Origin: a virus
Reading direction: 5' to 3' (one strand)
Length of the DNA stretch: 64,000 nucleotides
IMG/VR virus record: IMGVR_UViG_3300033562_000225
Span: 1 to 64,000 of that record
In this document: piece by piece, positions 1 through 64,000 of the stretch
Layout of the letters: each line of letters starts with the position of its first letter
Numbering within the stretch: the stretch's first letter is position 1
Translations under genes and position numbers: made by a program
Notes under the pieces: model-generated
What the model saw: the letters and a program-made list of their open reading frames with translations, nothing else
What the model was told of the DNA's origin: nothing
The model's database searches: none

Positions 1-34
1 AGAGGCTTTTAAACCCAACAAATAAAAGACGATC

Positions 35-304
35 ATGCTAACATTGGACGAGAACTATAGTATCGACACAGACGATACTAACAATTGTACTCTTAAGTAT
101 TCCTGTAACACAGGTAAAGTACATGAGAAGTCAGGTAAGGAAATAGTAACTACTAACGAATGGTACTTCCCCAACATCAAGTTATGCCTACGGGAATACC
201 TACACCAATGTGTTAAGCCCAGCCAGTCGGCCAAGGATATGTTTACGGCCATAGATCGAGCAGAAAAAATAATTATCAACTTAAAACTTACCACACATGC
301 CTAA
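35..304 (+). CDS. hypothetical protein
   Basis: ORF track. Tiles with the following + strand ORFs (8-nt overlap with 297..668). No motif recognised. Confidence 0.45.
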   Translation: MLTLDENYSIDTDDTNNCTLKYSCNTGKVHEKSGKEIVTTNEWYFPNIKLCLREYLHQCVKPSQSAKDMFTAIDRAEKIIINLKLTTHA

Positions 305-668
305 AATGGATGTTATGCTATTAGAAGTCCTAACCCCCGAACAGTTATCTCACGTAAAGATTAAGGCTAAAGAAGTAGTGAAGAAGAATCTTACTTGGGC
401 AGGTCGAATCATACTCGCCTTAGGAGGTCAGTATTACGTTTTAGATTATACTAAAACAGGAGTACATATAGATGTACATGCTACTGTTAAGACTAGGACT
501 TGGCACCCCATAATCATTCTAGGGAGTATCATACAATTCTTTTTCTATATGTTAATAGACTTATGGGATAATATAATCAATTTATTTGGCCTATGTAACC
601 CTAAGCAATTTTCATACACTGAGAAGGTTACTTCTTTCATAGTTCGCAACAACCTCAAGAAAAAGTAA
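297..668 (+). CDS. hypothetical protein with hydrophobic C-terminal segment
   Basis: ORF track. Hydrophobic stretch HPIIILGSIIQFFFYMLIDLW. The stop overlaps the start of the next gene (668). Confidence 0.45.
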   Translation: MPKMDVMLLEVLTPEQLSHVKIKAKEVVKKNLTWAGRIILALGGQYYVLDYTKTGVHIDVHATVKTRTWHPIIILGSIIQFFFYMLIDLWDNIINLFGLCNPKQFSYTEKVTSFIVRNNLKKK

Positions 669-3100
669 TGAAGCAGGTAACAATAAAATCAGTAGGAATT
701 GAAGGGTTTGGGTCATACGTGGCCCCCTTCACTTTCAACATGGAACGCAAAGGAATCAATATCCTTAGGGCTAGCAACGGAACCGGTAAGACTACGGTAT
801 TCTCGGCTATGGTTTGGGCTTTATTCGGAGTAAACCTAAAAGGCGTTACTAAGGACAAAGTAAGCACTTGGAAGCATAAAAGACCGAAAGGCTTCCAAGG
901 CACCCGAGTTGTAGAGTACTTAAACATCGATGGGGCTGAAATCACCATTGCTCGACACATCAAGTACAAGGGACAAACCAACGGGATGACCGGAGGCGAT
1001 ACCTTAATGGTGGGGGCTAATGGTGATCTTATCTCCACCGGTAAAAGCATCGATGAAACTCAGGAACTAATCAACGAGTTAGTTGGATTGGATGGAAAAC
1101 TATTTCTCAACTCGGTTATGTTTGCCCAGCGTAGTAAGAAATTCATCAATGCATCCAACACCGAAAAGAGGGAAGTCCTAGAGCAGGTGTTCAACTTAGA
1201 TTGGGTTTCACAAGCAGCCGAGATAGCCAAGAAGGAGGGTTTAAGGATTCAAACAGATATCGACCTGCTGAATGCTCAGTATAGGCAGCAGGAAGGGCCT
1301 TATACGGCTGCTTTATCCGCTTACAACGTCAACAATGCTAACATCCAGCAGAACAAGCTACGTGTAGCCAACGAACTCCAGCAAATTACCTCAGATATTC
1401 AACAGGCTACTCAAGACCTAGAAGCCAAACGTTTGCTTCTAGCCTCTAATAACTCCGACCAAGTAAAGGTAGAAGTCGAAGAGTTGAAGAAGACTATCTT
1501 AACCATGGAGACTGATTTAGCCCATGCTAAGGAGGAGTTAACCCTTCTCCAAGTGGCCGAGCAAGGCTTGAACTCTACCCGCTCTATGCTTAACATGGCT
1601 GTGTCTAATACTGAACTAATACTCAACAGAAATAAGGAAACGCTAGGAAGGTCTCAGCAGGAATTAGCCGAAATACAGGCAGGTAAAGCAGAAGCCATTA
1701 AAGGGTACAAAGACAGTATAACCGGATGTCAGACTAGGGAGGCCGAGTTAAAGACTGCTTTAGATATGGTGAATGCTGAAAAGATTCCTGTAGAGTTCTC
1801 AACTGAGTTATGTAGGCAGCAATGCTCCAACTTGGACAGAGTGAAGCAGACTATAGAATCCGACTTAGCCTCTTATACGAAAGAGATTGAGAAACTAGAT
1901 CACAATCTAGCCCATATAACCGACCCTTGTAGTCATTGTGGGGCAATACCATTACCTGAGCAGATTGAAGGGCTTAAAGAGCGTATAAATGCTGCTAAAA
2001 AGACTTGGACAGATCTACAAGGACCTGCTGAACTCGCTAAACAATCGACCATAGACGAGCGGGAAGTTTGGGGCAATCACCTACAAGCAGCCTTACTTTA
2101 TGATGAGCAGGCTAAGCAGGTAGTAGAATTAGACATAAACATTACTACCTGTGCTTCTAATGCTACCATTTTTGAGCATGAATTACAGCAGTTAACCTCT
2201 GGCGTGCGTGAAATAGAACTAGGCAAAGACATAGAGAACCTACAGAACTCTATAAGCAGTCAAGAGAAGACTATTGCGGATGCTCAGGCTCAAATGACTC
2301 AACTAGCCATCCAATCCAAGCAGACTACTATTGACCAGTTAATAGCAAGCAACCGACTTACTGAGGCTACCTTATCAGGCTATAAATATCAATTGGAGCA
2401 AAAAAATATCACTCTTCTTAGTCTGGCTTCTGCTCTTTCTGATATTACCAACCTAGAAGGTAAGATTAAAGAGTTATGGTCCCGTGAGCATAGCCGTGAC
2501 GAGGAGCATGATGCCTTATGTACTATGGAGCAGGACCTAGGTAAAGAATACACTCGCCTACTTACCCTCTACAACGAACTAGGTCAGACTAAGGAACGCT
2601 TAACCGCATTAGAGACCGATAAAGACCGCTATAAATGGTGGCAAAGTGTCGGGTTCGGAACCTCTGGTATTAAGTCTTTAGTCTTCTCAGTTATGCTTAC
2701 CAGGCTAAATGAAGCAATGGCTATCTATTCACAGCGTCTAGGAGTGTCGGCTAGGTTCGTAGTTGATATGGATAAGGCTAGGAAGGACATCGAAGTAGAG
2801 GTACTGAAGGATGGCCATATTGTAGGGTATGATTGCTTATCCGGTGGGGAAGCCCAGCGCATCGACATTATCTCTCTATGCGGGATGCATGACCTAATCT
2901 CGGCCACCGATGTTATGTTAAACATTCTAGTATTGGATGAGGTATTTGAAGGGCTAGACGCGGAAGGTGTCGAAGCAGTATTCAATCTCATTGCATATAA
3001 GCAGCAGTCTACTCCTAACGTGTTTATCATCACCCATGCTCAGGAGTTGAGTGTAGTAAATGCCAATATAATCGACCTAGAGTATGAACTTCAAAACTAG
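668..3100 (+). CDS. SbcC/Rad50-family SMC-like recombination ATPase
   Basis: N-terminal Walker A (RASNGTGKTT). Long heptad-like central region with a CxxC zinc-hook-like motif (DPCSHCG). C-terminal ABC signature (LSGGEAQR), Walker B (ILVLDEVFEGLD) and H-loop (FIITHA). Confidence 0.85.
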   Translation: MKQVTIKSVGIEGFGSYVAPFTFNMERKGINILRASNGTGKTTVFSAMVWALFGVNLKGVTKDKVSTWKHKRPKGFQGTRVVEYLNIDGAEITIARHIKYKGQTNGMTGGDTLMVGANGDLISTGKSIDETQELINELVGLDGKLFLNSVMFAQRSKKFINASNTEKREVLEQVFNLDWVSQAAEIAKKEGLRIQTDIDLLNAQYRQQEGPYTAALSAYNVNNANIQQNKLRVANELQQITSDIQQATQDLEAKRLLLASNNSDQVKVEVEELKKTILTMETDLAHAKEELTLLQVAEQGLNSTRSMLNMAVSNTELILNRNKETLGRSQQELAEIQAGKAEAIKGYKDSITGCQTREAELKTALDMVNAEKIPVEFSTELCRQQCSNLDRVKQTIESDLASYTKEIEKLDHNLAHITDPCSHCGAIPLPEQIEGLKERINAAKKTWTDLQGPAELAKQSTIDEREVWGNHLQAALLYDEQAKQVVELDINITTCASNATIFEHELQQLTSGVREIELGKDIENLQNSISSQEKTIADAQAQMTQLAIQSKQTTIDQLIASNRLTEATLSGYKYQLEQKNITLLSLASALSDITNLEGKIKELWSREHSRDEEHDALCTMEQDLGKEYTRLLTLYNELGQTKERLTALETDKDRYKWWQSVGFGTSGIKSLVFSVMLTRLNEAMAIYSQRLGVSARFVVDMDKARKDIEVEVLKDGHIVGYDCLSGGEAQRIDIISLCGMHDLISATDVMLNILVLDEVFEGLDAEGVEAVFNLIAYKQQSTPNVFIITHAQELSVVNANIIDLEYELQN

Positions 3101-3106
3101 TTAGCC

Positions 3107-3532
3107 ATGACTAACAAGCAGCAACTTGCCCTAGGCTATTTCAAAGAGGTTAGATTGGCTCCTACCCCCCTCACCCTAGATGTATGGGTATGCAGTGATA
3201 CTCAGGCCTTAGTACCTAAATTCATTCAGCGTTACGGAGAATTAGAAGAGGATGGTAAAAGATGGGGTGACGCTGATGGTATTGTTCCTAATGGAGTACT
3301 TAGAATAACTACAGGCACCGCCGGAGAAATACCTTACACCTACAAGATGATTATGGTGTTAGATAGATTCGACCCTCAGACCATAGTACATGAGAGTACT
3401 CATGTACTACTTCGTCTATCCGAAAGGGTGGGGTTGCAAATAGCAGGAGCCGACGAGTGGTGTGCTTACTTCCAAGACTACCTATTTGAACTCATAACCG
3501 ACGTAGGAAGTTACAATCGACTATGTAAGTAA
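3107..3532 (+). CDS. hypothetical protein with HExxH zinc-metallopeptidase-like motif
   Basis: The only motif is VHESTHVLL (HExxH). Lies directly downstream of the Rad50-like gene and is followed by a bidirectional terminator. Confidence 0.4.
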   Translation: MTNKQQLALGYFKEVRLAPTPLTLDVWVCSDTQALVPKFIQRYGELEEDGKRWGDADGIVPNGVLRITTGTAGEIPYTYKMIMVLDRFDPQTIVHESTHVLLRLSERVGLQIAGADEWCAYFQDYLFELITDVGSYNRLCK

Positions 3533-3536
3533 CAAG

Positions 3537-3568
3537 AAAATCCCCTATCGATTTGATAGGGGATTTTT
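3537..3568. terminator. bidirectional intrinsic terminator between convergent genes
   Basis: Stem cccctatc (3542-3549) / gatagggg (3555-3562) with a 5-nt loop. A-run upstream and T5 downstream. Confidence 0.8.
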
Positions 3569-3588
3569 ACATTTAAAACCTTTCCTTT

Positions 3589-3993
3589 TTACTTCTTACT
3601 GGTAGGAACCTCAACTACAGGCTCAGCAGTATTAAGCACTGGCTCGAGTTTTGGATCTACCATAGGGCTTACAGGAGCAGGGTTAAAAGGATTAAAAGCC
3701 TCAACCACGTCCTTAACTTCATCCGCCTCGGTAGTCTCTTCAGACAACTCTTCAGGCTCGTCCAATGGCTCTACTTCACCAGCCCTACTTGCCATAAGTA
3801 AAGCCTCAGCCTCATCGAATGCCTGGTAATCGGGTAACAAGTTCTCTGGGTTCAGATGGGTATAGTTACCATCGTAAGCCCTACCGAATACGGTGCTTTT
3901 ATGGCTACCCTCGAAGTTAGCCACAATTACTAATTGGATGCCTACTACATAGACAACTACTTGGGCGTTCTTGCCAACTCTAAAATGTTTCAT
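3589..3993 (-). CDS. hypothetical protein with acidic C-terminal half
   Basis: ORF track. The beta-rich N-terminal half is followed by an E/D/P-rich region. First gene of the minus-strand replication block as read from the left. An SSB-like role is only a guess. Confidence 0.55.
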   Translation of the reverse strand: MKHFRVGKNAQVVVYVVGIQLVIVANFEGSHKSTVFGRAYDGNYTHLNPENLLPDYQAFDEAEALLMASRAGEVEPLDEPEELSEETTEADEVKDVVEAFNPFNPAPVSPMVDPKLEPVLNTAEPVVEVPTSKK

Positions 3994-4007
3994 TGTTCAA
4001 ATTGTTT

Positions 4008-4718
4008 TTAGTCTTCGTATCGAGTCCATTCTACACAGGGAGTTGTATCATCCACTGTGAAGTCTATCCTAGCGGCATATAGCCTGAAAATTTCCTGTTG
4101 TAGCCTGTCGTACTGAGCCATTCTAAAAGGAGTAACAGATTGCCTATCCCCTCTCCACCTGGTGCTCTGGCTTAATGCAAATATGGTAGTGTTACTTGTA
4201 CCCTCCCGGAAGGATACTATGAACCGTACCGAGCAATGCTCTTTAGATCTATTAGCATCCAAATCTAGGAAGATTTCATGCCACTTATGCTCATCATCAG
4301 TAGCAACTATACAGGTGATTTCTCCTTCACTTTCACTAGAGTCCTCTTCCATGGCTATAGCCTTAACCTTATCAACCAACTCAGTTAAAGTCATGGTTTT
4401 GCTTGATACAAACCCTAAAGTCTCTTCTACTAGTTTGGTGATAGGGGCAATAGTTCCAGCATTCACACACTTAACTAAATGCTCTTGGATGATGGTTGAA
4501 ATTAGGCCATTGTAGTCTACCATGTCGAACTTCTGTAGATTTACATCCAACTGCTGCTCAATACGTGATTTAATGGCCTTACCTGTGTCTGAATACGACT
4601 TGAGGACTTCCCCCAGTATATCATCTACAAGTTTTGTTACCTTACCTTCAATAATCTCAGGTAACTTTTCTACTATCGTTTTATCGATAGCCTCTTGAAT
4701 AGTTTTGTTTAAGTCCAT
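4008..4718 (-). CDS. hypothetical protein
   Basis: 236-aa ORF tightly packed between neighbours. It shares the upstream context CAAATTGTTTTTAG (plus-strand reading) with gene 3589..3993. Confidence 0.6.
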   Translation of the reverse strand: MDLNKTIQEAIDKTIVEKLPEIIEGKVTKLVDDILGEVLKSYSDTGKAIKSRIEQQLDVNLQKFDMVDYNGLISTIIQEHLVKCVNAGTIAPITKLVEETLGFVSSKTMTLTELVDKVKAIAMEEDSSESEGEITCIVATDDEHKWHEIFLDLDANRSKEHCSVRFIVSFREGTSNTTIFALSQSTRWRGDRQSVTPFRMAQYDRLQQEIFRLYAARIDFTVDDTTPCVEWTRYED

Positions 4719-4721
4719 GGC

Positions 4722-5159
4722 TCAAATTGTTTTTAGTTCGTTTTTATACTTAGCCGTAGCCTGCCTGGCTAACTTATCGGCTTCCTTGTTTTCTTCTCTT
4801 GGTACCCATTTGACTTGAAGGGTTAATCCTAGTCTACGGTACAAGTCGTGGATGATTAAGAATACTTCCAAATATACAGAAAATTTAGCACTCGAATACA
4901 CCCCATTAACTACTGAAGCACAGAATTGAGAATCTGTTCTAATCTCTGTATCCTTGATTTTAGTTATCCCTAACCAAGCCGCCAGTAGAATGCCTTTAAA
5001 TTCACCCGTGTTGACCGTGCCCGCTCCCAACTGACTACTGCATGAGAAGTCTTGGGCATATACTCCGGCTCCGGTAAGCCATTGGTGTTCTCCAATACGA
5101 TATACCGAAGCGTCAGAGTTTATGATGTAAAGGTTACTCATGAGAATAGTTGATTTCAT
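4722..5159 (-). CDS. RNase H (RNase HI-like)
   Basis: DEDD-type pattern: INSDAS, NTGEFKG, RTDSQ, and C-terminal WVPREENKEADKLARQA, which is typical of RNase HI. Confidence 0.75.
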   Translation of the reverse strand: MKSTILMSNLYIINSDASVYRIGEHQWLTGAGVYAQDFSCSSQLGAGTVNTGEFKGILLAAWLGITKIKDTEIRTDSQFCASVVNGVYSSAKFSVYLEVFLIIHDLYRRLGLTLQVKWVPREENKEADKLARQATAKYKNELKTI

Positions 5160-5760
5160 AGGCTGCTATGATTTCTTGGAAAGGTATCTTAAATAGATCA
5201 ACGCTAGAAAATACCCCAAATCCATTGCAGCTATCCCAAGGCTTTTGTCTATAATAGGCTACTCCTTCTAAGTAGATGTGAAGCCTCATCATGTCTCTGG
5301 ATGCTAGGTATATACTCCATCCTTTCTGCTTACCTACTTTGATAAAACAAATAGGAATCTTATTCTCCCTAGCAGCATCCCGTTTGGCCTGTTCCCAAAT
5401 CTTATACATGGTACAAGTAGGGACAAGTAAGCCTTCTTTGACCACACAGGTCACTTTAGCATAGTGCTTAGTCTCTACTGAGAAGGGGAATACCGCGTTA
5501 ATATCAGGACAAACTAAATCACCTACTATATTCTGCCCATCTTTCCAGCGTAACCCCCCTGAAGAAGGAACCCTAGCAAAGTCAATCCCTGCCCACTTAC
5601 GCAACTTTTTGACTAAAGCCCTCTCATTGGCGGCTCCTATAAGATGGGAGTTCTTCCTAGGTGCTTTTATTTTACCTAGTAGATCTTCGTAGGATTCTTC
5701 CATGCTATAAAGTGGGTATAGTTCATTTCGTTTGGGATAAAAATACCTTTGTCTTGGCAA
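5134..5760 (-). CDS. PD-(D/E)xK nuclease, archaeal Hjc-like Holliday-junction resolvase candidate
   Basis: Pattern FARVPSSGG...VGDLVCPD...FSVETKHY resembles the GSG...D...E-x-K core of Hjc-type resolvases. The track start overlaps the upstream gene by 85 nt. ATG at 5703 (MEESYEDL) is the more likely start. Confidence 0.5.
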   Translation of the reverse strand: MPRQRYFYPKRNELYPLYSMEESYEDLLGKIKAPRKNSHLIGAANERALVKKLRKWAGIDFARVPSSGGLRWKDGQNIVGDLVCPDINAVFPFSVETKHYAKVTCVVKEGLLVPTCTMYKIWEQAKRDAARENKIPICFIKVGKQKGWSIYLASRDMMRLHIYLEGVAYYRQKPWDSCNGFGVFSSVDLFKIPFQEIIAAYEINYSHE

Positions 5761-6116
5761 TACTTAACAAAGTCTACCGCTAGTTCCGCGTGGGTATAGC
5801 GAAGTTTAGGTAGGTGTTTGAAGGATAACTTCACATGCTGTAGCATGACGTTGTAGGGGTGGTTAATAGTGCCTCCATTGTCTATGCTTCGCATCAATGC
5901 TATTCCATGGCCGACACTGGCCGAGGTTTTGTTCAGCATTTTTCCTATCTCTACGTCACTTAGGTCGGTATAAATCCCTAGGATGTAGTAGCAAATATGC
6001 CTAGCAATAACTCCATCATCCTGCTTGGCCTTACCTTTGATTATTCTAAGAGGAATATCCGTAAGTAGGGCAATCTTCTCTAGCATTCTATCAACTTCCG
6101 CGTAGCTACTCATCAC
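5676..6116 (-). CDS. DnaA domain IV-like helix-turn-helix DNA-binding protein
   Basis: VIARHICYYILGIYTDLSDVEIGKMLNKTSASVGHGIALMRS resembles the DnaA C-terminal DNA-binding domain pattern (R..A.y....T..S...IG.......TV.H). Confidence 0.45.
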   Translation of the reverse strand: MMSSYAEVDRMLEKIALLTDIPLRIIKGKAKQDDGVIARHICYYILGIYTDLSDVEIGKMLNKTSASVGHGIALMRSIDNGGTINHPYNVMLQHVKLSFKHLPKLRYTHAELAVDFVKYCQDKGIFIPNEMNYTHFIAWKNPTKIY

Positions 6117-6549
6117 AAGAAATGTTTAGTCGTTGTTCTAATCTGGCTAAAAGTACCTGGTTGTTGATAGCAGCCAGTTCTAGCTTAGACATCCAAACTG
6201 TATTCCTTCGTAGTTCGGCTCTTACTTTTTGAGACTTAATGCTTAGCAAACTCTTTAGGACTTTGATCCTGAACTCTACCAAATCCTTTTCAGATAAGGT
6301 GGGGATCATGTCTTCAGTCAGTCCAATGTCGAAGTTATCACAAACATAAGGATGCTGGCGAAGTAAGGATCGTATCCCTACTATGAGTTGTATAGCTCTT
6401 GCTTTAGTTAGAACAGCCATAGAACAATTAGTCCCATCGTCTAAAAATAAATTGATATTGTCGAATACTACTGTTCCAGTTATCCTAGCCCCCAGAGCCT
6501 TAAAGTCTCCATTAGTGTTGAAATCAAATAACTTATGAGTCTGTTCCAT
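6106..6549 (-). CDS. hypothetical protein
   Basis: ORF track. Tiles between the helicase and the HTH gene. Confidence 0.55.
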   Translation of the reverse strand: MEQTHKLFDFNTNGDFKALGARITGTVVFDNINLFLDDGTNCSMAVLTKARAIQLIVGIRSLLRQHPYVCDNFDIGLTEDMIPTLSEKDLVEFRIKVLKSLLSIKSQKVRAELRRNTVWMSKLELAAINNQVLLARLEQRLNISCDE

Positions 6550-6573
6550 AATCTTAAACTGTTAAAAGTGTTG

Positions 6574-7893
6574 TTACCAGATAATATTTACTGACGTACT
6601 GGCTCTGGTGATAGCCGTGTATATCAGCTTATTTCGCTCGTAGGTGTTTGGGTTCTTCCACATGTCAGCCATATCGAGTAGGCAATGTGTAAAAGTAGAA
6701 CCTTGAGAGCGGTGAACAGTCATAGCATAACCATGCTGCCATTCAATAAACAAACGCTTGAACGCGTAGAAATCTCTCCATGCTCCTTTAGCCATTAGGC
6801 TACCTTTAGGAAAAGTCTTAGCCCTATTTGCTAGGTTGGTGCAAAGGTTGTCATATATCGGTTTACCTTCCTCAGTTGGAACGTAAATCTTAAATGTCTC
6901 CTTCATATCGTCGGGAGCAATCACACATTCATAGGAAGGAATTTGTATTCCTGCTCCTAGATCAATAACCTCATGCCTAGTGGATACAATAACCCCTTCC
7001 GTATTGTTATCTAGTAGTGTTTGCTCACCTTCTGTTAAGGGCTCTTTGAGTATGATCCTGTCGCCTGGCGATATAAGTTCGGTGAAAGTGGGGTGAAGGA
7101 TTCGACGGATTTTGCTGTTATAGGCGGTTACTTTGTAATCATGCCAACTAGTGATCTTGGCATGATCAGTATCAGAGTTCTCCAAATACCTGTCAATAAA
7201 CTTATTACTGTTAGACATGAAGTTTATCTGCCCCATATCAGTAACCTCTGGAGTAACCATATCTACTAAGGCTCTATAAGATACATTCTCACCCATTAAC
7301 CTAACATTTCGGGCTGCCTTAATAATAGGAGAACCCTCGGCCTGTCTCACTATACTATTTAGAGTTAGGACTTCCATATTCATGCCTTGCTGATAAGCAG
7401 AATCAAATACAGGGCTAAACGCTTCCCCTATAGGAGGTAGTTGGCCGCCGTCCCCTACAAATACGATAGGAATGTGATTATCATAGGATAACTTTTTTAC
7501 ATACCCTAGCAAGGAAGTATTAACCATAGAGGACTCTTCTATAATCAACTTCCTACAGCCTGCTGACTTATCCTTTCCAGACGGGATGAAAGACCGACTA
7601 CCATCGGGTAAAATATCCTCCCTAAGACCACAAAAAGCGTGGATAGTATCAAAAGTAATGTCCTCGCTATCTATTTTTCTAGCAATAACTTTCTTAGCCT
7701 TATGGGTAGGAGCCAGTACCACAAGCCCATCTGAATTATTGTCAGCCCACTCAGCCGCTAGGGTAGTTTTACCTGACCCAGCCCAGCCTTCGAGCAGAAA
7801 GAATAGGTTAGAGGATTCCAGATTTTTAGTCCGAAGTCTAAAAGCCTCTAACTTCTCCATTCCTTTCTGCTGGTCTTCGTTAAGTGTTACCAT
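6574..7893 (-). CDS. SF1 DNA helicase (Dda/RecD-like)
   Basis: Motif I GWAGSGKTT, motif II LIIEESSM, motif III VGDGGQLPPI, motif V/VI MTVHRSQGSTF and YTAITRA. Confidence 0.85.
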   Translation of the reverse strand: MVTLNEDQQKGMEKLEAFRLRTKNLESSNLFFLLEGWAGSGKTTLAAEWADNNSDGLVVLAPTHKAKKVIARKIDSEDITFDTIHAFCGLREDILPDGSRSFIPSGKDKSAGCRKLIIEESSMVNTSLLGYVKKLSYDNHIPIVFVGDGGQLPPIGEAFSPVFDSAYQQGMNMEVLTLNSIVRQAEGSPIIKAARNVRLMGENVSYRALVDMVTPEVTDMGQINFMSNSNKFIDRYLENSDTDHAKITSWHDYKVTAYNSKIRRILHPTFTELISPGDRIILKEPLTEGEQTLLDNNTEGVIVSTRHEVIDLGAGIQIPSYECVIAPDDMKETFKIYVPTEEGKPIYDNLCTNLANRAKTFPKGSLMAKGAWRDFYAFKRLFIEWQHGYAMTVHRSQGSTFTHCLLDMADMWKNPNTYERNKLIYTAITRASTSVNIIW

Positions 7894-8153
7894 TACTCAG
7901 CAAGTTTTAACTCATACTCCTCTGCTGCCTCAAACCTTTTGTAAGGGGTTTCTATAGTTGAGTCTATATACTCACCTATAGGGTCTAAGGCATCAGCCCC
8001 CCATGATAACTCATCTGAGTCGGTGCTTACTATTACAACAGACTTGTTAGAAAATTCTAAATCATATCCCACCACTATAGCCGGTGATCCTGATATTATT
8101 ACTTTCTTACCTCTCCACTCTTCAAAGAGTTCTTTACTTGTTTTCTTTGCCAT
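7893..8153 (-). CDS. hypothetical protein
   Basis: ORF track. Its stop overlaps the helicase start by 1 nt at 7893. Confidence 0.5.
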   Translation of the reverse strand: MAKKTSKELFEEWRGKKVIISGSPAIVVGYDLEFSNKSVVIVSTDSDELSWGADALDPIGEYIDSTIETPYKRFEAAEEYELKLAE

Positions 8154-8164
8154 ATTACTTAAAA

Positions 8165-8407
8165 TTAAACGGTTACTTTATCTTCTTTCGTGTTAGACTC
8201 GATTAAGGCCATTTGGTTGTCTGCCCATTTAGTAGCTTTATCCCAATGTTTTTGCTTAGGCTCTCCGAACCAGTGAGTGAATCTTTTGGTGACTACTACT
8301 ATTCTTGTGGTAGTTGGGGTGCCTAGGACTGTGATCTGCATAGGCGTGGATATTTCAGCAATAACGCTGTATTGGTCCCTAAAAATCTTTTTATGATAGG
8401 TTGTCAT
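8165..8407 (-). CDS. hypothetical protein
   Basis: ORF track. Tiling minus-strand ORF. Confidence 0.5.
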   Translation of the reverse strand: MTTYHKKIFRDQYSVIAEISTPMQITVLGTPTTTRIVVVTKRFTHWFGEPKQKHWDKATKWADNQMALIESNTKEDKVTV

Positions 8408-8497
8408 CTTTCTTGTTGTTTTTAAGAAATTGTACTTGAACTATTTTATCACTTCCCCACCATAGGAGAAATAAGCCTAACGTTATCCAGTCAATCA

Positions 8498-8692
8498 TTA
8501 GATCCAATGGTTTTTTACATGATACCTAAAGTACGCCGCCTTGAACCATAAAATACACATGGCTGCATATACCATCGACCAAAGCCATTCATGCGCGATT
8601 ATATGGCATAATAAGAACGGAACTACTGGTAAGACTACCAAGTATAGGCCTAGGGTTTGAAAGGCTAAAAATACCCCTTTAAAGAACCTCAT
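8498..8692 (-). CDS. small membrane protein (2 predicted TM segments)
   Basis: Hydrophobic segments FLAFQTLGLYLVVLPVVPFLL and WLWSMVYAAMCILWF. Confidence 0.5.
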   Translation of the reverse strand: MRFFKGVFLAFQTLGLYLVVLPVVPFLLCHIIAHEWLWSMVYAAMCILWFKAAYFRYHVKNHWI

Positions 8693-9197
8693 TTACAAAC
8701 TTCTTTAGGTAGTCCATAAACTTGTTCTTATCTTTTTCGGATATGTACTTGCCGTTTACCCTAACATCAAGAGTGATATCGATTTTAGATGTTGGTACAA
8801 CAGGTTCGGGACGTTTCCACTGTGTATAACTACCATAGAAAGCGGTAATGAGGCCTTTTACTACTACTTGGGCTCCTTCAAAACATACAAATAGCGTAGG
8901 TAGCCATCCACTTACTTCACTAAATACCATAATCTTGTCACCTTGTTGTAAAGGTCTTTCCCAAGGGGTTTCTAAGTCGAGTAGGAGGTCAGCAGGACTA
9001 CTATGAGTACTGGAGATACACCCTTCAGCGTTGTAACTGAATACCTTAGGCTGCATAGTATTAGTGAGGGCTCTAATAGGTAACCAGCCAGCAATACCTG
9101 CATTAAAGCAGTCAAATTCTTGTATCTTATCCCCGCCCCTAGTAATCAATGGGTGGCCTAATTTAGCTAGTTCTAAATCAAATGGTGCTGTTTTCAT
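8679..9197 (-). CDS. hypothetical protein
   Basis: ORF track. 4-nt overlap with the upstream ORF (9194). Confidence 0.55.
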   Translation of the reverse strand: MKTAPFDLELAKLGHPLITRGGDKIQEFDCFNAGIAGWLPIRALTNTMQPKVFSYNAEGCISSTHSSPADLLLDLETPWERPLQQGDKIMVFSEVSGWLPTLFVCFEGAQVVVKGLITAFYGSYTQWKRPEPVVPTSKIDITLDVRVNGKYISEKDKNKFMDYLKKFVNEVL

Positions 9198-9643
9198 CGC
9201 TTTACAAATAAGTTGTTTCTTGTCACTATAAACCCAGACTTACCATATTTAGCCCAAAGCATTTCAACTGCTTCGTGGGTAACCATTTTAGTCTGCTTGG
9301 TTTCTCCGTCTTTTATGATGCTAGCGTAATATGGGGCATCTGGTGCCCCTCCTAGCATTTGGTAGATACTGTTTACTACTCCTTCGGTAATAGCGGTTAG
9401 GCTAAACATCGGGGTACCTTGAGCATTCACCACCTTAATTTTTGATGGTGATAAATCTGGAACCTCCTTAATAATTAAGTGGTAGGTATCCAGAATATCA
9501 ATCTCCGTTCGGTCTAGCATAGCATCCTCCAGATCACTTATGAATTGCCTAATTAGTGGCCATACCTTTTGAGCATTTAAGGCCGCATTAAGCTCTTCAT
9601 CTGTATCAAAAGTAACGATGTACTTTTTCTTTATGATATCCAT
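9194..9643 (-). CDS. hypothetical protein
   Basis: ORF track. Tiling. Confidence 0.55.
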   Translation of the reverse strand: MDIIKKKYIVTFDTDEELNAALNAQKVWPLIRQFISDLEDAMLDRTEIDILDTYHLIIKEVPDLSPSKIKVVNAQGTPMFSLTAITEGVVNSIYQMLGGAPDAPYYASIIKDGETKQTKMVTHEAVEMLWAKYGKSGFIVTRNNLFVKR

Positions 9644-9649
9644 TTTAGG

Positions 9650-9886
9650 CTACTGAATTTTAATAGCATAATGACAAACTCTATACTTGCCGGTGATCTG
9701 CATAAACAAATCCAAGGCCGGTGCAATGCATTCATCTGCTAAAAGGTTGTTGGCTTCATCTAAACTGCCAAAGATATATCCTTGATACAAAGCAGTTGAG
9801 GGATGAGTAGACTCAAATAGCCAACCTGTAGTCTCTTCCGGTGTTAAGGTACCAATCTGTAACTGGTCAATTCGTACTGTTTTCAT
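9650..9886 (-). CDS. hypothetical protein
   Basis: ORF track. Tiling. Confidence 0.5.
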   Translation of the reverse strand: MKTVRIDQLQIGTLTPEETTGWLFESTHPSTALYQGYIFGSLDEANNLLADECIAPALDLFMQITGKYRVCHYAIKIQ

Positions 9887-9887
9887 A

Positions 9888-10058
9888 CTAAAAAAGGGTT
9901 TTAAAGTACCTCTTTATGAGGCGTATTAAACAAATAAATTCCAATACCGCTGCCGTACTACTAAGAAGTACTAGGCCACTATCTGCTGTCAGAAATCCCC
10001 ACCAAGTGCCTCCACAGGCTATGAGTAGACATACTAACATGATTAAGATATTTTTCAT
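9888..10058 (-). CDS. small lipoprotein candidate (56 aa, below ORF-track cutoff)
   Basis: My own translation: MKNILIMLVCLLIACGGTWWGF... The signal peptide ends in the lipobox-like L-I-A-C. ATG at 10058. The stop lies 1 nt before the next gene's start (9886). Confidence 0.45.
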   Translation of the reverse strand: MKNILIMLVCLLIACGGTWWGFLTADSGLVLLSSTAAVLEFICLIRLIKRYFKTLF

Positions 10059-10137
10059 CGGTTTTAAAGTTGAAATGTAGTAAGATTTTATTTATAACAC
10101 ATTTAATGAGTACTAAAACAAAATCTTTATATGTTAA

Positions 10138-10317
10138 TTAAGGTTGTACATTCTTAGGTTGGTGACGTTGAGCATACCTAACCAGACGAATTAAGTCTAG
10201 GTGCTGCTTAGCCGTGTAGTAGCTGACTTTTAAAACATCATCCATAGTGAACGGATAAGGGAGTGAGTAGGTTTCGGCTAATTTCTCGGCGGTCTCCTGG
10301 CGAATTACTTGGCTCAT
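10138..10317 (-). CDS. hypothetical protein (59 aa, below ORF-track cutoff)
   Basis: My own translation: MSQVIRQETAEKLAETYSLPYPF... It abuts the upstream ORF, whose stop is at 10318-10320. Confidence 0.4.
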   Translation of the reverse strand: MSQVIRQETAEKLAETYSLPYPFTMDDVLKVSYYTAKQHLDLIRLVRYAQRHQPKNVQP

Positions 10318-10497
10318 TTAGTTTAGGTTGAAGGTGTAAATAAATACGTTAGGCCATTGGGTACAAAGCGGTCTTATATCGACCATCCCCACCGTGAGCA
10401 TTCGGTGTACTATAAGCTGTTGAGGCACTACCCTTGTGCGGGTGTAGTATCCGACTACGACACAAACCTGCGCTAACCTTTCCACTTTTATACTCAT
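10318..10497 (-). CDS. hypothetical protein (59 aa, below ORF-track cutoff)
   Basis: My own translation: MSIKVERLAQVCVVVGYYTRTR... Fills an otherwise empty gap. Confidence 0.35.
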   Translation of the reverse strand: MSIKVERLAQVCVVVGYYTRTRVVPQQLIVHRMLTVGMVDIRPLCTQWPNVFIYTFNLN

Positions 10498-10607
10498 GGC
10501 AATTATGTTAAAAATTATTCTGTGAAAAAACTTTTTCCTATAAGGGTAAATTGAAAAATCCTAAAATCGGCTGCCGTTCTTGTTAGGTGGTAATCTAACC
10601 AAACAGA

Positions 10608-10871
10608 TTAACGGGAGTTGATAATAACGCGTTCTACTCTCCTAAACTCTTTATTTAGGTTGTATATGGAATCATTTAACTGTTCTTTTAGCTCGGGTAA
10701 GGATAGATTAGAGGCCACAGATTCATACTTGGTGAATATATCCAAGTCCTGTAACATCGTTTCAAATTCCTCAAACTTCCCAAGGACGCGTAATATCTGA
10801 GTTCTTTGTATAATCGCCCGGTTGTACTCGGTATTCCCGAAACTAGTTGGGCTAAGAGGTGTATTTTTCAT
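10608..10871 (-). CDS. hypothetical protein
   Basis: ORF track. ATGA start/stop overlap with the small upstream lipoprotein ORF. Confidence 0.5.
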   Translation of the reverse strand: MKNTPLSPTSFGNTEYNRAIIQRTQILRVLGKFEEFETMLQDLDIFTKYESVASNLSLPELKEQLNDSIYNLNKEFRRVERVIINSR

Positions 10872-10987
10872 CGTTCAATATTTGGTATCGTGTCTAATCG
10901 TACTGTGTCAACTTCAACCGCTTTTGGTTGTATGGTTTCCTTGTTGCAGGAAGCCAATAGCAATAATAGCAAACAAAGTACTTTCAT
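10868..10987 (-). CDS. small lipoprotein candidate (39 aa, below ORF-track cutoff)
   Basis: My own codon-by-codon translation: MKVLCLLLLLLASCNKETIQPKAVEVDTVRLDTIPNIER. The lipobox is L-A-S-C. The TGA overlaps the ATG of 10608..10871. Confidence 0.5.
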   Translation of the reverse strand: MKVLCLLLLLLASCNKETIQPKAVEVDTVRLDTIPNIER

Positions 10988-10989
10988 AG

Positions 10990-11214
10990 TTAAAGGAATT
11001 GAGGGTAGTCTATAACCTCGGGCAAACGCCCTTCGTATCTTAGTTTTATATACCTCTGTTGAAGCCTAAGCATAGCCCTATAACGCGTTTGTTCATATAC
11101 AGTGCCCGCCCGTATGACTGCTTTTCTTTCTACTAATTCAATAGAGTTACTTTCAAATGATTTAATTTCCCCTTTAGCATTATGCCAAATAACTGACCAT
11201 CTAGTAATCTTCAT
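10990..11214 (-). CDS. hypothetical protein
   Basis: ORF track. Tiling. Confidence 0.5.
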   Translation of the reverse strand: MKITRWSVIWHNAKGEIKSFESNSIELVERKAVIRAGTVYEQTRYRAMLRLQQRYIKLRYEGRLPEVIDYPQFL

Positions 11215-11226
11215 CGATCAAAGTTT

Positions 11227-11388
11227 TTACAGTAGTTCACAAATAATCATTAGGACTATAACACCTATTAACGCTAAGAACGCGTTATTTGAAACATCCA
11301 TGTAGGATTGTGGGGTTTTGCCTTGCTCGGTGTCTTCGTCGAACTCTACTAAGCCCGAATCTAATAACTTAGATAAAAAGTTTTTCAT
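11227..11388 (-). CDS. small tail-anchored membrane protein candidate (53 aa)
   Basis: My own translation: MKNFLSKLLDSGLVEFDEDTEQGK...AFLALIGVIVLMIICELL. The C-terminal segment is hydrophobic. Confidence 0.4.
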   Translation of the reverse strand: MKNFLSKLLDSGLVEFDEDTEQGKTPQSYMDVSNNAFLALIGVIVLMIICELL

Positions 11389-11399
11389 TTTATTCCTTG

Positions 11400-11600
11400 T
11401 TAGTAGTAAAACAATTTGATTAGTCCAAGTAGTATGAAAATAGCACTCACAAATAGTACCATACTTACTACAAACGTAGCCACCAAAACAGAAGCAAATG
11501 GGTAACCAATTAGGCTTTGGTCAGTACCCTTCGTACGACCTATTAGTGCCTTAAACACCAACCAAAGCAGTGTTGAAAAGTCTTTCATGTTATTCCTCAT
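11400..11600 (-). CDS. small membrane protein
   Basis: Two hydrophobic segments. An alternative ATG at 11588 (MKDFSTLL) would sit just after the stop of the upstream small ORF. Confidence 0.5.
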   Translation of the reverse strand: MRNNMKDFSTLLWLVFKALIGRTKGTDQSLIGYPFASVLVATFVVSMVLFVSAIFILLGLIKLFYY

Positions 11601-11751
11601 AAGACGTACCTTTTAATAACTCATCGATCATATCTATTTGGGCTATGAAGCCTTCGTCTATCTTATCCCATTCCCCGTTTAAAGCCATTTCGGCATCTCT
11701 CCTAAGCATTTTAAGGGCTGCTACACATTGTTCTACTGTTAAGTCTTTCAT
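11590..11751 (-). CDS. hypothetical protein (53 aa, below ORF-track cutoff)
   Basis: My own translation: MKDLTVEQCVAALKMLRRDAEMALNGEWDKIDEGF... Fills the gap between 11600 and 11753. Confidence 0.4.
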   Translation of the reverse strand: MKDLTVEQCVAALKMLRRDAEMALNGEWDKIDEGFIAQIDMIDELLKGTSYEE

Positions 11752-11752
11752 G

Positions 11753-12115
11753 TTATTCTGATTTTAAAAATAAAACTTCTTTGTTTTCTAATAGGCATTC
11801 TACCCAATTACTAACCATATAATCGGCATAGTAATAAAACTCGTCTATTTCCCATTGTCCCGAGTCATTTAAACAAGCCTCGTCAGAAATAGCAGGGGCT
11901 TCCGTTAGTCCTATATGGTCAGTAACATCGTTCCAACCGTTACCAAGATACTGGGAAGCCTCTAATAAGTCATACATTTCAACGTGAGGAATATAAACCT
12001 CCCCTTCACCGTTTACGTTGGTGTCTTTGTCAACTGTTTCAAGAAAGTCTACAAATGCGTCATAATCATTTAAGACAATGAGCAAGCCTTTAGGCTGTTT
12101 TACTAGTGTTATCAT
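11753..12115 (-). CDS. strongly acidic hypothetical protein
   Basis: By my count about 25 D/E against 5 K/R in 120 aa. No catalytic motif. Confidence 0.55.
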   Translation of the reverse strand: MITLVKQPKGLLIVLNDYDAFVDFLETVDKDTNVNGEGEVYIPHVEMYDLLEASQYLGNGWNDVTDHIGLTEAPAISDEACLNDSGQWEIDEFYYYADYMVSNWVECLLENKEVLFLKSE

Positions 12116-12117
12116 GG

Positions 12118-12387
12118 CTATTCAAATAAAGGTTTCAACTCGTTAATATTGTAAGACTGAAACACAATCCCACCCCCGTACTGTTTGTTACTAAACTTTT
12201 TACCCCCAAAGCGTCGAGACTTACTCAAGGCTGCCGAGTATCGATAATCTATATTACTTTGATCATCCTCTATACTGAGTTTAATAGCAGAGAAGTGGCA
12301 AACATACCTAGGATTCCCGTTCACATCGTTGTTGATTCTGGTTAACTCTACTTTCTCACCATTAGACAAATTCAAAGTTTCTGTCAT
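12118..12387 (-). CDS. hypothetical protein
   Basis: ORF track. The start is preceded by the exact 15-nt motif AACCTTTTAAAGAAT (sense strand), 7 nt upstream. Confidence 0.55.
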   Translation of the reverse strand: MTETLNLSNGEKVELTRINNDVNGNPRYVCHFSAIKLSIEDDQSNIDYRYSAALSKSRRFGGKKFSNKQYGGGIVFQSYNINELKPLFE

Positions 12388-12394
12388 GATTTCT

Positions 12395-12409
12395 ATTCTT
12401 TAAAAGGTT
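12395..12409 (-). promoter_or_regulatory. conserved 15-nt pre-start motif AACCTTTTAAAGAAT, copy 1
   Basis: Exact 15-mer (plus strand reads attctttaaaaggtt), 7 nt upstream of the ATG at 12387. Confidence 0.5.
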
Positions 12410-12472
12410 TAAAATTGTTCCCGCGCTTGTATTGCTCAAGATATAACGGCTAACCGTTCACGGGATTTTAGA

Positions 12473-12655
12473 CTATTCGGCAATAAATGCGTAGTAAAAT
12501 TCAATAAATGAATATTTAACATCATATTGACCTTCAACCACCGAAGTGCAAATAACATATTTCGTCCCTATTGATTTTACTTGCAGATGGGGCATTGGAT
12601 GGCTTCCTATGCCATAGGCTAACTTTATTGCTTCTTTTATTTCTTTGTTTTTCAT
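12473..12655 (-). CDS. hypothetical protein
   Basis: ORF track. Tiling. Confidence 0.45.
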   Translation of the reverse strand: MKNKEIKEAIKLAYGIGSHPMPHLQVKSIGTKYVICTSVVEGQYDVKYSFIEFYYAFIAE

Positions 12656-12665
12656 TGTATAGATG

Positions 12666-12917
12666 TTAGACTAAACTAGCTTTTATAAACAATCGATGTG
12701 AAGGGATGAAGCAATGGCTCCTATTCATGGTTAGCATTCTAACCATAGAGTCCTTTGTCATATAGGCACATTCTTTGTCTGCATCGTGTAACCTCAAAAA
12801 CTCTTTTCTAGCCTCATTGGCTATATAGTCCTGATATTCTCTTTGAGTATTAAAAGACATTCTATATATTTCTGAGGACAACTTCTTAATGTTTCTATTC
12901 AATTCTTGCTTTGTCAT
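12666..12917 (-). CDS. hypothetical protein
   Basis: ORF track. A partial copy of the upstream motif (AACCTTTTA) precedes the start. Confidence 0.5.
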   Translation of the reverse strand: MTKQELNRNIKKLSSEIYRMSFNTQREYQDYIANEARKEFLRLHDADKECAYMTKDSMVRMLTMNRSHCFIPSHRLFIKASLV

Positions 12918-13029
12918 TGTACTAAGTGTAAAAGGTTACTATTTAAGACCGCACGCTTTACGTGCTAAAAATCTACAAACTAAAACAACTACCAATAAGG
13001 TAACAGGAATAACTATATACATGATAAGA

Positions 13030-13170
13030 CTAGTTTAAGAAGTTAATACCGAAACGAACATAAGCGGTAATACCTAATACTAAAAGAGAAACACCGATAC
13101 CAACTAATACAAAGTTCAAACGTCTCTCTACCCTACTTTCAAATGCTGTGGCTGTACTGTTCTTAATCAT
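13030..13170 (-). CDS. small membrane protein candidate (46 aa)
   Basis: My own codon-by-codon translation: MIKNSTATAFESRVERRLNFVLVGIGVSLLVLGITAYVRFGINFLN. The exact 15-nt motif lies 6 nt upstream of the ATG. Confidence 0.45.
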   Translation of the reverse strand: MIKNSTATAFESRVERRLNFVLVGIGVSLLVLGITAYVRFGINFLN

Positions 13171-13176
13171 CTTACT

Positions 13177-13191
13177 ATTCTTTAAAAGGTT
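13177..13191 (-). promoter_or_regulatory. conserved 15-nt pre-start motif, copy 2
   Basis: Exact 15-mer, 6 nt upstream of the ATG at 13170. Confidence 0.5.
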
Positions 13192-13201
13192 ATTGAACTA
13201 C

Positions 13202-13462
13202 TTAGTTATTAGAGTATCTATTATTAAACATTTGCTGAGTAACCTCGCTTGTATCAATATCCTCATTAAAAGCAACCTCAACAACAAACTCAGCATTCTC
13301 AGGATTCTCCACGCTGTTAGCCCACTCGGTGGCAACTTTAGCATTATGATAGTTAGTTGCGCTACCTGTAGGAATTGTAAAGGCTGCAACAGTTAGTAAT
13401 ACGGCTATTCCTACTACTGATAAGCAAACGCTCATAATCTTAATACGCTCTAGTAATTTCAT
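13202..13462 (-). CDS. small signal-anchored/secreted protein
   Basis: N-terminal hydrophobic segment IMSVCLSVVGIAVLLTVAAF. The exact 15-nt motif lies 6 nt upstream, and a promoter about 70 nt upstream. Confidence 0.55.
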   Translation of the reverse strand: MKLLERIKIMSVCLSVVGIAVLLTVAAFTIPTGSATNYHNAKVATEWANSVENPENAEFVVEVAFNEDIDTSEVTQQMFNNRYSNN

Positions 13463-13468
13463 AACTCA

Positions 13469-13483
13469 ATTCTTTAAAAGGTT
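13469..13483 (-). promoter_or_regulatory. conserved 15-nt pre-start motif, copy 3
   Basis: Exact 15-mer, 6 nt upstream of the ATG at 13462. Confidence 0.5.
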
Positions 13484-13528
13484 TAGTACTTGTGAGAGCC
13501 TTGTTAATCTGTCTCCCTGAGTACACTA

Positions 13529-13560
13529 CAAATATACACCAGTAGAAGAGGTTCTACAAG
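13529..13560 (-). promoter_or_regulatory. Bacteroidota-type promoter (TTG-N20-TATATTTG)
   Basis: On the minus strand, the -7 box TATATTTG is at 13536..13529 and the -33 cTTG at 13560..13557, with a 20-nt spacer. It points into gene 13202..13462. Confidence 0.55.
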
Positions 13561-14255
13561 TTAACTAAGTTTAATTGGTTTTAATGTGTGTTAAATAGAT
13601 TAAGAGGTAAACCGCTTTCCAGTAGGTTGTAGGACTGTTTACAAGGCAAAGAAGCAAATAGTGTGCAGTAATGCTCGAGTAGAAGGGATCAGAATAGGGA
13701 AAGAGTCGAATAATACTCTTTGGAAGGAATGAATAATTATGAACATATGCTCATAATAAACGGGTAAAAGAAGGGATGAAATATGGGTGAAAAGATTGAA
13801 CGGATTATATAGTAAAGAGTTAGGAAAAAGAGGGGTAAAATTCGGAGGTAATTATGCCTTATCCATAGAAAAACTCTATCACTTCCCCAATTCTAATAGA
13901 TTTTCTCTATCATCCTCCAACCTATGGATAAAGTTGTCTCCACCCCGTATAGCATCGAGACTACCTACTTGATTATCAACCTATTATATTTTTACCTATT
14001 CAGCCCCAAAACCCCTCATTTTACCCCTGTTTTGGACTGTTTTAACCCTAAAGCGTGTAGGTCCTACCACTCTTACCCTATCATTAGACCTCTTTACTCC
14101 TCTAATCGGTAGATCAACCTTCTTTGCCTAGCTACTGTTGATCATTTGGCTGTCTATTCCCTGTTATATTGGATCTATTCTCTTGTTATCCCTATCCTGT
14201 CTTATATCTATAGGCAATCTACCATAGTGAATAGGTACATTCTATTCTCAATGTT

Positions 14256-14288
14256 AAAGCCTGTTAATATAGCAGGCTTTTTCTTTTG
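14256..14288 (+). terminator. orphan plus-strand intrinsic terminator inside the gene desert
   Basis: Stem aaagcctg (14256-14263) / caggcttt (14273-14280), 9-nt loop, followed by TTCTTTTG. There is no plus-strand CDS upstream. Confidence 0.6.
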
Positions 14289-14763
14289 TATGTAGTCAAT
14301 CACCTATCTAATCATAGTGAATGAAGAGACCTCATACCAACTGTAGCAGCGTGAAGGGATCACACAAGCAATCACAGCCTATTGAAAAGGATGGCGGGGG
14401 GTTGTTTTGAGAAAGGTGATTTTGAGGTTTCGATTATCTTTTCTGGTTTCTGGTTGGAAGGCCTACCCCCTCCGGTGCTGGGGGAGTCCCCTAGACATAG
14501 AAATATGATTTTACACTACTACTTGTGGAAATACCATTTTGTAAACTACTTTACGATACTCTACACTTCAAGAAACACTACTGATACCCTGTTTTCACCT
14601 ATTTTTAGGCCTATTTAATCAACTCAACCTGTAAGTATGGTACTCTTCTATCAATTGACTATATTTAAGCCTTATTTTCCCTACTAAATAACTTCTTGTA
14701 TTCTTAATTTCTTACACTCTACTACGTAATATAATCATAACTATACTCCCGTTCAATGCTTTA

Positions 14764-14809
14764 TGCAAAAATACCCTATTTCAACGGTTTTTAATCGTAA
14801 AATAGGGTA
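14764..14809 (-). terminator. intrinsic terminator after gene 14840..15175
   Basis: 10-bp stem taccctattt (14772-14781) / aaatagggta (14800-14809) with an inner 3-bp helix. On the minus strand it is followed by TTTTTGCA. Confidence 0.6.
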
Positions 14810-14839
14810 AAACTGCTAACTAGTTGATAGGGATATTGG

Positions 14840-15175
14840 TTATACTAACTCAAGAGTGTGATCGTTGGGGAGTAGGTGTTTTATTAAATCGTATTCGGAG
14901 TCGGTAAACGTAGAGGCGTGCTCTTTATACTTACATCCAAAGTGTTCAATATTATCGCAAGTAAATACATCACTAAGACTTGTGAAATACTCTCCATTCA
15001 ACTTAACATAAAACAGTCTAGATGTCTTAGGAACCCAAACTATAGAGACCCAGAAATTAAACAGATATATAGCAAACCCATTCCTACCAATCCCTACAGT
15101 TAATATCATAAGATGCAGATACCCTCCTTTAGAAAACCTATGTTTAAATCCGGATGTTACTTTTATCATCTTCAT
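14840..15175 (-). CDS. hypothetical protein with one hydrophobic segment
   Basis: ORF track. 4-nt overlap with the upstream ORF (15172). Confidence 0.5.
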   Translation of the reverse strand: MKMIKVTSGFKHRFSKGGYLHLMILTVGIGRNGFAIYLFNFWVSIVWVPKTSRLFYVKLNGEYFTSLSDVFTCDNIEHFGCKYKEHASTFTDSEYDLIKHLLPNDHTLELV

Positions 15176-15366
15176 CGTCTTGGTATATTAACTCTTATGT
15201 TAGAGTGTTTAGTCTTGCTGCTTTTATATATTTGGTTAAACTGTGTTTGATGAGTGGTCCTAATCTCTTTCTTAATGGGATTGTTATACTCATCGTCTTC
15301 TAGTCTCGTACATTCACATATAATATCATGCTTAGTCATCTCCAATAACTGCATAGCTTCTACCAT
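15172..15366 (-). CDS. hypothetical protein
   Basis: ORF track. Tiling. Confidence 0.45.
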   Translation of the reverse strand: MVEAMQLLEMTKHDIICECTRLEDDEYNNPIKKEIRTTHQTQFNQIYKSSKTKHSNIRVNIPRR

Positions 15367-15471
15367 AGGTTACATATTATTTAATGAGTGATCGCTTCGT
15401 TTTATTATCTCAAATGTGGCTATCTCTTCGTCCTTGGCTTTCTTTACTCTCATCAACTCTACTGCTAGGAG

Positions 15472-15702
15472 TCATGAGAACTGCCCAACTATGGAGTCGA
15501 ACTTCTCTTTACCAATGTATTTAGACATAAGACGAAAAGAGCAATCCCCAGCATAAACCCTATCAATGGTAATAACATTATCTCTATGCGTGTCACGGGT
15601 CATACTACCTGATACTTCTATTAAGGCTTCTAGCATATTGGATTCCCCTAACAGGCCTTTCAATTCATCAAAATGTTTCATAAGTCTCAATGTTTTAAGC
15701 AA
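15472..15702 (-). CDS. hypothetical protein
   Basis: ORF track. The track start is a TTG. ATG at 15681 (MKHFDELKG) is more likely. Confidence 0.45.
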   Translation of the reverse strand: MLKTLRLMKHFDELKGLLGESNMLEALIEVSGSMTRDTHRDNVITIDRVYAGDCSFRLMSKYIGKEKFDSIVGQFS

Positions 15703-15929
15703 AGTTATTCATTGTCTTTCATTGGTGAAGTTAACCAATACTAAAATCTCCTAATTTGTCAATGATTTGGAGTAATTAGTACGTTTCATGCAAACTTCCC
15801 CAAACTGTTTTAGGCTTGGATAGGTAAATTACCATAGTTTCACACGTTTATTTGTAGTTAACATGTAGAAGTGATAAGTATATCCATTTACCTAGTAGTT
15901 AGTGCCTTATTTAGGCTTTAAATTGAATA

Positions 15930-15965
15930 TAGCAAAAAGACATACCCTTTGGAGATATGTCTTTT
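15930..15965 (-). terminator. intrinsic terminator after gene 15969..16379
   Basis: 10-bp stem aaaagacata (15935-15944) / tatgtctttt (15956-15965) with an 11-nt loop. On the minus strand the stem runs into T5. Confidence 0.7.
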
Positions 15966-15968
15966 ATG

Positions 15969-16379
15969 TTAATCAAGTGGATAATAGACGGAGCCCTGTA
16001 TGTGATTGCCTAATATATCCCACAAATCCTCGTCACTGTATTCAGATAAGTCGGATTCTTTATCCATGGTTATCTTACATGCATGATGCAACATATAAAA
16101 ATTATGCGGCCTTGTGATACCATGCCCCAGTAAAATGCGCCTAAACCTAACCATGTCCTCCATATTAGAGGGGTATGGGGCCTTGAATAAAACCCCCTTA
16201 TTGGCTAGATCACACACTCTACCTAGCATAACTCCCCACAACAAATCATCTGAAACCCCATCAATAACTCGATTGTGTTTAACTGATTTACGTAGTATAT
16301 AATCTTCAATAGACTCTATAATAGCCTCATCACAGTTGTACCCATTATAGGATAATAAATTAGATATTCTGGTTCTCAT
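15969..16379 (-). CDS. hypothetical protein carrying two D-x-x-L-W modules
   Basis: SDDLLWGVML and SDEDLWDILG resemble repeated modules in the adjacent 394-aa protein. Confidence 0.55.
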   Translation of the reverse strand: MRTRISNLLSYNGYNCDEAIIESIEDYILRKSVKHNRVIDGVSDDLLWGVMLGRVCDLANKGVLFKAPYPSNMEDMVRFRRILLGHGITRPHNFYMLHHACKITMDKESDLSEYSDEDLWDILGNHIQGSVYYPLD

Positions 16380-16410
16380 AAGACACGTAAATGGATATGG
16401 TTAGTAATAT

Positions 16411-17595
16411 CTACGGTTTCTTTATTTTAAACTCTCCTGCACTCACAGCCGATTGTATAGCATCCCATATCTCAGCATTACTAGACCTAGCCAGAGAAGG
16501 GACATTAAGCCTAAGCAACAAATAATCATACAAGGCTCCTAAATCATACTCTTCCATGAAACCATGATTTCTAAGCATGCTACCTAATCTATTCCTAACA
16601 GAAAACTTAGGATACCCATTGGGACAATCAGTGTTATCATAGGAAGCATCTTGGATAGGTGTCTTAACTACTTCAGTAAGCCTATCTCTGACCGATTTAT
16701 AGGCAGGAGTTTCAACACCTCCTACCCAAGGCTCTTTACCCAAATCATCTGAGAATTGTTGCCCCATACCCTTGGTAGGATTGCCTACACACATAGGATC
16801 AAAGGATTCTTCTGGTTTATTTGGGTACGTCTTCATAATATCAGTAAGAGCCCTTATACAAGCCATTCTGCTTGAGCACATATGATCTATCACCTCCCAT
16901 ACATCATCGGATATATCAGCAGTAATAGGTAACACCCCTTCACGGAATATATACTTACCCATCAACTCCATAACTAAGTTCTTGGGACAATCAGGATAAC
17001 CCTTATCAGACACAATGCTGTAAATAAAATCAAGATCTTTTTCGGTCACATGAGAAAGAAGAGATTCTTCAGCCATAGTAGCCGGTATGGGGTATTCAGC
17101 AGGTTTAACACACTCTTCAGGAGTTGTTGGTTTGGTATACTGCTTTACTTTGGGTTCGATTAGTTTCCAAAGGTCTTCATCCTTCTCTGGTATAGGGATG
17201 TTCTTTGATTCTAGAACGCTCTGAGCGTATAAGGCTATATCAGTGTACTCATCATCAGTTAATCTGTATCCTTTACTATACAACAAACGAAGTGTATACC
17301 CAACTAAGTACAAGGCAATACCATGAGGTTTAGAGGACGGTTTAGATGGTTCCTTGGTTAATACTTCGCCCGTATAAACTAGCATAAGTAGTTTGGCTAT
17401 AGCCAGCCCAACACATACCCAGGCAATCTTAAAACCACCCAGCAGTAATAATTTTACCAAATGCTCTATAGGACTTAGTATGTCGGTATGCCATCCATAA
17501 AGTACCTGAAATACTATAACGGAAATTATGCCTATCACACCTAAAGCGGATGCTAATACTAAAGCAGTCTTTACCCAAAACTTGAAAGTCTTCAT
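16411..17595 (-). CDS. membrane-anchored protein with three repeated D-x-x-W-x-x-I modules
   Basis: N-terminal TM segments (ALVLASALGVIGIISVIVFQVL, LLLGGFKIAWVCVGLAIAKLLMLVY). The modules are EDLWKLIE, SDDVWEVIDH and NAEIWDAIQS. Confidence 0.6.
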   Translation of the reverse strand: MKTFKFWVKTALVLASALGVIGIISVIVFQVLYGWHTDILSPIEHLVKLLLLGGFKIAWVCVGLAIAKLLMLVYTGEVLTKEPSKPSSKPHGIALYLVGYTLRLLYSKGYRLTDDEYTDIALYAQSVLESKNIPIPEKDEDLWKLIEPKVKQYTKPTTPEECVKPAEYPIPATMAEESLLSHVTEKDLDFIYSIVSDKGYPDCPKNLVMELMGKYIFREGVLPITADISDDVWEVIDHMCSSRMACIRALTDIMKTYPNKPEESFDPMCVGNPTKGMGQQFSDDLGKEPWVGGVETPAYKSVRDRLTEVVKTPIQDASYDNTDCPNGYPKFSVRNRLGSMLRNHGFMEEYDLGALYDYLLLRLNVPSLARSSNAEIWDAIQSAVSAGEFKIKKP

Positions 17596-17602
17596 CTTAT
17601 TA

Positions 17603-17914
17603 TTATTCTTTGTTAAATACGCTTTCGTTGAACTCCTTCAGTATGTCAGTCAAAGTAGGATGCTCAGTGATGGTAGAGAATACTTCACCGGTTTCCACAT
17701 TGTAAGGAATAGCCAGGATAGATGCTTCTTTACCTTTCTCCCATGAAAATATGGCTACAAAATCGTTATCCATACCCAAATTAGAGAAATCGGCTGACAG
17801 GAATAACTTATCGGCTCCAGCCGAAACAGCCTCTTTAGCCTTACTAAACAATTGATGTAGTCGCATCGAGGCAAGGGCCATTATGGTACTCTTACCGTCT
17901 ACCTCGTAATACAT
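17603..17914 (-). CDS. hypothetical protein
   Basis: ORF track. Tiling. Confidence 0.5.
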   Translation of the reverse strand: MYYEVDGKSTIMALASMRLHQLFSKAKEAVSAGADKLFLSADFSNLGMDNDFVAIFSWEKGKEASILAIPYNVETGEVFSTITEHPTLTDILKEFNESVFNKE

Positions 17915-18091
17915 ACTGTAAGGATAATGTCCCCAAACCTGATCATTCTCAATGAACTCAACTTTAATTAGGTCCTTTATAAACTCTTTTACTGTCTGCC
18001 TAAAATGTTTTGTTTTTATTTATGGCTAAATTAATACTATTCTTGATGTATTGGAGTTAACCACTTATAAATTGTTTTAACGTTTATAAAA

Positions 18092-18122
18092 CCAAAAAGA
18101 CCCTCTACTATAAGAGGGTCTT
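18092..18122 (-). terminator. intrinsic terminator after gene 18144..18437
   Basis: 9-bp stem aagaccctc / gagggtctt (18097-18105 / 18114-18122) with an 8-nt loop. T-run on the minus strand. Confidence 0.7.
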
Positions 18123-18143
18123 ACCTGAATAACAATTCGATGT

Positions 18144-18437
18144 TTATACTACTTCGTCTAGTCTGGCTAACAAGTTCTCGATTCTGGCTATAATATCCAC
18201 CTGATACTCTATCTTGCCCCTAAAATCTTCCAGAATATTACCAGGTACAAGCACTTTACCCGACTTAGAATCAGAGTCAGGTTCAATCTTACAGGAGTGA
18301 CCACATAAAGTCTGAGTTATCCTAGATAACCTCCCAATCACACTGTCAAGTTCTTCATTCCTTCTACTCAAATCACATAAAACACCTGATAACTCAGACA
18401 CCATTTTAGGGGGCCCAGCGCACATTGCACCATCCAT
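18144..18437 (-). CDS. hypothetical protein (coiled-coil-like)
   Basis: ORF track. Confidence 0.5.
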   Translation of the reverse strand: MDGAMCAGPPKMVSELSGVLCDLSRRNEELDSVIGRLSRITQTLCGHSCKIEPDSDSKSGKVLVPGNILEDFRGKIEYQVDIIARIENLLARLDEVV

Positions 18438-18439
18438 AA

Positions 18440-18628
18440 CTATTTTCGTTTTAAATAAGTGAATACTTTGAATAAGACAACAATGACTAATAAGCCTTTC
18501 AGCATATACAACCGGTCAAAGGTGTCAGACAAACGGAAAGGATTAAAATCCCACATTGCTAACGTGCAGCACAGGTACCAAACCACTAAGGCTTGAAATA
18601 ACCACAAATACTTTTTGTAGGTTTTCAT
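18440..18628 (-). CDS. small membrane protein (2 TM)
   Basis: Hydrophobic segments LWLFQALVVWYLCCTLAMW and LLVIVVLFKVF. Confidence 0.5.
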   Translation of the reverse strand: MKTYKKYLWLFQALVVWYLCCTLAMWDFNPFRLSDTFDRLYMLKGLLVIVVLFKVFTYLKRK

Positions 18629-18903
18629 TAGGATAGTCGTGTAAAGTTTCTCATAAAAGAGTTATTATCCATACTCCGAATAGTATCATTAATAGCTATT
18701 ACACCATTAGTACTAGGGCTATCAAGCATACACAAGTATATCTGATACGCATTCAATTCATCGAAGCACTTAGCGTTGGACTCGCTATTTACGTCGCAGA
18801 ACAGTTCAGCAATTTGCTTGAAGCATTCTTTCTTCGTGATAATGTGATTGGTCAGCATTTCGATTGAATCGGCCAACTGATCGAATTTGGTTCTTCCTCC
18901 CAT
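18628..18903 (-). CDS. hypothetical protein
   Basis: ORF track. 1-nt overlap with the downstream ORF. Confidence 0.5.
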   Translation of the reverse strand: MGGRTKFDQLADSIEMLTNHIITKKECFKQIAELFCDVNSESNAKCFDELNAYQIYLCMLDSPSTNGVIAINDTIRSMDNNSFMRNFTRLS

Positions 18904-18905
18904 GA

Positions 18906-19148
18906 TTAAACTTCTATAGGTTTTTCGGCAAACATTACGGATCCTAAATCTACTTCCCAGTCATCCATATCTAACTCGTCGTTGGCTTTGGCTAACTCTA
19001 TGAGAGCAAGCAGGGACACTACCATAGTCTTGGTGTCTGGGTAGGAATTTAGGATTTCATTCTTCTGTTTCTCAGTGTACTTAGAAACTACTTGGTGGAC
19101 AGACTCTAAGTCTTCGTTGTGGAATAGAATTAACTTGTCTTGTGGCAT
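18906..19148 (-). CDS. acidic hypothetical protein
   Basis: ORF track. Confidence 0.5.
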   Translation of the reverse strand: MPQDKLILFHNEDLESVHQVVSKYTEKQKNEILNSYPDTKTMVVSLLALIELAKANDELDMDDWEVDLGSVMFAEKPIEV

Positions 19149-19161
19149 AAGTATTATTCGG

Positions 19162-19548
19162 TTAAAATTTATTGTCTATATCCCTAACTATGTAACAGTT
19201 ATAATCATTATCAGAATCGAAGTTATGGCCTAAAGCCCTCTCACGCATACGGGATTTTTCCACCTCATTTTTAACAGGCCCTCTATAAAAAGTACTATAC
19301 CCTGGGGTTCCGTTAGGACTGATATAAAAGCAGTATCCTCTAGAACCTTTCCTATGTAAGGCAGGCAAAGTGATATGCATAAAACCCCACTTCTTGGTTC
19401 TTATAACGACTACCCAATACATAGCATTGCTCCCAAACACAGTTACAGGACCTATACTAATATGACCACCCATAAAATTCTCCCACCAATTAAAGGAGGA
19501 ATATTTAGCCTTAGGCCCTACAATCCAAAATAGTCTCATAATCTCCAA
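19162..19548 (-). CDS. hypothetical protein
   Basis: ORF track. Confidence 0.5.
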   Translation of the reverse strand: MEIMRLFWIVGPKAKYSSFNWWENFMGGHISIGPVTVFGSNAMYWVVVIRTKKWGFMHITLPALHRKGSRGYCFYISPNGTPGYSTFYRGPVKNEVEKSRMRERALGHNFDSDNDYNCYIVRDIDNKF

Positions 19549-19553
19549 AGTTT

Positions 19554-19841
19554 TTATTCGGTTAAAATAGTCAATCTAAGCATCATTTTAGCCTCTATAA
19601 GCGGGTCCCTTTCTAATCTAGTCCTACGATAATTCATTCGCATTATCTTATCTAAATTGGGTATGTGTGACACATATAGAGTATCTTCAACTAAGCCTAG
19701 TAATCTGTATTTATGCTTTCCTACTCTCACCACTGGTTTATAAGGAACGTAGGCAGCAACTAAGGCTAAATAGGTTTCCTTACATTCGGGTAGTAAAATA
19801 TCTTTCGGCATATCAGTATGATTGAATACAAATGTAAACAC
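19554..19841 (-). CDS. hypothetical protein
   Basis: ORF track. The track start is a GTG. ATG at 19811 (MPKDILLPE) is more likely. Confidence 0.45.
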   Translation of the reverse strand: MFTFVFNHTDMPKDILLPECKETYLALVAAYVPYKPVVRVGKHKYRLLGLVEDTLYVSHIPNLDKIMRMNYRRTRLERDPLIEAKMMLRLTILTE

Positions 19842-19881
19842 AATTAATTTAAGGCAGTATTAACTAAAGTTGTTTAACGTT

Positions 19882-19911
19882 AAAAAGCCTTAGAATATTC
19901 TAAGGCTTTTT
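19882..19911. terminator. bidirectional intrinsic terminator (perfect 30-nt palindrome)
   Basis: The sequence aaaaagccttagaat/attctaaggcttttt has an A5 arm and a T5 arm. Confidence 0.75.
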
Positions 19912-19918
19912 GGTATAA

Positions 19919-20098
19919 CTAAAGTTTGCTTGCATCCATTCCGGAGTCCATGGCTACCTTCATAAAGGCTATTTTGTAGTTGGGCCACTTACCTACAAAA
20001 AGTTTTACTAGATCGTATTCAAACTCTTTATAGCTAGAAATAGCGGTTTCTAGCCTACCGGAAAGGATTGTTTCTTGCTCTTTGTCGAACTCATTCAT
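19919..20098 (-). CDS. hypothetical protein (59 aa, below ORF-track cutoff)
   Basis: My own translation: MNEFDKEQETILSGRLETAISSYKEFEYDLVKLF... Followed by the palindromic terminator. Confidence 0.4.
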   Translation of the reverse strand: MNEFDKEQETILSGRLETAISSYKEFEYDLVKLFVGKWPNYKIAFMKVAMDSGMDASKL

Positions 20099-20114
20099 GG
20101 CTATGATTTAAAAT

Positions 20115-20291
20115 TTATTCTTCGTAACTATTACACTGCATGATTGGTGTTAGTACTCCAAGATCAGCACTGGTTTCAAATACTAAGTTCTTAGTATCAC
20201 AGTCAGAAAAGTTGTTACACGAAGCACAAATAGACTGTGTATTCTGTGCTTTTACCATTGAAGCCGAGGCGGGGATTATCTGTATCTCCAT
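20115..20291 (-). CDS. small Cys-containing protein (58 aa, below ORF-track cutoff)
   Basis: My own translation: MEIQIIPASASMVKAQNTQSICASCNNFSDCDTKN...QCNSYEE. Contains CxxC...C...C. Confidence 0.35.
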   Translation of the reverse strand: MEIQIIPASASMVKAQNTQSICASCNNFSDCDTKNLVFETSADLGVLTPIMQCNSYEE

Positions 20292-20303
20292 GATTGTATA
20301 GGA

Positions 20304-20579
20304 TTAGTCTTTGCAAGGTACTGGTTCAGCGGACAGGTCTAACGCCAAGGCCTCAGCAATGTCACTTAAATCCTCTAAGCTTTCAGCAGCGGATGGAGCC
20401 GGTTGTAAGGCCCTAACCAATTCTTTCAATGAAAACAGGTCAGAGAACATCGTAGCAGATTCCTCTAATGTAAAGGCTCCGGCTTTGGCTGCCTTATCCC
20501 CTAAGGCTTTTACACGTTCAATCATTGCGCTGTAACGCTCAATAGTTGACGTAAAGTCTGGTTCTTTTTGTTTATCCAT
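20304..20579 (-). CDS. hypothetical acidic protein, first gene of the early minus-strand region
   Basis: ORF track. Lies 20 nt downstream of a consensus promoter. Confidence 0.55.
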   Translation of the reverse strand: MDKQKEPDFTSTIERYSAMIERVKALGDKAAKAGAFTLEESATMFSDLFSLKELVRALQPAPSAAESLEDLSDIAEALALDLSAEPVPCKD

Positions 20580-20599
20580 GAGTAATAAATTAGTTTATA

Positions 20600-20631
20600 C
20601 AAATCTAATGATAAGTAAGTTACCCACCAAA
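20600..20631 (-). promoter_or_regulatory. Bacteroidota-type promoter (TTTG-N20-TAGATTTG)
   Basis: The plus strand shows caaatcta (20600-20607) and caaa (20628-20631) with a 20-nt spacer. It points into 20304..20579. Confidence 0.6.
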
Positions 20632-20687
20632 AATCTTAACTTTATTTAGTAATACTATATGTTTATAATAACTATATCAACATATAA

Positions 20688-21824
20688 CTAAAAAGATACC
20701 GACTTGGTGGCTATCAAATTACCCCCCCTACGTAAGTTTATGGTTACTCCTGTAGGAGTATCAAACGTAGGGACATTAGGATTTGAAGCCATAAATACGT
20801 AGTCTAATGTCCCTACGGAGAAAGTTTGATTCCCATAAGTCACATACGTAGTCCCTCCTGTAGGAAACTGATCCCCTGGTTTAATATAGGTATAAGTATA
20901 AACTACTTCTACATCGTAAGATCTAGTGCCATCTATGGTTGTGACATTAATAGTAGCATTTCGAGATAGACTATTATAAGTTAAGGAGTTGATTGTTACG
21001 TTAATAGGTGCAGGATGTATAACTATAGTTGTACTTGGTAGCGGGTGGTGTGAGCCTAAAATCCCCCTAAAAGAGGCATTAATGATATAAGTACCAACTC
21101 CAAATACCTTAGTATACATCCCATTTGGGGTAGACTGTATTACATCATCGATAGTTATATTCACAACCTGATCAGGGACAAATGAATAGTCTATCTGATA
21201 GTTGATGCTACTAGTACCCTCATCTAAGGTTAAATCTATACCATATGGGTAGTCTACTATTGCAGGTATGTAGTCTGGAGAATACCCCAAACAAGCCCCG
21301 GCGGAATATGGGGGAGCGGTTACGGGGCGATTAGGGGAATATCCATTTATTTGAGCATTTGAGAATATAGTAGCATAGTCATTACCACGACTCCTTAGAG
21401 TTGTTCTTAGCCTTTCTATAGGTAGTCTAGGGTTCCATAGGGATGGGGTATAATACATGGTAACGCCTCCCTCAAAGTTTCCTAGTGTGGGATGCGTAAT
21501 ATTAAGATTCAACGTAACTGTGCTTCTACCGCTTAAATCTTCAACATAGGTATTATACCGTGTACCAGCATCATCCTCAGCCGTACTAGTTGAGTGTATA
21601 TGTCTAGCCATACGTATAGGAATAGATGCAGCACTAGTCTCTGGTATACTAGTTAATACGGGAGACACCATAATCCAATCATGGAAATACTCACTAGATG
21701 ATCTAGCAGTATTGGCAACTAAAGTACCATCTATATATAAATCAAAATTAGAGGGTGTTAAAATAAAATCCTCTCCTCCAAAATAAATACGCTTAAAAGA
21801 TGATTTGGCTGTAATTGTTTTCAT
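20688..21824 (-). CDS. tail fibre/receptor-binding module protein (distal gene of fibre block)
   Basis: Called by position only: last gene of the fibre operon, beta-rich and S/T/N/Y-rich. No specific motif. Confidence 0.4.
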   Translation of the reverse strand: MKTITAKSSFKRIYFGGEDFILTPSNFDLYIDGTLVANTARSSSEYFHDWIMVSPVLTSIPETSAASIPIRMARHIHSTSTAEDDAGTRYNTYVEDLSGRSTVTLNLNITHPTLGNFEGGVTMYYTPSLWNPRLPIERLRTTLRSRGNDYATIFSNAQINGYSPNRPVTAPPYSAGACLGYSPDYIPAIVDYPYGIDLTLDEGTSSINYQIDYSFVPDQVVNITIDDVIQSTPNGMYTKVFGVGTYIINASFRGILGSHHPLPSTTIVIHPAPINVTINSLTYNSLSRNATINVTTIDGTRSYDVEVVYTYTYIKPGDQFPTGGTTYVTYGNQTFSVGTLDYVFMASNPNVPTFDTPTGVTINLRRGGNLIATKSVSF

Positions 21825-21830
21825 ATAAAC

Positions 21831-23282
21831 TTAAGTTAAGGGTTCATAAGCCACTACGTTATCTCTTACTTCCATCTTACCTGATTGAGATAATCTAAAT
21901 TCAAGAACGTTTGAGGTGTTGTAAAATTCAAGAGAATTACCTATACCTAATTGAGCAGTCCATTGAGTCACTCCGGTAGCGTCTGATATTTTAACTGTTC
22001 TTGATTTTAAATTATTAGCCATCCAATCTATAGTTAATTTATTTGAATTATATTGTGAGAATAATTCAATCCAAGATGTGCCAACTGCTGAACTTCTTAT
22101 AAATGCTTTATTGCTAGAATTTATTCTAAGTTGACTAATTGTCCCTCCACCATCAAGCATGGATAATACGCTACTATATTCGTAGTCTGGTACATGCACT
22201 CTATTGATATTATCAGTAAACCAAGGTATGTTTACAGGGTTTGAATCAACATTATTATATATACCACTTCGTCTTAGTGCTAAATTAGCTGAGTGTAATC
22301 CGTCCACTGTATCAGCATTGGCTACTGATTGACTACCTATATTCCCAGAATGTATAATATCATTTACGCCTATCTTGGGTGTGCCCGTAAAAACAGGATT
22401 ATTTATAGGCGATTTAGTACCAATTAAATTTGTTATGGTAGTGGCGAAATTAGGGTCGTTTCCCAGGGCTGTGGCGAGTTCGTTTAGAGCATTTAGATTC
22501 TCTGGGGCAGCACCTATAACATTTTGTGTTACCCATGATTGAGTAGCATATCCATCAAGACTAGGAATGCTAGTTTTAAGGGCAAATAAGTTATTAGATT
22601 CGGGCTTAGTATAGTAGTTAGTCAAGTCTACTTCATTAGCATAAGAAGGATCAATTTCAAGAATCCCATTATTTATGCGAATACCCTTGGTAAATACATT
22701 GGATACTCTTACCCCACCTACCTTATCTATGGTAGCATAAGGCATAGAATCCCATATAGATACTACTTGACCATTGGCGGCAAATGCTGTAATATTACCC
22801 GTAACTAGTAAGTTCCCTTCTATAGTTTGGGAGGCTTTACCTTTAGCATAAATGACTCTATCATTGTTATTGGTCCACTTGTTGGTTACTGAATCCCAGG
22901 CTAAAATATCATCGGCATGTATGGCCCCTAACGAGACATCTAGTAACTTGGATAGTTCGCTTACCCCTTGGCCCCCGCCTCCATTAAGGGCTACCTGGGA
23001 GTTTATCCATCGGGTACCGTCGAATGATAATATCTCGCCTCGTTTAGGATTTCTAATACCGGCATCCAAGGCCGACGATAGGTAGAATGAATCTTGTATA
23101 CTCTTAGCCAGTAAGGCTAGTTCGTTATCTGAGGTAAACCTACGCTCTGAAGTAGTCGAAATAGAAGCCGATGGATGGGCATTTAAGGCCTCTCTACCGC
23201 TTAAGTCATTATGAGACCACTCTGGTAAGTAGGCGGCCTGTACGTGTGGTGGAGGAGCTAAAAACAGGGTTACTTTTATCAT
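21831..23282 (-). CDS. tail fibre protein
   Basis: NLNALNELATALGNDPNFATTITNLIGTKSPINNPVFTGTPK is the classic phage tail-fibre repeat/collar motif. Confidence 0.7.
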   Translation of the reverse strand: MIKVTLFLAPPPHVQAAYLPEWSHNDLSGREALNAHPSASISTTSERRFTSDNELALLAKSIQDSFYLSSALDAGIRNPKRGEILSFDGTRWINSQVALNGGGGQGVSELSKLLDVSLGAIHADDILAWDSVTNKWTNNNDRVIYAKGKASQTIEGNLLVTGNITAFAANGQVVSIWDSMPYATIDKVGGVRVSNVFTKGIRINNGILEIDPSYANEVDLTNYYTKPESNNLFALKTSIPSLDGYATQSWVTQNVIGAAPENLNALNELATALGNDPNFATTITNLIGTKSPINNPVFTGTPKIGVNDIIHSGNIGSQSVANADTVDGLHSANLALRRSGIYNNVDSNPVNIPWFTDNINRVHVPDYEYSSVLSMLDGGGTISQLRINSSNKAFIRSSAVGTSWIELFSQYNSNKLTIDWMANNLKSRTVKISDATGVTQWTAQLGIGNSLEFYNTSNVLEFRLSQSGKMEVRDNVVAYEPLT

Positions 23283-23340
23283 GCTGTTTGGGGTAGAATA
23301 CTATCAGTAAAGATACTTAAAACTAGACTCATATACAAAC

Positions 23341-23369
23341 AAAAAACCTAGGAGTGATCCTAGGTTTTT
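23341..23369. terminator. bidirectional intrinsic terminator (A6-CCTAGG-loop-CCTAGG-T5)
   Basis: The sequence aaaaaacctagg agtgat cctaggttttt lies downstream of the HTH gene on the minus strand. Confidence 0.75.
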
Positions 23370-23510
23370 CCTACCGTGTTATAACTGGACGAGCAGCCGT
23401 GTATCGCACCCATTCTGTAATCGTTATCGCAAGGTAGGGAATATGTATGGCCAGGACTAATGAATATTACGTCTCTGTAATTAACTTAATACTAACTAGT
23501 TACTAAATAC

Positions 23511-23816
23511 TTACGTGCGTGGGTTTTCTATGAATATTTTTGCCTTATCCAAATCCCTTATTAGATACTCCTTTTCTTTAAATCCTAAGCGTTTTACTGG
23601 TTCAGGGACTACCTTTAACCTTCGTAGTTCCATTAATCTAGTCCTACTTACTTTTAGGTAGTGACAGGCTCCCATAGTCCCTACTGAAGGTGGTTGAATA
23701 ACCATGTCCGACACGGTAGCCGTCAACGAGGATAACTCTTCTGGGGATAGGTGATTGCACTTACCTTCGTCGATCATCTTAATGCCTAGGACTAGAAGAC
23801 TTCTTAAAAACTCCAT
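23511..23816 (-). CDS. small helix-turn-helix (excisionase/MerR-like) DNA-binding protein
   Basis: ACHYLKVSRTRLMELRRLKVVPEP resembles HTH_17/AlpA-type motifs. The likely true start is ATG 23777, 1 nt after the stop of the upstream membrane ORF. Confidence 0.5.
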   Translation of the reverse strand: MEFLRSLLVLGIKMIDEGKCNHLSPEELSSLTATVSDMVIQPPSVGTMGACHYLKVSRTRLMELRRLKVVPEPVKRLGFKEKEYLIRDLDKAKIFIENPRT

Positions 23817-24153
23817 AGTAGTAAAGTATAGTTGAGGTTACCAAAGATAGGATTGATAAGGCTAGTATCAATCTACAGTACCATAATTCGGATGATATAA
23901 GGCCTATATTTACATCATACCATTCTACTGATATAATCACCATCAAACCTATTAATAAGGATTTATGCCACCAGCAAAATCGCATAGAGAAGGATAATAG
24001 TAGCAGTACTGCATCTAGTATCAGAGAATGACCAACTAGAGGATACAGCCTATCGTATATAGGATATCCTGACAGGGTACAAATTATCCCAATAAGTATT
24101 GATAGCATCAGCACTATTGGGATAATTTTAATTGTTATTAGAGTCGCCCTCAT
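23779..24153 (-). CDS. integral membrane protein (about 4 TM)
   Basis: Four hydrophobic segments. Non-structural composition inside the fibre block. Confidence 0.55.
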   Translation of the reverse strand: MRATLITIKIIPIVLMLSILIGIICTLSGYPIYDRLYPLVGHSLILDAVLLLLSFSMRFCWWHKSLLIGLMVIISVEWYDVNIGLISSELWYCRLILALSILSLVTSTILYYYGVFKKSSSPRH

Positions 24154-24322
24154 GGCTAGGGATGAAGACCTCCCCCGGTCCTAATCTTCTTGATCTTCTT
24201 GGCAAATAATACTGATCTACCTGGTCTGCTCATAATCGTAATGATTTTGGTTAACAATTAATTTGAACCGTAAATTTACATATAATACCAAGTGAAACCT
24301 AGTTATTTAGTACTATTTAAAC

Positions 24323-24349
24323 AAAAAGCCCTAGGATAATTCCTAGGGC
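24323..24349 (-). terminator. intrinsic terminator after fibre gene 24373..25470
   Basis: Stem gccctagg (24328-24335) / cctagggc (24342-24349) with a 6-nt loop. T5 on the minus strand. Confidence 0.7.
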
Positions 24350-24372
24350 CCTCAGCATAGTAATGGCAAATA

Positions 24373-25470
24373 CTAGCAGAACTCTACTAAGATATACCCA
24401 GAACCTTGAGTAGAAGTACCCACAGATAGGAAGCCCTTAAACTGAGTGTCAGCAGATAGCACATCAAATACTACATCACCATAGATACCTGCCTTTTGGA
24501 TATTAAGACCGCTATCAGCAAGCAAACGATCGTTGTCTGCATCAGTACCCAAGTGTAGGGTGGCTGCGATGTCGTTAAAAGGAGTTATGATTTTAACAGT
24601 AGCCTCTTTAACATACTCACCAGCAGCAATAATATCACCTAACACAAAGCTGGCCCCTGACTGATAGTTGAAGGCCACTTTACGGCACTTATCACCGGCA
24701 TTGTGATCGGCAACTTCAGCAATCTTAGTCTCCAAAGATTGAAGAGCCCCTTTTACTGTAGAGGCATCTGGGATGATCTCACCTGCAAAAGCACCTAGGC
24801 TTGTTTCATTAGCAGCAACGCCCGACAGAGTAACCAGGTTGGCAATGTCACCTGCATGGTCAGCGAGGACATTATCCACTGAATCTAAAACAGCCTGTAC
24901 CTGAGTACCGCTAATCTCAGAGAAGTTGGTGTCAACTACCGTGATGTCAGCAGAGGCGTTGGATAGTCCAGCCACAGCCGTAGCAATCGCAGCCTTAACG
25001 GTTGGAGCGTCTGGAACATTACCAGCAATAGCATCGATGTTGGTAGTAACCTTGCTAGCATCTAACTTATTGCCTACGGCAACTACTAGAGCGTCATATA
25101 AGTCTTCGTGAGCCTCGGCCCAAGTAGCAATCTCGCCAAGAGTGTCTAGGGTCGAAGGAGCAGCATTGATCAGGGCAGCAACCTGAGCAGCAATAGCAGC
25201 CTTAACAGTAGGAGCATCGGCAATGTAGCCAGCAGTAGCCTCGATGTCTGTAACTACCTTGTTAGCGTCTAACTTGAGGTTGAGTTGTCCTAGGTTAACG
25301 GCATCGCCATCGTTGGCCCCGTTAGCAACTCTAAAAGTCGCTCTGGTCACCCCATCTTCTAGCAATACTTCAAAGTACCCACTAGCTGCAACTCCGTCAA
25401 TAATTAAACCATTCTTCCCGAACTCTACACGAGAATTGATACCGTTTAAGCCATAAATTTTCTGTTCCAT
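24373..25470 (-). CDS. tail fibre protein with internal repeats
   Basis: The module ...DAPTVKAAIA... is repeated, and APSTLDTLGEIATWAEAHEDLYDAL is fibre-repeat-like. The composition is Ala/Val-rich. Confidence 0.6.
   Translation of the reverse strand: MEQKIYGLNGINSRVEFGKNGLIIDGVAASGYFEVLLEDGVTRATFRVANGANDGDAVNLGQLNLKLDANKVVTDIEATAGYIADAPTVKAAIAAQVAALINAAPSTLDTLGEIATWAEAHEDLYDALVVAVGNKLDASKVTTNIDAIAGNVPDAPTVKAAIATAVAGLSNASADITVVDTNFSEISGTQVQAVLDSVDNVLADHAGDIANLVTLSGVAANETSLGAFAGEIIPDASTVKGALQSLETKIAEVADHNAGDKCRKVAFNYQSGASFVLGDIIAAGEYVKEATVKIITPFNDIAATLHLGTDADNDRLLADSGLNIQKAGIYGDVVFDVLSADTQFKGFLSVGTSTQGSGYILVEFC
24989..25275 (-). repeat. two 80-nt imperfect direct repeats inside the fibre gene
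   Basis: 24989-25068 and 25196-25275 align without gaps, with roughly three quarters of positions identical by eye. They encode KLDAxKVxTxIxAxAGxxxDAPTVKAAIA. Confidence 0.6.
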
Positions 25471-25480
25471 GATGAAAAAA

Positions 25481-26143
25481 TTAAATTGTTTTTATTGTGT
25501 ACACAAACTGTAGAACATCCTCCACTGGTGGTGTTATTTCTACGGCTATTCCTTGATTATCCTTAATGGCATTAAAATCAATGTGTTTAAGGATAGTATT
25601 AGTTACTCGATTAGTATGTTCTGGCATCATGGTTGCATTAAATATGGTTAAGGCTCCACTCTCTAAATAATCCCCTGATTTAATCTTATACCTCACCTCC
25701 AACACGTCAACATCCGTTTCAGGTATGAGCCTAACAGTGGTCTTGCCATCGATGGTTACTGTGCGTTTTGTATCTGAGGGTGTAGGAGTACAAGCATCGT
25801 TATCATCAACAGTTTGTGTATTGGATATAACGGGGGAGAAGTTGATAGTTACACCCTCAGTAGACCCACATGGCCCTGTATTTTTAAGGTGAACCACACC
25901 ATCCAAGCCTACTATAAACTGAGCAGGATCGAACTCATAATGCCTGATAAAATCAGGGTTAAGTTTGACTTTACCATCTACTAGCACGAAGTCAGCAGGA
26001 TGCAAACTATCCGTAAAAACAAAGGAGGCAGCCATAGGCTTCTTGATGAGAAGCGTAGCATTGTCTTTGTTGGTTAGCATTATGTAGAACTCCCCTGCCT
26101 CTAGTGGATCAATATCAAATGAAGGTACTACCCAATTTGCCAT
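25481..26143 (-). CDS. fibre-associated structural protein
   Basis: Called by position: 3-nt gap to the 1196-aa fibre gene. No motif. Confidence 0.4.
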   Translation of the reverse strand: MANWVVPSFDIDPLEAGEFYIMLTNKDNATLLIKKPMAASFVFTDSLHPADFVLVDGKVKLNPDFIRHYEFDPAQFIVGLDGVVHLKNTGPCGSTEGVTINFSPVISNTQTVDDNDACTPTPSDTKRTVTIDGKTTVRLIPETDVDVLEVRYKIKSGDYLESGALTIFNATMMPEHTNRVTNTILKHIDFNAIKDNQGIAVEITPPVEDVLQFVYTIKTI

Positions 26144-26145
26144 GA

Positions 26146-29100
26146 TTATCTTTGTTTAGCGGTTAATACTGGTTTGCCTGCCTTGAAGTCAAGTTCAATG
26201 TAGCAGTTATTATCTATGGCGTTTTGGGTTATTACTAATTCACTGTCTATCAAAGCAACCTTATCCAATAACTCTTGTTCTTCTTGAGTTATAACATTCT
26301 TTATTGAAATAACTCCATCGACAATTGCAAAATCATTTAAGTTTAAATTGCCTCTTGTTATATGGTGAACAGTATTTTCGGGTAAATCTCCTACTTTTTG
26401 TGACTCTACATGTCCGTCAGCAGCAGTTTTAATCTCCCACACGCCACCTAATTCATCTTCTGTATAAAGACTACTTATAGGTTCATCGGAGGATGTACCT
26501 GATACAGTTTCTGTGTACTCCACATCAATCGTAATAGGTCTGTCTCCTCCATGTGACATTGCTACATAGACATCATTGGAGGTGCTACAAGTACCCATTG
26601 CAACTAGAATAGTTCCAGGCGTAACGTCATACGTAAATGTTGGAGTTGTAACTTGAACAACGGTTGGATATTCAACATCTATACTATGAGTCGCTTCCGA
26701 CTGTGTGATTTTAGATAAATTATAACCACCTGATCCGTTAGATGTCGCCACAGCAAAATACACATGTGCTGTATGAGAAGGGTGCACAAAATGTGACTTC
26801 GGCCTTGTTAATGTCCAAGTAGAATCAATTTTAGCTTTCCCTGCTGACGCAAACTCCATAACGTGATAATTCAACCCGTTAATTTTAATGAGTTTTATAG
26901 CCGCGTCCCCGTAAACCCGTTTATTAATAGAGATTTGAGTTGGGTTTGTACCTAATGCAACACCTTGTATTTTGTCAGTGTCTGTAGTAGGAGGAAAGCC
27001 CCAAGTATATTGACCGTATCTAACAGAGCTAAATAAATATGAGTCTCCTAATCTAACTACAGGCTTAAGCATTGGCGCAACATCTGTAACCTTTGGAGTA
27101 AAACTTAATCCTTGGACATGCATCTTCATTGCATTTGCTACAGCATGGGGAACTACCAATACACCAAAGTTTATGGCTCTTTGAGGAACTACAAAATCTG
27201 CTGTTATAGTTCTAGGATTAAAGTCGCTCATATCCATTTGAATAAAATGAGCGTTTGCATTATCGAATGTCCACTGCGCATCGGTAGGAACAGGAATGAA
27301 ATTGTCTGGAATTGACCCTACAATACCCTTTGGTATTTCGTTAGCAATACCATTCCATGTGATAGGAATTATGTCAAGCGCAGAAAATACGTCCTTAAGA
27401 GTCAAGTTTACAGTTAGTATTAGATTGTCACCTTTAAACACTTCTGTTAACTCTGCATTTAACATTAAAGATATATAGGCATAAGATGGGGTGCTATCAT
27501 CTTTTGCAGTTATATTAAGCCCTGTAGGGTTCAGTTCAAAATATGCTTCTTTGTCTGCTGTTCCAATCTCGCAAAATCCCTGTCTGTTAAATACACCAGT
27601 AACACCAGTTCTAGGAATTACTCCGTTTAACTCTAATGAATATCCTGCTAAGGGCTGTCCTGCTGTTAATTCAAAAATCTCAAACGGCAGTACAAGATTA
27701 TATTGATTTCTTACTTCTTGTAGTGCTTCTCCTGTTTTATAATCTTGACTGACAAATTGCATCATTAAGCAAGTTCCCCCATCCACATCATCAGATACTT
27801 TTAAGTCATAATCTTGTCCAAATGAATGTTTAATGTAAAACTCAACATTCTTAATAATAAAATCTACTTCAAAGACTGAGAAGAAATCGAGATAATACAA
27901 CTTTTCATTAGCAAGATAAGACCTTGTTCTGCTTATAGTTTCTCCGTATGAGCCTAACAACGTTGCTTTTGTAGTAACGTCTCTCAATCCAATTTCTATA
28001 AATCCATCCCTCGGTGCAAAGCTTGCAAAGGCCATCCTACCGTAACAGATAAGTGGCGCTTTTGGGAAGCCTGTATATAACCCAGCAGGTCTTTTAATTT
28101 GTATCTCATCGCCAGTTAGTGCTAGGGCTTTACCTTCGTACACCTCTTTTGTAAAATCTTTTACATCCGCGTGATAAGCTGTACCATCAAAATCTTTTAG
28201 ATAGGTTATAGCCCTACCCCTCAAAAACAATCCCTCTGGCTTACTAAAGTCAAATACATTATCAACCGATATTTCAGCAATTTGTTCTGCGTCGTTAAAT
28301 GTAAATCTAACAGGATAGGCAACTTCAATCCTATTAATTAGTTTTTCTTGCTCATCTTTATTAGCAATCCCAATTTGTGTAGTTATTTCCACAGTAGTGG
28401 CATCACCCGCTGCTTGGTCTACTAGGCCTTTTAGAACTTTAATGTTTCGTATCTTGGGCAGCTTATCATTAATGCCTGCAACTGAAATATAAGGTACTAC
28501 AGAAACTTTATTTAATTCTCCAGGTTGTCGAGTTACATCTGAATCTACAAAAGAAATTTCTGTTATGTTTGGAAAAGTTTCAAGGTTTCCACCAACAGAA
28601 AGAGTAGGATTTGCGACAGATGCCTTTAGTTGTACGCTTACTCTAATATTACCAATAGGTACTGGTGTAGGACTTACGAAGTAAACAGTTGTAGTTCCAA
28701 ATAACTTAGAATAAGTTGCTTCTACGTTAACGTTATTTACAACTATATGATTTATTCTATTTGATAAAACCATAGGCATTCTTATCACTATATATGCAGG
28801 AGGGGCTAAAACAACATTGAAAAATAATTCTTGTTCAATTCCTCCTGTTGCCATTATCCAACTATCATTAGTTGGTTCTACATTAGACCCGGAATGCCCT
28901 ATTGAATAATACTCCCTTATGAAGCCATCATTTTTAAGTTGGTCGTAAGTATGTAGCTCGTCTTTAAACTCGTTTTGAATCTCACTGAATAAATGTAGTC
29001 TATCCTTTAGTTGAGCTTGTATTTCTGGAATAGTATTAAGCTGACCAGTTAAGTTAGATTTAACTAAGTCCATTAAATCTTTAATACTATTTGGTAATAG

Positions 29101-29736
29101 TCCATTATAAATAGTAATCCAATTAGTATCTGTTTTCTTAACCATTAAATAAACCTCTGATGGGTCAATTACGTATGCATCAGTTTTACCATTCAATGTA
29201 GTTCCTGCTGGAACTGTAAGAGTTAAGAGATTTGTTTTATCAGAATTTCTAAGTGTAAATACAGCGCCCTCTTTGTCACTTGTAGGAACAGCTATACTCA
29301 TAAGAGCATCATCTAAACCTGTAATATTTACATAGTAAGCCTTAAACGGGCCCCCAGTAAACGCAGGAGCTTTTTTGCCTCTATAACTAAACGTAGGTAA
29401 TTGGCTGGCACTAATATCAGTTTTAAGTCTTTCTATTTCTGTTTTAGTATCCTCAAGGACTTTTGAATCAGTTACCTTCTCAGCTAATTTAACTAAATCA
29501 ACATCAGCCAAATCTTGTTGTAGGAGCCCTGCTCGTACTCCTTGCTTTAAGAAATCGCTGTCGTCTATAGAGGCCCCATCAGCCCAATATTGCAAATCAG
29601 CCCATCGGGTTACCCCGTCACCCACTTTAAACTTACGGGTATCAGTCTCTAGCCCCACTACTCTATCGCCTAGGATGGGGTTTATCGAAGTCCAATCAGC
29701 GAGCGTATCGCCTTTCAGTTTTATAGTATCTGCCAT
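26146..29736 (-). CDS. large tail fibre/spike protein (1196 aa)
   Basis: The N-terminus LKGDTLADWTSINPILGDRVVGLETDTRKFKVGDGVTRWADLQYW matches the HylP/Mtd_N-type fibre N-terminal domain pattern (NP.L..GE.G.ETDT...K.GDG...W..L.Y). Confidence 0.7.
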   Translation of the reverse strand: MADTIKLKGDTLADWTSINPILGDRVVGLETDTRKFKVGDGVTRWADLQYWADGASIDDSDFLKQGVRAGLLQQDLADVDLVKLAEKVTDSKVLEDTKTEIERLKTDISASQLPTFSYRGKKAPAFTGGPFKAYYVNITGLDDALMSIAVPTSDKEGAVFTLRNSDKTNLLTLTVPAGTTLNGKTDAYVIDPSEVYLMVKKTDTNWITIYNGLLPNSIKDLMDLVKSNLTGQLNTIPEIQAQLKDRLHLFSEIQNEFKDELHTYDQLKNDGFIREYYSIGHSGSNVEPTNDSWIMATGGIEQELFFNVVLAPPAYIVIRMPMVLSNRINHIVVNNVNVEATYSKLFGTTTVYFVSPTPVPIGNIRVSVQLKASVANPTLSVGGNLETFPNITEISFVDSDVTRQPGELNKVSVVPYISVAGINDKLPKIRNIKVLKGLVDQAAGDATTVEITTQIGIANKDEQEKLINRIEVAYPVRFTFNDAEQIAEISVDNVFDFSKPEGLFLRGRAITYLKDFDGTAYHADVKDFTKEVYEGKALALTGDEIQIKRPAGLYTGFPKAPLICYGRMAFASFAPRDGFIEIGLRDVTTKATLLGSYGETISRTRSYLANEKLYYLDFFSVFEVDFIIKNVEFYIKHSFGQDYDLKVSDDVDGGTCLMMQFVSQDYKTGEALQEVRNQYNLVLPFEIFELTAGQPLAGYSLELNGVIPRTGVTGVFNRQGFCEIGTADKEAYFELNPTGLNITAKDDSTPSYAYISLMLNAELTEVFKGDNLILTVNLTLKDVFSALDIIPITWNGIANEIPKGIVGSIPDNFIPVPTDAQWTFDNANAHFIQMDMSDFNPRTITADFVVPQRAINFGVLVVPHAVANAMKMHVQGLSFTPKVTDVAPMLKPVVRLGDSYLFSSVRYGQYTWGFPPTTDTDKIQGVALGTNPTQISINKRVYGDAAIKLIKINGLNYHVMEFASAGKAKIDSTWTLTRPKSHFVHPSHTAHVYFAVATSNGSGGYNLSKITQSEATHSIDVEYPTVVQVTTPTFTYDVTPGTILVAMGTCSTSNDVYVAMSHGGDRPITIDVEYTETVSGTSSDEPISSLYTEDELGGVWEIKTAADGHVESQKVGDLPENTVHHITRGNLNLNDFAIVDGVISIKNVITQEEQELLDKVALIDSELVITQNAIDNNCYIELDFKAGKPVLTAKQR

Positions 29737-29793
29737 TGATAGAAAAATTATACATTATTACTGCGTTTCTAAAATGGTAGATATAATTTGTTT

Positions 29794-29815
29794 GGGGGGT
29801 TTGGGTGGGGTAGGG
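29794..29815 (+). other. G-quadruplex-type motif in fibre intergenic spacer
   Basis: GGGGGG TTT GGG T GGGG TA GGG. This is C-rich on the sense strand of the flanking minus-strand genes. Confidence 0.5.
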
Positions 29816-29822
29816 TAGTTAT

Positions 29823-31166
29823 TTACGCGCTACCTCCATCGAATACTCTAGTATCCACAGAAGAGGCATCGCCTCCATCTATTATATTAGATAAAGCGTC
29901 TACTGTGTTATGGCTGTTTGATGTGACGTACCAAGTTGCCATACCTTTACAGGCAGTGAAAGTTACGCTCTGTCCAGCTATAACATCGTAGGTAGTTCGG
30001 CCATTAACTTTCTGAATAGCATTAAATGTCGTTACTCTTATCAAATCTGTGGCTACCGTGGAATCGTTAGATATGACTATTCTGGTACTATCTTTTACTA
30101 AGGCTATGTCAGGTAGGGGCTGGGTTATAACAGCAGCTTCCAATGGAGATACATACCGTAAAATCACATTAGAAACATATCTGGGGATAGCATAGGCGCG
30201 GGTTATATCATACCCTGCACAATTCTCTTCGTGCAACTCTCCCATGTTGACCTCAGTAACTACTTCGGGTCTACTTATGATGGTGTACTCTCTTGACTTG
30301 AAGTAGGGAATAAAGGTACCATTAATGACTTTACCTTTAACCTTGGCTCCTTTTAGTGTGAAAGTACCTGTCTGACCAAGTTGATAAATAGCATGGTTCT
30401 TGAGTATAATCTCAACTGTATTACCGATATCCTGAGTTCTAAAAGTAAACTTCTCGGAGTCGGTCACCATTCTACCATTTATATCTTTGGATTCTATAAT
30501 GAAATCCCCGGCCTCGGCCGGCATAAGGAAAAGACCTGTTCGTATTACAGATTCAGGGACGGTAAAAGGAAAAGTGTACGGATTGCTAGGCTGAGTATCT
30601 GAAAACTCCATTTGCCTATCATGTACTTCCTCTGGCGTTAAATTATACGATTTAAGTGAGGTAGTACCGTCAGACTTATAAACTACTCCTACCAAGATAG
30701 CTCTAGTATCATCGGTGGTATTAATGAAAGAGAGGGTGTTATTAGCCCCTGAAATATCAATGTTGCCTACTGATACCGTTCCCGGTGCTGTAGACAATTT
30801 AGGGGTGTATATGGGCCTATCAAAGGAGACTAGAGTAGGGGTAATGGTAACACCTAGTACAGTCATCCAATCATCGGCGGTACCTGATCCAGTTATATGA
30901 TAAATCTCCCAAGCCTGAGTGATTGAATCAAAGTAGTAAAACTCTTTTTCTAGTAATGAAAGGCAGAACTTACCTTCTCTTCTATCAGCCGATATAGTTT
31001 GAATATCAATCAAAGATGATCTAACTTCAAAACCTCCTTTACCAAACTTTGCAGCATGGGTGGGGAAGGTGTTGGCATCATCCAATCCTGGGGTGATTAA
31101 GTCAGTTACCGGAGTTCCATGAGGTATAATTGCCATGTCTTTAATTTTCGTGCTTAAAGTTAACAC
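29823..31166 (-). CDS. tail fibre/baseplate-like structural protein
   Basis: Called by position in the fibre block. The track start is a GTG. ATG at 31136 (MAIIPHG) is more likely. Confidence 0.45.
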   Translation of the reverse strand: MLTLSTKIKDMAIIPHGTPVTDLITPGLDDANTFPTHAAKFGKGGFEVRSSLIDIQTISADRREGKFCLSLLEKEFYYFDSITQAWEIYHITGSGTADDWMTVLGVTITPTLVSFDRPIYTPKLSTAPGTVSVGNIDISGANNTLSFINTTDDTRAILVGVVYKSDGTTSLKSYNLTPEEVHDRQMEFSDTQPSNPYTFPFTVPESVIRTGLFLMPAEAGDFIIESKDINGRMVTDSEKFTFRTQDIGNTVEIILKNHAIYQLGQTGTFTLKGAKVKGKVINGTFIPYFKSREYTIISRPEVVTEVNMGELHEENCAGYDITRAYAIPRYVSNVILRYVSPLEAAVITQPLPDIALVKDSTRIVISNDSTVATDLIRVTTFNAIQKVNGRTTYDVIAGQSVTFTACKGMATWYVTSNSHNTVDALSNIIDGGDASSVDTRVFDGGSA

Positions 31167-31199
31167 TATTTACAATAAATAGCAATCTGTTACATCAAG

Positions 31200-33059
31200 T
31201 TATTTAATTAGGCCTTCTAGCCTCAACAATCTGGCTTCTAGTTTCTCAACTTTATCATTCAACTCCTCGATTGCCTTAAATAAATACGGGGTAAAATTTG
31301 TATCTATTTGCAATATTGGTGTGCCTTCTTTATCAACTACTCGTCTTGTGTACTTTTCGACTTCGCCCGTTTCGGGGTTAGCGTCTTCAAAATACTCGTC
31401 TTTGTACGTCCATCCAAAATCTACGCCCTCAGCCTCGTTTCTAGGCACTCTTTCCGAAACATGGCCCTCGAATCCATGCTGCTTGAGTAATTGAGCCATA
31501 AAGCCTGTTCGTTGACCTTTGGCATAAGCATCTTGATTTTTAAATGTAAAGTGTCTCACGCACTTAGCCAGTTTCAGAGCCTTCTGTAGTCCATTTGTAA
31601 CCTCGCGTGTATTTTCTTTCAGGTGCCCGTCTGATGCGTTGGTTAATGCCCCATAGTAATTTATGTTTCGAACATTTAGGTCTCTATACTGCCCGTCAAT
31701 GCCATTGTCTATAGATACCGCACCAGCAGACGATCTTTTTATTCTCGCGTCTACTAAAGCATCATTGTTGTATGGGGAAAATCTAAACCCTCCAGCACCG
31801 TATAGCAGACAATTAGTCGTGTTTATTGTGTTGAATATACTATAGCTTGATGTTGCTGTGAAATTGCCATTGTTGTCGATGAAATAAACTGGGGTTGATG
31901 ACGACCTGTTGTAAACGGCTACTCTCATAGTACCCTCGGTAATACTGATCGCTTTGTTATATACCCCCCAAGCACCAGTATCAATACCAGAATAGTTTTG
32001 TGCATAGATATCAACCACCGCCACGCTTGTTGAGTTGATATATGATGAAATAATACGCTCCTCGCCCATTATAGTCAACTTAGCCCCGACCATTGCGCTG
32101 GTAAATTGTGCGCTTGTACTAGTTACAGTAGTCCCCATTGTGCTTACAGCCCCGTTTGGAGTAAACCATTTAGCCGAATGATACAATATAGTGCCGTTTT
32201 CGTTTGGGGCAAATTGAGCCTTGTTTGCCACCTGATTAACCGTAGTCAACGTGGTGTTTCCGGTTAGTAACGCACCTATGAATTTTTCCTCTCCGGTAAT
32301 GTAAAACTCATCCACCCCCTTCTTGGGTTCTAACCTACTTAAATCTTGGTCTCCTGTATTTATGCCGCTAAGGTTATCTAACTTTGTCCTATCCTGGCTA
32401 CTCAAGTGAATAGCATTATTGGCTATATGGGCTAGGATATTCTGACCGTTGGTAGTTACCCAAGTCATAGCACTAATCGAGCCACTCTTCGAGGTAGTAA
32501 CCAAAGTTAGTGAAGCATCAGCAAACTTGTAAGGACTCCTGATATCGATGTAAGGTTGCCCACCTATAGTAACCGGTGCTTGGCCCCATATACCCGCTAA
32601 GCCTCCTTTAATCCCTACAGTGTTGATATAGGAAGCTACGGTTGCCGGAACGATTATATGGGCGTATAAAGGGGTGGGGGATTGGCTATTTGTTACCGGC
32701 CACTCCCTGGCAGCCAAGGTATTTGCTGGATCGTGTGTAAGGGTTCCAATATTAGCATCTGAAATAGTCTCAGCAGCATTGAATCCAAAGTAGGCACTAT
32801 GAGGGGCAAATATGGGATCAGCCTGGCAAACTTCGTTTAGCCACTTGTTCATACAGGCAGTAAATTCTGCTTCGGTTCCTTTGTACCCCCCTTCTACCGC
32901 ATACTCATAACAACTTTTTCCATCAAAACCTTTGAAGGCTACTGTGTCGAATAGGTAGACGTTTATTTCAGCAGGTATATTTGGATAAACCCTAACCGGT
33001 TGTGGTCCTTCTAAGGACACTATCATGTCTGCTGGGCTGTGTACTTCTACTATAGGCAT
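31200..33059 (-). CDS. tail fibre/spike with C-terminal intramolecular chaperone (peptidase S74-like) domain
   Basis: The C-terminus ASDGHLKENTREVTNGLQKALKLAKCVRHFTFKN...GFMAQLLKQHGFE...YLFKAIEELNDKVEKLEARLLRLE matches the S74 auto-cleaving chaperone pattern (SD.RLK.NI...L..L.pv.Y.....GfiAQE...AiQEL...LE). Confidence 0.75.
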   Translation of the reverse strand: MPIVEVHSPADMIVSLEGPQPVRVYPNIPAEINVYLFDTVAFKGFDGKSCYEYAVEGGYKGTEAEFTACMNKWLNEVCQADPIFAPHSAYFGFNAAETISDANIGTLTHDPANTLAAREWPVTNSQSPTPLYAHIIVPATVASYINTVGIKGGLAGIWGQAPVTIGGQPYIDIRSPYKFADASLTLVTTSKSGSISAMTWVTTNGQNILAHIANNAIHLSSQDRTKLDNLSGINTGDQDLSRLEPKKGVDEFYITGEEKFIGALLTGNTTLTTVNQVANKAQFAPNENGTILYHSAKWFTPNGAVSTMGTTVTSTSAQFTSAMVGAKLTIMGEERIISSYINSTSVAVVDIYAQNYSGIDTGAWGVYNKAISITEGTMRVAVYNRSSSTPVYFIDNNGNFTATSSYSIFNTINTTNCLLYGAGGFRFSPYNNDALVDARIKRSSAGAVSIDNGIDGQYRDLNVRNINYYGALTNASDGHLKENTREVTNGLQKALKLAKCVRHFTFKNQDAYAKGQRTGFMAQLLKQHGFEGHVSERVPRNEAEGVDFGWTYKDEYFEDANPETGEVEKYTRRVVDKEGTPILQIDTNFTPYLFKAIEELNDKVEKLEARLLRLEGLIK

Positions 33060-33060
33060 G

Positions 33061-33408
33061 CTAAGCAGTGATTAAAATGAATGGGGATACACCGTCTTCG
33101 TAGTAAACCCCTCCCGGAGCATTGACATCGTTTGCCTGGTATTTAAGCCTAAGGAAGAAGGTTTCTTCTGGGGCCGTCATGGTTATCTCTTTTGGGACGG
33201 ATAGGAATACTTTGTATCCTGAGTATCCGGTTAGGTATTCTTGATGGTATCCTACTTTTGGGGTCTTAGAAGCCTTGAAAAGAGTTATACCACTATCAAA
33301 GGTATCTACCACTATCTCTAGCATAGTTACGTCAGTATATGGGTGGTTTAACTGTATTACCCCTGTTATTGGGTTTCCTATTTGAAAAGGTATAGGGGCA
33401 GTAGCCAT
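33061..33408 (-). CDS. structural protein, first gene of fibre operon
   Basis: Called by position only: 1-nt gap to the next gene. Confidence 0.4.
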   Translation of the reverse strand: MATAPIPFQIGNPITGVIQLNHPYTDVTMLEIVVDTFDSGITLFKASKTPKVGYHQEYLTGYSGYKVFLSVPKEITMTAPEETFFLRLKYQANDVNAPGGVYYEDGVSPFILITA

Positions 33409-33564
33409 AGTTGCTCAGTTTTTGTTTCAGGATAAAGTTACTCAATTTACTTGTTTTTCACAAATACTTGAGTATATGATATGAAAAATCTACCTAATCA
33501 AATTAATGGTTAGATAGTACATGATAAAAGTAACAAGGTAGTTAGCCAACTACTCCTGTATGTC

Positions 33565-34719
33565 TTATCTACCCTTAGCCCTTTTATACAATTTCAGTAA
33601 CGCAGCAGAAGAAGGAGTCTTGTCTTTAGCCAAACTAGCCAGCATGGGTGTAGCAGTAATATCAACCATTTGCCCACAAATATCAACCAAAGTAGGTTTA
33701 GTATTTTTGTAGGTCTTAGTCCATACTATGTGACCGTTTAAACATCCTTTAACTGAATTAGCCTTAAACTCAACACCTCCTACAGTCAACTTAATGTTAA
33801 CTTGCTCATTACCAATAGTATTTAGTTTTTCCCCATACGTATTATTATATGGTGAGGAAAACATTTTACTTAAATTAAATGAGTGTGTATTAGATGATGA
33901 TTCTATGACTGCGTCTTTTCTACTGTTTACAAATACTTTTTTGGGGTTAGCAAAAGCTACTGACGTAATGTCAGGGTTATGCTTGTTAACATCTAGCGGT
34001 ACGTAGTTACCGTATTCATCCACGTTGTTGTTATACCACTGTTGAGCAAATGGGCCGGAGTATAAGACATTAAAATTTCGATGCTTTTTTATGAGCTCTA
34101 ATTCTACCATCTTCTCCACCTTGTTGAATGCTGTCTTAGGTGTGCACCATAAAAGTAATGAAATTGTTTTGTATGATAGACCTGATTCGTTTCGAGTGTG
34201 CTCTTGCCCACACTTGGTATTGATAGAAGATTTTGCTTTTCTAAAACTTGTTGAAGTCTTAGATAGTCTCTTCCTGTTGGCTTTAATTCTGTCGGTGGCC
34301 AGCTTCTCTCTCAATGAATTACGTCTTTCCAATACAATAGCATAAATCTTTATTTCCACGTCTCTAACCGAGTCGGTGGGTTCTAGTATTATGCGACTAG
34401 TTACTGCAAATGATTTTTCCTCGTTATGAAGTTTGGTGAATACTACTTGTTTTCCGTTATCTGACATGGTGGCCCAGCCCATCTTAATGCAAGTCTCCAC
34501 ACATTTATTAGCCAATGGCCAAGAAATATGCATCAGTTTTGCTATACGATTTATGCTGAACTTGTTTACTGCGGAGGATACGAACATATTCTTAAAGCAC
34601 AAAGCCAAGGCTAGGGCTCTTAGTTTCCTTCTGGAACCTAGAACCTTATCGATGATTTCGTATTTGATTAAGAACTTTTTATTCATGTGCCCCCTAAGTA
34701 CATTTATATAATTCTGCAA
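33565..34719 (-). CDS. winged-helix-like DNA-binding protein, function unknown
   Basis: The N-terminal region FSINRIAKLMHISWPLANKCVETCIKMGW is HTH-like and the middle is K/R-rich. The track start is a TTG. ATG at 34686 (MNKKFLIKY) is more likely, with a -7 box TATATTTG (minus strand, 34724..34717) upstream. Confidence 0.5.
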   Translation of the reverse strand: MQNYINVLRGHMNKKFLIKYEIIDKVLGSRRKLRALALALCFKNMFVSSAVNKFSINRIAKLMHISWPLANKCVETCIKMGWATMSDNGKQVVFTKLHNEEKSFAVTSRIILEPTDSVRDVEIKIYAIVLERRNSLREKLATDRIKANRKRLSKTSTSFRKAKSSINTKCGQEHTRNESGLSYKTISLLLWCTPKTAFNKVEKMVELELIKKHRNFNVLYSGPFAQQWYNNNVDEYGNYVPLDVNKHNPDITSVAFANPKKVFVNSRKDAVIESSSNTHSFNLSKMFSSPYNNTYGEKLNTIGNEQVNIKLTVGGVEFKANSVKGCLNGHIVWTKTYKNTKPTLVDICGQMVDITATPMLASLAKDKTPSSAALLKLYKRAKGR

Positions 34720-34749
34720 ATATACTTAAACTTTAATTATATACTACTA

Positions 34750-34780
34750 TTGTTTATATCATTTATTCAACTTATATTTG
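34750..34780 (+). promoter_or_regulatory. Bacteroidota-type promoter (aTTG-N20-TATATTTG)
   Basis: TTG at 34750-34752 and TATATTTG at 34773-34780, with a 20-nt spacer. Confidence 0.5.
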
Positions 34781-34786
34781 TAGGAC

Positions 34787-34862
34787 AATTCTCAGACATG
34801 TTCCCCCGAATTACTGAAAATTACTAAACCCCGATGTATCGTTACATCGGGGTTTTCTTTTT
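34787..34862 (+). ncRNA. candidate ~70-nt small RNA / mini-ORF transcript
   Basis: Bounded by the promoter at 34750-34780 and a strong terminator at 34829-34862. Contains only a 9-codon ORF (34798-34827, MFPRITENY). Confidence 0.35.
34829..34862 (+). terminator. intrinsic terminator
   Basis: 10-bp perfect stem ccccgatgta (34829-34838) / tacatcgggg (34843-34852), 4-nt loop, then TTTTCTTTTT. Confidence 0.8.
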
Positions 34863-34878
34863 AAATATTGTTAATTTA

Positions 34879-34910
34879 TTTGGTTTTACTGTTTACTTGA
34901 AGTATGTTTG
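34879..34910 (+). promoter_or_regulatory. Bacteroidota-type promoter (TTTG-N20-TATGTTTG) of the plus-strand operon
   Basis: TTTG at 34879-34882 and TATGTTTG at 34903-34910, with a 20-nt spacer. Confidence 0.6.
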
Positions 34911-34917
34911 CAGGACC

Positions 34918-35020
34918 GAGTACTAGCGGTATAAACGTATTGGGTTACCAAGTTTTTACTGGTGAACCTTGAAGGTCGATAGGATGGTCTAGTACCCATT
35001 CTTTCGACCTTTTAAATTTT
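34918..35020 (+). promoter_or_regulatory. structured 5' leader RNA, copy A (hairpin whose loop pairs with the transcript 5' end)
   Basis: Hairpin 34972-35011 (about 15 bp, 8-nt loop tctagtac) followed by TTAAATTTT. Loop nt 34989-34995 are complementary to 34920-34926. The architecture is duplicated at 63327-63411 with compensatory changes. Confidence 0.55.
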
Positions 35021-35042
35021 ATTCACTCTTCATTCAAACAAC

Positions 35043-35735
35043 ATGACTGAATTTTTAGCAAACACAAAAGAGACCATGTCCAGCATGGACATCGCAGAGT
35101 TAACAGGTAAGCAGCATTCACACGTGTTACGGGACATCAAAGTACTATTAGATCAAGGTGTAGCCGAATCCAATTTTGGACTGGGTTCATACTCAGACGC
35201 TAACGGGCAGTCTAGGACTATGTATAATCTTACTAAGAAGGGTTGTTTAATCCTTGCTTCTGGATACGATGCAGTCCTCCGAGAAAAGATTATTGACCGT
35301 TGGGAAGTGTTGGAGACTAAGGAGACTGCTGCCCTTCCTAGCACCTATTTGGATGCCCTTAAATCGCTTGTTATTGCCGAAGAGCAGAAAGCCTTACTAT
35401 CACTTGAACTAGAGCAGCAGCGGCCTAAGATTGAATTTTATGATACGGTGACCGGTTCTTCTGATACCATCGACATGGCTAGTGTAGCCAAGGTACTGGA
35501 TATGGGGATAGGCCGTAACAATCTATTTGAACTGTTACGTAAAGAAAATATCCTTAGACGTAACAATGAGCCTTACCAGACTTATGTTGATAGAGGGTTT
35601 TTCCGTCAGATAGAAAGTAAGTTTACAATGGCCGATGGCAGCATACGAATCAGCATAAAAACTGTAGTGTATCAGAAGGGTGTGAGTATGATTAGGGAAT
35701 TACTCACTAAGAAAGGTTTCAAACCCGCTAAATAA
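35043..35735 (+). CDS. Rha-family regulator with KilAC/antirepressor C-terminal domain
   Basis: The N-terminus MSSMDIAELTGKQHSHVLRDI is Rha-like. The C-terminus PKIEFYDTVTGSSDTIDMASVAKVLDMGIGRNNLFELLRKENILRRNNEPYQTYVDRGFF is KilAC/ANT-like. Confidence 0.7.
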   Translation: MTEFLANTKETMSSMDIAELTGKQHSHVLRDIKVLLDQGVAESNFGLGSYSDANGQSRTMYNLTKKGCLILASGYDAVLREKIIDRWEVLETKETAALPSTYLDALKSLVIAEEQKALLSLELEQQRPKIEFYDTVTGSSDTIDMASVAKVLDMGIGRNNLFELLRKENILRRNNEPYQTYVDRGFFRQIESKFTMADGSIRISIKTVVYQKGVSMIRELLTKKGFKPAK

Positions 35736-35806
35736 TTTTCACTTGGCTATTGTTTATTTGGTTACTTTGCCTATCTTTGTGGTATAAATAATTTCAAGCA
35801 GTATTA

Positions 35807-35995
35807 ATGGCAAGAATAGGTGTAGAAATCAGTGATAGACTCAAAGATGCTTTTGCTGAAAAATGCGAAAGGTTGGGAGTATCCATGTCTGAGGCCATTA
35901 CAGACTTTGTTTGTAAAGTTACCGGCCTAGAAGCAGATGAAAAGAAAAAGGTTGGTAGAAAGCCTTTAAACAATGGACAAGTACCGAAGGTTTAA
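35807..35995 (+). CDS. ribbon-helix-helix (CopG/Arc-like) protein
   Basis: MARIGVEISDRLKDAFAEKCERLGVSMSEAITDFV fits the beta-strand, helix, helix RHH pattern. Confidence 0.55.
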   Translation: MARIGVEISDRLKDAFAEKCERLGVSMSEAITDFVCKVTGLEADEKKKVGRKPLNNGQVPKV

Positions 35996-36209
35996 AGTAG
36001 AAGGAAAAGAAAACATCGATGCCATAGCGGACATCTTGGAAGGGCAGTCAGGAGATGGCCCCGTACAACCGCTAATGGATTTAGTAAACGAGTTTAGGAT
36101 GCGTCCTACTCCGGCAACTAAACTTCTAATCGATCAATGGCTGACCCAGATTGCTACCTACATAGAGCACTACCGTGCACACATGGATGAGCGGTTGAAG
36201 ATTAAATAA
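35973..36209 (+). CDS. hypothetical protein
   Basis: ORF track. 23-nt overlap with the RHH gene. Confidence 0.45.
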   Translation: MDKYRRFKVEGKENIDAIADILEGQSGDGPVQPLMDLVNEFRMRPTPATKLLIDQWLTQIATYIEHYRAHMDERLKIK

Positions 36210-36274
36210 ATCTTTGACCGCTTGTTTTATATGCTAAAATTTGTTAACTTGCAACAAATAAACATTTAGCAGAC

Positions 36275-36910
36275 ATGGGCAAAATTGATGTAACATCAGG
36301 CACTACCGCTGGACTTGGTTCAGGGATTATTGCTATACGTCCCTCCGGGATGGCTCCACAACCAGCCGCAGTAACTGTTACACCTAATGCAGGTGCTACG
36401 GATGCTGACTACGTTATTTCTAGTGAAAGTTGGCAGTATGCAGTATCCCACATAGCTAATGGTGGTGAGACAGTTGCAACTAAGCCAGCCGCAGTAACCG
36501 TTCCTACCAGACGCAAGAAAGTAGTTATTGACTTTACCGACGTACCGGCTGGAACTACTGTCAGAATTTATCGCAAGAAAGCTGCTGACCCTATTTTCAC
36601 CGAGTTCACCGATAGCGCCTCATTGACCAGCTTCACCGACGATGGTTCTCAGACCTGGACTAAAACACTAGAGCAGCCTAAAGAAATTGGCGCTGTTGCT
36701 AGGGATTATGCCGCTCTGAAAAAAGGTGATAATTTCAGTATTGAGAAAAGACTACTTGCTGACGGTAACTGGCAATTGGCCTATCGTATCAACGAGACTG
36801 AAAATAGAGCAGTAGGATTTATCACTCTGACGGAGGTGGCTAACCAGGCTACTTGGGTAAATACATCCGCCGGGGCTGACATCGCTATTGCAGCCATCTT
36901 AGCCTATTAA
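36275..36910 (+). CDS. hypothetical protein immediately upstream of large terminase
   Basis: The position is that of a small terminase, but the sequence (repeated AAVTV(T/P), beta-rich) gives no support for that role. Confidence 0.45.
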   Translation: MGKIDVTSGTTAGLGSGIIAIRPSGMAPQPAAVTVTPNAGATDADYVISSESWQYAVSHIANGGETVATKPAAVTVPTRRKKVVIDFTDVPAGTTVRIYRKKAADPIFTEFTDSASLTSFTDDGSQTWTKTLEQPKEIGAVARDYAALKKGDNFSIEKRLLADGNWQLAYRINETENRAVGFITLTEVANQATWVNTSAGADIAIAAILAY

Positions 36911-36911
36911 T

Positions 36912-39125
36912 ATGGTAGGGATACGTACACTCCTTACCCGATATATGTCCGGGGAGACTCTATCCAACGAGGATATGCAGTCTCTTCAAGGCAGTGGTAC
37001 GTTAACCCCATTCGAGCATAAGGTAAGAGAGCACAGCATGAATAGGCAGCCTGATACTAAGGCTGCCTCATCTGTGTCTAAGCGAAAAAAAGATATAGCC
37101 AAGCAGTTAGAAAACGAGGTGAAAACCTTTGATTGGAAACCGTCCAGCATACTCCATCACGACAAGTTATTCGTGCAGTGGATAAACAGCATGCTGTATG
37201 GTTCGTTCAAAGATGCCTATACCTACAAGTTATACGATCTTTACAAGTTACAGGCTGAGAACTGGCTCCTAGATAAAACCACCATAGCCGACTTCGGTTC
37301 CCTTGAAGAGCGTACCGCATGGGTGCTTGAAGAATGGGACAAGTGCCGAGATAACACCCTTTATGCATGCTGTAAGTACGGTTACCTACATGAAGGTTCA
37401 GATGAGTCAGGCCGTCGTAAGGTACGCCCATACGAGCATCAAAAAGTACTTCTTTACCTATTCGATTGTGGTTATTCCTACATGCTAGGTAAAGGCCGAC
37501 AGATTGGCTCTACTTCCATTATTGGGATGGCTGCTCTGTTCAAGACTCTATTAAATCGAAACTACTATATAAAGTTCATCACCGAGGATACTAATACCGG
37601 TGAGGAAATCTTTGTAGACAAAATAAAATACCCTTTCAACGAGTTGCCTTCATTCTTCCGGGTGAATGTGAAATCTGATGCTGCTTCCAAGTTCTGGCTA
37701 TCCAGTAACAAGGGAAAAGGTAATAGAGGTTTCCCAAACTCTCGTATAGACATGACGGCCCCGTCCCCTACGGCTGCCAACGGTGGATCGCCCCAGCTAA
37801 TCCTAGTAGATGAGATCGGTACCATCCCGGTGCTTGGTGATATGATCCGAGAGGTTCGCCCTACTTTGTACTGGAAGAATCCTAAGACAGGAGTCTTCGA
37901 GTTTAAGCGTCAGATGGTCATGTGGGGGACCAGCGGTAAAATGGATAAGGGTAAAGGAGACTATCTGAAAGAATGGTCTACTGTACTTTCTGCATGGGAA
38001 GACGGAGACTTCTCCCACGGTATTGTTCCCCTATTCTTTGACTGGTCCACACGTGTAACCGCCGAGGAATATGAAAGAGAAAAGAAGTTCTACTATGGTG
38101 GAAAGAGGGCTCATGACTTAGGGCTAGACCTAGAGACTTCCAAGATACAGTTTCACCAGCACTATCCTACCCGATGGGAGGATATGTTTGTGACCACATT
38201 GAATACGCTTATTGGCCGCGATAAAATATCTCAAGGTCTAAATGTATGCCGGAACCTACCCGAGGCTGAAAGACCTCAATGGGGTTACTTCGAACCTATA
38301 TATGATTTGAGTAAACCCTGTAGTCATGGTGACTCTCCTTACAAGATAATAGGAGCAACCTTTATGCCTGTGGATGATGATGATCGAGTGGCCTTGGCTA
38401 CGACCTTAGTTCGCGTCCCTCCGGTGCCAGGCTGGAAAAATAGGTATTACAAGGGAACCGACCCTATATCAGCAGCTACTGGTAAGTCTAAATTCAGTTC
38501 CACCGTTTACGATGCGGTTACCGACGAACCATGCGCTTTACAGAACTCTCGTACCGATAAGAACCAGCAGTATGACTTCTTGCAGTCTATGCTACTGAAC
38601 TTGTACTATGATACGATTGGAGGCCTTGCTACCCGTGGTATTCCGGAACTTGTAGAGAGCAACATCGGTCAGGGGTACATAGACTACGTGACGGATAAAG
38701 GATTTGACTACTTCGTCTACAACGCGGAACTACCCATACTTTTACAAGGTGGTACACATATTGGGATTGATAATAAATCAGGTACCCGTAATCCTAATAT
38801 CATTGCTGCCTTGCAGAATTACGTTAGGGATTATTGGAGTAAGATAAAGATGGAGCTCTACTGGATACAGATGGAAACATTCGTACAAGTAGTGGGAAAT
38901 AACGGGGCTTCTATATGGGGACCACAGAATAAAAAGACCCATTGGGATGATACGCTGTTTGGTCTAGTTTATGCCCGTATTTGTCGCCTAGCCTTCATGG
39001 ATAGAACGCCAGAGGAGCAATCCTTCCAGCATTCAAATAGAGTGGTAAAATTCAAGTTAAAGCGTAATGCTGACTTGACCCTTACCCGAGAGAGAGTAGT
39101 AGAAACCTATACCTATACAGAATAG
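36912..39125 (+). CDS. terL: terminase large subunit
   Basis: Walker A-like LGKGRQIGSTS, Walker B QLILVDEIG, and nuclease-region YYKGTDPISAATGKS. The size and the position upstream of the portal also fit. Confidence 0.75.
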   Translation: MVGIRTLLTRYMSGETLSNEDMQSLQGSGTLTPFEHKVREHSMNRQPDTKAASSVSKRKKDIAKQLENEVKTFDWKPSSILHHDKLFVQWINSMLYGSFKDAYTYKLYDLYKLQAENWLLDKTTIADFGSLEERTAWVLEEWDKCRDNTLYACCKYGYLHEGSDESGRRKVRPYEHQKVLLYLFDCGYSYMLGKGRQIGSTSIIGMAALFKTLLNRNYYIKFITEDTNTGEEIFVDKIKYPFNELPSFFRVNVKSDAASKFWLSSNKGKGNRGFPNSRIDMTAPSPTAANGGSPQLILVDEIGTIPVLGDMIREVRPTLYWKNPKTGVFEFKRQMVMWGTSGKMDKGKGDYLKEWSTVLSAWEDGDFSHGIVPLFFDWSTRVTAEEYEREKKFYYGGKRAHDLGLDLETSKIQFHQHYPTRWEDMFVTTLNTLIGRDKISQGLNVCRNLPEAERPQWGYFEPIYDLSKPCSHGDSPYKIIGATFMPVDDDDRVALATTLVRVPPVPGWKNRYYKGTDPISAATGKSKFSSTVYDAVTDEPCALQNSRTDKNQQYDFLQSMLLNLYYDTIGGLATRGIPELVESNIGQGYIDYVTDKGFDYFVYNAELPILLQGGTHIGIDNKSGTRNPNIIAALQNYVRDYWSKIKMELYWIQMETFVQVVGNNGASIWGPQNKKTHWDDTLFGLVYARICRLAFMDRTPEEQSFQHSNRVVKFKLKRNADLTLTRERVVETYTYTE

Positions 39126-39126
39126 C

Positions 39127-39714
39127 ATGGCCTATACAATGTACGACCCAAGGCTTTGTCAGAACAATAACCAGTACAAGGCCAAGTATCCTCACCTGAA
39201 AGAGTATTCGGAGTTAGATAAGCTATCTCCTGACTGGTTGGTATTCTGCTGGTGGTTTGCCTGTAAAGCAAGCCCCTTGGTGGTGACTCCTATGGGTCAT
39301 CTAAAGCGTATTGAACTAGCCTTACACAAGTCTACCCTTATCCGGAAGAGTGAGGAAACAGAAATACAATCGGCTCTTAACGGGCAGTTCCCCGACGATG
39401 TAAAGCAAGCCATAGATGTATTTGCATCCTTCGACGTAGACCTACATATCGAGGCTTACAAAATGGCTGTAGATATGTTTGAGGGTATGAAGGAGTCATG
39501 TAAAAAGGAGAACTATACTACCGGTGAAGGAGATACTAGCATATTTGACAGGGACTCCTATATGAAATCTGTCAGTTCGGTTAGTAAGATGATGCCGGAC
39601 GTAGTAAAGCAAATTGAAAACACCTATGGGGTAAAGGAGATAGATGAATCTATGATGAGTCTAGGAGCCGACCAAATAGCAGAAATGTTTTTCACCAACA
39701 AAAGAAATAACTAA
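39127..39714 (+). CDS. hypothetical protein
   Basis: ORF track. Lies between terminase and portal. Confidence 0.5.
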   Translation: MAYTMYDPRLCQNNNQYKAKYPHLKEYSELDKLSPDWLVFCWWFACKASPLVVTPMGHLKRIELALHKSTLIRKSEETEIQSALNGQFPDDVKQAIDVFASFDVDLHIEAYKMAVDMFEGMKESCKKENYTTGEGDTSIFDRDSYMKSVSSVSKMMPDVVKQIENTYGVKEIDESMMSLGADQIAEMFFTNKRNN

Positions 39715-39720
39715 TCAGCC

Positions 39721-41919
39721 ATGATACTAGTTTACGGAGGACTACAACCAAGTCGCTTAACACCGGAAATAGAGAAGAACGAAGATTACCACTTACGTTT
39801 CGGGCGTTTCACAGCCGACTCGTGTAATACTTCTGAACTACGAAGCCGACTAGATAGATATGAGCTCAACTCATCCTTTTACATGGGTAACCAATGGATG
39901 ATGGCTGAGGACAGGGACGCGTTCTTTATGGATGAAGAAGGTCGAGACCTAGGCCGTATCAAGACCATTAGAAATTACATTCAACCAATGGTAGAGCAGT
40001 ATCGCGGTACTGCTGCTAGAATGGCCTTTAGATACAAGGTACAGGGAACTTCCCCGTCGGTCATATCTCGACGTGAAGAAATGCTCAACCGGTTACTTAT
40101 CTATAACGACATAGGTGAGTACAATCCCGAGTTGATGGATAGGTTCCGAGAAGAGTTCCCGATGATTGGCCGGACAGCTCAGGATACCGTGGCTATGTTT
40201 GATAACCTTTATGTAGATGAGTACATGAAGGACATGAATAGGTTACTAGATAGGGCTTTCAAATACAATAATATTCAAGGCACCCTAATGCAGAAGGCTA
40301 TTGACGTAGCCTTGGCCGGTATATGCATCGAGCATCCACACCCTTATAACGGGGAGTACTTATTCGAGCGTGTAGCCCCGGATAGATTTGCTTTTGATAA
40401 TACAGCCAAACTCCCAGACCTATCCGATTCTCAGTACTTCACCATTTGGGAAGACATGATGCCTACCTCTATTTACGAGAGGTACCCAAGTGTAAGTGCT
40501 GAGCATAGAAAGGCCATAGAGAAGTTTGTAACCACAGGACCTGCCCGGATGTATCAGGGAAGCGTACCATCATTGAATAGACCCCTTGTATATACGACCT
40601 ACTGGCGAGATACCTGCCCACAGGAATACGCGTACGTAGTAGATGAGTTTCAGTTAACCTCTCTATGTCGCATTAACTTTGTGGAGAACGGAGAGGCTCC
40701 TAAGTACACATACAGCGACGTACTTCCTATGAGTAAGTTATCCGACGGACAAAAGGATATACTTAAGAAGCGTAGGCATATAGATGGAGTAATGACTATC
40801 TACACGGATATTTGGAGGTTCTGTACGTTCATTCCAACAGAGGAACTACCCAACCCTGACAAAAAAGATAAGTCCCTTCCTGACCTAGTTCTTGACTATG
40901 GTGTTATGCCTTACCAAGAACCAGATGCTTTTGTCCCCACCAACATGAAGCCACCTATCAAATGTGGTACCTGGTCTTATGTGAACGGTGAGGTACTTTC
41001 CCCCGTGGATGTAGCGATTAATCCTCAACGTATGATTAACCGTTTCGAGTCCATCATGGAGCAGCATATCAACTCGGCTGGCGGTAGCGGGCCTATCCTC
41101 GACGGTGATGCGCTGGGAACAGTTCCCGAGGCTGAGGCTATAGGTACCATGAAGCGAGGGGATCCGTTAATAGTTCACGGCAAACGAATGGGGGTTAATA
41201 ATATTGTAGGCCGGTATGATGCTGGTATAACCAGTTCGGCCACGGTATTTGCTAACCTGATGGATAGCTATAAAGTCCTTATGGAGGAGACTACTGGTGT
41301 GAATGCTCAGTTAAAAGGGGCAGTTAATCCGGATCAGCTAGTAGGGGCTATGCAGATGGCTATGCAGCAAGGCTCAGTTATTCAGGAACCATTTTACCAG
41401 GCTATCCACATGTGTATTCAAGGATTGGCTCAGGCGACTGTAACCTCTGGCAAGCGCATGTATATCGACCAAGACCGGGTATTTATGGACTTCTCTAACA
41501 TAGTAGGGTCGGACGGTGTCGAGGTCTTATCCTTATCCGCTGATTTGCGTAATGAAGACTTCCGTGCTTTCGTGGAAAGAACTGCTGATGCAGCCTCTGA
41601 ACGCCAAGAAGTAGATCAGTTGATCCTAGTCTACAAGCAGTATGGTATGCTTGACCCAATACGTGCCAATATGTTTACTGGACGGGCCACTAAGAGCGAA
41701 CTATTAGGAGGCCTTGCTGATTACGCTAAGGAGATGATAATACTACAGAAGCAACAACAAGAGGCTGCTGCTAATGAAGCCCAAGCACAACAGCAACAAA
41801 TGGCTGATATGGCTGTATCCGCTAAGGAAGAGCAGACCCGTAAAGAAGGCATGGAGCAGGAAAATAAAGATCTTGACAGAGCAGTTAAAGTACTTCCTGT
41901 ACTCCAAGGGCAAAAGTAA
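39721..41919 (+). CDS. portal protein (by position and size)
   Basis: 732 aa, downstream of terL and upstream of scaffold/capsid. Q/A/E-rich C-terminal tail. Confidence 0.6.
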   Translation: MILVYGGLQPSRLTPEIEKNEDYHLRFGRFTADSCNTSELRSRLDRYELNSSFYMGNQWMMAEDRDAFFMDEEGRDLGRIKTIRNYIQPMVEQYRGTAARMAFRYKVQGTSPSVISRREEMLNRLLIYNDIGEYNPELMDRFREEFPMIGRTAQDTVAMFDNLYVDEYMKDMNRLLDRAFKYNNIQGTLMQKAIDVALAGICIEHPHPYNGEYLFERVAPDRFAFDNTAKLPDLSDSQYFTIWEDMMPTSIYERYPSVSAEHRKAIEKFVTTGPARMYQGSVPSLNRPLVYTTYWRDTCPQEYAYVVDEFQLTSLCRINFVENGEAPKYTYSDVLPMSKLSDGQKDILKKRRHIDGVMTIYTDIWRFCTFIPTEELPNPDKKDKSLPDLVLDYGVMPYQEPDAFVPTNMKPPIKCGTWSYVNGEVLSPVDVAINPQRMINRFESIMEQHINSAGGSGPILDGDALGTVPEAEAIGTMKRGDPLIVHGKRMGVNNIVGRYDAGITSSATVFANLMDSYKVLMEETTGVNAQLKGAVNPDQLVGAMQMAMQQGSVIQEPFYQAIHMCIQGLAQATVTSGKRMYIDQDRVFMDFSNIVGSDGVEVLSLSADLRNEDFRAFVERTADAASERQEVDQLILVYKQYGMLDPIRANMFTGRATKSELLGGLADYAKEMIILQKQQQEAAANEAQAQQQQMADMAVSAKEEQTRKEGMEQENKDLDRAVKVLPVLQGQK

Positions 41920-41992
41920 TGTTAAAGTTTTCTGTTAAGTACTTGTAATTAAGCAAAAATTGTATTAATTTAACACCCAAATAAGAAGAGCC

Positions 41993-43174
41993 ATGGACTT
42001 AGACCAAAAAACCTTAGAAAACCTTCAGGCGGTTAAAACAGAATCCCCTGAACGATACCAAGAAATGCTGAATAAGTTAAACATAGCCGATCCATTTGCT
42101 GCTCCTGCTACTCAACAAGTAGCCCAGCAAACCCCTGTTGACACCTCGGCCCCGGCCGGTACGGTTCCACCTGTGCAAGGGGTTGCCCCTGTAGCGGTTC
42201 CAGGAGTACCAGCAGCCCTCAGTCCCTTGGAAGAGGCAGCTAAGGATAACCCTTTCCTGGCTTCTTTTGTTCCAGGAGCGACCACTAACTCAGTGGATAT
42301 ATTCGATTACTACACCACTAAGACCGGCGTAGTATTGACTCCTGAGGAACGTACCCCCGCTAAGTTAGCAGAGGTTATTGATGGTTATGCCAGCCTTACT
42401 GAGCAGCGTTCAGAAATGGTTAAGGCCACCACCAACTACCAAATGATTAATGATAACCTATCGGCTCTTCCGGTAAGTTTCCAAAACATCATTGCCTCTG
42501 TTCTACAAAACCCTTCTGAGGAGCATGTAGAATCTTTGCTTAGAGGGTATGTTGAGCAGCGTTCTGTTGACTTTAGTAAGCCTTTCGAGAAGCACGATCA
42601 GCTGGCTATGATTAACAAGTTTGTTGCTGATACTCCTATGGAAAGCCTAGAAGGTCTTTCAGACGGTGCTATTCGAAACTTGACCAATGCGGCTAAGTCT
42701 ATCTATATCTCGAAGCAGTCAGAGTTGAACAGTCAACAAGGAGTGTCTCCTACTGCTCTTCTCACTGAGCGAACCACTAAGTTCAATACTTCTGTAGATT
42801 CGTCGGTAGCCGAACTAGATAAGCTAGGTAACCTGCTATCAAGTGCTCAGAAGCGTGAGATAGCAACTACCATGTATGCTAGAGGTAACGGTTCGTTATT
42901 CAACCAGGATGGTACCTATACACCCGATGCCGCTATTCAGATGGCTTGGGCCAAATATGGTAAAAACTGGCTAGAGCAAACCACACTACAGGCAAAACAG
43001 GCCGTAGATATAGCCTACCGAAAAGGTGCCGAAGACGCTGTAACTAAAGGATTATTCCCATATGGAGATCAGGTTCCTAGACCTATGGGGGCAGCAACTC
43101 CGGTTGTTACTCAAAATAGAGAGCAGGCTAGGGCCGAAGCTGCCAAAAGACTAGGCCTAAATGCAAACAACTAA
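41993..43174 (+). CDS. scaffolding protein candidate
   Basis: Lies immediately upstream of the capsid gene. P/A/Q-rich N-terminus and helical remainder. Confidence 0.45.
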   Translation: MDLDQKTLENLQAVKTESPERYQEMLNKLNIADPFAAPATQQVAQQTPVDTSAPAGTVPPVQGVAPVAVPGVPAALSPLEEAAKDNPFLASFVPGATTNSVDIFDYYTTKTGVVLTPEERTPAKLAEVIDGYASLTEQRSEMVKATTNYQMINDNLSALPVSFQNIIASVLQNPSEEHVESLLRGYVEQRSVDFSKPFEKHDQLAMINKFVADTPMESLEGLSDGAIRNLTNAAKSIYISKQSELNSQQGVSPTALLTERTTKFNTSVDSSVAELDKLGNLLSSAQKREIATTMYARGNGSLFNQDGTYTPDAAIQMAWAKYGKNWLEQTTLQAKQAVDIAYRKGAEDAVTKGLFPYGDQVPRPMGAATPVVTQNREQARAEAAKRLGLNANN

Positions 43175-43186
43175 TAATTAAACACA

Positions 43187-44479
43187 ATGGCAGGAGAAAA
43201 TGTCTCTTATGTGGTAACCCCAAATGCTTTGCAGATGGATAAGCCACAGACCTATCCAGCCTCTAACCTCAATCCATTAGGATCCCAGTATGCGGCAGCT
43301 CAAGGCTACGATACTACTGATATGATCCAGCAGGAGATGGAGCGTATCATCATCGATACGATCCCTCAGAGGTACAAGATGGGTCTAACAATGTTCTTAG
43401 ACAGACCAATTCTGGATAAGAATCTTGATGAATTTACCTGGAAAGAACGGGTTTACGGGCGTATGCCTATCAAGTCTTCTGGTGTTGTTGCCGGAGGTGC
43501 TACCCAATCTGTTCCTCTAGTTGCTGGTGGAGGCAAACTTGTTACCCTTAACAAGATGCTCATCTATCCATCGGGAGCCAAAGGTATTGTTTCGGCTATC
43601 AACGCCGACACTATCACCGTTACTGCTCAATCCGGAGGTACTCTTCCTGCGCTAGCAGCCAATGACTACTTACAGGTTATGGCTGGTCTTATTGGGGATG
43701 GTGGTAATATGGCCTACCACTTCGACCGTACCACTACGATCACTCGCAGGAACTATATTCAGTTCATGGAGCGTAATAAGGAATGGTCTCGTTTGGAAAA
43801 GACTAAGTGGGAAAACGCCGGTACTACCAACATCATGGATATTGAGAAGACCACTATGCGCGAACTCCTCATGGAGGATATGTTTGTGGCTATGTGGAAC
43901 TCTACCATGGGTGAGTTTCCTATCACTACTCCTACAGGGGTTGTTCAGAGTAAGGCTAAAACCACCATGGGTATTTACCCATTCTTGGTGTCTGCCGGTG
44001 CTAAGCATGCTACTTCTACTGCCATCACTTTTGCTGATGACTTTGCTGACCTAGCCTTCTCTACCAACTCTAAGGCAGCCAGTGTGACTCGCTTTATCTT
44101 CGGTACTCCTGAGCTTCTATTCAAGTTGGACAAAGTGCTCAAGAATCCTATTCGCTACACTCCTGCCGATAAGGCTTACGACATGAATCTGAATCAGTAC
44201 GATATCGGTGATATGAAGTTTGTGAAGGTGCCTATCTCTGTATTCGGAGAAAAGGGTTTATTCCCTTCTGGATGGGGTAACAGAATTTTCTGTATCGACA
44301 TGGATAACATTTTCATCGCTAAGATGAAAGGTTATAGCCTATTCGAAATGGGAGAGACCCAATGGAAAAAGGACGGTGGTACCCTCGAAGACTACAAGAA
44401 GTACTGGCTAACCACCAATATCGGACTTGAGTTCCGAGATGTGATGGGCTCATTTTACATGGACCTACAAGGAATGTAA
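43187..44479 (+). CDS. major capsid protein (by position)
   Basis: 430 aa, after the scaffold-like gene and followed by a strong terminator, as is typical for highly expressed capsid genes. Confidence 0.6.
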   Translation: MAGENVSYVVTPNALQMDKPQTYPASNLNPLGSQYAAAQGYDTTDMIQQEMERIIIDTIPQRYKMGLTMFLDRPILDKNLDEFTWKERVYGRMPIKSSGVVAGGATQSVPLVAGGGKLVTLNKMLIYPSGAKGIVSAINADTITVTAQSGGTLPALAANDYLQVMAGLIGDGGNMAYHFDRTTTITRRNYIQFMERNKEWSRLEKTKWENAGTTNIMDIEKTTMRELLMEDMFVAMWNSTMGEFPITTPTGVVQSKAKTTMGIYPFLVSAGAKHATSTAITFADDFADLAFSTNSKAASVTRFIFGTPELLFKLDKVLKNPIRYTPADKAYDMNLNQYDIGDMKFVKVPISVFGEKGLFPSGWGNRIFCIDMDNIFIAKMKGYSLFEMGETQWKKDGGTLEDYKKYWLTTNIGLEFRDVMGSFYMDLQGM

Positions 44480-44484
44480 TTCAT

Positions 44485-44516
44485 AGGGAGAGGGTATAAC
44501 TCTCTCCCTTCTTTTC
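44485..44516 (+). terminator. intrinsic terminator after capsid gene
   Basis: Stem agggagag (44485-44492) / ctctccct (44502-44509), 9-nt loop, then TCTTTTC. Confidence 0.7.
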
Positions 44517-44532
44517 AAAATAAATCATAGCC

Positions 44533-45339
44533 ATGAATAAAGAGAAAGAGAAACAAGATAAGCCTTCGCTATACGATCAACTCGTTGACGTATCAGCCCC
44601 TGTTCCAACAATAGTCCCAACTCCTACGGTAAAGGCTCCCGAGCCTGCTCCTGTAGTAATACCGGCACCCATAGTATCCCCACAACCAGCTGCTGCGCCT
44701 GCAATCGATATGGCTATGCTAGCCACTTTAGTAGCAACCGCAGTAAAGCAGACTTTGGAGAGTCAGAATCAGCCAGTACAGCAGTCTTATGGTGGTTCGC
44801 CTATTGCAACTCCTGATGCTGAGGATATCCTCCCCGAGGAAGATACGGTGACTTTTGCTATGCGCGGTGCCGGATGGTTCACCCGTAGTTACATCCGCAA
44901 TAACCAAACATTCGTAGCCCCTTACGGTATTATTCGTTTCGATGAGGTTATTACCGACATCGAGACCAATGCTCGAGGAGAAGAAGACGTGCTGAGAATA
45001 AGTACCTTCGCTTGCCGGTCTAAGAAAGAGTTGGCTTATCTAAGAAACCACCCTGAACTAGGCTACACCTTCACAGAGGTAGATGGAATGAATCTAGGCC
45101 AAATGATTACCAATCCTAGGTATCTGGAAACCCAGACCTCTATTTTCTACCTCAACCAGGTAAGGGCTATGGAGCCTCACCTCAAGATTCAGATGGCCCG
45201 TGAACTAGGTATCGACGTGAATAACCCAAGTGTAAACATCGACGCTGAACTTATCAATCATCGTATGAAGGATGATAAGCGCACCATGGAATCCATGAAG
45301 GCTAGAAGAGTCGAAGCACTAACCCCTAACGCTAGATAG
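44533..45339 (+). CDS. virion-associated protein with Pro/Ala-rich N-terminus
   Basis: ORF track. Called by position. Confidence 0.5.
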   Translation: MNKEKEKQDKPSLYDQLVDVSAPVPTIVPTPTVKAPEPAPVVIPAPIVSPQPAAAPAIDMAMLATLVATAVKQTLESQNQPVQQSYGGSPIATPDAEDILPEEDTVTFAMRGAGWFTRSYIRNNQTFVAPYGIIRFDEVITDIETNARGEEDVLRISTFACRSKKELAYLRNHPELGYTFTEVDGMNLGQMITNPRYLETQTSIFYLNQVRAMEPHLKIQMARELGIDVNNPSVNIDAELINHRMKDDKRTMESMKARRVEALTPNAR

Positions 45340-45340
45340 T

Positions 45341-46015
45341 ATGTTACTAGTCTCAGACCTTGTACAGGATATGCGCGCTGCTATTGATGCAGACGATACT
45401 ACCTACTACCGTGAGGATAGAGACTTTTTCCCTGCTATCAACAAAGCGGTTAGATCGGTGGTATCCCTTATGAGTAAGGTACTATCCACCAACAGGCTTT
45501 CCGACGATGCAATAAGAGAGATAAGCAAATTTGTGATTAAGGATGTGACCGAAGGGTCCATCCTTATTCCTAAAGACGAGATAAAAAATATCTGGACTAT
45601 TACCCTGGTGGCTCCTTCTCCTACAATCCAAGATGGTACTCTAAAAGACTATACCATAACGGCTGAGCGCATGAGTACTGAACGATGGGGTAAAGCTTCG
45701 GGTAATCCTTTTGAAGCAAGCAACACCGTTGTATCAGGGGATTTGGCCTCTTATGGCTACATGTCATATGCTACTCCCACAGGATTACGGATACTGATTA
45801 GACCTAATACTTCAGTAACTAAGTGTGCTATCGGGTATCTTGAAAAGGTGAAACCGGTTAATCTAACTACTGACACCGTGGCCTTGCCTGATTCAGTTTA
45901 TCAAATGGTACTTGAAAAAGCCTTATGGTTTATCTCCTACAAGCAAGGGGATAATACAACCTTGGCTCAGATGAGTGCTACCGAAGAAAGTACCTTACTA
46001 ACCTTCTTAACCTAA
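45341..46015 (+). CDS. head-tail connector/adaptor candidate
   Basis: Called by position only. Tightly coupled to its neighbours. Confidence 0.4.
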   Translation: MLLVSDLVQDMRAAIDADDTTYYREDRDFFPAINKAVRSVVSLMSKVLSTNRLSDDAIREISKFVIKDVTEGSILIPKDEIKNIWTITLVAPSPTIQDGTLKDYTITAERMSTERWGKASGNPFEASNTVVSGDLASYGYMSYATPTGLRILIRPNTSVTKCAIGYLEKVKPVNLTTDTVALPDSVYQMVLEKALWFISYKQGDNTTLAQMSATEESTLLTFLT

Positions 46016-46686
46016 TGGCTACCTATCGCTACGTTGCCCATGATATTGCACATGACCTGAAACAACTCTATGACGAGGCTCAGATTAACTTGGCTTCTAT
46101 AGTGTACTGGATGCATATCGTAGGTGATTTTTACAAGCGTCAACGGATAGATAGGTACGATGCCTATCAGTATCTCAACGTACTGTCCGACGTGATCCCG
46201 ACGGTGGCCGGTGGTAAGTCTTTTCTTACCCTACCCTCTTTTTATGATCTACTTTATGACAAAGGGATAAACTACATCGAAGTAGTTTCCGGAACTGCCA
46301 TTGATAGGTTCTCACGAATCACGGTATCTCAACTAGGCCGTATTCGTAAGAGTAAAGAAGAAGTCCCTTCAACCACTAACCGATGTTTCTATGTAGAAGG
46401 ACATAAGTTGTATCTTATGCCTACCCTAACCAATACCGATAAGGTGACCGTAGGATTATACACCTCCTTTGATACCAAGGCCGTTATTAGCCTGGATGAT
46501 GAATTTGTATTCCCACAGGACATGATACCCCGACTTAAGGCCGACCTACTTAACATGGGTCGCTTAGTCTTATCCATGCCTGACAATGCCTTAAATGACG
46601 GGACTGCTAACCCATCACAACGCCCAAGTCTTCCTACCCAACAAGTAACTGCCCCAGCCGATGAAACTCAACAGCAAAACGTTTAG
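46015..46686 (+). CDS. head-tail connector/adaptor candidate
   Basis: Called by position only. ATGA-type overlap at 46015. Confidence 0.4.
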   Translation: MATYRYVAHDIAHDLKQLYDEAQINLASIVYWMHIVGDFYKRQRIDRYDAYQYLNVLSDVIPTVAGGKSFLTLPSFYDLLYDKGINYIEVVSGTAIDRFSRITVSQLGRIRKSKEEVPSTTNRCFYVEGHKLYLMPTLTNTDKVTVGLYTSFDTKAVISLDDEFVFPQDMIPRLKADLLNMGRLVLSMPDNALNDGTANPSQRPSLPTQQVTAPADETQQQNV

Positions 46687-47407
46687 AACCGTAGACGAGG
46701 TAATAGCCGACGTAGCCTTTTCTGTAGGTGATCCCGATATCCGGATACGTACCCTTGGTTGGTACCGCGCCCGGGTTAAGCGAGCCATACAGAACTTGGC
46801 TATTCAAAGCGAATACTACCGACGTTATGCGGACATCGTTATACCTGATACCCGAATAGTCCCCCTGCCAGATGATTTTAAAACCATTCATGCTGCTTGG
46901 GGAATCAAGTTAGATGGTAGTGGTAATGTTGAAAGTACCCAACTATGCTACCCCAAAGAAGCCTTATATGCTGGCACCAAGACGTACACCTCAAGAAACA
47001 ATCCTAACGCTTTAAAAGACTACCATACCAGCCCTACAGTAATACAAGACTCCTCCTTACTATTCTACACTCAGGATGCAGGTAACTTAATACTCAGCGA
47101 AGCATCTGATAGTTTTGATAAGTTGCGACTAGACTATAGTGGGTATGGGCACGATATAACTACCGTTGGTGACGCAGCAATAATTCCGCTAGAAGCCACC
47201 GACGCAGTAGAAGGATATGTAGCCGTAATGTACCATAAATCGAGAATGGGGGAAAACCCTAACCTACGCCCAATGTACGCTCAGGCTATGAACGATCTAT
47301 ACTCACCCATGGAGGGACGAATGTCTCTATGGGATATGACTAAACGCCAATTAACCACAAGCAGCCCCGATGAGATGCAGCTGGCTATGCACAATTGGAG
47401 AAGATAA
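46661..47407 (+). CDS. structural protein
   Basis: Called by position only. 26-nt overlap with the previous gene. Confidence 0.4.
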   Translation: MKLNSKTFRTVDEVIADVAFSVGDPDIRIRTLGWYRARVKRAIQNLAIQSEYYRRYADIVIPDTRIVPLPDDFKTIHAAWGIKLDGSGNVESTQLCYPKEALYAGTKTYTSRNNPNALKDYHTSPTVIQDSSLLFYTQDAGNLILSEASDSFDKLRLDYSGYGHDITTVGDAAIIPLEATDAVEGYVAVMYHKSRMGENPNLRPMYAQAMNDLYSPMEGRMSLWDMTKRQLTTSSPDEMQLAMHNWRR

Positions 47408-47428
47408 CTCATCATGGCTCGATTAGTT

Positions 47429-47472
47429 GCCTCGGATTTAGTGCCATAACGGGATTATTTCCGAGGCTTTTT
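47429..47472 (+). terminator. terminator-like hairpin
   Basis: Stem gcctcgga (47429-47436) / tccgaggc (47460-47467), large 23-nt loop, then TTTTT. Confidence 0.5.
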
Positions 47473-47485
47473 ATTACCTACTACT

Positions 47486-50400
47486 ATGAACAATACTATC
47501 CATCCCGACAACCGACAAGTACTAACCTACGAAAAAGGGGTTAATGGGGATATTTCCCCAAGCAAGAAGTACGAAGCAGAAGGTTCCGCGTACCGGCTCA
47601 TAAACTGTCGTATTAACCCTCTCACTCACCTATTGGAGAATGTGGAAGGCATAGATACCAATGTGACTATATCCGTGCTCAGGGACGGTATAAAACCGGT
47701 TACCGCGTCTAGGACGGTACTTAATTCCGTACTCGTAGGGGATATGCAGGTGCTGGCCTTGGCCGGGGCAACCCCTTCCGACGGGCAGATCGCGATTTAC
47801 CTCAACGATCAGGTGAAGATAGTAGCACAGCATGCCGACATGGCTTTGTATGAAGGCCAAGTAGTAGACATGAGTACTGATGGTAAGGATGAAGTTTACC
47901 TATGCGGTAGCAATCAGCCTAACCTATTCTTGAGTGTCTCCGACTTGCTGGCCTCAGTAGGTACAGAAAAATACTTCACCAAGTTTGAACTTGATAAGCA
48001 TATCCCCCGGGTGGGGGCGGCCATGGGCGTACCCATGTATGTGAAGCACGAAAACATTGGATCGGCTCTAGGCTTAAAGGCTGGTTCCTACGTGTACTTT
48101 CTACGATTGGTGGACCCGGACGGTAACCGAACCCCTTGGAGCCAGTCCACCCCCTTAATACCGGTTGCCTATGATGTCCCTACAGTAAACGTGCCTGGGT
48201 ATGTGGGTACTCACCCACCCTTCGGTAATAGGGCTATTGGTGTGAAACCTAACGGCGACACATCCATGGGTATAAGACTTAGGTTTAGAGTGGATGGTAC
48301 AGCCGGTTTCTCCTATGCTGAAATAGGTAGAATGGCTTACAATACTGGTCAGCCTATAGGATTCCTGCCTAACATCGAAGTTACTAAAGTAGTTTCAGAT
48401 GCTTTTGGAGCAACTGTTAAGTTGGATTCAGTAGCCCAAGTAGTAGAGTTTATCGATACAGGTAGGACACAATACATTGCATCTGACCCAGAAGCAGACG
48501 TACTACCTTCCCAAATGGAAAATTGTAACAACGTAACCTACTACGATGGCCGAGTTATTTATTCAGGCATCAAGTATAAAAAACTCGATCTGTCTCATAG
48601 TGTCCGACTAAAGAGAACTTCGGAGTCTTCAATATATCCAAGTACTACCCCTAATACGTGTATGTATCCATTTACTGAAGACTTAGGGGCTGCCGGGCAT
48701 AGCGACATTACCAATCAAATATACAAGAAATGTGATACCCCTGGGGACTATCGCAACTATGCTATAATTTTGTGGGATGGTAAAGGAGGAAGAACTCCTG
48801 CCTTACCTTTAGATGATCTACGAGCATACAAGATGAGCAATTTGCGGGATAAGTTACTCCCCGAATCTGAGTTTGCCTCAGCCGATGCAGAAAACATGCC
48901 TAGAGTAGATAATACCATGGGTAAGACATTGGATATTTATCAATATGCAGCAGGTGCCGAATTATCTACTTACTACGGTGCCCCCAATCCGGCTAACATA
49001 GGCACCAACTCTCCGCCCGAACCTGTAAAACCTACTAGTAATGCAGTACAGTACTATAGTTTCAATAATGGATCGAGTGAAAGTGCTCTACCTAATCCAT
49101 ATAAACCAGGATTTAACTTAGGTATTCCTAGAGCCCTAGTCGCTGGTAAGAAGTGGCGGACTATAGGAAACATGTTGCAGGGAGTAGATACTTCATCCTT
49201 CCCTGATTGGGTGGATGCTTTTTCTATAGTGGCCTCAGATACTCTAGGAGCGGTGGTATTTACCGGGTTGGCTATGTACAACCCTGAGCAAAAAACTGAG
49301 AAACGTATAGATGCCCAGGGGCATGAGATCATAGAAATGCTTAAGAGCATGAATACGGTAAATGTCCATACCCCTATGTTGGATATCAACCCCGAACTGG
49401 CTCAGGCCATAATCGATAACCCAAGTAACTACAAAATGAAGTTACTTAGCCCTGTATCTTTCTTGCCTGAAATGGCTAGAAATGCTAAGACTTCAGTAGA
49501 TGCTCATAAAGCTAAGGGAGAGTTTTTAGTTAGGACCCACTATAACAATGCTTTTGTGGACGGGGCTAGAGAGATGGGGTTTGGTCTTTGGATGAATAAG
49601 GTAGGTAATTTTCATACTACGGCTGGTAAACAGTCTGCTTATGAGTTCCCTATAACATCCGCCTCCATAGTTACAAGGTGGCCTGAAAATATTGGTGGAG
49701 TCCCTAAATCCCCCATTCTATCTGTTTCTGTAGGACCTAGGGATGATATATACCCTGATCCTCTATATGCTACCCCTTATAATACCATGGATACTCGAAA
49801 CGATGACTATTACGAACCATGGTATATTGTCAACATTGTAAGAACGGCTGATTTTGATGTGGTATCTCCCAACATATCTACATACAAATCCATAGGCCAC
49901 TACCAGAAACTAAATTCAGTTATAGGTATTGGTACAGGAGCCACTCAAGAAGTACTACTTGTAGATGAGCGTCCAGAAGATGCTATAGGGGAATTTTCTA
50001 TAGCAGGGTACCTAAAAGTAGATGGAAAATGGTGGATGCATTTAAGCGTACTAGATCAGGCCATAGTAACTGCTATCACTAACAATGGGTTTTATACCTA
50101 CAAAGGAAAAGATATCTATGGCCTATACACTCATAAGTTCTACGGCAAAGATACTTACATCAAATTCTCGAATGATTGGGAAGGTGTTTCTGTGCCTGTG
50201 AATATGACTTTGCCTAGAGCAAACGCGTTGATAGAGGTAGTGTATAATAATGATAACCCAATAAAATTATTTAGTGGGGATAGCTATGTAGGTATGGCTC
50301 AATGTATGTTTGCTGAGGCTGAGTGGGAAGAAGGATCCATTACCTACGATGGGGCTACTAGTACTCGTAGGGCTATAAAAAATGAGGGGCATGATCTAGG

Positions 50401-51784
50401 GGGTAGGTTTTTATATCGTTCTCTATTACCTAGAGGATTTGGATTCAAGAATCAGACCGTCATAAATGAGCCTTCTTTATGGTACGAACCTAAAACACAA
50501 CTAATAGATAGGGCCTCTCAAGTACTAGTATCATATCCTATAATTTCCAAGGTTAATGTTAATTTAGCCTATGATGGGTACCCTGTGGTAAACTATAGAG
50601 ATACTTTGCTGGAGTACATTGTAGAGAAGCCTGAGAAGTACTTACTATCTGTATTCGGGGCTCCTTACTACAATATTTTCAGGCTCACCACTATTGGGCA
50701 GGTAGGAGGGTTTACTGCACCTAATTACAACCTAGACTACACCAGGGTACTTAGCGGCATATTCACCTCCTTACCTATTAGAGGTTTTACAGAAATAACC
50801 TATTTCCCCAACCGATTGGCTTGGAGTAATAGAAAGCAAGAGTCAGTACAGGACGTAGCCACTAATAAAACCTTCTCGGCTCTGGCTGTATTTGATTTGC
50901 CTAGTGCCTCCGGGGATATAACGTATATCACAGCAGCTAACAATGTCCTAACGGTATTTACTGAAAACGATATAGCCAAGATTCCTATTAACCGATACAC
51001 CCTGTCCAATGTCGACGGCTCCAATATGGGAGTATTACAAACCAATCGTTTCATTGGGGAGGTAGGATGGTTAAATGCTAACCTAGGTATTCCAAAAGAT
51101 AGGCGAGCCATGGTGGCCGACTTCATGGGGTCAGTGATATTCATAACCAAGGATAACGAGGCTTACCTACTAACCGATAAGTTATCACCGGTGTCTACCG
51201 GATTTCGTTGGAAGTTAAACACAATTGTGCCTAACGAAGTCTTAGGTATCGCGCGAGGATTCTATAGGAAAGACTTGGGTGAAGTATGGATACCTAATGC
51301 TACAGGCTTCATGGTGTATTCTCTATCCTATCAATCTTGGTACTCTGTAGTGTTGGATGCTTCTTACGCTTTCGTGAACCATAAGGCCCCTATATGCTTT
51401 AAAAATGGGGTATTCAAGAATCAGAACGGAACAACTGATTTTGCTAATGAGCCTTTGGCTTGTAGGGCTTACTTCGTCGCTCAGCCATTACCTTCTACGT
51501 TCAAGTCATTTGTCTATCTTAACATGTACGGAAGTAACGTAAATGAGATAGAATTGTGGGCAAATAAATATCATAACGTCATTGGAGCAACTAAAGCATA
51601 CTCTGACGTGCTAAAGGTACGAGGCAATAACCAGTGGGCATACTTCCCAAGTGATGAAAAACCCCCATACAATAGATGTCAAGCAGACTGGGTAATTATG
51701 GCTATAAAAGGTTCGCCACTTCCTATAAGCGACGGTAAATTTTCCGTAACTACCATAGAGGTAGGGAGTAATAAAATTGTATAA
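47486..51784 (+). CDS. large virion/tail protein (1432 aa)
   Basis: An uninterrupted 4.3-kb ORF in the structural operon. No catalytic motif recognised. Confidence 0.6.
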   Translation: MNNTIHPDNRQVLTYEKGVNGDISPSKKYEAEGSAYRLINCRINPLTHLLENVEGIDTNVTISVLRDGIKPVTASRTVLNSVLVGDMQVLALAGATPSDGQIAIYLNDQVKIVAQHADMALYEGQVVDMSTDGKDEVYLCGSNQPNLFLSVSDLLASVGTEKYFTKFELDKHIPRVGAAMGVPMYVKHENIGSALGLKAGSYVYFLRLVDPDGNRTPWSQSTPLIPVAYDVPTVNVPGYVGTHPPFGNRAIGVKPNGDTSMGIRLRFRVDGTAGFSYAEIGRMAYNTGQPIGFLPNIEVTKVVSDAFGATVKLDSVAQVVEFIDTGRTQYIASDPEADVLPSQMENCNNVTYYDGRVIYSGIKYKKLDLSHSVRLKRTSESSIYPSTTPNTCMYPFTEDLGAAGHSDITNQIYKKCDTPGDYRNYAIILWDGKGGRTPALPLDDLRAYKMSNLRDKLLPESEFASADAENMPRVDNTMGKTLDIYQYAAGAELSTYYGAPNPANIGTNSPPEPVKPTSNAVQYYSFNNGSSESALPNPYKPGFNLGIPRALVAGKKWRTIGNMLQGVDTSSFPDWVDAFSIVASDTLGAVVFTGLAMYNPEQKTEKRIDAQGHEIIEMLKSMNTVNVHTPMLDINPELAQAIIDNPSNYKMKLLSPVSFLPEMARNAKTSVDAHKAKGEFLVRTHYNNAFVDGAREMGFGLWMNKVGNFHTTAGKQSAYEFPITSASIVTRWPENIGGVPKSPILSVSVGPRDDIYPDPLYATPYNTMDTRNDDYYEPWYIVNIVRTADFDVVSPNISTYKSIGHYQKLNSVIGIGTGATQEVLLVDERPEDAIGEFSIAGYLKVDGKWWMHLSVLDQAIVTAITNNGFYTYKGKDIYGLYTHKFYGKDTYIKFSNDWEGVSVPVNMTLPRANALIEVVYNNDNPIKLFSGDSYVGMAQCMFAEAEWEEGSITYDGATSTRRAIKNEGHDLGGRFLYRSLLPRGFGFKNQTVINEPSLWYEPKTQLIDRASQVLVSYPIISKVNVNLAYDGYPVVNYRDTLLEYIVEKPEKYLLSVFGAPYYNIFRLTTIGQVGGFTAPNYNLDYTRVLSGIFTSLPIRGFTEITYFPNRLAWSNRKQESVQDVATNKTFSALAVFDLPSASGDITYITAANNVLTVFTENDIAKIPINRYTLSNVDGSNMGVLQTNRFIGEVGWLNANLGIPKDRRAMVADFMGSVIFITKDNEAYLLTDKLSPVSTGFRWKLNTIVPNEVLGIARGFYRKDLGEVWIPNATGFMVYSLSYQSWYSVVLDASYAFVNHKAPICFKNGVFKNQNGTTDFANEPLACRAYFVAQPLPSTFKSFVYLNMYGSNVNEIELWANKYHNVIGATKAYSDVLKVRGNNQWAYFPSDEKPPYNRCQADWVIMAIKGSPLPISDGKFSVTTIEVGSNKIV

Positions 51785-51838
51785 CATGTTGATAGTTACC
51801 TATAAAATGAGTAACTTAGACCAATAAAATAGAGCATT

Positions 51839-52597
51839 ATGGCATACGATGCAGGAGTAGGTTTATCAGGCGCAGGTACAGGAGCCTCAGTAGGGGCAGC
51901 CTTCGGTCCTATAGGTGCCGGAGTAGGTGCTGTGGCCGGTCTTGCTCTAGGATTTATGGGGCAGAAGAAGCCTGATATACCCCCACCACCCGCCGCAGTT
52001 GATCCAGCCCAACTAGCCTTCCTAGAAGAACTACGATTAAAACGTACTGCTATAGAGTCCGGGATGTCTACTGAATTTCAGTTAGGCCGTAAACTTCTAG
52101 AACAATCTCAAGCAGGTCAACTAGAGGGAGTATCCCGATTAACTGGTGGTGATGTAGGTGGAGCAGTTGCAGCATCCGAAAGAGTTACTGCTGGTACCGC
52201 CGAGGCTGTGGCTAAACTTACCGGAACGGCTACATCTCAGGCCATGCAATATACAGGATTGATTGATAAGCTCACCAGCACCATAGCACAACGTAAACTT
52301 GAAGTAGGCAATATGCTTTGGGCAACTGCTAAAGGTGAAGCCGCTGATCTAACCAAGATACAAAATCAGAACCTCATAAATGCCCTTACCTCTCCAGGAG
52401 TTACTGGAAGTATTGTAGGAGCCATAAAAGGTACAGGTGACCTGTATTCAGCCTGGCAATTTGATAGGAAAAAACAAGTTGACATAGCCCGAGGGGCTAT
52501 GACCAGTACACCTATTTCAGGCATAACTGTTCCTACCGTGTCTCCTACTATACCTATGCATAATCCTTTATTGGTAAATGCTTTAACTAATCAATAA
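51839..52597 (+). CDS. Gly/Ala-rich virion internal protein candidate
   Basis: The N-terminus GAGTGASVGAAFGPIGAGVGAVAGLALGFMG is membrane-active/TM-like. Its position is analogous to podovirus ejection proteins. Confidence 0.45.
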   Translation: MAYDAGVGLSGAGTGASVGAAFGPIGAGVGAVAGLALGFMGQKKPDIPPPPAAVDPAQLAFLEELRLKRTAIESGMSTEFQLGRKLLEQSQAGQLEGVSRLTGGDVGGAVAASERVTAGTAEAVAKLTGTATSQAMQYTGLIDKLTSTIAQRKLEVGNMLWATAKGEAADLTKIQNQNLINALTSPGVTGSIVGAIKGTGDLYSAWQFDRKKQVDIARGAMTSTPISGITVPTVSPTIPMHNPLLVNALTNQ

Positions 52598-54321
52598 TGG
52601 CAACAACCCCTAACGTTCCCAAAGCACAGGCTTCCTTAAATAGTTTAATGGAGACTGTTAGACTAGGTAAGCCTATGGCTGAGGCTGCTGCTGAGGCCTA
52701 CATAGGACGATACCCCGACCCTACCCAACGCTCTACTCAAATAGGTTCTGTGTCTGGTAGTATGATCGGATCTGTTCCTATTTTCGGATCAGGTGCTCCT
52801 GTAGTCCCTGTGGAGAATATAGATAAAATGTATTTGCTACAGCAGCAGGCTAAACTTCGACAGAAAGCCGAGGATGATGCTGTACTGGGGGAGGTAAGAC
52901 CTTACTACGAACTAGCCACGGCTACAGCAAGTAAGAAGTTCAACGCCCTAGTCAATCTCAAAGTTCAAGGGGAATATACTAAGACTTATGCTTCCTTTGC
53001 AGGCCAGCCCAATGCCGAGATTAAAACAAGAAAGGCTATAGCGGCCAATCCTGAGTTTCATACGGCTGTGTCTGATACTACTGTTTTTCAGAAGCAATGG
53101 AACAATACTTATTCAGACGTATTAGTGTTCATGGCTATGGACCCTACAAACAAAGATGGTAAATCATCCGGATTTATAGCCCCCAGTATTCGTAAGAAAC
53201 TACAAGAGTTTATCAATACCCCTGAATCCTTGTTAGAAACTGCTGAGAAGACAGGTACGTTTGATTTAACTAGTGCCTCCAAAAGTTTAGACAATATCAG
53301 GGTACTTCTAAAGCCTATGCAGGATGTATCAGTGTCTGTAAAAACCTATGTGGACGAACTAGCGGCTACAGTTAATGAGACCTTACCTAGGAAGATACGA
53401 TCCACTAACCAAGCCGACTTGATGGCTGCTATAAAGACAGAGTATTATGAGGCTAAGCCGGAAGAATACGCTGAGCGGATCATGCAAGCTCATTATGCTG
53501 ACCTTCCCGAAGAGGACAAGGCCGCTACTAAGGCTATGATTACAAAAATGGTGGATGATCAGATAGCAACTAAGGTTACAAATACCGTTTCCACTATGAA
53601 CAACGGGCTATTGGCTAGGGCTCAGTGGGAATACGAGAAGAAAAAAGAAATGCCTATTGTTACCACTCAGCATATAGGATATAACATAACGGATGCTCAA
53701 GGTAGGCAACATGCTCGCAAGTTAACCGTGCCCGACTTTGTCCCTACCCAGCAGAAGCCTATACAGTATGCCTTCACTGGGGCCCAAACTTTATACGACC
53801 CTTCTACAGGTGATTATATTCTACCTGCTCAAGGGGTATCCACTCAGGCTAATATATCTGGGTTAGGTACATATAAAAAACGCTTTACTCGGAATGAAGG
53901 AGATATAGCCCTCACCACTTTTGGTGGAGGCCAGTCTTGGAGTAGACGTAGTAATCAGGTTAATGGCCACATGGCCTTTATGACTTTAGGTGTTCCTAAA
54001 GAGCAGCAAGTAAGAGAATCTACCCAAGTACCTACAGATGAGTTTATAAAAACACCTGGAGGCAAAAAACAGTTATTAAGAACTGAGACTAGTAGACAAC
54101 ACCAGACAATCAAGGCCCGAGTTTATAATGCAGCCACTAATAAATGGACTTCTGTAGACAATTACGATATCGAAGGTAAAACTTTCATAACTGATTCACG
54201 AAATGTTACAGGGGCTTTAGGACGGGCTGACACAGGCATAGCCGTATGGTTAGACTCCCAAGGAGGAGAGGTACCTCAATCTAAGCAGTTCAATTCATCA
54301 GAAGATTTCCCATCAAAATAA
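52597..54321 (+). CDS. virion internal protein candidate (574 aa)
   Basis: Called by position only. ATGA-type overlap at 52597. Confidence 0.45.
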   Translation: MATTPNVPKAQASLNSLMETVRLGKPMAEAAAEAYIGRYPDPTQRSTQIGSVSGSMIGSVPIFGSGAPVVPVENIDKMYLLQQQAKLRQKAEDDAVLGEVRPYYELATATASKKFNALVNLKVQGEYTKTYASFAGQPNAEIKTRKAIAANPEFHTAVSDTTVFQKQWNNTYSDVLVFMAMDPTNKDGKSSGFIAPSIRKKLQEFINTPESLLETAEKTGTFDLTSASKSLDNIRVLLKPMQDVSVSVKTYVDELAATVNETLPRKIRSTNQADLMAAIKTEYYEAKPEEYAERIMQAHYADLPEEDKAATKAMITKMVDDQIATKVTNTVSTMNNGLLARAQWEYEKKKEMPIVTTQHIGYNITDAQGRQHARKLTVPDFVPTQQKPIQYAFTGAQTLYDPSTGDYILPAQGVSTQANISGLGTYKKRFTRNEGDIALTTFGGGQSWSRRSNQVNGHMAFMTLGVPKEQQVRESTQVPTDEFIKTPGGKKQLLRTETSRQHQTIKARVYNAATNKWTSVDNYDIEGKTFITDSRNVTGALGRADTGIAVWLDSQGGEVPQSKQFNSSEDFPSK

Positions 54322-54337
54322 AAGAAAATAAAGAGCC

Positions 54338-57300
54338 ATGCCCATATTAAATAAATTATTTGGTGAGTATAAGAACTATCTAGGCCAAGGAGGTACTAAA
54401 GCAGCAGGGTTTCCTCAAACTTATGAGGAATACTCTAAAACTATGTCTTCAGGGGATTTGCAAGCCATATACAGGTATGCTAAGGAGAGATATACCAACG
54501 GAGTCCCTAAGACTTATGCTGACTTCCTATCCACAGTAGACGATGAATTACCTAAAGGAGTAAGCCAGCGTTTAACTCATCACGCTATACAAGCAGCTGG
54601 AAGACAATTAGGAGTTACTCCTAGGGAAACTCCTACAGCCAGACAGGCCACCGAGTCTCTAAAGACTCAAGGAGCCTTACTTACTGAAATGCCTGTAGAG
54701 CAAGATATAGAAACTCCTACAGGAGCACCTAGAGTAGATACTCAAATATCTACAGGATTGGTAGGAGTAGATCCAACAGGCCAACTACCTAAACCAACTA
54801 TAACTACAGGTTTAGATGATGTACTTCCCAAAGTAAGTGTTCCTGAAGAAGGTTCATTTGCTCCTGCACCTGCTAGCGTTCCGTCTCCTACGTTACGTCA
54901 GCCAACCGCTGCGGGTACTATGGTCACCCGTAAAGGTGAGCCCACTACGGCCGAAGATGGTGATCCTACTATCCTAGGAAGAGCGGGAGCAGCCACCGCT
55001 AGAGGAGGGGCCACTACTTTAGATGCAGTAGGAGGGTTCTTCGAGGTTATTACTAACCCTGCTTACTACGCTTCAGAAGCCGTTGAAAAGTACTCCGAAG
55101 TTGTAGGACCAGTGATAGAAGATTTAACCAGTGCTGTAGGTATAGGTGATACTGCTATAGGTAAGGCTATAGGTGTGGTGGCTAAAGGGGCCCCATCAGT
55201 AGCAAGCACATTTAAGAAAGAGGAATACGGTGGAGACCGTTACGCCTCCTTCACAGGTAATAGAGCCTATGTAGAGTCATTGGTTGGGACTCAGACTATG
55301 TCGGACCTATCCATAAAAAATCCTAACATCAAAGCGGCTCTAGTCGGAGTAGAGCAATTAAGCGGTATGGCTTTGGACTTGGCCCTACTGGTGGGTACTA
55401 GGAATCTGACCTCAGCCGAACCTCTTTTGACTAAATTTAGTTTGGGGGCTGAGGAGTTGTTCTATAAGTTTGCTCCTAAGGCTATAAGTACCGTTCCTAA
55501 GGCTGTAGGTAAAATATTTGGCGAAGCAGTCACCACCCCTACGGCCATACGCTCTCTACAAGTAGATTGGATTCAACCCTTCAAGGAGTTCGCTAAGTCT
55601 GACTTTGCAGTATTCTTAGGGGCCAAAGAATCGGCCCTAACTATGCAGGACTCAGATGCTAGTACTCTAGCATCCATAGGTGAAGGTATAAAAGCCTTCG
55701 GGATGGGATACTCCAATGGTTTATTCTTTGAGAAGATAGGGCTTACCCCTGTTAAACTAGCTTCATCTATTGCAGTCAAAACAGGCACACCTATTGCCGG
55801 ATTGGCTACAAACATGATAGGAGCAGGAGGAGTAGGATTCGGGGCTGATATGCTTTTACAAGCAGGTGAGCAAGTAGAGGCTGGGGAGAAGGTAGATCCT
55901 GATTACTATAGGTCGATAGCCGCCGGTGTAGCGTTTGCAGGAGGTACAGTTCTTCATGGTAGAAATATTATAGCCAATACTAGAGCGGGTATTCGTGCTA
56001 AGCAATGGAGCAATCTGATGGAGATGGAGAATAAAACCATAGACTACTGCTTAAATAACGCTTACGATGCACCTACTTTAAACGCTAAGATAGATGATAT
56101 GATGACTAAACGTGATGCTGTTGTTACACGGTTAGAGCGAACTATATCTACTAGTGGTAAGCCTGATGCTGCTTTAGAGAGGACTCTTATGGGTATAGAT
56201 GCCCAAACAAGTGCCTACCGTCAAGTATTACTTACACAGTCCTTTACTAAAGAAATAATACAGAACCCTGATAAGTTCCGTAACGAAATACTAGACAACC
56301 CTAATCTAAAGGCTGAGGTAAAAGACAAATTATGTCAACGCATCGACGCGATAGTACAAGAGTTCGATCCTATCAATGTTGAATCAAGACGTTTACAAAC
56401 TACTATCAACGATTGGCAGTTTGCTAAAACACAACTTGATCCTAATGATCCTATGACGGCTAAGAAATCAGGTATCTACGATAAGCAGATTGCTAAGGCT
56501 GAGGATAGGATGGCTGAACTCTCAGTAGCCCCAACCTACTACTACAAAGGGGAGTTCTATGATACTCACGGAGCTCTAATTGATGCCTTAAACAAGCGTT
56601 ACGTCGACGGTACTTCTTCGGAGGTTATTGTTCGTAACGATCCTCAAGCATCCAAGTTGGTTAATGAGTCTTTGAATCAGCTGCTAGATCGTAAGTTTAA
56701 CGAAGGAGTAAAAGTACAGCAGACACAAGAAATAGCCAAGGCTGAATCACAACCCGAGCGTGACCTAGCCATAACTCAAGCACAGGAACGTTTAAAACTT
56801 CCTACCGAACCTGAATTAATGGTAAGCGATCAAGCCGTGGCTGCCCTCGATCGGGCATTGGCTGGTGAGAGTGCCGATGTAGCCAAAGTTCAAAATGCTT
56901 CTGACCAACTCTATGCTGAGACTAAACGGTTGGAGAAAATGAAAGATGTTGATGGCAGACAGTACACCATCGAGCAAATAGAAACTGCCCAGCGTCAGGC
57001 TTTCGAAGATGTAGCATTTGCCGAGAACTACATCCAAGCAAAGAAGGCAGGAGAAACCATAGATGTTAAAGCCTTACGTGAAGAAGCCAAAGCAACGGCA
57101 GAAGACGCTATAAACGATATCAGAGAACGGAGACAGATTTTGCTGCCTGAATCGGTGAAGGCTAAGTTAAACGCCCCTAAACCCGAAACAGTTCCCGCAG
57201 AAACCGTAGCCAAAGTTGAACCAGTAAAACCTGTAGAAGATGCCAAAAGGGACGAAAGTACACTCGTGCGTCCAGAAGGTGAGCAAGTCCCACCCGAAGG

Positions 57301-60300
57301 GGTCAGCGATAGCAATTTGCCAAAGCCAGACAAAACAAAACTACTCGACAGGCCGACCGCTGAAAAAGAAGTAACCACTTGGGAAGAACTCCCATCATCT
57401 GATTATGTAGTGCTAGGTCCCGAAGGTAAGCCGATGGTGGCCGGAAAGGAACGTCGCGCGGCTATTGCCCGCGAAGAACGCAGCGTACGAGATAAAATGC
57501 TTTCTGACTACAGGCAGGCCAACGAAACCCGCTTGCAGGAGTATCGCGCCCAGGTTGCCGAGGAAAGACTAACCGAATGGAAAAAGGAGAACCCACAGGC
57601 TACCGAAACAGAAGTAGATACCCAGCGTAAAAAGATATCGGAAGAATCTGCTACCGCTACGCTGGCTCGCGCCGGTGCTGGGCTTACGGATGCCGACGTG
57701 CTACTCGGGGCTAGGCTGGCTACGTCCTACCTACGCGAAGGGGTAAAGAAAAGTGCTGACCTATTCAAAGAAGTGTCAGACAACTTACGCGGAGCCCTAG
57801 GACTCGAAATCACCAAGCAGGATTTTAAGCGCATGATGGCTACAGAGATTCCTGAGATTGGTCAGGCTCCTAAGGAAGCAGTTAAAACTTTATTCGGGGA
57901 GGCTGCCAAGTCTACTGTTAAGCGTCAAATCGAGGAAATAACTGGTATCAGAAGAAAGCCAGAAGTAGCCGTTTTAGACAATCTAAAAGAAGCAAGGGCT
58001 AGATATAAGGAACAGGAGAAAGTTGCTTCTGATGCCCTCAAAATAGGTGTTAAAGAGGGTAAACTAGAGATGAAGGAGGCTGCCTTCGATAAGCAAGGTT
58101 ACCGCGATCAACTCAACCAGTGGGTATCGGATAATAAGAAGGAAATCCAACAGGTAAATCCCGAGTTGACTCCGGCCATCTTACGAGCAGTAAACAACGT
58201 GAATAGTTGGTATACTCTTGATAGAGGATTAAAGCAAATCAAGAAGGCTATTTCAGATAAGACCTATGCAGATAACCTAATCACTCAAGACAAGTTATTC
58301 AAACAGGTTGAAAAGAATCTATCCCACGAAGGCAAGAGTAAGTTCGGCACCGCTCAAGGAGAAGTGGCCGACTTCCTACGTATCGATCCTAGTTCTTTAC
58401 CTACTGAACTTCGAGGGAAGTACGACACCTTGCTAGAGTCCATGGCAGCCAAGGCTACCGAAGTGCCTTATGACCCGTTCCAGCTAAAGCAATTCCTGGA
58501 TAACGCCAAAGTTCACGTCGACGAAGGTTATGCTGCTTATCGTGCTAAACTTGTAGATAAGGCTGTAGCCAAGGAACTAGCAGCAAAGGATGTGGATAAG
58601 AAAATGACTGCCAACGAGCGCGAGGTAGCGAAGAGAGACATTTACTCTACCTTAGCCAAAACGGCTATTGAAGGACTAAAATTTAAGAAGGGTAAAGTAA
58701 CCACAGGAGAAAAATTAATCAACGAGGTTACCCAATATTCTAAAGAGGAGTTGATGCGCTTGCCTTCTTCCACTCTATCGCGTCTCCCGTTTATGGTGGA
58801 TAAGATGGCTGTAGGTGTTGTGCCTTCTCGTCTATACCAAGATGTATTAAGACCTGTTAGATCATACAAGGCTGCTGATACTATTATGAAGGCTTTCGGT
58901 ATGAAATTACGTCCAGTACTAGAAGAATTGGATTCTAAGATTGGGGCTGTACGGGAGCAACTAGAAGTAGACATGCAGGGTAAAGGGCTAAGTTGGTTCC
59001 AGCAAATGAGGCTTAAAGATGCCTTACTCAACAAGCCTAGGTATCTACTTGACTCCATATTTAAAGGGGCTAAAGGATCGCGCACCTTCTATGATAATAT
59101 CCTATCTAATTCTGCTTTTAGTAAAACAAGAGCCGAGGCCGATGCAACCCGTGCCAAAATAAGTGCAACTAATTTATGGGGTAAAGCATACAGAGCAAGA
59201 GAAAAAGTAGGAGATAACCGGTTCGATAGTGGTTTTATTTCTACACTATACTCCAAAGCATTAGAATATGAATCCAACAAAGGATTAAAAGGGGCCCATT
59301 CCCCCCAAGATTATTTCTCTCAGTTGGTAGACTACCGTAAGTCTTATGGAGTATATACCGAGCAGAATACCATCCGTATGCGTGAACTGTGGAACAAGAT
59401 GCAGGATGCTAACGGAGACGTGACTGCTGCTTCCATTAAGAAGTTAATGCTTCCCGAAGAAACCGCTGCTGTAGACTACATGCGTAAATGGTACGATAGT
59501 GAGGGTATAGAAAAAACTAGGGAAGCCGAGGTAATGTACCGAGGTGGTGCTTTAGATACTTACGAAAACTATAGTCATAACTTCGTAGTTAATGGCAACA
59601 ACATGGTCGATCCTGCTGCTTTCGTAGAGCAGATATTCGGCGGAACTCCTGCATCCAATATGTCGGTACGTAGTGCTACCACGCATGCCCGAAGTGGACA
59701 AACCGGAGTAATAAGTATCGATCCTATTGCTACCTTCAATCGTGCAGTAGACTCTACCTATTACGACTATCACATGACTCCGGCCATCCAGGAGGCTTTA
59801 GGAGCCTTTAAGGTAATGTCGGATATGGCTACTGATAAATCCTTCCGGGATTCCCTGCTAATGATAGAGAATGCCTATAAAGGGGATATTACTATAGCCT
59901 TTGAGAATACCATGAGGCAGACTACCAATATGGATAAGATAATGAATGCTATGGGTGGGGCGTTCTACTCCGGGGCGTTATCTTCAATACGTCGTATCCC
60001 CCAAGAATTTTTATCTAACTTATCATCAGCCATAATTTATGACCCTGTTTCTTTTTATGAAGGGTCAAGAGCCATTATGGATCATCAGACTGCTAAAGCA
60101 GCCGAATCTACTTCTATGAGTTCTGGTTATGAGCCTTTATTTGACTTTGCTGGTGTAACCAATAGGTTCCGTAGGAATGTAGAGGATGCTCAACGTTTGT
60201 TCAACGATACTAACATGGCCGGTAGTACTATTAGAACAGGCAAATGGGATAGGACCATAGATACTATAACCAATAACAAGGTTAAAAATACCTTCGATAC

Positions 60301-61369
60301 TTTTAACAAATCAGTTATATCTCTGTCGGATGACGTTGTAGGTACTAGATTCTTTGTAGGCAAGTTCCGACGTGAGTATGAAAAACTTGCTGGTGAGAAA
60401 TTCGATAATGAAAAATTCAATACTGATGAAAATTATCGTTTTGATAATGAGCAAAATATTAAGCAAGCAGCAGCCGAAGCCTCTTTCCATACTAACCTAA
60501 TGACCAATACAGCTAACTCCCTTGAAGGCATTCAAGCATTAAAGGTTAGGGGCACCTCCGGAGCCCAAGTATTCCGGGATATAAACAATACCCTCTCCGG
60601 ATTCTCCAGGCACGAAGCGGCTGTTATGACCACCTCCCTACGGTCATTAACTGGTAATGGGTCGTTGTCTGCTCAACAGGCCTGGGCTCTATTTGCCTCG
60701 GTTACCACTAGGAATATTGTTTACAATACCGTGCTAGAGTTTGGGGCTCGTGCAGCATGGGCCGGAGTAGATGATGATTATTCTGTATCAAATGCTGTTT
60801 ATGACGTGTTTGGCAAAGACCAATTAGCCAGGCAAGTTGCAGGGGCTTGGCTACAGATTGGGATAGGGTCACGAGGGAACTTACTTCGTATGCCTCTACA
60901 GTTTGGGTTAAGCAAAGCCAACCAGTATGTAACTGAGCATTGGCTAGGTCAAGAGTTCGATCCTGAAAAACATAAATTAGGTATGGAAGGCCCTGACATA
61001 GTTAACGCTACTAGCAGCCTATACAATGCGGCTAGACAATTAGGTCCTTATCAAATGCCAGTTAACCTAGCCATAGAAGGGGCCAAACTAACTAAGACTC
61101 TTGCCACCTCTTCTGATGAGCAAGCAGAAAACGAGAAGTGGTCGGCTCTAAACTCTATGATTTGGTCTACACAAAAGACTTTACTTCCTCTGCCTTTCCA
61201 ACGTGATATGGAAGGCGTTATGAAGCAAAGCATGGATGCTATGGAGGCTACAGGAGACCTTAAAGGTATATTTGAGGAGGGTAGAATATCTAAAGCATTT
61301 GTTGGAGCCAAGAGAACTGAACAGATTCAGCAGCAGATGGAGGAAGCCAAACTTCGTAATAAGGAGTAG
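54338..61369 (+). CDS. giant virion protein (2343 aa), ejection/internal core protein candidate
   Basis: An uninterrupted 7-kb ORF. Gly/Ala-rich hydrophobic stretches lie near aa 330-560 and a long K/E/A-rich charged region in the middle. It is the last structural gene before the lysis cassette. Confidence 0.6.
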   Translation: MPILNKLFGEYKNYLGQGGTKAAGFPQTYEEYSKTMSSGDLQAIYRYAKERYTNGVPKTYADFLSTVDDELPKGVSQRLTHHAIQAAGRQLGVTPRETPTARQATESLKTQGALLTEMPVEQDIETPTGAPRVDTQISTGLVGVDPTGQLPKPTITTGLDDVLPKVSVPEEGSFAPAPASVPSPTLRQPTAAGTMVTRKGEPTTAEDGDPTILGRAGAATARGGATTLDAVGGFFEVITNPAYYASEAVEKYSEVVGPVIEDLTSAVGIGDTAIGKAIGVVAKGAPSVASTFKKEEYGGDRYASFTGNRAYVESLVGTQTMSDLSIKNPNIKAALVGVEQLSGMALDLALLVGTRNLTSAEPLLTKFSLGAEELFYKFAPKAISTVPKAVGKIFGEAVTTPTAIRSLQVDWIQPFKEFAKSDFAVFLGAKESALTMQDSDASTLASIGEGIKAFGMGYSNGLFFEKIGLTPVKLASSIAVKTGTPIAGLATNMIGAGGVGFGADMLLQAGEQVEAGEKVDPDYYRSIAAGVAFAGGTVLHGRNIIANTRAGIRAKQWSNLMEMENKTIDYCLNNAYDAPTLNAKIDDMMTKRDAVVTRLERTISTSGKPDAALERTLMGIDAQTSAYRQVLLTQSFTKEIIQNPDKFRNEILDNPNLKAEVKDKLCQRIDAIVQEFDPINVESRRLQTTINDWQFAKTQLDPNDPMTAKKSGIYDKQIAKAEDRMAELSVAPTYYYKGEFYDTHGALIDALNKRYVDGTSSEVIVRNDPQASKLVNESLNQLLDRKFNEGVKVQQTQEIAKAESQPERDLAITQAQERLKLPTEPELMVSDQAVAALDRALAGESADVAKVQNASDQLYAETKRLEKMKDVDGRQYTIEQIETAQRQAFEDVAFAENYIQAKKAGETIDVKALREEAKATAEDAINDIRERRQILLPESVKAKLNAPKPETVPAETVAKVEPVKPVEDAKRDESTLVRPEGEQVPPEGVSDSNLPKPDKTKLLDRPTAEKEVTTWEELPSSDYVVLGPEGKPMVAGKERRAAIAREERSVRDKMLSDYRQANETRLQEYRAQVAEERLTEWKKENPQATETEVDTQRKKISEESATATLARAGAGLTDADVLLGARLATSYLREGVKKSADLFKEVSDNLRGALGLEITKQDFKRMMATEIPEIGQAPKEAVKTLFGEAAKSTVKRQIEEITGIRRKPEVAVLDNLKEARARYKEQEKVASDALKIGVKEGKLEMKEAAFDKQGYRDQLNQWVSDNKKEIQQVNPELTPAILRAVNNVNSWYTLDRGLKQIKKAISDKTYADNLITQDKLFKQVEKNLSHEGKSKFGTAQGEVADFLRIDPSSLPTELRGKYDTLLESMAAKATEVPYDPFQLKQFLDNAKVHVDEGYAAYRAKLVDKAVAKELAAKDVDKKMTANEREVAKRDIYSTLAKTAIEGLKFKKGKVTTGEKLINEVTQYSKEELMRLPSSTLSRLPFMVDKMAVGVVPSRLYQDVLRPVRSYKAADTIMKAFGMKLRPVLEELDSKIGAVREQLEVDMQGKGLSWFQQMRLKDALLNKPRYLLDSIFKGAKGSRTFYDNILSNSAFSKTRAEADATRAKISATNLWGKAYRAREKVGDNRFDSGFISTLYSKALEYESNKGLKGAHSPQDYFSQLVDYRKSYGVYTEQNTIRMRELWNKMQDANGDVTAASIKKLMLPEETAAVDYMRKWYDSEGIEKTREAEVMYRGGALDTYENYSHNFVVNGNNMVDPAAFVEQIFGGTPASNMSVRSATTHARSGQTGVISIDPIATFNRAVDSTYYDYHMTPAIQEALGAFKVMSDMATDKSFRDSLLMIENAYKGDITIAFENTMRQTTNMDKIMNAMGGAFYSGALSSIRRIPQEFLSNLSSAIIYDPVSFYEGSRAIMDHQTAKAAESTSMSSGYEPLFDFAGVTNRFRRNVEDAQRLFNDTNMAGSTIRTGKWDRTIDTITNNKVKNTFDTFNKSVISLSDDVVGTRFFVGKFRREYEKLAGEKFDNEKFNTDENYRFDNEQNIKQAAAEASFHTNLMTNTANSLEGIQALKVRGTSGAQVFRDINNTLSGFSRHEAAVMTTSLRSLTGNGSLSAQQAWALFASVTTRNIVYNTVLEFGARAAWAGVDDDYSVSNAVYDVFGKDQLARQVAGAWLQIGIGSRGNLLRMPLQFGLSKANQYVTEHWLGQEFDPEKHKLGMEGPDIVNATSSLYNAARQLGPYQMPVNLAIEGAKLTKTLATSSDEQAENEKWSALNSMIWSTQKTLLPLPFQRDMEGVMKQSMDAMEATGDLKGIFEEGRISKAFVGAKRTEQIQQQMEEAKLRNKE

Positions 61370-61423
61370 TTGTAATTCTTCATAAAAATAGTTAATTTAG
61401 GGGAAACAAAACAACCCTATTGT

Positions 61424-61843
61424 ATGGACTTTATTTTACACACAGTCGCTAAGAAGCCTACCTACACTATAGGTAGGCTATTCTTGTTGAAAGATGGGAA
61501 AGAGGAGTATTTATGTGACACGCTAGAGGACACCGTTAGAGAACTGACAAAGTTGTCTGATAAAGTACCAGGAAAAACGGCTATCCCTAGAGGGAAGTAC
61601 TCGTTATCCTTGACCTATAGTAACCGGTTTAAACGGTTCCTACCTCTTATCGAAGACGTTCCTTTTTTCTCAGGTATTCGAATACATGCAGGTAACTCCG
61701 ATGTGGATACGGAAGGTTGCCTATTGGTAGGAAAAAACAAAACCGTAGGAACTGTATCCAAATCCGTTTACACTCTGGAGTGTGTCATACTCCCGCTGTT
61801 TAGGACGTATAGTTCTGAGAAACACTCAATACTAATATGTTAA
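61424..61843 (+). CDS. DUF5675-like protein, candidate cell-wall hydrolase (YkuD-like His...Gly-Cys motif)
   Basis: TIGRLFL...CDTLED...GKTAIPRGKY...GIRIHAGNSDVDTEGCLLVG. The family assignment is from memory. It lies directly upstream of holin-like genes. Confidence 0.5.
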   Translation: MDFILHTVAKKPTYTIGRLFLLKDGKEEYLCDTLEDTVRELTKLSDKVPGKTAIPRGKYSLSLTYSNRFKRFLPLIEDVPFFSGIRIHAGNSDVDTEGCLLVGKNKTVGTVSKSVYTLECVILPLFRTYSSEKHSILIC

Positions 61844-62172
61844 ACCGACTAGAACCCCAAACCCTACAACTCCTACTCGTGATTACTTCCCTGATCGTAT
61901 TCATTTTGGGTACCCTGTTTGCTATAATTGGGTACTTCATCAAGCAGTTTATCAAGACTGTTAACTCCTCTATTAGGGCTATTACTGATTCTCTCAGAGA
62001 ACTCACAGCAGCCGTACAGTCTGTTCAGCTTGTTACACGGGAGTGGAATACGTCTAACCTGTCTGAGCACAACGAGTTTAAAAAGACCCTAACAGAGCAT
62101 TCAGAAAAACTGTCCGACCATGCTGTTATTCTCGGCCGGCATAGTGAAATACTTAAATCTGCAAAATCATGA
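61837..62172 (+). CDS. holin-like/lysis-associated membrane protein (1 TM + coiled coil)
   Basis: The TM segment is LLLVITSLIVFILGTLFAIIGYF. Overlaps both neighbours. Confidence 0.45.
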   Translation: MLNRLEPQTLQLLLVITSLIVFILGTLFAIIGYFIKQFIKTVNSSIRAITDSLRELTAAVQSVQLVTREWNTSNLSEHNEFKKTLTEHSEKLSDHAVILGRHSEILKSAKS

Positions 62173-62384
62173 AAGAGTTAATTCGTAGATGGAAAGCGTC
62201 TACACCCAAGTTTTGGAAAAAGGTAATCCATTTTATGGTAACCGTGGCCACTGTCTGCACCGCTGGGCTAGCCTTAACACAGGTTCCTGGCTTCGAGGTT
62301 GACCCTGTTGTTACTAAATGCTTATCCTACGTACTACTTGCCAGCGTCCTATGTGGAGCACAAGCTAAACTTACCGAAGCGTGA
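62169..62384 (+). CDS. holin candidate (2 TM, 71 aa)
   Basis: Two hydrophobic segments (VIHFMVTVATVCTAGLAL, CLSYVLLASVLCGA). 4-nt overlaps on both sides. Confidence 0.45.
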   Translation: MKELIRRWKASTPKFWKKVIHFMVTVATVCTAGLALTQVPGFEVDPVVTKCLSYVLLASVLCGAQAKLTEA

Positions 62385-63001
62385 GAAAGTATCTTATAAT
62401 TTTACTAGGCCTATTCCTTATTGGGGTAGGCCTACTCTTCTCCGATTGGTTGGCCCAACGGAAAGAGGTTTCTCGCCTTACGATTAACCTTTCACAAGTC
62501 GAGGTGAAGTATAAAACCACCACCGGTTTAGTTGCTTCCCAGACGGTAACCCTAGAGGCTACTCAGAAAGAGTTGAAGAGGGTGTCTAAAAAGTCTTCTG
62601 AACAACTCAGCGACTATGACAAGAAGTTGAAGACTGCTTATGACGATATAAAGGCTTTGAAGTTGAAACCGCCCCAAGTAATCACCTACACTAAGATAGT
62701 AACAGTTTCTAACGATTCAGGTTTAGTGTCTAGGGATTCAATAGTCAAATTCCCTTTACTCATTAATCGTAAACATTACAGGATCGAACTGTACCGTGAT
62801 AAAGGCACCATACAGCACCGACATTCCTACTGGAACAATACAAGCGTAGTGCTGAGTAGGGAAAGGTATTTTAAGGACGGTACGCGTATCAAACATGCGA
62901 AATGGTACTTCTGGAAGTCTTGGAAACATACCACTACAACCGTATGTGATGACTCAAGTGCAGTATCCAATATTTCAGTAAGTGTTAACTTTAGTCAATA
63001 A
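62381..63001 (+). CDS. N-terminally anchored periplasmic protein, spanin-like candidate
   Basis: The signal anchor is YLIILLGLFLIGVGLLF. Last gene of the lysis cluster, followed by a strong terminator. Confidence 0.4.
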   Translation: MRKYLIILLGLFLIGVGLLFSDWLAQRKEVSRLTINLSQVEVKYKTTTGLVASQTVTLEATQKELKRVSKKSSEQLSDYDKKLKTAYDDIKALKLKPPQVITYTKIVTVSNDSGLVSRDSIVKFPLLINRKHYRIELYRDKGTIQHRHSYWNNTSVVLSRERYFKDGTRIKHAKWYFWKSWKHTTTTVCDDSSAVSNISVSVNFSQ

Positions 63002-63042
63002 AACCCATAATATTTGTGTGGTAAATAATTTATACTTAGATT

Positions 63043-63071
63043 TGCCCTTACAATAACGTAAGGGCATTTTT
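63043..63071 (+). terminator. intrinsic terminator ending the late operon
   Basis: 9-bp stem tgcccttac (63043-63051) / gtaagggca (63058-63066), 6-nt loop, then TTTTT. Confidence 0.8.
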
Positions 63072-63084
63072 AATTAGATAAGAT

Positions 63085-63267
63085 TTGATTATGGCATATG
63101 CAGCAGTAGACCAAGATGGGACAGAATGTTTATATAACTATGAGCCTTATAGAACCGATAATGGTTGGAATGAAGAGGAGGGTTGTGTGGAACTTCCTAA
63201 AGGAGTCATAGAAAAACTCATAGGCAGGAAAATTACTTGGGACGACGAACCAGTAGAACTCAAGTAA
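63085..63267 (+). CDS. hypothetical protein
   Basis: ORF track. The track start is a TTG. ATG at 63091 (MAYAAVDQ) is more likely. Confidence 0.4.
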   Translation: MIMAYAAVDQDGTECLYNYEPYRTDNGWNEEEGCVELPKGVIEKLIGRKITWDDEPVELK

Positions 63268-63287
63268 AGGTAAAATACGTTAAAGGA

Positions 63288-63319
63288 TTTGTACGTGTCA
63301 GAACATTATAATATGTTTG
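63288..63319 (+). promoter_or_regulatory. Bacteroidota-type promoter (TTTG-N20-TATGTTTG)
   Basis: TTTG at 63288-63291 and TATGTTTG at 63312-63319, with a 20-nt spacer. The -7 octamer is identical to the one at 34903-34910. Confidence 0.6.
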
Positions 63320-63326
63320 TACAGCA

Positions 63327-63411
63327 AGGTGAGAGTTGCACAAAAGTATTGGTGTAAAAACCTTAAAGGTCGTTTGGAGTGTCTCTCACCACTTCACTCG
63401 ACCTTTTCAAT
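63327..63411 (+). promoter_or_regulatory. structured 5' leader RNA, copy B
   Basis: Hairpin 63365-63406 (8 bp outer stem, 2x2 internal loop, 7 bp inner stem, 8-nt loop tctctcac) followed by TTTTCAATTT. The loop plus one nt (63383-63390) is complementary to 63328-63335. Confidence 0.55.
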
Positions 63412-63441
63412 TTATTGGACTAGATTATTAAACTCATTGTC

Positions 63442-63747
63442 ATGGAGAATTTTGCTACGATTAGGATGGAACTAGACTTACAAGCACAACGTGTTATTCA
63501 TCAATACATGGTGGATAATGCTAAAATATCAGAAGAAGTAACCAGAGGTATTAAAGAGGCCTTTGATTCTTTTGATATTGCTGAGGCTATTAGAAAAGAA
63601 GTTTCCCACTGCTTACAAGAAGCTGTACGTGGGTCAGGTAATTGGAGTACCTTACGGGCCACTATACAGAAAAAAATGGATATAGTGGTTGAAGAGCATA
63701 TTGAGAAAACCTTAGAGTCTCTTAAAGAGTCTTTAAAGACTCTTTAA
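63442..63747 (+). CDS. hypothetical protein
   Basis: ORF track. First gene after leader copy B. Confidence 0.5.
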   Translation: MENFATIRMELDLQAQRVIHQYMVDNAKISEEVTRGIKEAFDSFDIAEAIRKEVSHCLQEAVRGSGNWSTLRATIQKKMDIVVEEHIEKTLESLKESLKTL

Positions 63748-63758
63748 AGTAGGCCTTA

Positions 63759-64000
63759 TGACAAACGAATACCAAAAAGCACTACTCAACCTTCTCCTAA
63801 CGGATATATCCCATAAGAGGGATATACTCCACGTGCCTAGTAGCCTATTCCCCTCCCCTACTAATCAACAGGTGATGGACACGCTAAAAGCCTACTTGGA
63901 GAAGTTTGACCAGTTACCTCACGAAGCCAACCTATCGGAGTTCTGGCGATCAATAGTGAGTACAGTAGAGAAGTCGGTTGATCCCACATACACCCAACTA
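63759..64000 (+). CDS. hypothetical protein, 5' fragment (runs off window)
   Basis: The reading frame from ATG 63759 (MTNEYQKALLNLLLTDISHKRD...) stays open to the window end. A DnaB-N-terminal-like impression is too weak to call. Confidence 0.4.

Follow-up and report, generated by a model that had tools for sequence, protein, structure and literature searches.

The window, a 64,000-nt stretch (positions 1 to 64,000) of IMG/VR virus record IMGVR_UViG_3300033562_000225, belongs to a phage that encodes a large terminase distantly similar to T4 gp17, a portal and tail fibres, together with an SbcC-like nuclease, a Dda-like helicase, a DnaA domain IV protein and a PD-(D/E)XK nuclease. A replication initiator was not recognisable in this gene set. 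By all gene callers, and with the public gene calls taken from the source contig Ga0308317_1172387 (78.8 kb; JGI metagenome 3300028549), the largest gap of the window was found at 13463-14839, where 1377 nt are without any called gene; the runner-up gaps measure 488 and 361 nt. The gap separates two predicted early minus-strand operons, the right-hand one ending in a terminator at its right edge and the left-hand one starting from a promoter at its left edge (Table 1). In the left-hand operon, small early genes are followed by the Dda-like helicase, the DnaA-domain-IV protein (5676-6113) and the PD-(D/E)XK nuclease. The gap is thereby at the head of the operon carrying replication genes, which begin 5.6 kb from it. 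Phage genomes seldom contain long non-coding regions, and those that occur are usually origins, packaging or entry signals, or regulatory RNAs.

Table 1 Features of the gene-free gap and its edges, in window coordinates.
Feature	Position	Strand	Description
Block A	13501-13985		Aligns with L004 at 75% identity
Predicted promoter of the left-hand operon	13529-13565	-	-7 element TATATTTG at 13529-13536; GTTAAC ~21 nt upstream (13560-13565)
Strongly conserved DNA, -20 to -140 of the promoter	13546-13668		Candidate regulator binding region
Purine-rich tract	13600-13850	+	Global maximum of the window; a minus-strand transcript would be C-rich and G-poor
Candidate RNA/DNA fold of block A	13621-13970	+	Long-range helix 13621-13626/13965-13970 with enclosed hairpins
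22-bp palindrome	13736-13757		ATTATGAACATATG(C/T)TCATAAT; candidate operator for a dimeric DNA-binding protein
Variable middle	13986-14368		Unalignable with L004 (383 nt here, 229 nt there)
Terminator-like hairpin with T-run	14256-14288	+	Intrinsic type, within the variable middle; -14.5 kcal/mol, z = -4.1
Block B	14369-14842		Aligns with L004 at 73% identity
TTG-started ORF	14382-14618	+	78 codons; open in both phages; judged no gene
GC-rich double inverted repeat	14389-14508	+	GGCGGGGGGT, 62 nt, ACCCCCTCC, then CTGGGGGAGTCCCCTAG
AT-rich, pyrimidine-rich tract	14505-14760		~30% GC; 34-nt conserved island and recurrent CTACT
Predicted terminator of the right-hand operon	14764-14809	-	Intrinsic type; long hairpin, then UUUUU

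None of 50,697 GenBank phages matches this phage at the nucleotide level or in the capsid protein, and it represents a lineage without cultured or catalogued relatives, two lineages being found among 5.8 billion proteins. The sole relative lineage, recovered by three protein searches of 5.8 billion sequences, is a 54.8-kb Logan contig (L004) whose proteins are 43-79% identical to those of the window; another Logan contig (L002, 8.7 kb) differs from the window by one base over 8742 nt. In L004, 1434 nt at the syntenic position are likewise free of genes, and two blocks of the gap, A and B, can be aligned between the phages. For the genes immediately flanking the gap, no homology between the two phages was detected, and this implies that a non-coding module was kept while its neighbours were exchanged. 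Protein-pattern scans of viral contigs with the flanking proteins yielded no further relative, the four conserved cores of the gap had no exact copies in viral contigs, metagenome contigs or species-genome contigs, and among GenBank phages there was no DNA similar to the gap at E values up to 1.

The constraint on blocks A and B appears to be moderate, since their identity is above the neutral benchmark given by four-fold degenerate sites in eight shared genes (63% identical, 183/289), yet equal to that of genes and other intergenic DNA. The shared genes as a whole are 61-84% identical and the remaining intergenic DNA of the pair aligns at ~70%, and the blocks are not better conserved than these. 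Identical runs of 27, 28, 34, 34 and 44 nt between the gap and L004 are suggestive of selection. As proof of strong selection they were rejected, because coding genes of the same pair have identical runs as long as 54 nt and the alignment of other intergenic DNA is just as good; with only two lineages in existence, nothing in this comparison is statistically firm.

The gap is non-coding. The preliminary description had called it a gene desert, and this is borne out: the only ORFs inside are the short ones named there (13787-13972, 13924-14112 and 14382-14618) and four more of 31-49 aa. All six frames are interrupted by several TAA, TAG and TGA codons each, and an alternative genetic code was rejected, as no single stop-codon reassignment opens any frame of the gap. 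No confident protein homology was found across the region, a result that the preliminary description had named as refuting its proposal, and ARAGORN reported no tRNA or tmRNA in the gap under normal or relaxed thresholds. In a search for an attP core in a tRNA gene, the conserved cores of 21 nt and 22 nt had no exact match in 185,579 species genomes. A template repeat of a diversity-generating retroelement (DGR) was also absent, with no gap-derived repeat longer than 17 nt elsewhere in the window, and the precomputed Pfam hits of the genes between 4840 and 25175 included no reverse-transcriptase domain of a DGR or retron.

It is very improbable that the gap conceals small protein genes, for which the chief candidate is the plus-strand ORF 14382-14618 (78 aa; 90 aa in L004). 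This ORF is open in both phages with a common TAA end, and the net 36-nt indel between them preserves the frame. Its mismatches are, however, spread evenly over the codon positions (18/21/22), and its codon changes comprise 7 synonymous and 31 non-synonymous ones, unlike 3/4 control genes, in which changes lean to the third position and synonymous and non-synonymous counts are about equal. The start codon is TTG in both phages, Pfam and PHROG gave no match, and the sole match among 1.84 billion representatives was a spurious ORF over a tRNA array. Stop codons are scarce in pyrimidine-rich DNA, and a 3-nt periodicity was found nowhere in blocks A and B. On the codon statistics and the spurious nature of its single match, this ORF was rejected as a gene.

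At the right edge, the hairpin and UUUUU at which the right-hand minus-strand unit had been proposed to end are real, and the pairing is kept in L004, where one stem position has undergone a compensatory double change from A-T to G-C. The consensus fold has the best score of the region (z = -5.3). With a stable hairpin, a U-run and a stem kept in the relative, this element has all the attributes of an intrinsic terminator.

At the left edge, the proposal that the left-hand unit starts from its own promoter (then placed at 13529-13560) agrees with the comparison: the -7 element TATATTTG is the only TAnnTTTG conserved in L004 on either strand, and it sits within a 27-nt run identical there. With GTTAAC/TTG lying 21 nt upstream of this TAnnTTTG, where a -33 element would be expected ~19-21 nt off, the site qualifies as a sigma-A promoter of the Bacteroidota type. 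The arrangement GTTAAC-N20-21-TAnnTTTG recurs at 15700 and, as GTTAAT, at 19829, and several intergenic promoters carry GTTAAC or GTTAAT 20-21 nt upstream. The intergenic promoters thus resemble those of Bacteroidota; since TAnnTTTG is not enriched genome-wide (61 versus 57), we infer the phylum of the host rather than assign it. A virion RNA polymerase of the N4 or crAss type that reads hairpin promoters was considered and rejected, the 2343-aa protein in question being without a family or PDB match and without a DxDxD motif.

Within block A, conservation is highest over the ~140 nt that precede this promoter. L004 shares identical runs of 19, 28 and 34 nt there, 40-nt segments reach identities of up to 0.90-0.95, and the sequence occurs once in the window. 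The palindrome ~200 nt upstream of the promoter is perfect in L004 and matches at 21/22 positions in the window, where it is present as a single copy in 64 kb with 0 expected. This is consistent with an operator for a dimeric regulator, of which the palindrome is a candidate. The palindrome and the conserved upstream islands may bind phage or host regulators of the promoter at 13529.

The strand composition of the gap is extreme. The alternating purine-rich and pyrimidine-rich blocks seen in the preliminary description include both global maxima of the 64 kb: 13641-13840 is the most purine-rich 200-nt segment (+0.44; sd 0.105) and 14012-14211 the most pyrimidine-rich (-0.38; sd 0.105), both ~4 sd from the mean, and the purine skew switches sign at ~13855. 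The purine bias of 13600-13850 is kept in L004 (+0.36 to +0.46) despite just 55-70% sequence identity; the pyrimidine-rich tract is not kept. With GC skews of +0.46 and -0.51, the respective transcripts would contain ~27-31% C and 10% G. The idea of one giant hairpin that pairs the purine-rich with the pyrimidine-rich half was rejected, the arms being unconserved and the fold no better than that of shuffled sequences. Smaller repeats had also been pointed out here: the 10-bp inverted repeats at 13832-13841/14018-14027 and 13859-13868/13922-13931 are present, but they are at chance level or unconserved, with second arms unaligned or deleted in L004, and the tandem TTCTGGT, present in the window, reads TTCCGGTTTCTGTGT in L004 and is likewise not conserved.

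These compositional tracts bear on the possibility that the gap is purely a transcription-control or insulator region without an origin, made up of the terminator, the promoter with its operators, and zones of Rho-dependent termination. Under this explanation the purine tract would give a C-rich, G-poor minus-strand RNA just before the promoter, and the pyrimidine-rich tract would do likewise on the plus strand, backed by the terminator-like hairpin at 14256. The terminator and the promoter were both confirmed, the C and G contents of the transcripts fit, and it is the purine bias rather than the sequence that is conserved across 13600-13850, as expected for rut-like sites. An insulator would, however, leave the invariant GC-rich inverted repeats and the 34-nt island of block B unexplained; moreover, the pyrimidine-rich tract is lost in L004, a strong intrinsic terminator already stands before the region, and at 1.2 kb the region is long for an insulator, given how compact the genome is. 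We consider a pure insulator unlikely.

Block B combines a GC-rich element with an AT-rich tract. The G/C-rich patch first described at 14394-14500 proved to be a double inverted repeat that includes a 44-nt run identical in L004 (14462-14505). Its consensus-fold energy is -31.5 kcal/mol with a structure conservation index (SCI) of 0.82, and it folds better on the plus than on the minus strand in the window (-37.9 versus -22.0) and in L004 (-38.8 versus -31.5). The stems of block B are invariant between the two phages, so covariation is not measurable there. The adjoining AT-rich tract ranks third-lowest in GC among 300-nt segments of the 64 kb, its conserved island (14620-14653) is identical in L004, and CTACT occurs 6 times versus 0.6 expected (4 versus 0.8 in L004).

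The fold of block A encloses hairpins at 13634-13672, 13736-13757, 13846-13861, 13865-13879 and 13937-13962. Together with the GC-rich element of block B, it makes up the case for one or two structured non-coding RNAs (ncRNAs) that would be made from the plus strand, in antisense orientation to the neighbouring genes, by promoters of a type not recognised here. The candidates would be the ~350-nt domain 13621-13970, closed by its long-range helix, and the ~115-nt GC-rich two-helix element 14389-14505. In keeping with this, a strong plus-strand terminator stands without a gene before it, in both phages the plus-strand form of the GC-rich element is the stabler one by 7-16 kcal/mol, and a single T-to-C change turns a U·G pair into C-G, a pairing that survives on this strand only. 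Block A shows four double changes in its consensus fold, one of them in the closing helix, which forms again when each phage is folded independently. L004 has a twister ribozyme in its adjacent leader, an indication that RNA-level devices occur at the locus.

The quantitative tests of folding gave a divided answer. The Rfam search for which the preliminary description had called came out against a known family, with 0 Rfam 15 matches in the whole window; the best sub-threshold match in the gap, CRISPR-DR26, scored 23.1 bits against a gathering threshold of 39 and is absent from L004. A CRISPR-repeat mimic acting as an RNA anti-CRISPR at 14427-14453 was rejected on this basis (23 bits versus 39, unconserved). 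De novo folding, suggested at the same time, gave consensus z-scores for block A of -3.5 and -4.0 on the two strands and for block B of -2.2 on the plus strand versus -0.2 on the minus strand, each from two sequences only. Single-sequence z-scores were not significant, ranging from +0.5 to -2.2 for the halves and block A against dinucleotide shuffles, and those of the whole region lay between -0.6 and -1.5. The compensatory pairs of block A were likewise not significant (4 versus a mean of 5.2 in column-shuffled alignments, P = 0.75), and block B with its invariant stems has no double change (0 versus a null of 2.5). For block A, the two strands reach an equally low consensus-fold energy, which is the pattern that DNA palindromes would give.

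Transcription of such RNAs would also need a start and an end. The preliminary description had found no consensus plus-strand promoter, and comparison with L004 agrees, with neither a conserved TAnnTTTG nor a conserved GTTAAC-N20-TAnnTTTG on the plus strand. With no host-type promoter into the gap on either strand, the evidence argues against dedicated transcripts. The plus-strand terminator reported at 14256-14288 is indeed strong in the window, but it lies in the unconserved middle, and its counterpart in L004 is no more than an AT-rich hairpin of 7 bp, which precedes the conserved TTTTCTTTTG by six bases; the whole segment there folds at -7.5 kcal/mol (z = -1.0).

As a long conserved stretch that is free of genes and has GC-rich hairpins although the phage genome is AT-rich, the gap resembles large structured ncRNAs of phages or bacteria in Rfam, such as GOLLD and ROOL, and the antitermination RNAs of phages (lambda nut boxB, HK022 put). 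It differs from these in lacking an Rfam match at any threshold and support from covariation, and in that its element is placed after a terminator, not after a promoter. We consider RNA products of the plus strand doubtful on balance. It is equally doubtful that blocks A and B encode undescribed families of phage ncRNA, one of ~350 nt with multiple hairpins and long, single-stranded, purine-rich loops, closed by the helix 13621-13626/13965-13970, and one of ~115 nt with two GC-rich helices. The chances are similarly small that such ncRNAs, antisense to the early operons and made from a non-canonical promoter, have factors of the host or the phage as their targets, serving for instance as a protein sponge or an anti-defence decoy.

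The other function proposed at the outset was a replication origin, for which the known origin types offer several points of comparison. Iteron origins are recognised by direct repeats of about 12-22 bp that occur at least three times at regular spacing. The gap was found to have no such series, only weak families of two or three copies, none conserved as repeats; block A is not duplicated in block B, as the two are not similar to each other, and the only recurrent short repeat is the pentamer CTACT. DnaA boxes (TTATCCACA-like, one mismatch) number 27 in the 64 kb versus 19 expected and are not enriched, and the two DnaA-like boxes in the gap (13859 and 13923) are changed or deleted in L004. 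The gap resembles iteron and DnaA-box origins in that this phage encodes a DnaA domain IV protein, but differs from them in having no evenly spaced repeats and DnaA-like boxes that are neither enriched nor conserved. With lambda ori, T4 oriE and plasmid RK6 gamma it shares the character of a non-coding region near a replication module, AT-rich and strand-asymmetric. It is among the AT-richest regions of the window but not the richest, 10042-10141 and 34695-34794 being lower in GC; the AT-richest 10.0-10.6 kb, examined as a rival origin spot, was rejected, as there are no repeats there either.

A closer comparison is with the origins of T4, which have no common motif, combine a promoter with an unwinding element, and are located where the compositional bias shifts (PMC3016281). 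At oriF and oriG, replication is primed by an R-loop from a promoter with an AT-rich unwinding element downstream (PMC3016281). The window phage has a T4-like replication and recombination toolkit and no recognisable initiator, and its gap has a promoter at the edge, AT-rich DNA and a sharp shift of strand composition; the absence of a sequence motif is common to both. Unlike in oriF and oriG, the promoter of the gap fires away from it with no unwinding element downstream, and there is no sequence similarity. Among promoters of recognisable type, the R-loop layout was thus not found, the single one (13529, minus strand) firing outward into a leader of 34% GC. The 1.2 kb of the gap is also about ten times the size of a minimal T4 origin.

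The same location between two transcription units raises the question of whether the gap marks the physical genome ends or a DNA-transit signal, such as terminal repeats, a packaging start or a T5-like injection stop, with block A as the early-promoter side of a left end and block B as a right end. The injection-stop region of T5 is more than 1 kb of non-coding, inverted-repeat-rich DNA between early-gene blocks, and its defining property is that the DNA enters in stages, starting from a fixed end. The gap is likewise more than 1 kb long, non-coding and furnished with inverted repeats between early gene blocks; one unit ends in a terminator and the next begins with an early promoter, the inverted repeats include GC-rich ones, this is the largest non-coding region of the genome, and the L004 contig stops 435 nt past the gap. 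Against genome ends, three independent assemblies continue straight through the gap, the large terminase, distantly like T4 gp17, suggests headful packaging, and the terminase genes are 22 kb off. The gap differs from the T5 region in having no large repeats and in the type of terminase. We regard genome ends or a transit signal as highly unlikely.

Taken as a whole, the gap matches no known sequence family, yet as a feature it is of a known kind, the intergenic region of a phage that serves for control or as an origin. Being non-coding and retained under moderate constraint, it is likely to have some nucleic-acid-level function. Neither of the alternatives first proposed for it, a structured RNA or an origin, passed a specific test. 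Our tentative preference, which we hold as a possibility, is a cis-acting control module that works mainly at the DNA level and combines the terminator, the promoter control region and a probable origin. In this module, the ~1 kb beyond the regulator sites, comprising the purine tract, the GC-rich double repeat and the AT-rich CTACT tract, would serve as a replication origin or another site of replisome loading. The hairpin-forming GC-rich repeats beside easily melted, strand-asymmetric DNA would be opened there, possibly aided by transcription from the adjacent promoter, and the variable middle would be a tolerated spacer between two functional halves. The remainder of our confidence goes to the gap having no function.

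At present the gap is a well-delimited experimental target rather than a discovery. Its function would give a first handle on the start of replication or on the early-transcription switch in this lineage. If it acts as an RNA, it would represent a new class of phage ncRNA, and if it acts as an origin, this would be of an initiator-less, motif-less type comparable to that of T4.

Promoters of the early genes in the window share a common layout, in which GTTAAC(T/A)(T/C) is followed after 20-21 nt by the Bacteroidota-like -7 element TAnnTTTG, with GTTAAT in place of GTTAAC in the early promoter at 19829. TAnnTTTG by itself is not enriched across the window (61 observed versus 57 expected). Three small early genes have a repeated leader, ATTCTTTAAAAGGTTTA, directly ahead of their start codons, as does the gene that comes first past the syntenic gap in L004, the 54.8-kb Logan contig of the sole relative lineage found; the leader's minus-strand form, TAAACCTTTTAAAGAAT, lies a few bases upstream of the ATG. 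This leader is probably a common signal for translation initiation or RNA processing.

L004 carries an insertion of ~200 nt between the conserved promoter and the first gene that the window lacks. Inside it, the model of the type-P1 twister self-cleaving ribozyme (RF03160) matches at L004:13939-13990 (+ strand, the gene strand of L004) with 52.1 bits and E = 2.2e-10, short of the gathering score, 67.2. The match spans the entire model, with one optional hairpin missing, and immediately precedes the shared translation-start leader AAACCTTTTAAAGAAT. The independent Logan contig L002 agrees with the window over 8742 nt except for a single C-to-T change at window 13864, within the gene-free gap, which falls on the opening base of a 10-nt run kept in L004.

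Coordinates of leaders, promoters and genes discussed in the text (window positions unless L004 is named).
Feature	Position	Strand	Details
Repeated leader	12395-12411, 13177-13191, 13469-13485; L004 13991-14020		ATTCTTTAAAAGGTTTA; minus-strand reading TAAACCTTTTAAAGAAT
Early promoters	13529-13565, 15700-15735, 19829-19864	-	GTTAAC-TAnnTTTG layout
69-aa gene	15472-15681 (within region 15394-15702)	-	TGA end
136-aa protein	15969-16379	-	repeated acidic motifs (D/E)(D/E)LW..I
394-aa protein, membrane-anchored	16411-17595	-	repeated acidic motifs (D/E)(D/E)LW..I
Late-arm promoters	34773, 34903, 35772		TAnnTTTG, TTG upstream
1432-aa giant structural-arm protein	47486-51784	+	
2343-aa giant structural-arm protein	54338-61369	+	

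Sequence searches of Pfam, PHROG and PDB returned no match for either giant structural-arm protein, and the DxDxD motif is absent from the 2343-aa one. In the tail-fibre region of L004, a protein (L004:1892-3502) whose residues 1-59 match the N-terminal start of the window's 1196-aa protein contains an Mtd_N domain (PF18454), a domain of the receptor-binding protein that diversity-generating retroelements target; neither a template repeat nor a reverse transcriptase was seen within the available DNA. The 136-aa and 394-aa proteins make up a repeat family that databases leave unannotated, and their 273-aa L004 homologue aligns separately to several of the repeats.

The TGA that ends the 69-aa gene, in the context UGA-C, corresponds to a glycine in the 95-aa L004 homologue. 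The 25 codons beyond it remain conserved in frame with L004 (LLAVELMRVKKAKDEEIATFEIIK versus LLALELMKAKKSKDEEIAKFDIVK), which suggests that the stop codon is read through or that a nonsense mutation arose there recently.

Follow-up and report, generated by a model that had tools for sequence, protein, structure and literature searches.

Two copies of a structured leader, here called A and B, lie on the plus strand of the window, by which we mean the whole 64,000-nt stretch of viral DNA analyzed (IMG/VR record IMGVR_UViG_3300033562_000225, positions 1 to 64,000). Copy A occupies 34879-35022 and begins with a predicted promoter (34879-34910) made up of a -33 TTTG (34879-34882), a 20-nt spacer and a -7 box, TATGTTTG (34903-34910). 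Nine nucleotides past the -7 box, and therefore only a few bases into the predicted transcript, is the segment GTACTAG (34920-34926), which is complementary to CTAGTAC at 34989-34995. Next come a single-stranded box, AAACGTATTG (34933-34942), conserved in the family alignments discussed below, and a helix called P2, formed by GGTT...AACC (34943-34968; -9.5 kcal/mol by folding), which is lengthened in this copy by an 18-nt insertion (GGUUACCA / UGGU-G-AACC). The terminator-like helix P3 (34971-35012) has 17-nt arms with one U-U mismatch. It contains a 40-nt hairpin (34972-35011) with arms AAGGTCGATAGGATGG and CCATTCTTTCGACCTT around the loop TCTAGTAC (34988-34995), the last seven bases of which form the 3' strand of a predicted pseudoknot with the 5' segment. 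The hairpin has an energy of -21.9 kcal/mol and the pseudoknot duplex one of -8.6 kcal/mol. A conserved tail, TTAAATTTTAT (35012-35022), reads CUUUUAAAUUUU when the stem's own U residues are included, and the gene behind it (35043-35735, plus strand) encodes a 230-aa Rha + KilAC antirepressor. The structural operon behind the Rha/KilAC gene has a separate -7 box at 35773-35780. Directly upstream of copy A is a unit at 34773-34862 that runs from promoter to terminator and has no ORF.

Copy B, at 63288-63416, has the same parts in the same order. Its predicted promoter (63288-63319) consists of TTTG (63288-63291), a 20-nt spacer and TATGTTTG (63312-63319). The pseudoknot 5' strand, (G)GTGAGAG at 63328-63335, includes GTGAGAG (63329-63335) complementary to the loop TCTCTCAC (63382-63389, the pseudoknot 3' strand), and the pairing reaches 8 nt once G63328 is included. 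The box CAAAAGTATT (63341-63350, placed by the family alignment) and P2, GGTG-TAAA-AACC (63351-63362), are followed by the terminator-like P3 (63365-63406; 40-nt hairpin 63366-63405) and the tail TTCAATTTATT (63406-63416). The energies here are -19.6 kcal/mol for the hairpin and -13.2 kcal/mol for the pseudoknot duplex. The first gene behind copy B (63442-63747, plus strand) encodes a 101-aa protein of no known family, which matched only itself and no other homologue. After it comes a replication module encoding a 445-aa P-loop protein, a helicase and DNA polymerase A, and no further full-consensus promoter lies between copy B and these roughly 10 kb of replication genes.

The sequence-only reading had predicted the promoter, the hairpin and the loop/5'-segment complementarity, and all of them lie where it put them in both copies. 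Its description of a duplication with compensatory changes also stands: three differences in the loop pairing and three in the inner stem distinguish the copies, and every one is compensated. The outer-stem pattern AAGGTCG-N-CGACCTT has two occurrences in the window, against none in 100 shuffles. The further claim that the element heads two separate plus-strand units is half right: it holds for copy B, which leads the replication module, and needs adjusting for copy A, which leads an inserted Rha/KilAC cassette. This cassette is absent from the closest relative phage, where no leader was found at the site equivalent to copy A.

Pattern scans and covariance models uncovered 12 more copies, of which 11 are in IMG/VR contigs and the other is in the closest relative phage, bringing the overall number to 14, with 10 independent loop/5'-segment sequence pairs. 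Judged from these comparisons, copies A and B belong to a so far uncatalogued family of structured 5' leader RNAs, about 95-110 nt long, in Bacteroidota phages. Far from being confined to this genome, the element recurs sporadically in several mutually unrelated phages, mostly before free-standing nuclease genes. The genes downstream encode HNH, GIY-YIG or EndoVII nucleases in eight copies, and the others are KilAC antirepressors (two), a Rad52-like gene (one), unknowns and replication modules. An ORF always follows on the same strand, 7-35 nt past the hairpin, and the orientation to promoter and ORF is fixed across copies. The start codon is 7-16 nt past the P3 stem in 12 of the 14 copies and 30-35 nt past it in copies A and B. 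Two features suggested by individual copies were dropped: copy C and other copies lack the palindrome ACCTTNAAGGT around the hairpin base, and they do not keep the helix that AAGGU, near the 5' end of copy B, could form with ACCUU before P3.

The predicted promoter is likewise a recurrent part of the arrangement. Its consensus, TTTG-N19-20-TAnnTTTG, is of the Bacteroidota sigma-A type, and copies A and B match it in full. The -7 box TAnnTTTG is present in 13 of 14 copies (L030b has AATATTTG instead), and TTTG lies 19-20 nt upstream of it in A, B and at least four other copies whose flanks were inspected by eye. Full matches to TTTG-N17-22-TAnnTTTG number only five in the 64-kb window, two of them carried by copies A and B. 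The distance from the -7 box to the pseudoknot 5' strand is 6-13 nt in all compact copies, which probably puts this strand at the predicted 5' end of the RNA or no more than a few nucleotides from it.

How strong is the case for the fold itself? Throughout the family, the pseudoknot is made by a 5' segment of 7-9 nt and the apical loop, 7-8 nt long, of the hairpin P3, which has 15-18 bp, and between the two pseudoknot strands are a conserved A-rich box, AAAGAUAUU, and the mini-hairpin P2 (GGUU/AACC). Cognate complementarity is 7-9 nt in all 12 copies tested, while the maximum over 128 non-cognate combinations is 6 nt; when the 5' regions were shuffled, 7 nt was reached in 183 of 24000 trials (0.76%). 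Since the same pairing occurs with different sequences in 12 further copies, the resemblance is more than chance. The seven core pseudoknot pairs are all paired in 12 of 12 aligned sequences, each having changed on both sides, and 12 of the 16 P3 pairs have also changed on both sides. In alignment A8, 93.4% of cells are paired, compared to 34.7-57.1% with partners slid by 1-3 columns; none of 500 shuffles reached the observed pairing and covariation values, and RNAalifold recovered both P2 and P3. P2 is GGUU/AACC in 11 of the 12 aligned copies, with loop sequences that vary (UAA, UUUU, GUUU, GUAA, UGAU, AUA, AUU), and a divergent copy has UGGCA-GAAA-UGCCA in its place. About 25 unpaired nucleotides are nearly invariant across the family. 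Finally, read as plus-strand RNA the alignment contains 25 G-U pairs, and read as the minus strand it contains 0, which indicates that the folded molecule is the plus-strand RNA.

These results strongly support the earlier proposal of a functional plus-strand RNA whose hairpin loop pairs with the transcript 5' end, a proposal now backed by 10 independent pseudoknot sequences, and the expected conservation and covariation of the pairing in other phages was found in the 12 further copies outside the window. The alignments make it nearly certain that the leader is a genuine conserved RNA structure. Could the repeats nonetheless reflect chance similarity, or function in DNA as a protein operator pair or a cruciform? 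The pseudoknot strands and the P3 strands are indeed inverted repeats in the DNA. However, the pseudoknot sequences differ in every independent copy, so that no single protein site is conserved, and the insertion in copy A keeps the helix and not the spacing; G-U pairs confined to the plus strand and the fixed orientation to promoter and ORF also argue against action in DNA. This explanation is extremely improbable, being effectively refuted by the cognate-pair test, the covariation and the G-U strand bias.

The suggestion that no described family has this architecture was borne out in Rfam 15, where the whole window gave 0 matches at gathering thresholds. At E values up to 10, the two copies drew only scores far under each family's threshold, and the matches included no riboswitch, ribozyme, phage or Bacteroidota cis-regulatory leader family. 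The top score over copy A was 14.5 bits (NsiR8, threshold 61), and the top score in the scanned stretch, 26.2 bits (RefA9, threshold 49), lies over the terminator at 34826-34855, upstream of copy A. The leader was undescribed in literature searches; a published catalogue of 10,006 candidate viral structured RNAs (PMC10690425) could include the motif unnamed.

The limits of the family were probed in several other ways. A first covariance model, built from the two copies, found nothing in 11 loci with distant relatives of the large terminase (39-48% identical), and there was no copy in the sequence examined from the cultured Flavobacteriia phages Tenacibaculum JQ, Riemerella PJN03 and Cellulophaga phi10:1, or in that from four more terminase relatives in metagenome and Logan sequencing-run assemblies. 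The 445-aa protein and the helicase, used to look for further relatives, led to none or only to ones that were too remote. Against GenBank phages, megablast with both regions gave no match and distant blastn with family members gave chance matches only. The exact outer-stem pattern of A and B had no match in IMG/VR; in metagenomes it hit only unrelated hairpin terminators, which appear to resemble the inverted repeats of Neisseria DNA-uptake sequences. All 23 pattern matches in genome contigs were set aside as chance-like, with scores under 27 bits where they were rescanned by the model (L050 was inspected directly).

What might such a leader do? The energy of P3 ranges from -16.5 to -24.7 kcal/mol in the 11 copies tested. 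Its base is G+C-rich (GGGC/GACC) and is followed by UUUU, and its upper stem is interrupted by mismatches and has a conserved pyrimidine-pyrimidine internal loop. P3 is similar to terminators that lie at gene ends in this genome (34826-34855 and 63043-63066), and its sequence has the form of an intrinsic terminator, in which a U tract directly follows a stable, G+C-rich hairpin. After P3 the leader ends in CUUUUAAAUUU; the U tract is short and interrupted by AAA (UUUU, then AAAUUU), and three of its U residues pair with AAA at the stem base, which counts against termination there. The contact made by the P3 loop is of the loop-to-strand (H-type) pseudoknot kind, with the loop pairing with an outside strand and covariation supporting the pairing.

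The role that we tentatively regard as most likely is control of transcription close to the promoter, at a terminator braced by the pseudoknot. The leader would act in cis on transcription elongation near the promoter, with P3 and the U tract serving as a signal of the intrinsic-terminator type and RNA 3' ends falling in the CUUUUAAA tract. The pseudoknot would stack on P3 much as in a kissing complex, nucleating and bracing the mismatch-interrupted upper stem. RNA polymerase leaving a strong constitutive promoter would thus be throttled or gated before harmful or timing-sensitive genes, namely homing nucleases, antirepressors, and recombination and replication genes, with read-through being either leaky or promoted by some factor. 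Because the replication genes behind copy B have no other full-consensus promoter, P3 is evidently no efficient unconditional terminator. A dedicated phage-encoded antiterminator protein is unlikely, since the family occurs in unrelated phages and is absent from other relatives in the genome parts examined, and no such protein was identified. The leader also does not fit the lambda-type nut sites: a linear box and a small hairpin are present, but the P2 loop is unconserved and no N-like protein was identified.

Termination control of this kind would differ from a classical attenuator. Minimum-free-energy and centroid folds contained P3 in every copy tested and no conserved competing antiterminator fold, and inspection by eye revealed none either; with no alternative fold to compete with P3, the classical attenuator switch is absent, and the mutually exclusive structures of attenuator and riboswitch platforms were not seen in the copies tested. 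A leader peptide was also rejected, as the leader has no conserved ORF. A parallel in layout is the Bacillus subtilis pyrG attenuator, which has the same order of promoter, short leader, hairpin with U tract, and gene, and in which the extreme 5' end of the transcript also base-pairs with the leader terminator. In pyrG, however, reiterative G addition extends the 5' end, and termination is prevented when this end pairs with the 5' arm, whereas the templated 5' segment of the phage leader pairs with the P3 loop and not with a P3 arm, with no stem competition and no alternative fold.

A post-transcriptional role would account just as well for the invariably short spacing to the start codon and for the way in which the 5' end is tucked in. 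The main rival explanation is that the leader is a 5' UTR module in which termination is negligible: the 5' end would be hidden from 5'-end-dependent decay, and rigid P3 would insulate the translation start by shielding an A/U-rich, Shine-Dalgarno-less ribosome landing zone (UUUUAAAUUU...AUG), so that a mobile cassette is expressed stably in any context. Base-pairing at the 5' terminus is known to stabilize bacterial mRNAs, as in the ompA and T7 gene 10 leaders, and translation initiation in Bacteroidota uses unstructured A/U-rich leaders. The constant placement of the 5' strand 6-13 nt past the -7 box and the start codon 7-16 nt past the stem in most copies are consistent with such a module, as is the need for read-through at copy B if the replication genes are to be expressed. 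The leader also precedes cassette-like genes in many contexts, some of the cassettes being antisense to their neighbors, and it is conserved where the nuclease ORF behind it has been swapped (L032 versus L035). On the other hand, a simple 5' hairpin would suffice for these purposes, and it is difficult to see why a UTR module would need the long-range pseudoknot, the conserved box, P2, the pyrimidine mismatches of P3 and the invariant UUUU after a G+C-rich stem, or why the start codon would be 30-35 nt away in A and B. We consider this explanation a serious one, somewhat on the unlikely side. The T4 gene 32 operator offers a related precedent, in which a pseudoknot close to the 5' end of a phage mRNA leads into a UUAAA-like A/U-rich run that extends to the initiation codon. 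That pseudoknot is a compact H-type structure of about 28 nt, far from the start codon, and is read by the ssDNA-binding protein at one gene only, whereas the leader uses the loop of a 15-18-bp terminator-like hairpin; with downstream genes so diverse, it is not a translational operator of the gene 32 type.

A different parallel, the put RNAs of phage HK022, raises the possibility that the leader stays on its RNA polymerase and confers resistance to downstream terminators in cis. HK022 putL and putR have the same placement, and the resemblance extends to several properties: these are cis-acting structured RNAs just past early promoters, present as two diverged copies per genome with the pairing kept, they head replication and recombination genes of the delayed-early type, and they work without a dedicated protein. 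Copies A and B, with their compensatory changes, similarly lie just past strong promoters, family members head replication- or recombination-type genes, and portability between unrelated phages argues for a mechanism without a dedicated factor. Nevertheless, many copies precede one small gene, where processive antitermination would be of no obvious use, and no downstream terminators in need of suppression were identified. The structures are also dissimilar: put consists of two adjacent stem-loops (about 70 nt) with no pseudoknot, 5'-end pairing, terminator-like hairpin or U tract, and the phage leader consists of pseudoknot, P2 and P3. The put RNAs belong to enterobacterial phages and have no sequence or model similarity to the leader. 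Antitermination of the put type is improbable on these grounds.

The near-invariant unpaired nucleotides and the pyrimidine-pyrimidine internal loop of P3 suggest a specific three-dimensional fold, made up of the pseudoknot, the A-rich box, P2 and the P3 internal loop, which might bind a metabolite or a protein of host or phage origin and thereby set termination or translation. Such a sensor would incorporate the expression hairpin into its fold, as does the kissing loop of the cobalamin riboswitch, where a tertiary Watson-Crick contact (L5-L13) to the apical loop of the regulatory hairpin likewise stabilizes that hairpin. The cobalamin case involves a large ligand-binding aptamer and a loop-loop contact, however, while the partner in the phage leader is the linear 5' end. 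The folds revealed no mutually exclusive alternative, the downstream genes suggest no ligand, and Rfam gave no riboswitch or ribozyme match. We judge a sensor to be about as improbable as put-type antitermination, and a self-cleaving ribozyme version to be less likely.

Perhaps the actual product is the terminated RNA of about 95 nt, which would be a very stable small RNA protected at both ends, and the genes downstream are expressed as a by-product of read-through. The promoter, the compact fold and the terminator-like 3' end would all be appropriate for this, and the ORF-less unit directly upstream of copy A could be taken as a neighboring example of a promoter-to-terminator unit. Yet a same-strand ORF always follows within 7-35 nt, and the sole variable segments pair in cis, leaving no apparent surface for a target in trans. 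A small-RNA product is thus quite improbable.

Free-standing phage nuclease genes with their own promoter and expression-limiting RNA structures are familiar from T4 I-TevI and Aeh1 mobE. In those T-even phages each hairpin is idiosyncratic and sequesters the ribosome-binding site, whereas the leader is one conserved pseudoknotted family shared by Bacteroidota phages that are unrelated to one another, and antirepressor and replication genes carry it as well. To our knowledge, gene regulation in Bacteroidota phages is almost unexplored, and their hosts manage without Shine-Dalgarno-led initiation and without Hfq. Here, a strongly covarying RNA fold of unusual topology, with the 5' end clamped to the tip of a terminator-like hairpin, recurs in unrelated phages, where it precedes replication modules and genes that are selfish or dosage-sensitive. 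If the leader does control termination, it would add a new design to the known attenuators and give synthetic biology in Bacteroidota a compact, portable regulatory part; if it stabilizes or insulates mRNA, it would show how mobile gene cassettes secure their expression in any context. Either way, it is a well-defined Rfam candidate, and its seven base pairs make it suited to mutational testing.

A broader version of the proposal, which we consider doubtful, is that the leader constitutes a new class of RNA device, self-contained and independent of any factor, in which the pseudoknot between the 5' end of the nascent transcript and the terminator loop directly reprograms or gates RNA polymerase or senses a cellular signal, and which would move with homing-nuclease and antirepressor cassettes from one Bacteroidota phage to another, unrelated one as a portable controller of expression. 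If that were so, the divergent two-part variants seen at L063:600-765, on the minus strand of L035 and at L032:13457-13576 would belong to a much larger superfamily.

Copies A and B of the leader RNA, both on the plus strand, are as the sequence-only reading described them, with promoter, 5' segment, hairpin and loop all in place. Copy A (34879-35022) begins with TTTG (34879-34882), a 20-nt spacer and TATGTTTG (34903-34910), followed by the 5' segment GTACTAG (34920-34926) and a 40-nt hairpin (34972-35011) with the loop TCTAGTAC (34988-34995; pairing strand CTAGTAC). The tail TTTTAAATTTT leads to a Rha + KilAC antirepressor gene, whose ATG is at 35043. Copy B (63288-63416) has TTTG at 63288-63291, a -7 octamer identical to that of copy A (63312-63319), the 5' segment GTGAGAG (63329-63335) and a 40-nt hairpin (63366-63405) with the loop TCTCTCAC (pairing strand CTCTCAC) and the tail TTTTCAATTT. 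The shared outer stem that the reading pointed out, AAGGTCG...CGACCTT, is restricted to these two copies in the window (0 of 100 shuffles), and pairwise alignment bears out the claimed compensation for all 3 differences in the loop/5'-segment helix and for 3 in the inner stem. Each leader folds better than its own shuffles (z = -3.5 and -2.7).

Searches for close sequence similarity to A and B returned no relative copies. Copy C was reached through the 2343-aa protein of the window phage, which led to the tail and replication region of the closest relative phage; it lies there at the position equivalent to copy B (L022:16201-16304; 72 bits, E = 5e-12), upstream of an AntA + KilAC antirepressor gene. 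Its outer stem is altered on both sides relative to A and B (GGT/ACC to GCC/GGC), and its loop strand TCTCACC complements the 5' strand GGTGAGA. A search of IMG/VR, using a pattern of the positions unchanged across A, B and C as well as covariance models, added two copies at locus L030 (L030a and L030b) and one each at L032, L033, L035, L036, L037, L063, L067, L069 and L070. Save for a few related pairs, nucleotide similarity between the copy-bearing contigs is confined to the element; L063 and L030 are nearest to Flavobacteriia phages (Tenacibaculum, Riemerella, Cellulophaga, Flavobacterium). Since membership rests on exact-pattern scans of public collections, the family as found is biased toward its sequence-conserved core. 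Hits in bacterial genomes looked like chance and were set aside. Outer-stem pattern matches at L012-L017 were likewise rejected: they are terminators from inverted repeats of GGTCGTCTGAA, presumably akin to Neisseria DNA-uptake-sequence repeats and unrelated to the phage element, and they illustrate that short stem patterns can converge by chance.

The order of parts is common to all copies: a -7 box, 6-13 nt, a 5' strand of 7-9 nt, a short linker, the box AAAGAUAUU, a mini-hairpin (P2: GGUU, a 3-4-nt loop, AACC), 2 nt, the terminator-like hairpin P3 and the tail CUUUUAAAUUU. P3 has arms of 16-18 nt with a G+C-rich base, pyrimidine mismatches in mid-stem and a loop of 7-8 nt (11 nt in L030b). 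The leader forms a compact fold in which the transcript 5' end is clamped, as a pseudoknot, to the apex of this long hairpin; energies are -16.5 to -24.7 kcal/mol for P3 and -8.6 to -14.3 kcal/mol for the pseudoknot duplex. The paired sequence is different in every independent copy. Besides those of A, B and C, the 5' and loop strands are GTAGAGG and CCTCTAC in L032, L035, L069 and L070, CTGCGAGA and TCTCGCAG in L036, GTACGAG and CTCGTAC in L033, CTGGTAGA and TCTACCAG in L037, TTACCGG and CCGGTAA in L030a, CTACGAC and GTCGTAG in L030b, TTGACGGA and TCCGTCAA in L063, and CCGTCAG and CTGACGG in L067.

Cognate complementarity between loop and 5' strand spans 7-9 nt in 12 of 12 copies, against a maximum of 6 nt in 128 non-cognate combinations; among 24000 trials with a shuffled 5' region, 183 reached 7 nt. 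In A8, a structural alignment made by hand, N-padded, relieved of copy A's P2 insertion and, being fitted to the structure, biased in its favour, 93.4% of cells pair (34.7-57.1% with partners slid by 1-3 columns), and 0 of 500 shuffles reach any observed measure. The covariation proposed from copies A and B holds in this wider set: no sequence lacks any of the 7 core pseudoknot pairs, and each of these pairs has changed on both sides, as have 12 of the 16 pairs of the P3 stem. RNAalifold predicts P2 and P3 from A8. P2 is invariant in the alignment and so shows no covariation there; the 18-nt insertion of copy A, however, lengthens the P2 helix, and in a divergent copy UGGCA-GAAA-UGCCA replaces it. 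G-U cells number 25 on the plus strand and 0 on the minus strand, and this bias, together with the fixed orientation to promoter and ORF, means that it is the plus-strand transcript that folds. Variation of the paired sequences between copies and the strand specificity of the G-U pairs exclude a DNA operator. The folded transcript might itself act as a stable small RNA, which we regard as very improbable.

How might such a leader act? P3 has the typical features of an intrinsic terminator and directly precedes the ribosome landing zone. Nearly all loop bases are paired and the linker is 0-1 nt, which obliges the pseudoknot helix, by analogy with kissing-loop complexes, to stack on P3; such stacking is established in the TAR-TAR* and RNA I-RNA II complexes. 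Conserved U-U and C-U mismatches weaken the upper stem of P3, which the stacked helix would support. We tentatively favor promoter-proximal transcription control, in which P3 would throttle polymerase that has started at a strong constitutive host-type promoter, ahead of the nuclease, antirepressor, recombination or replication genes, with read-through that is leaky or aided by a factor, probably host-derived. Speaking against such control, the U tract is short, an antiterminator fold is absent (folds of the leader copies revealed no conserved alternative competing with P3), and expression of the replication genes requires read-through of B. The main rival, a 5' UTR shielding the 5' end and insulating an A/U-rich initiation region, agrees with the fixed spacing to start site and start codon and with the cassette-like spread, but it leaves the elaborate conserved core and the UUUU unexplained and seems to us rather unlikely. 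From stem to start codon there are 7-16 nt in 12 copies and 30-35 nt in A and B.

The leader contains no tRNA, and no conserved leader ORF was found. It had been suspected to belong to no described family, and indeed no Rfam 15 family matches it at gathering thresholds or nearly so. Several known systems are nevertheless similar in part. The leader is like HK022 put in placement and duplication, like leader attenuators (pyrG above all) in its joint use of the 5' end and a leader terminator, like the T4 gene 32 operator in its order of a 5' pseudoknot and then an A/U-rich tract, and like cobalamin riboswitches in docking onto the loop of a regulatory hairpin, but it has the defining features of none of these four. 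Put-like modification of polymerase ranks as a distant alternative, and the chance that the leader senses a ligand or protein is equally slight. The element is a structured cis-acting leader RNA of previously undescribed topology and unusual gene association; the motif may nevertheless sit unnamed in a large catalogue of candidate RNAs (e.g. PMC10690425).

In 8 of 14 copies the first gene downstream encodes HNH/NUMOD4, HNH, GIY-YIG/NUMOD3 or endonuclease VII, with L069 counted by similarity of its ORF start only, as the ORF runs off the locus. The remainder lead KilAC antirepressors (A and C), a Rad52-like protein (one copy) or unknown proteins (B, L063 and L067). Replication operons are headed by B, C, L030b and two divergent leaders. 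In L032, L035 and L070 the cassette is opposed in orientation to neighbouring genes. The L032 and L035 leaders remain 84% identical although one nuclease ORF has given way to another, homology returning exactly at the ORF end. In the sequence examined, no copy occurs in three cultured Flavobacteriia phages or in further relatives of the window phage. The distribution is therefore sporadic and cassette-like.

A model-free scan, which required a TAnnTTTG box, a segment behind it and, 15-80 nt further downstream, a terminator-like hairpin with a loop complementary to that segment, found the known copies again and three more leaders, built alike, that the covariance model misses, so the family is probably larger than its sequence-similar core; these leaders suggest a larger superfamily. 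The first (L032:13457-13576) precedes a second NUMOD4-HNH gene. Downstream of the second (L035, minus strand; reverse-complement coordinates 3824-3922) come ORFs of 70 and 236 aa and then a helicase called DnaB-like on its N-terminal sequence alone. The third (L063:600-765) has a two-part pseudoknot (TTGACAC/GTGTCAA and CCTGAGA/TCTCAGG) and occupies the position of L030b in the related contig, with an HNH-like gene and a primase-helicase downstream. Each sits behind a TATATTTG box; one has the different P2 and one the two-part pseudoknot.

The window carries minus-strand genes from ~3.6 to 34.7 kb and plus-strand genes from 35 kb on, the latter including those for large terminase, portal, capsid-like and ring proteins, the 2343-aa protein and DUF5675. 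Positions 53442-64000 differ at 3 sites in a 10.6-kb overlap from L018, a 78.8-kb JGI metagenome contig of the same phage and evidently the source of the window, and identical copies of A and B are present in Logan assembly SRR21758068; at least two samplings of the phage have thus shown almost no variation. Only 5 full TTTG-N17-22-TAnnTTTG matches occur in the 64 kb, two of them belonging to A and B, and there is no further one in the roughly 10 kb of replication genes 3' of copy B. Copy B follows a terminator (63043-63066) and a small ORF, and precedes a 101-aa ORF and the replication module (445-aa P-loop protein, helicase, DNA polymerase A). Copy A has a strong terminator upstream (34826-34855) and leads Rha/KilAC as its sole gene, a second -7 box, TATCTTTG (35773-35780), lying between that gene and the structural genes. 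At the equivalent position the closest relative phage, whose terminase is 72% identical, lacks both copy A and the Rha gene, so the two together look like an inserted cassette.

Several minor features were also seen. The promoter-like box at 35773-35780 stands directly 5' of the first small gene of the structural operon (relative-phage equivalent TACATTTG, L020:8828-8835); as it has no -33 element, this promoter could be activator-dependent, as late promoters often are. Just 5' of copy A, 34773-34862 holds a candidate ~75-nt small RNA: a -7 box TATATTTG, ~45 nt, a strong terminator AAACCCCGATGTA-tcgt-TACATCGGGGTTT and TCTTTTT, with no ORF between. A CCCCCGA upstream of its terminator could compete for the 3' arm, and a promoter-plus-terminator unit occupies the equivalent position in the relative phage (L020:8614-8695). 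A full consensus promoter at 63013-63044, TTTG-N20-TAGATTTG, has its -7 box directly against the terminator hairpin (63043-63066); its transcript would begin within the hairpin 5' arm and so escape the terminator that stops upstream transcription, an overlap resembling the late-promoter trick of T4 I-TevI. The 2343-aa ORF (54338-61369) has no family hit on record and a single homologue, 60% identical and in the relative phage, among 5.8 billion clustered proteins. Finally, in two distant relatives the divergent intergenic region 5' of the structural operon, which in the window phage is the site of copy A, contains long structured hairpins as well as short direct repeats (L003:4290-4325 and L006:5008-5035; gcttgtccgac x3 and tactgagt-type repeats).

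Follow-up and report, generated by a model that had tools for sequence, protein, structure and literature searches.

A phage infecting a Bacteroidetes host carries two paralogous leader RNAs: copy B, at positions 63288-63441 of the window (the whole 64-kb stretch of viral DNA analyzed here), and copy A, at 34879-35042. Copy B heads a DNA-replication operon: the first gene after it encodes a 101-aa orphan protein and is succeeded, past the end of the window, by genes for a DnaB-like helicase, a primase, a ResIII helicase, and DNA polymerase A. Copy A is followed by an antirepressor-type gene and then by terminase and structural genes. As regards a location upstream of ant, which serves as a criterion for the c4 clan of phage RNAs, copy A precedes a Rha plus ANT/KilAC gene, and copy B precedes the orphan and then the replication genes. 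No integrase or repressor was found among the ~45 phage proteins scanned, so that "immunity" may be the wrong frame for these elements. The features of the two loci are as follows.

34870-34874, + strand: GTTAA block of copy A, with the same spacing to TTTG as in copy B
34879-35042, + strand: copy A leader, paralogue of copy B (alignment, compensated pairing)
34879-34910, + strand: copy A promoter, TTTG, 20 nt, and TATGTTTG (sequence, pattern scan)
34915-34930, + strand: copy A 5' mini-hairpin ACCG[AGUACUAG]CGGU (-3.2 kcal/mol)
34971-35012, + strand: copy A terminator-like hairpin (folding, -21.9 kcal/mol)
35043-35735, + strand: antirepressor-type gene, Rha N-terminal plus ANT/KilAC domains (PF09669, PF03374, PHROG 63)
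63085/63091-63267: ORF of 58-60 aa between the terminator at 63043-63071 and copy B
63279-63283, + strand: GTTAA block of copy B, 9 nt 5' of the -33 TTTG (A/B alignment)
63288-63441, + strand: copy B leader, promoter-proximal, non-coding, and structured
63288-63319, + strand: Bacteroidetes-type promoter of copy B (TTTG 63288-63291, N20, TATGTTTG 63312-63319)
63324-63339, + strand: copy B 5' mini-hairpin GCAA[GGUGAGAG]UUGC (4-bp stem, 8-nt loop)
63328-63335, + strand: copy B 5' segment GGTGAGAG, loop 1 (sequence)
63342-63352, + strand: spacer block AAAAGTATTGG / AAAAGUAUUGG, conserved and single-stranded (A/B alignment)
63360-63370, + strand: palindrome ACCTTAAAGGT at the foot of the hairpin (copy A version ACCTTGAAGGT)
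63365-63406, + strand: copy B terminator-like hairpin, 42 nt (folding)
63404-63419, + strand: U-rich tract UUUUCAAUUUAUUGGA after the hairpin
63442-63747, + strand: gene for the 101-aa orphan protein (homology search)

Architecture of the two leaders

Sequence inspection located the promoter, 5' segment, spacer block, hairpin, tail, and ATG of copy B exactly where the original prediction had placed them. The stem of the 5' mini-hairpin begins ~4 nt past the -7 box, near the predicted +1, and the mini-hairpin folded alone at -2.0 kcal/mol; three of its four pairs differ on both sides from those of copy A. The terminator-like hairpin comprises an 8-bp outer stem (63365-63372/63399-63406), a 2x2 internal loop, a 7-bp inner stem with one G-U pair (63375-63381/63390-63396), and an 8-nt loop 2, UCUCUCAC (63382-63389). 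It adopted the claimed fold, including the internal loop and the single G-U pair, at -19.6 kcal/mol when folded alone. A simple terminator scan did not flag this hairpin because of its internal loop.

The claimed complementarity between loop 2 and the 5' segment was present, but the 5' segment is not a free strand; it forms the loop of the 4-bp hairpin at 63324-63339. The pairing described as 8 nt long was accordingly revised to a 7-bp loop-loop kiss between 63383-63389 (loop 2) and 63335-63329 (loop 1), with a possible extra pair, G63328-C63390. In copy A, loop 2 is UCUAGUAC (34988-34995), and the kiss joins 34989-34995 to 34926-34920 of loop 1. The register of the kissing helix is the same in both copies (positions 2-8 of loop 1 with positions 2-8 of loop 2), and the spacer between loop 1 and the hairpin is 25 nt in copy B versus 40 nt in copy A.

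The copy B stem is followed by the tail UUUUCAAUUU; in copy A, the stem is followed by UUUUAAAUUUUAUU and the tail is UUUUAAAUUUU. The quality of the U-tract is moderate (four U, then CAA/AAA, then a U-rich stretch), and the copy B tract UUUUCAAUUUAUUGGA is the probable 3' end of a short leader RNA. The GTTAA block, of which there are two examples, could belong to the promoter as an upstream element or be bound by a factor, and the spacer block AAAAGUAUUGG, with its counterpart AAACGUAUUGG in copy A, may be a processing or factor-binding site.

The stem of copy A lies 30 nt from its ATG, and that of copy B lies 35 nt from the ATG at 63442. No second promoter fits in these 35 nt, so the copy B promoter reaches the gene only through read-through of the hairpin. 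Since read-through is required, the earlier suggestion that the element gates entry into the next block, here the replication operon, would be the natural anatomical reading. The accompanying claim that the element directly follows the lysis-operon terminator at 63043-63071 did not hold, as the 58-60-aa ORF intervenes.

Covariation and occurrence of the leaders

The full promoter pattern, which follows the Bacteroidetes consensus (Bayley 2000 and Chen 2007, as cited in PMC2864571), had two matches in 64 kb, at copies A and B only, against 0.08 expected. Exact matches to the blocks AACCTTRAAGGTCG and TCGACCTTTTMAATTT were likewise confined to A and B in the 64-kb window. A strict architecture scan matched 0.37% of random anchors (~3% under loose criteria); at the 61 -7 boxes of the window, it was expected to find 0.22 and found two, A and B. 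The duplex between the loop and the 5' segment was calculated at -13.4 kcal/mol in B and -8.6 kcal/mol in A, energies reached by 0.02% and 0.36%, respectively, of random 10-mers from the window. Against these cognate values stand A x B cross duplexes of just -3.6 and -3.7 kcal/mol, and the loops of the two copies do not pair with each other.

The original prediction that copy A has the same topology with compensated pairing was borne out by the A/B alignment in register: all 26 proposed pairs form in each copy, and nine are altered on both sides, three in each of the three helices, in what is a single comparison of two members from one genome. Compensated pairing of this extent was equaled by 1 of 500 shuffles, and slid controls gave 0-1 such pairs. 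The presence of G-U pairs supports the + strand as the one acting as RNA. By these sequence statistics, the pairing in the A and B leaders is not chance.

Searches for relatives were negative at the level of sequence and covariance models. Rfam 15 at the gathering threshold gave no match in the whole window, and permissive Rfam scans around A and B gave chance-level matches to miRNAs, snoRNAs, lncRNAs, and unrelated sRNAs only, with no riboswitch. The c4-clan models (E<=10) matched neither around B nor around A; the positive control for this search, L060 2901-2976, scored 45.1 bits against c4-2 and was the sole Rfam match in permissive scans of A, B, and eight related leaders. When a covariance model was derived from the two copies and run on the window, a further 10 kb outside it, and the loci of terminase and Ant relatives, it recovered A and B alone. 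IMG/VR, JGI metagenomes, and GTDB genomes were scanned by pattern, which yielded only coding-sequence matches and Neisseria terminators. The only other contigs carrying the element came from sample SRR21758068 and were 100% identical.

Leaders of unrelated sequence but identical layout, designated G, K, M, N, P, and Q, were found in Bacteroides-type phages. The G leaders, for which covariation results were used for the kissing helix and the 5' stem only, contain a compensated kiss (CCACCAC/GUGGUGG versus CCACAAC/GUUGUGG), and their ATG lies just 8 nt past the U-tract. A loop tail, CACAAUAG, is constant across leaders K, P, and Q, where it is combined with differing but matched specificity parts. 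Leaders of the kissing design sit 5' of rha/ant/bro/kilA genes in Bacteroides-type gut phages and adjoin leaders with the full a1b1-c4-a2b2 layout, one of which is the Rfam c4-2 match.

Proposed attenuation mechanism and alternative explanations

The alignment, folding, and layout suggest, at a confidence slightly below even, that each leader is an operon-specific RNA attenuator whose terminated form acts in trans on nascent 5' hairpins. Transcription would start at the base of the 4-bp hairpin displaying loop 1, and most transcripts would end at the terminator-like hairpin, giving a short RNA of ~85-95 nt that may undergo additional trimming. Through its loop 2, this RNA would kiss loop 1 on nascent transcripts of its own unit. 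In an unbound nascent chain, loop 1 would be free to pair in cis with the loop-2 segment as it emerges, ahead of synthesis of the 3' arm, and this cis pairing would slow closure of the terminator and result in read-through; accumulated short RNA would fill loop 1 in trans, whereupon the terminator would fold freely and transcription would stop. The predicted outcome is negative feedback, or immunity, confined to one operon, with the three central loop nucleotides as the code, and the blocks identical between A and B (the outer stem, ACCUUNAAGGU, AAAMGUAUUGG, and GTTAA) would serve a common factor or processing step. The sign of the effect could be the opposite, with kissing promoting termination. 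In a self-kissed short RNA, both loops would be occupied, and action in trans would need processing or breathing.

Several other explanations were weighed against this attenuator. An unlikely one is that the contact is internal structure only, the 5' hairpin and the kiss serving to compact the 5' UTR or the short RNA or to protect it from decay (5'-end-dependent and endonucleolytic), with the hairpin as a leaky constitutive terminator or insulator and neither switching nor action in trans. A 5' stem-loop at ~+1 is the classic stabilizing position, and this is where the mini-hairpin begins; moreover, both loops lie in one molecule, where a tether of 25-40 nt suffices for an internal kiss, and a second target downstream was not found. 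This explanation does not account, however, for why A and B, as well as K, P, and Q, keep their scaffolds yet differ in mutually non-pairing loops, nor for the consistent association with ant/bro/kilA genes and c4-type leaders. Diversified loops within identical surroundings would fit selection for distinct specificities, which an internal contact would not need. Slightly less probable again is control of read-through by a protein or other factor, such as a Q-, N-, or put-like antitermination system or an RNA- or DNA-binding regulator, that recognizes GTTAA, AAAMGUAUUGG, the ACCTTNAAGGT palindrome, and the outer stem, loop complementarity being secondary. A and B agree fully or almost fully in these blocks but diverge in the inner stem and loops; as DNA, ACCTTNAAGGT forms a perfect palindrome with a third exact copy at 61257-61267, and the succession of promoter, short leader, and terminator resembles that of lambda PR'-tR'. 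No such factor was identified, however, and the palindrome and spacer blocks are missing from the other kissing-leader families, whereas loop pairing is the one feature that all of them have; the three compensated positions of the kissing helix would also be left unexplained. Factor control could also coexist with the kissing attenuator as a second input.

It is improbable that the leader is a classical c4-type antisense RNA acting in trans on an a2-like target elsewhere, in a phage transcript, a competing phage, or the host, with the 5' copy as a decoy. The a1/b1 elements of c4 were proposed as competitors in P1 (Weinberg 2010 supplement), and the sense strand of the ORF at 19554-19841 contains one stretch of 10-11 nt matching the B loop plus stem. 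Nonetheless, the downstream target copy known from c4 and P4 CI was absent from all nine leaders of this design, in which the loop-1 sequence occurs once; within 150 nt downstream of the A and B leaders, no a2-like copy was present, and the best duplex with loop 2 equaled the median of random windows. Genome-wide, 7-11-nt matches to the loops occurred at chance frequency, none of them at a gene start. Far less probable still is chance complementarity or a DNA-level feature, such as the inverted repeat of a recombinase or a replication or packaging signal. In its favor are the shortness of the segments (7-8 nt) and the ~3% of random anchors that fit the loose architecture criteria; against this stand the compensated changes in register across three helices, the consensus promoter in the correct orientation, and independent families with the same design. 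On the opposite strand, or in a DNA cruciform, the G-U pairs would furthermore turn into C-A mismatches. Bacteroides invertible promoters have longer and more widely spaced repeats, and those of the A and B leaders are too short and too close for this type.

A number of further readings were considered and rejected. An alternative hairpin presenting GUAUUGG (UUGCAC/GUGUAA in B; GGUA/UACC in A) was out of register in the A/B alignment, and the pairing of ACCUU with the 5' AAGGU in the copy B MFE structure was absent from copy A. There was no ATG-started ORF for a leader peptide, no curated Rfam model matched for a riboswitch, and an invertible promoter and a tRNA-like gene were also dismissed. 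Complementarity to the 5' region ended at the loop and did not extend into the stem arms to form an antiterminator helix. No Bacteroidetes-type promoter for an antisense RNA was detected on the - strand at A or B; the sole - strand candidate near B, at 63301-63272, was a weak sigma-70-like match pointing away.

Regulation in gut and environmental Bacteroidota phages is almost unexplored. If the attenuator model is true, the leaders would be compact RNA-only switches for the expression of replication genes and of antirepressor and late genes, which are the two most consequential decisions of the phage. Specificity would be readable from sequence, so that immunity or cross-regulation groups could be predicted from metagenomes, and the arrays of ant/bro/kilA genes, each with its own leader, would be explained. 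The model would also provide small orthogonal terminator switches for Bacteroides engineering and would indicate that a downstream target, though regarded as central to the c4/CI principle, is dispensable for it. Were the loops purely structural, the result would be a modest annotation of 5' UTR structure. More doubtful than the model for these two leaders is its extension, in Bacteroidota phages, to a widespread and so far undescribed class of self-contained "kissing-loop attenuators". In these, the short RNA ending at the leader terminator would use a programmable 7-9-nt loop code to recognize the 5'-terminal hairpin of nascent transcripts of its own promoter, and would thereby set the rate of read-through. 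Were such a class to exist, differing loop codes would provide orthogonal RNA-only control of the replication and antirepressor/late operons in one phage, their differences between phages would lead to heteroimmunity, and neither a downstream target nor a dedicated protein would be needed.

Comparison with known regulatory RNAs

The closest points of comparison are found in c4 of P1 and P7 (RF01695, RF02944, and c4-a1b1; clan CL00128), an RNase P-processed stable RNA of ~77 nt that represses Ant synthesis. In both c4 and the A and B leaders, the antisense and its target are on the same strand and under the same promoter. As in the c4-a1b1 motif, described in the Weinberg 2010 supplement, A and B keep a target copy (the a1/b1-like loop 1) in a small hairpin 5' of the antisense domain, which ends in a stem able to double as a terminator. 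Copy A, moreover, precedes an antirepressor gene, and there are phage gene arrays that contain both kissing leaders and true c4-type leaders. Unlike c4, however, A and B lack a covariance-model match, have one antisense loop (loop 2) instead of a' and b', and consist of a 42-nt hairpin rather than a multi-stem RNA of ~77 nt. Nor do they carry an a2/b2 target where the regulated gene starts, which rules out repression of the following gene's translation as the mechanism, and copy B precedes replication genes rather than ant.

The CI RNA of satellite phage P4 (the seqA-seqB-seqC system) is also processed by RNase P. It is an antisense element in the untranslated leader of its own operon, with seqA upstream and seqC downstream, and pairing of CI RNA with seqA leads to premature termination of the replication operon (PMC4825925). 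The A and B leaders similarly carry the antisense element in the leader of their own operon with the complementary site upstream, and the copy B operon encodes replication functions; termination within A and B would be the corresponding step that we propose. They differ from P4 CI in having no equivalent of the downstream seqC, no similarity at the level of sequence or model, and pairing limited to a 7-bp loop-loop contact, and in that the host of P4 is enterobacterial, whereas that of the present phage belongs to the Bacteroidetes.

A further parallel is IsrK of the Gifsy-1 prophage, a short leader RNA with its own terminator; it targets, in trans, the read-through isoform of its promoter and thereby controls downstream phage regulators (PMC4825925). 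Action in trans by a short terminated leader RNA is what is proposed for A and B, but IsrK activates translation by remodeling the long transcript, lacks a loop-loop pair within the leader, and has no sequence similarity to A and B.

Plasmid antisense systems (pT181, pIP501, ColE1 RNA I/II, and R1 CopA/CopT) use fully complementary 6-8-nt hairpin loops, in which a few loop bases set specificity, to control a replication function. In pT181, terminator formation depends on whether the nascent leader is bound, and the same holds for RnaG and the nascent icsA leader. Loop recognition, and for copy B a replication target, are shared with the plasmid countertranscripts, but in these systems and in RnaG the regulator is transcribed from the opposite strand, whereas both partners in A and B are in the sense transcript and there is no antisense promoter. 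With intrinsic terminators and attenuators, A and B share a stable hairpin and a U-tract between the promoter and the first gene; they differ from attenuators in having no leader peptide, alternative antiterminator helix, or riboswitch match, and in that the conserved partner of the terminator is its loop and not its stem. Compared with P4 and P1 c4, the A and B leaders are reduced to one antisense loop and one upstream target, and the leader is most likely an RNA-only switch for continued transcription, a cut-down relative of the P1/P4 antisense immunity RNAs.

Paired elements of the copy B leader and its paralogue

Sequence inspection located every feature that the original prediction had assigned to copy B, the leader RNA at 63288–63441. 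The elements of copy B and the 5' mini-hairpin of its paralogue, copy A (34879–35042), are as follows.

63288–63291 and 63312–63319, + strand: copy B promoter of the Bacteroidetes type, TTTG followed after 20 nt by TATGTTTG
63324–63339, + strand: copy B 5' mini-hairpin, GCAA[GGUGAGAG]UUGC
63328–63335, + strand: copy B 5' segment, GGTGAGAG
63342–63352, + strand: copy B spacer block, AAAAGTATTGG
63365–63406, + strand: copy B hairpin of 42 nt, with the loop UCUCUCAC
3' of the hairpin, + strand: T-rich tail, with the ATG at 63442
34915–34930, + strand: copy A 5' mini-hairpin, ACCG[AGUACUAG]CGGU

The copy B hairpin consists of an outer stem of 8 bp, a 2x2 internal loop, and an inner stem of 7 bp including one G-U pair. 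RNA folding recovered the hairpin in both copies, in minimum-energy and centroid structures alike, and the energies of the isolated hairpins were -19.6 kcal/mol (B) and -21.9 kcal/mol (A). The exact promoter pattern occurred in the 64 kb only at copies A and B (0.08 expected), as did exact matches to both long conserved blocks.

Alignment of the two copies showed 76–78% identity over the promoter and leader. In both, the 5' segment forms the 8-nt loop of a 4-bp hairpin, a structure absent from the original prediction; this hairpin begins 4 nt 3' of the -7 box, approximately at the expected transcription start. The long-range pairing thus joins two loops (a kissing contact), with positions 2–8 of loop 1 (in the mini-hairpin) facing positions 2–8 of loop 2 (in the terminator-like hairpin) in A and B alike. 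Counted on the alignment, 26 of 26 pairs over three helices were standard in both copies; nine of them, three per helix, were changed on both sides, and none was broken, which bears out the claim that copy B has a pairing sequence different from that of copy A, with compensation. Only one of 500 shuffled controls attained this pair count with compensation, and moving the partners by 1–3 columns left zero or one compensated pair. The G-U pairs (columns 73/90 in both copies and 61/102 in A) point to an RNA of the + strand.

Divergence between A and B falls on the inner stem and on the middle three positions of the kissing helix. The outer stem is identical in the two, as are the ACCUUNAAGGU palindrome, AAAMGUAUUGG, and, 5' of the promoter, a GTTAA block. 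The cognate loop duplexes had energies of -13.4 kcal/mol (B) and -8.6 kcal/mol (A), strengths equaled by 0.02% and 0.36%, respectively, of random 10-mers from the window. The A x B cross duplexes reached only -3.6 and -3.7 kcal/mol, and the two copies are therefore orthogonal. The observation was thus confirmed in a sharper form than originally described.

Gene context and a possible mode of action

The window derives from a 78.8-kb metagenomic contig. Copy A is followed by a gene of the antirepressor type (Rha and ANT/KilAC domains) and then by terminase and structural genes. The genes 3' of copy B encode, in order, a 101-aa orphan, a DnaB-like helicase, a primase, a ResIII helicase, and DNA polymerase A; therefore, the "next gene block", entry into which copy B was proposed to gate, is the replication operon. 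The distance from hairpin to ATG (35 nt in B and 30 nt in A) is too short for a second promoter, so that expression of the operons from these promoters needs read-through of the hairpin. As judged from the sequence, the reading of copy B as a putative gating leader fits this anatomy. Its placement directly after the lysis-operon terminator (63043–63071) did not hold, because an ORF of 58–60 aa (63085/63091–63267) and a promoter-like site (63013–63044) intervene. This site (TTTG, 20 nt, TTAGATTTG; within 63013–63071, + strand) extends into the 5' arm of the terminator hairpin and lies upstream of the small ORF; the same unusual -7 variant also heads a - strand gene (20600–20631).

At the sequence level, the leaders are shown to combine a promoter, a 5'-terminal hairpin, a terminator-like hairpin, compensated 7-bp loop-loop complementarity, orthogonal copies, and obligatory read-through. 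We propose that the hairpin would stop most transcripts, yielding a short RNA whose loop 2 would kiss loop 1 on nascent transcripts. If a nascent chain is unoccupied, its loop 1 could pair with the loop-2 segment as this emerges, ahead of synthesis of the 3' arm, and such capture in cis would presumably slow terminator closure and favor read-through. Accumulated short RNA would occupy loop 1 in trans and termination would win, the outcome being operon-specific negative feedback or immunity.

The main rival explanation is that one and the same protein or processing step may act on the blocks that A and B have in common; this may also supply a second input to regulation by the kissing loops. Action in trans is favored because the loops have diversified on constant scaffolds, within the present genome as well as across K, P, and Q, leader families of other, Bacteroides-type phages. 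As our main argument, diverged loops would be expected where specificities must differ and would be needless for a purely internal contact.

Several other sites in the window were recorded. The sequence GTGGTGAGAG(T) at 19720–19730 (- strand sense), inside the ORF 19554–19841, is complementary over 10–11 nt to the copy B loop and 3' stem and is a possible trans target, its match being without clear excess over chance. Directly 5' of the copy A promoter (34781–34868, + strand), a -7-like box, TATATTTG, is followed after ~40 nt by a very stable hairpin, AAACCCCGAUGUA[UCGU]UACAUCGGGGUUU, and a U-run (-25 kcal/mol, z = -5.6), which could represent an independent small RNA unit or else a terminator or insulator working in both directions. 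The copy B form of the palindrome, ACCTTAAAGGT, has a third exact copy at 61257–61267, within the 3' end of a 2343-aa ORF, directly adjoining a TATATTTG box and ~160 nt 5' of the first lysis gene; this might be a shared operator or chance. Additionally, the N terminus of a 1196-aa protein (26146–29736, - strand) matched Mtd_N (major tropism determinant) at a borderline score, 26.2 bits vs. a cut-off of 26.3; this is a hint that the protein binds a receptor and is the target of a diversity-generating retroelement.

Leaders of the same design in other phages

A covariance model built from A and B found no further members in the sequences searched. Chance matches were all that pattern scans returned from IMG/VR, JGI metagenomes, and GTDB genomes, and the only other contigs recovered were identical. 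Antirepressor homologues (61% identity) on gut-phage contigs of ~80 kb were preceded by a leader of unrelated sequence (family G), comprising a -7 box, GUCA[ACCACCAC]UGAC, a spacer, a hairpin with GUGGUGG in its loop, a U-tract, and an ATG 8 nt on. A variant of this family has CCACAAC with GUUGUGG and a wholly different terminator stem, and the kissing helix was paired in all eight distinct sequences.

A strict scan then required a -7 box and, within the following 45 nt, a segment of ≥7 nt bordered by a stem of ≥4 bp; a perfect complement of this segment had to lie within a hairpin with a stem of ≥6 bp and a T-rich tail. With 0.37% of random anchors positive, the window, which has 61 -7 boxes, should give 0.22 hits; it gave two, A and B. 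Among the compared phage loci (L numbers), the scan identified families K, M, N, P, and Q and a weaker family O. K, P, and Q share a constant loop tail, CACAAUAG, with differing specificity parts, each matched by its own 5' loop. The genes 3' of these kissing leaders are rha, ant, bro-N, or kilA-N, some arrays containing two or three, and the leaders adjoin others having the full a1b1-c4-a2b2 arrangement of c4 RNA and its target sites, one of which is c4-2 by Rfam. Rfam models matched none of the kissing leaders, and the loop-1 sequence was repeated before or at the next gene in none of nine.

In Bacteroides-type prophage contigs (L023, 1–3000; also L012 and L014), arrays of two or three rha/bro/kilA/ant genes carry one structured leader per gene, of the kissing types N and M or of a c4 type with a1b1 and a2b2. 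Some kissing leaders are separated from the next gene by non-coding gaps of 150–450 nt (L174, 760–1200; L014, ~1360–1680; L012 and L049, past leader M). At M-type loci, the gap holds a tRNA T-arm-like sequence, GGTTCGATCCC, in which ARAGORN found no tRNA and Rfam no match; it may be a processing signal or another RNA. Leaders 5' of ant homologues in L003, L005, L012, L015, L017, and L038 have a clear c4 layout, with a1 and b1 at +4 to +30, a2 and b2 repeats downstream, and complementary a' and b' inside the closing stem before a U-run. Rfam did not detect these six even at E<=1; the c4 clan models under-cover Bacteroidales phages.

Comparison with known antisense leaders

In the c4 system, a processed antisense RNA and its target are made from one strand. 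The a' and b' segments of c4 have two sets of pairing partners: a2 and b2, before ant, and a1 and b1, upstream of c4, the second set lying in a two-hairpin motif and being proposed competitors (Weinberg 2010 supplement; PMC8546580). The P4 CI RNA pairs in its own leader with seqA (upstream) and seqC (downstream), whereby transcription of the replication genes is terminated, and IsrK is a terminated leader RNA that acts in trans on its own read-through isoform (PMC4825925).

Among known systems, c4 RNA (P1/P7) and CI RNA (P4) come closest: copy A, before ant, mirrors P1 c4, and copy B, before replication genes, mirrors P4 CI. Membership of A and B in the c4 clan was rejected on three features, because they have no model match, only one antisense loop, and no downstream target. 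The kissing recognition in A and B, and its link to a terminator, are reminiscent of countertranscript attenuation in plasmids (pT181) and of the ColE1 loops; there, however, the regulator is made from the opposite strand, and A and B have no antisense promoter.

A full-text literature search found no description of such leaders for Bacteroides phages. A and B apparently exemplify a wider class of leaders in Bacteroidota phages, one that is unannotated and seems new to databases. The structure is solid, the concept has precedents, and the mechanism is one that we infer. The two leaders are best filed as a variant of the leader-encoded antisense (c4/CI) principle, with one loop, one upstream target, and kissing hairpins.
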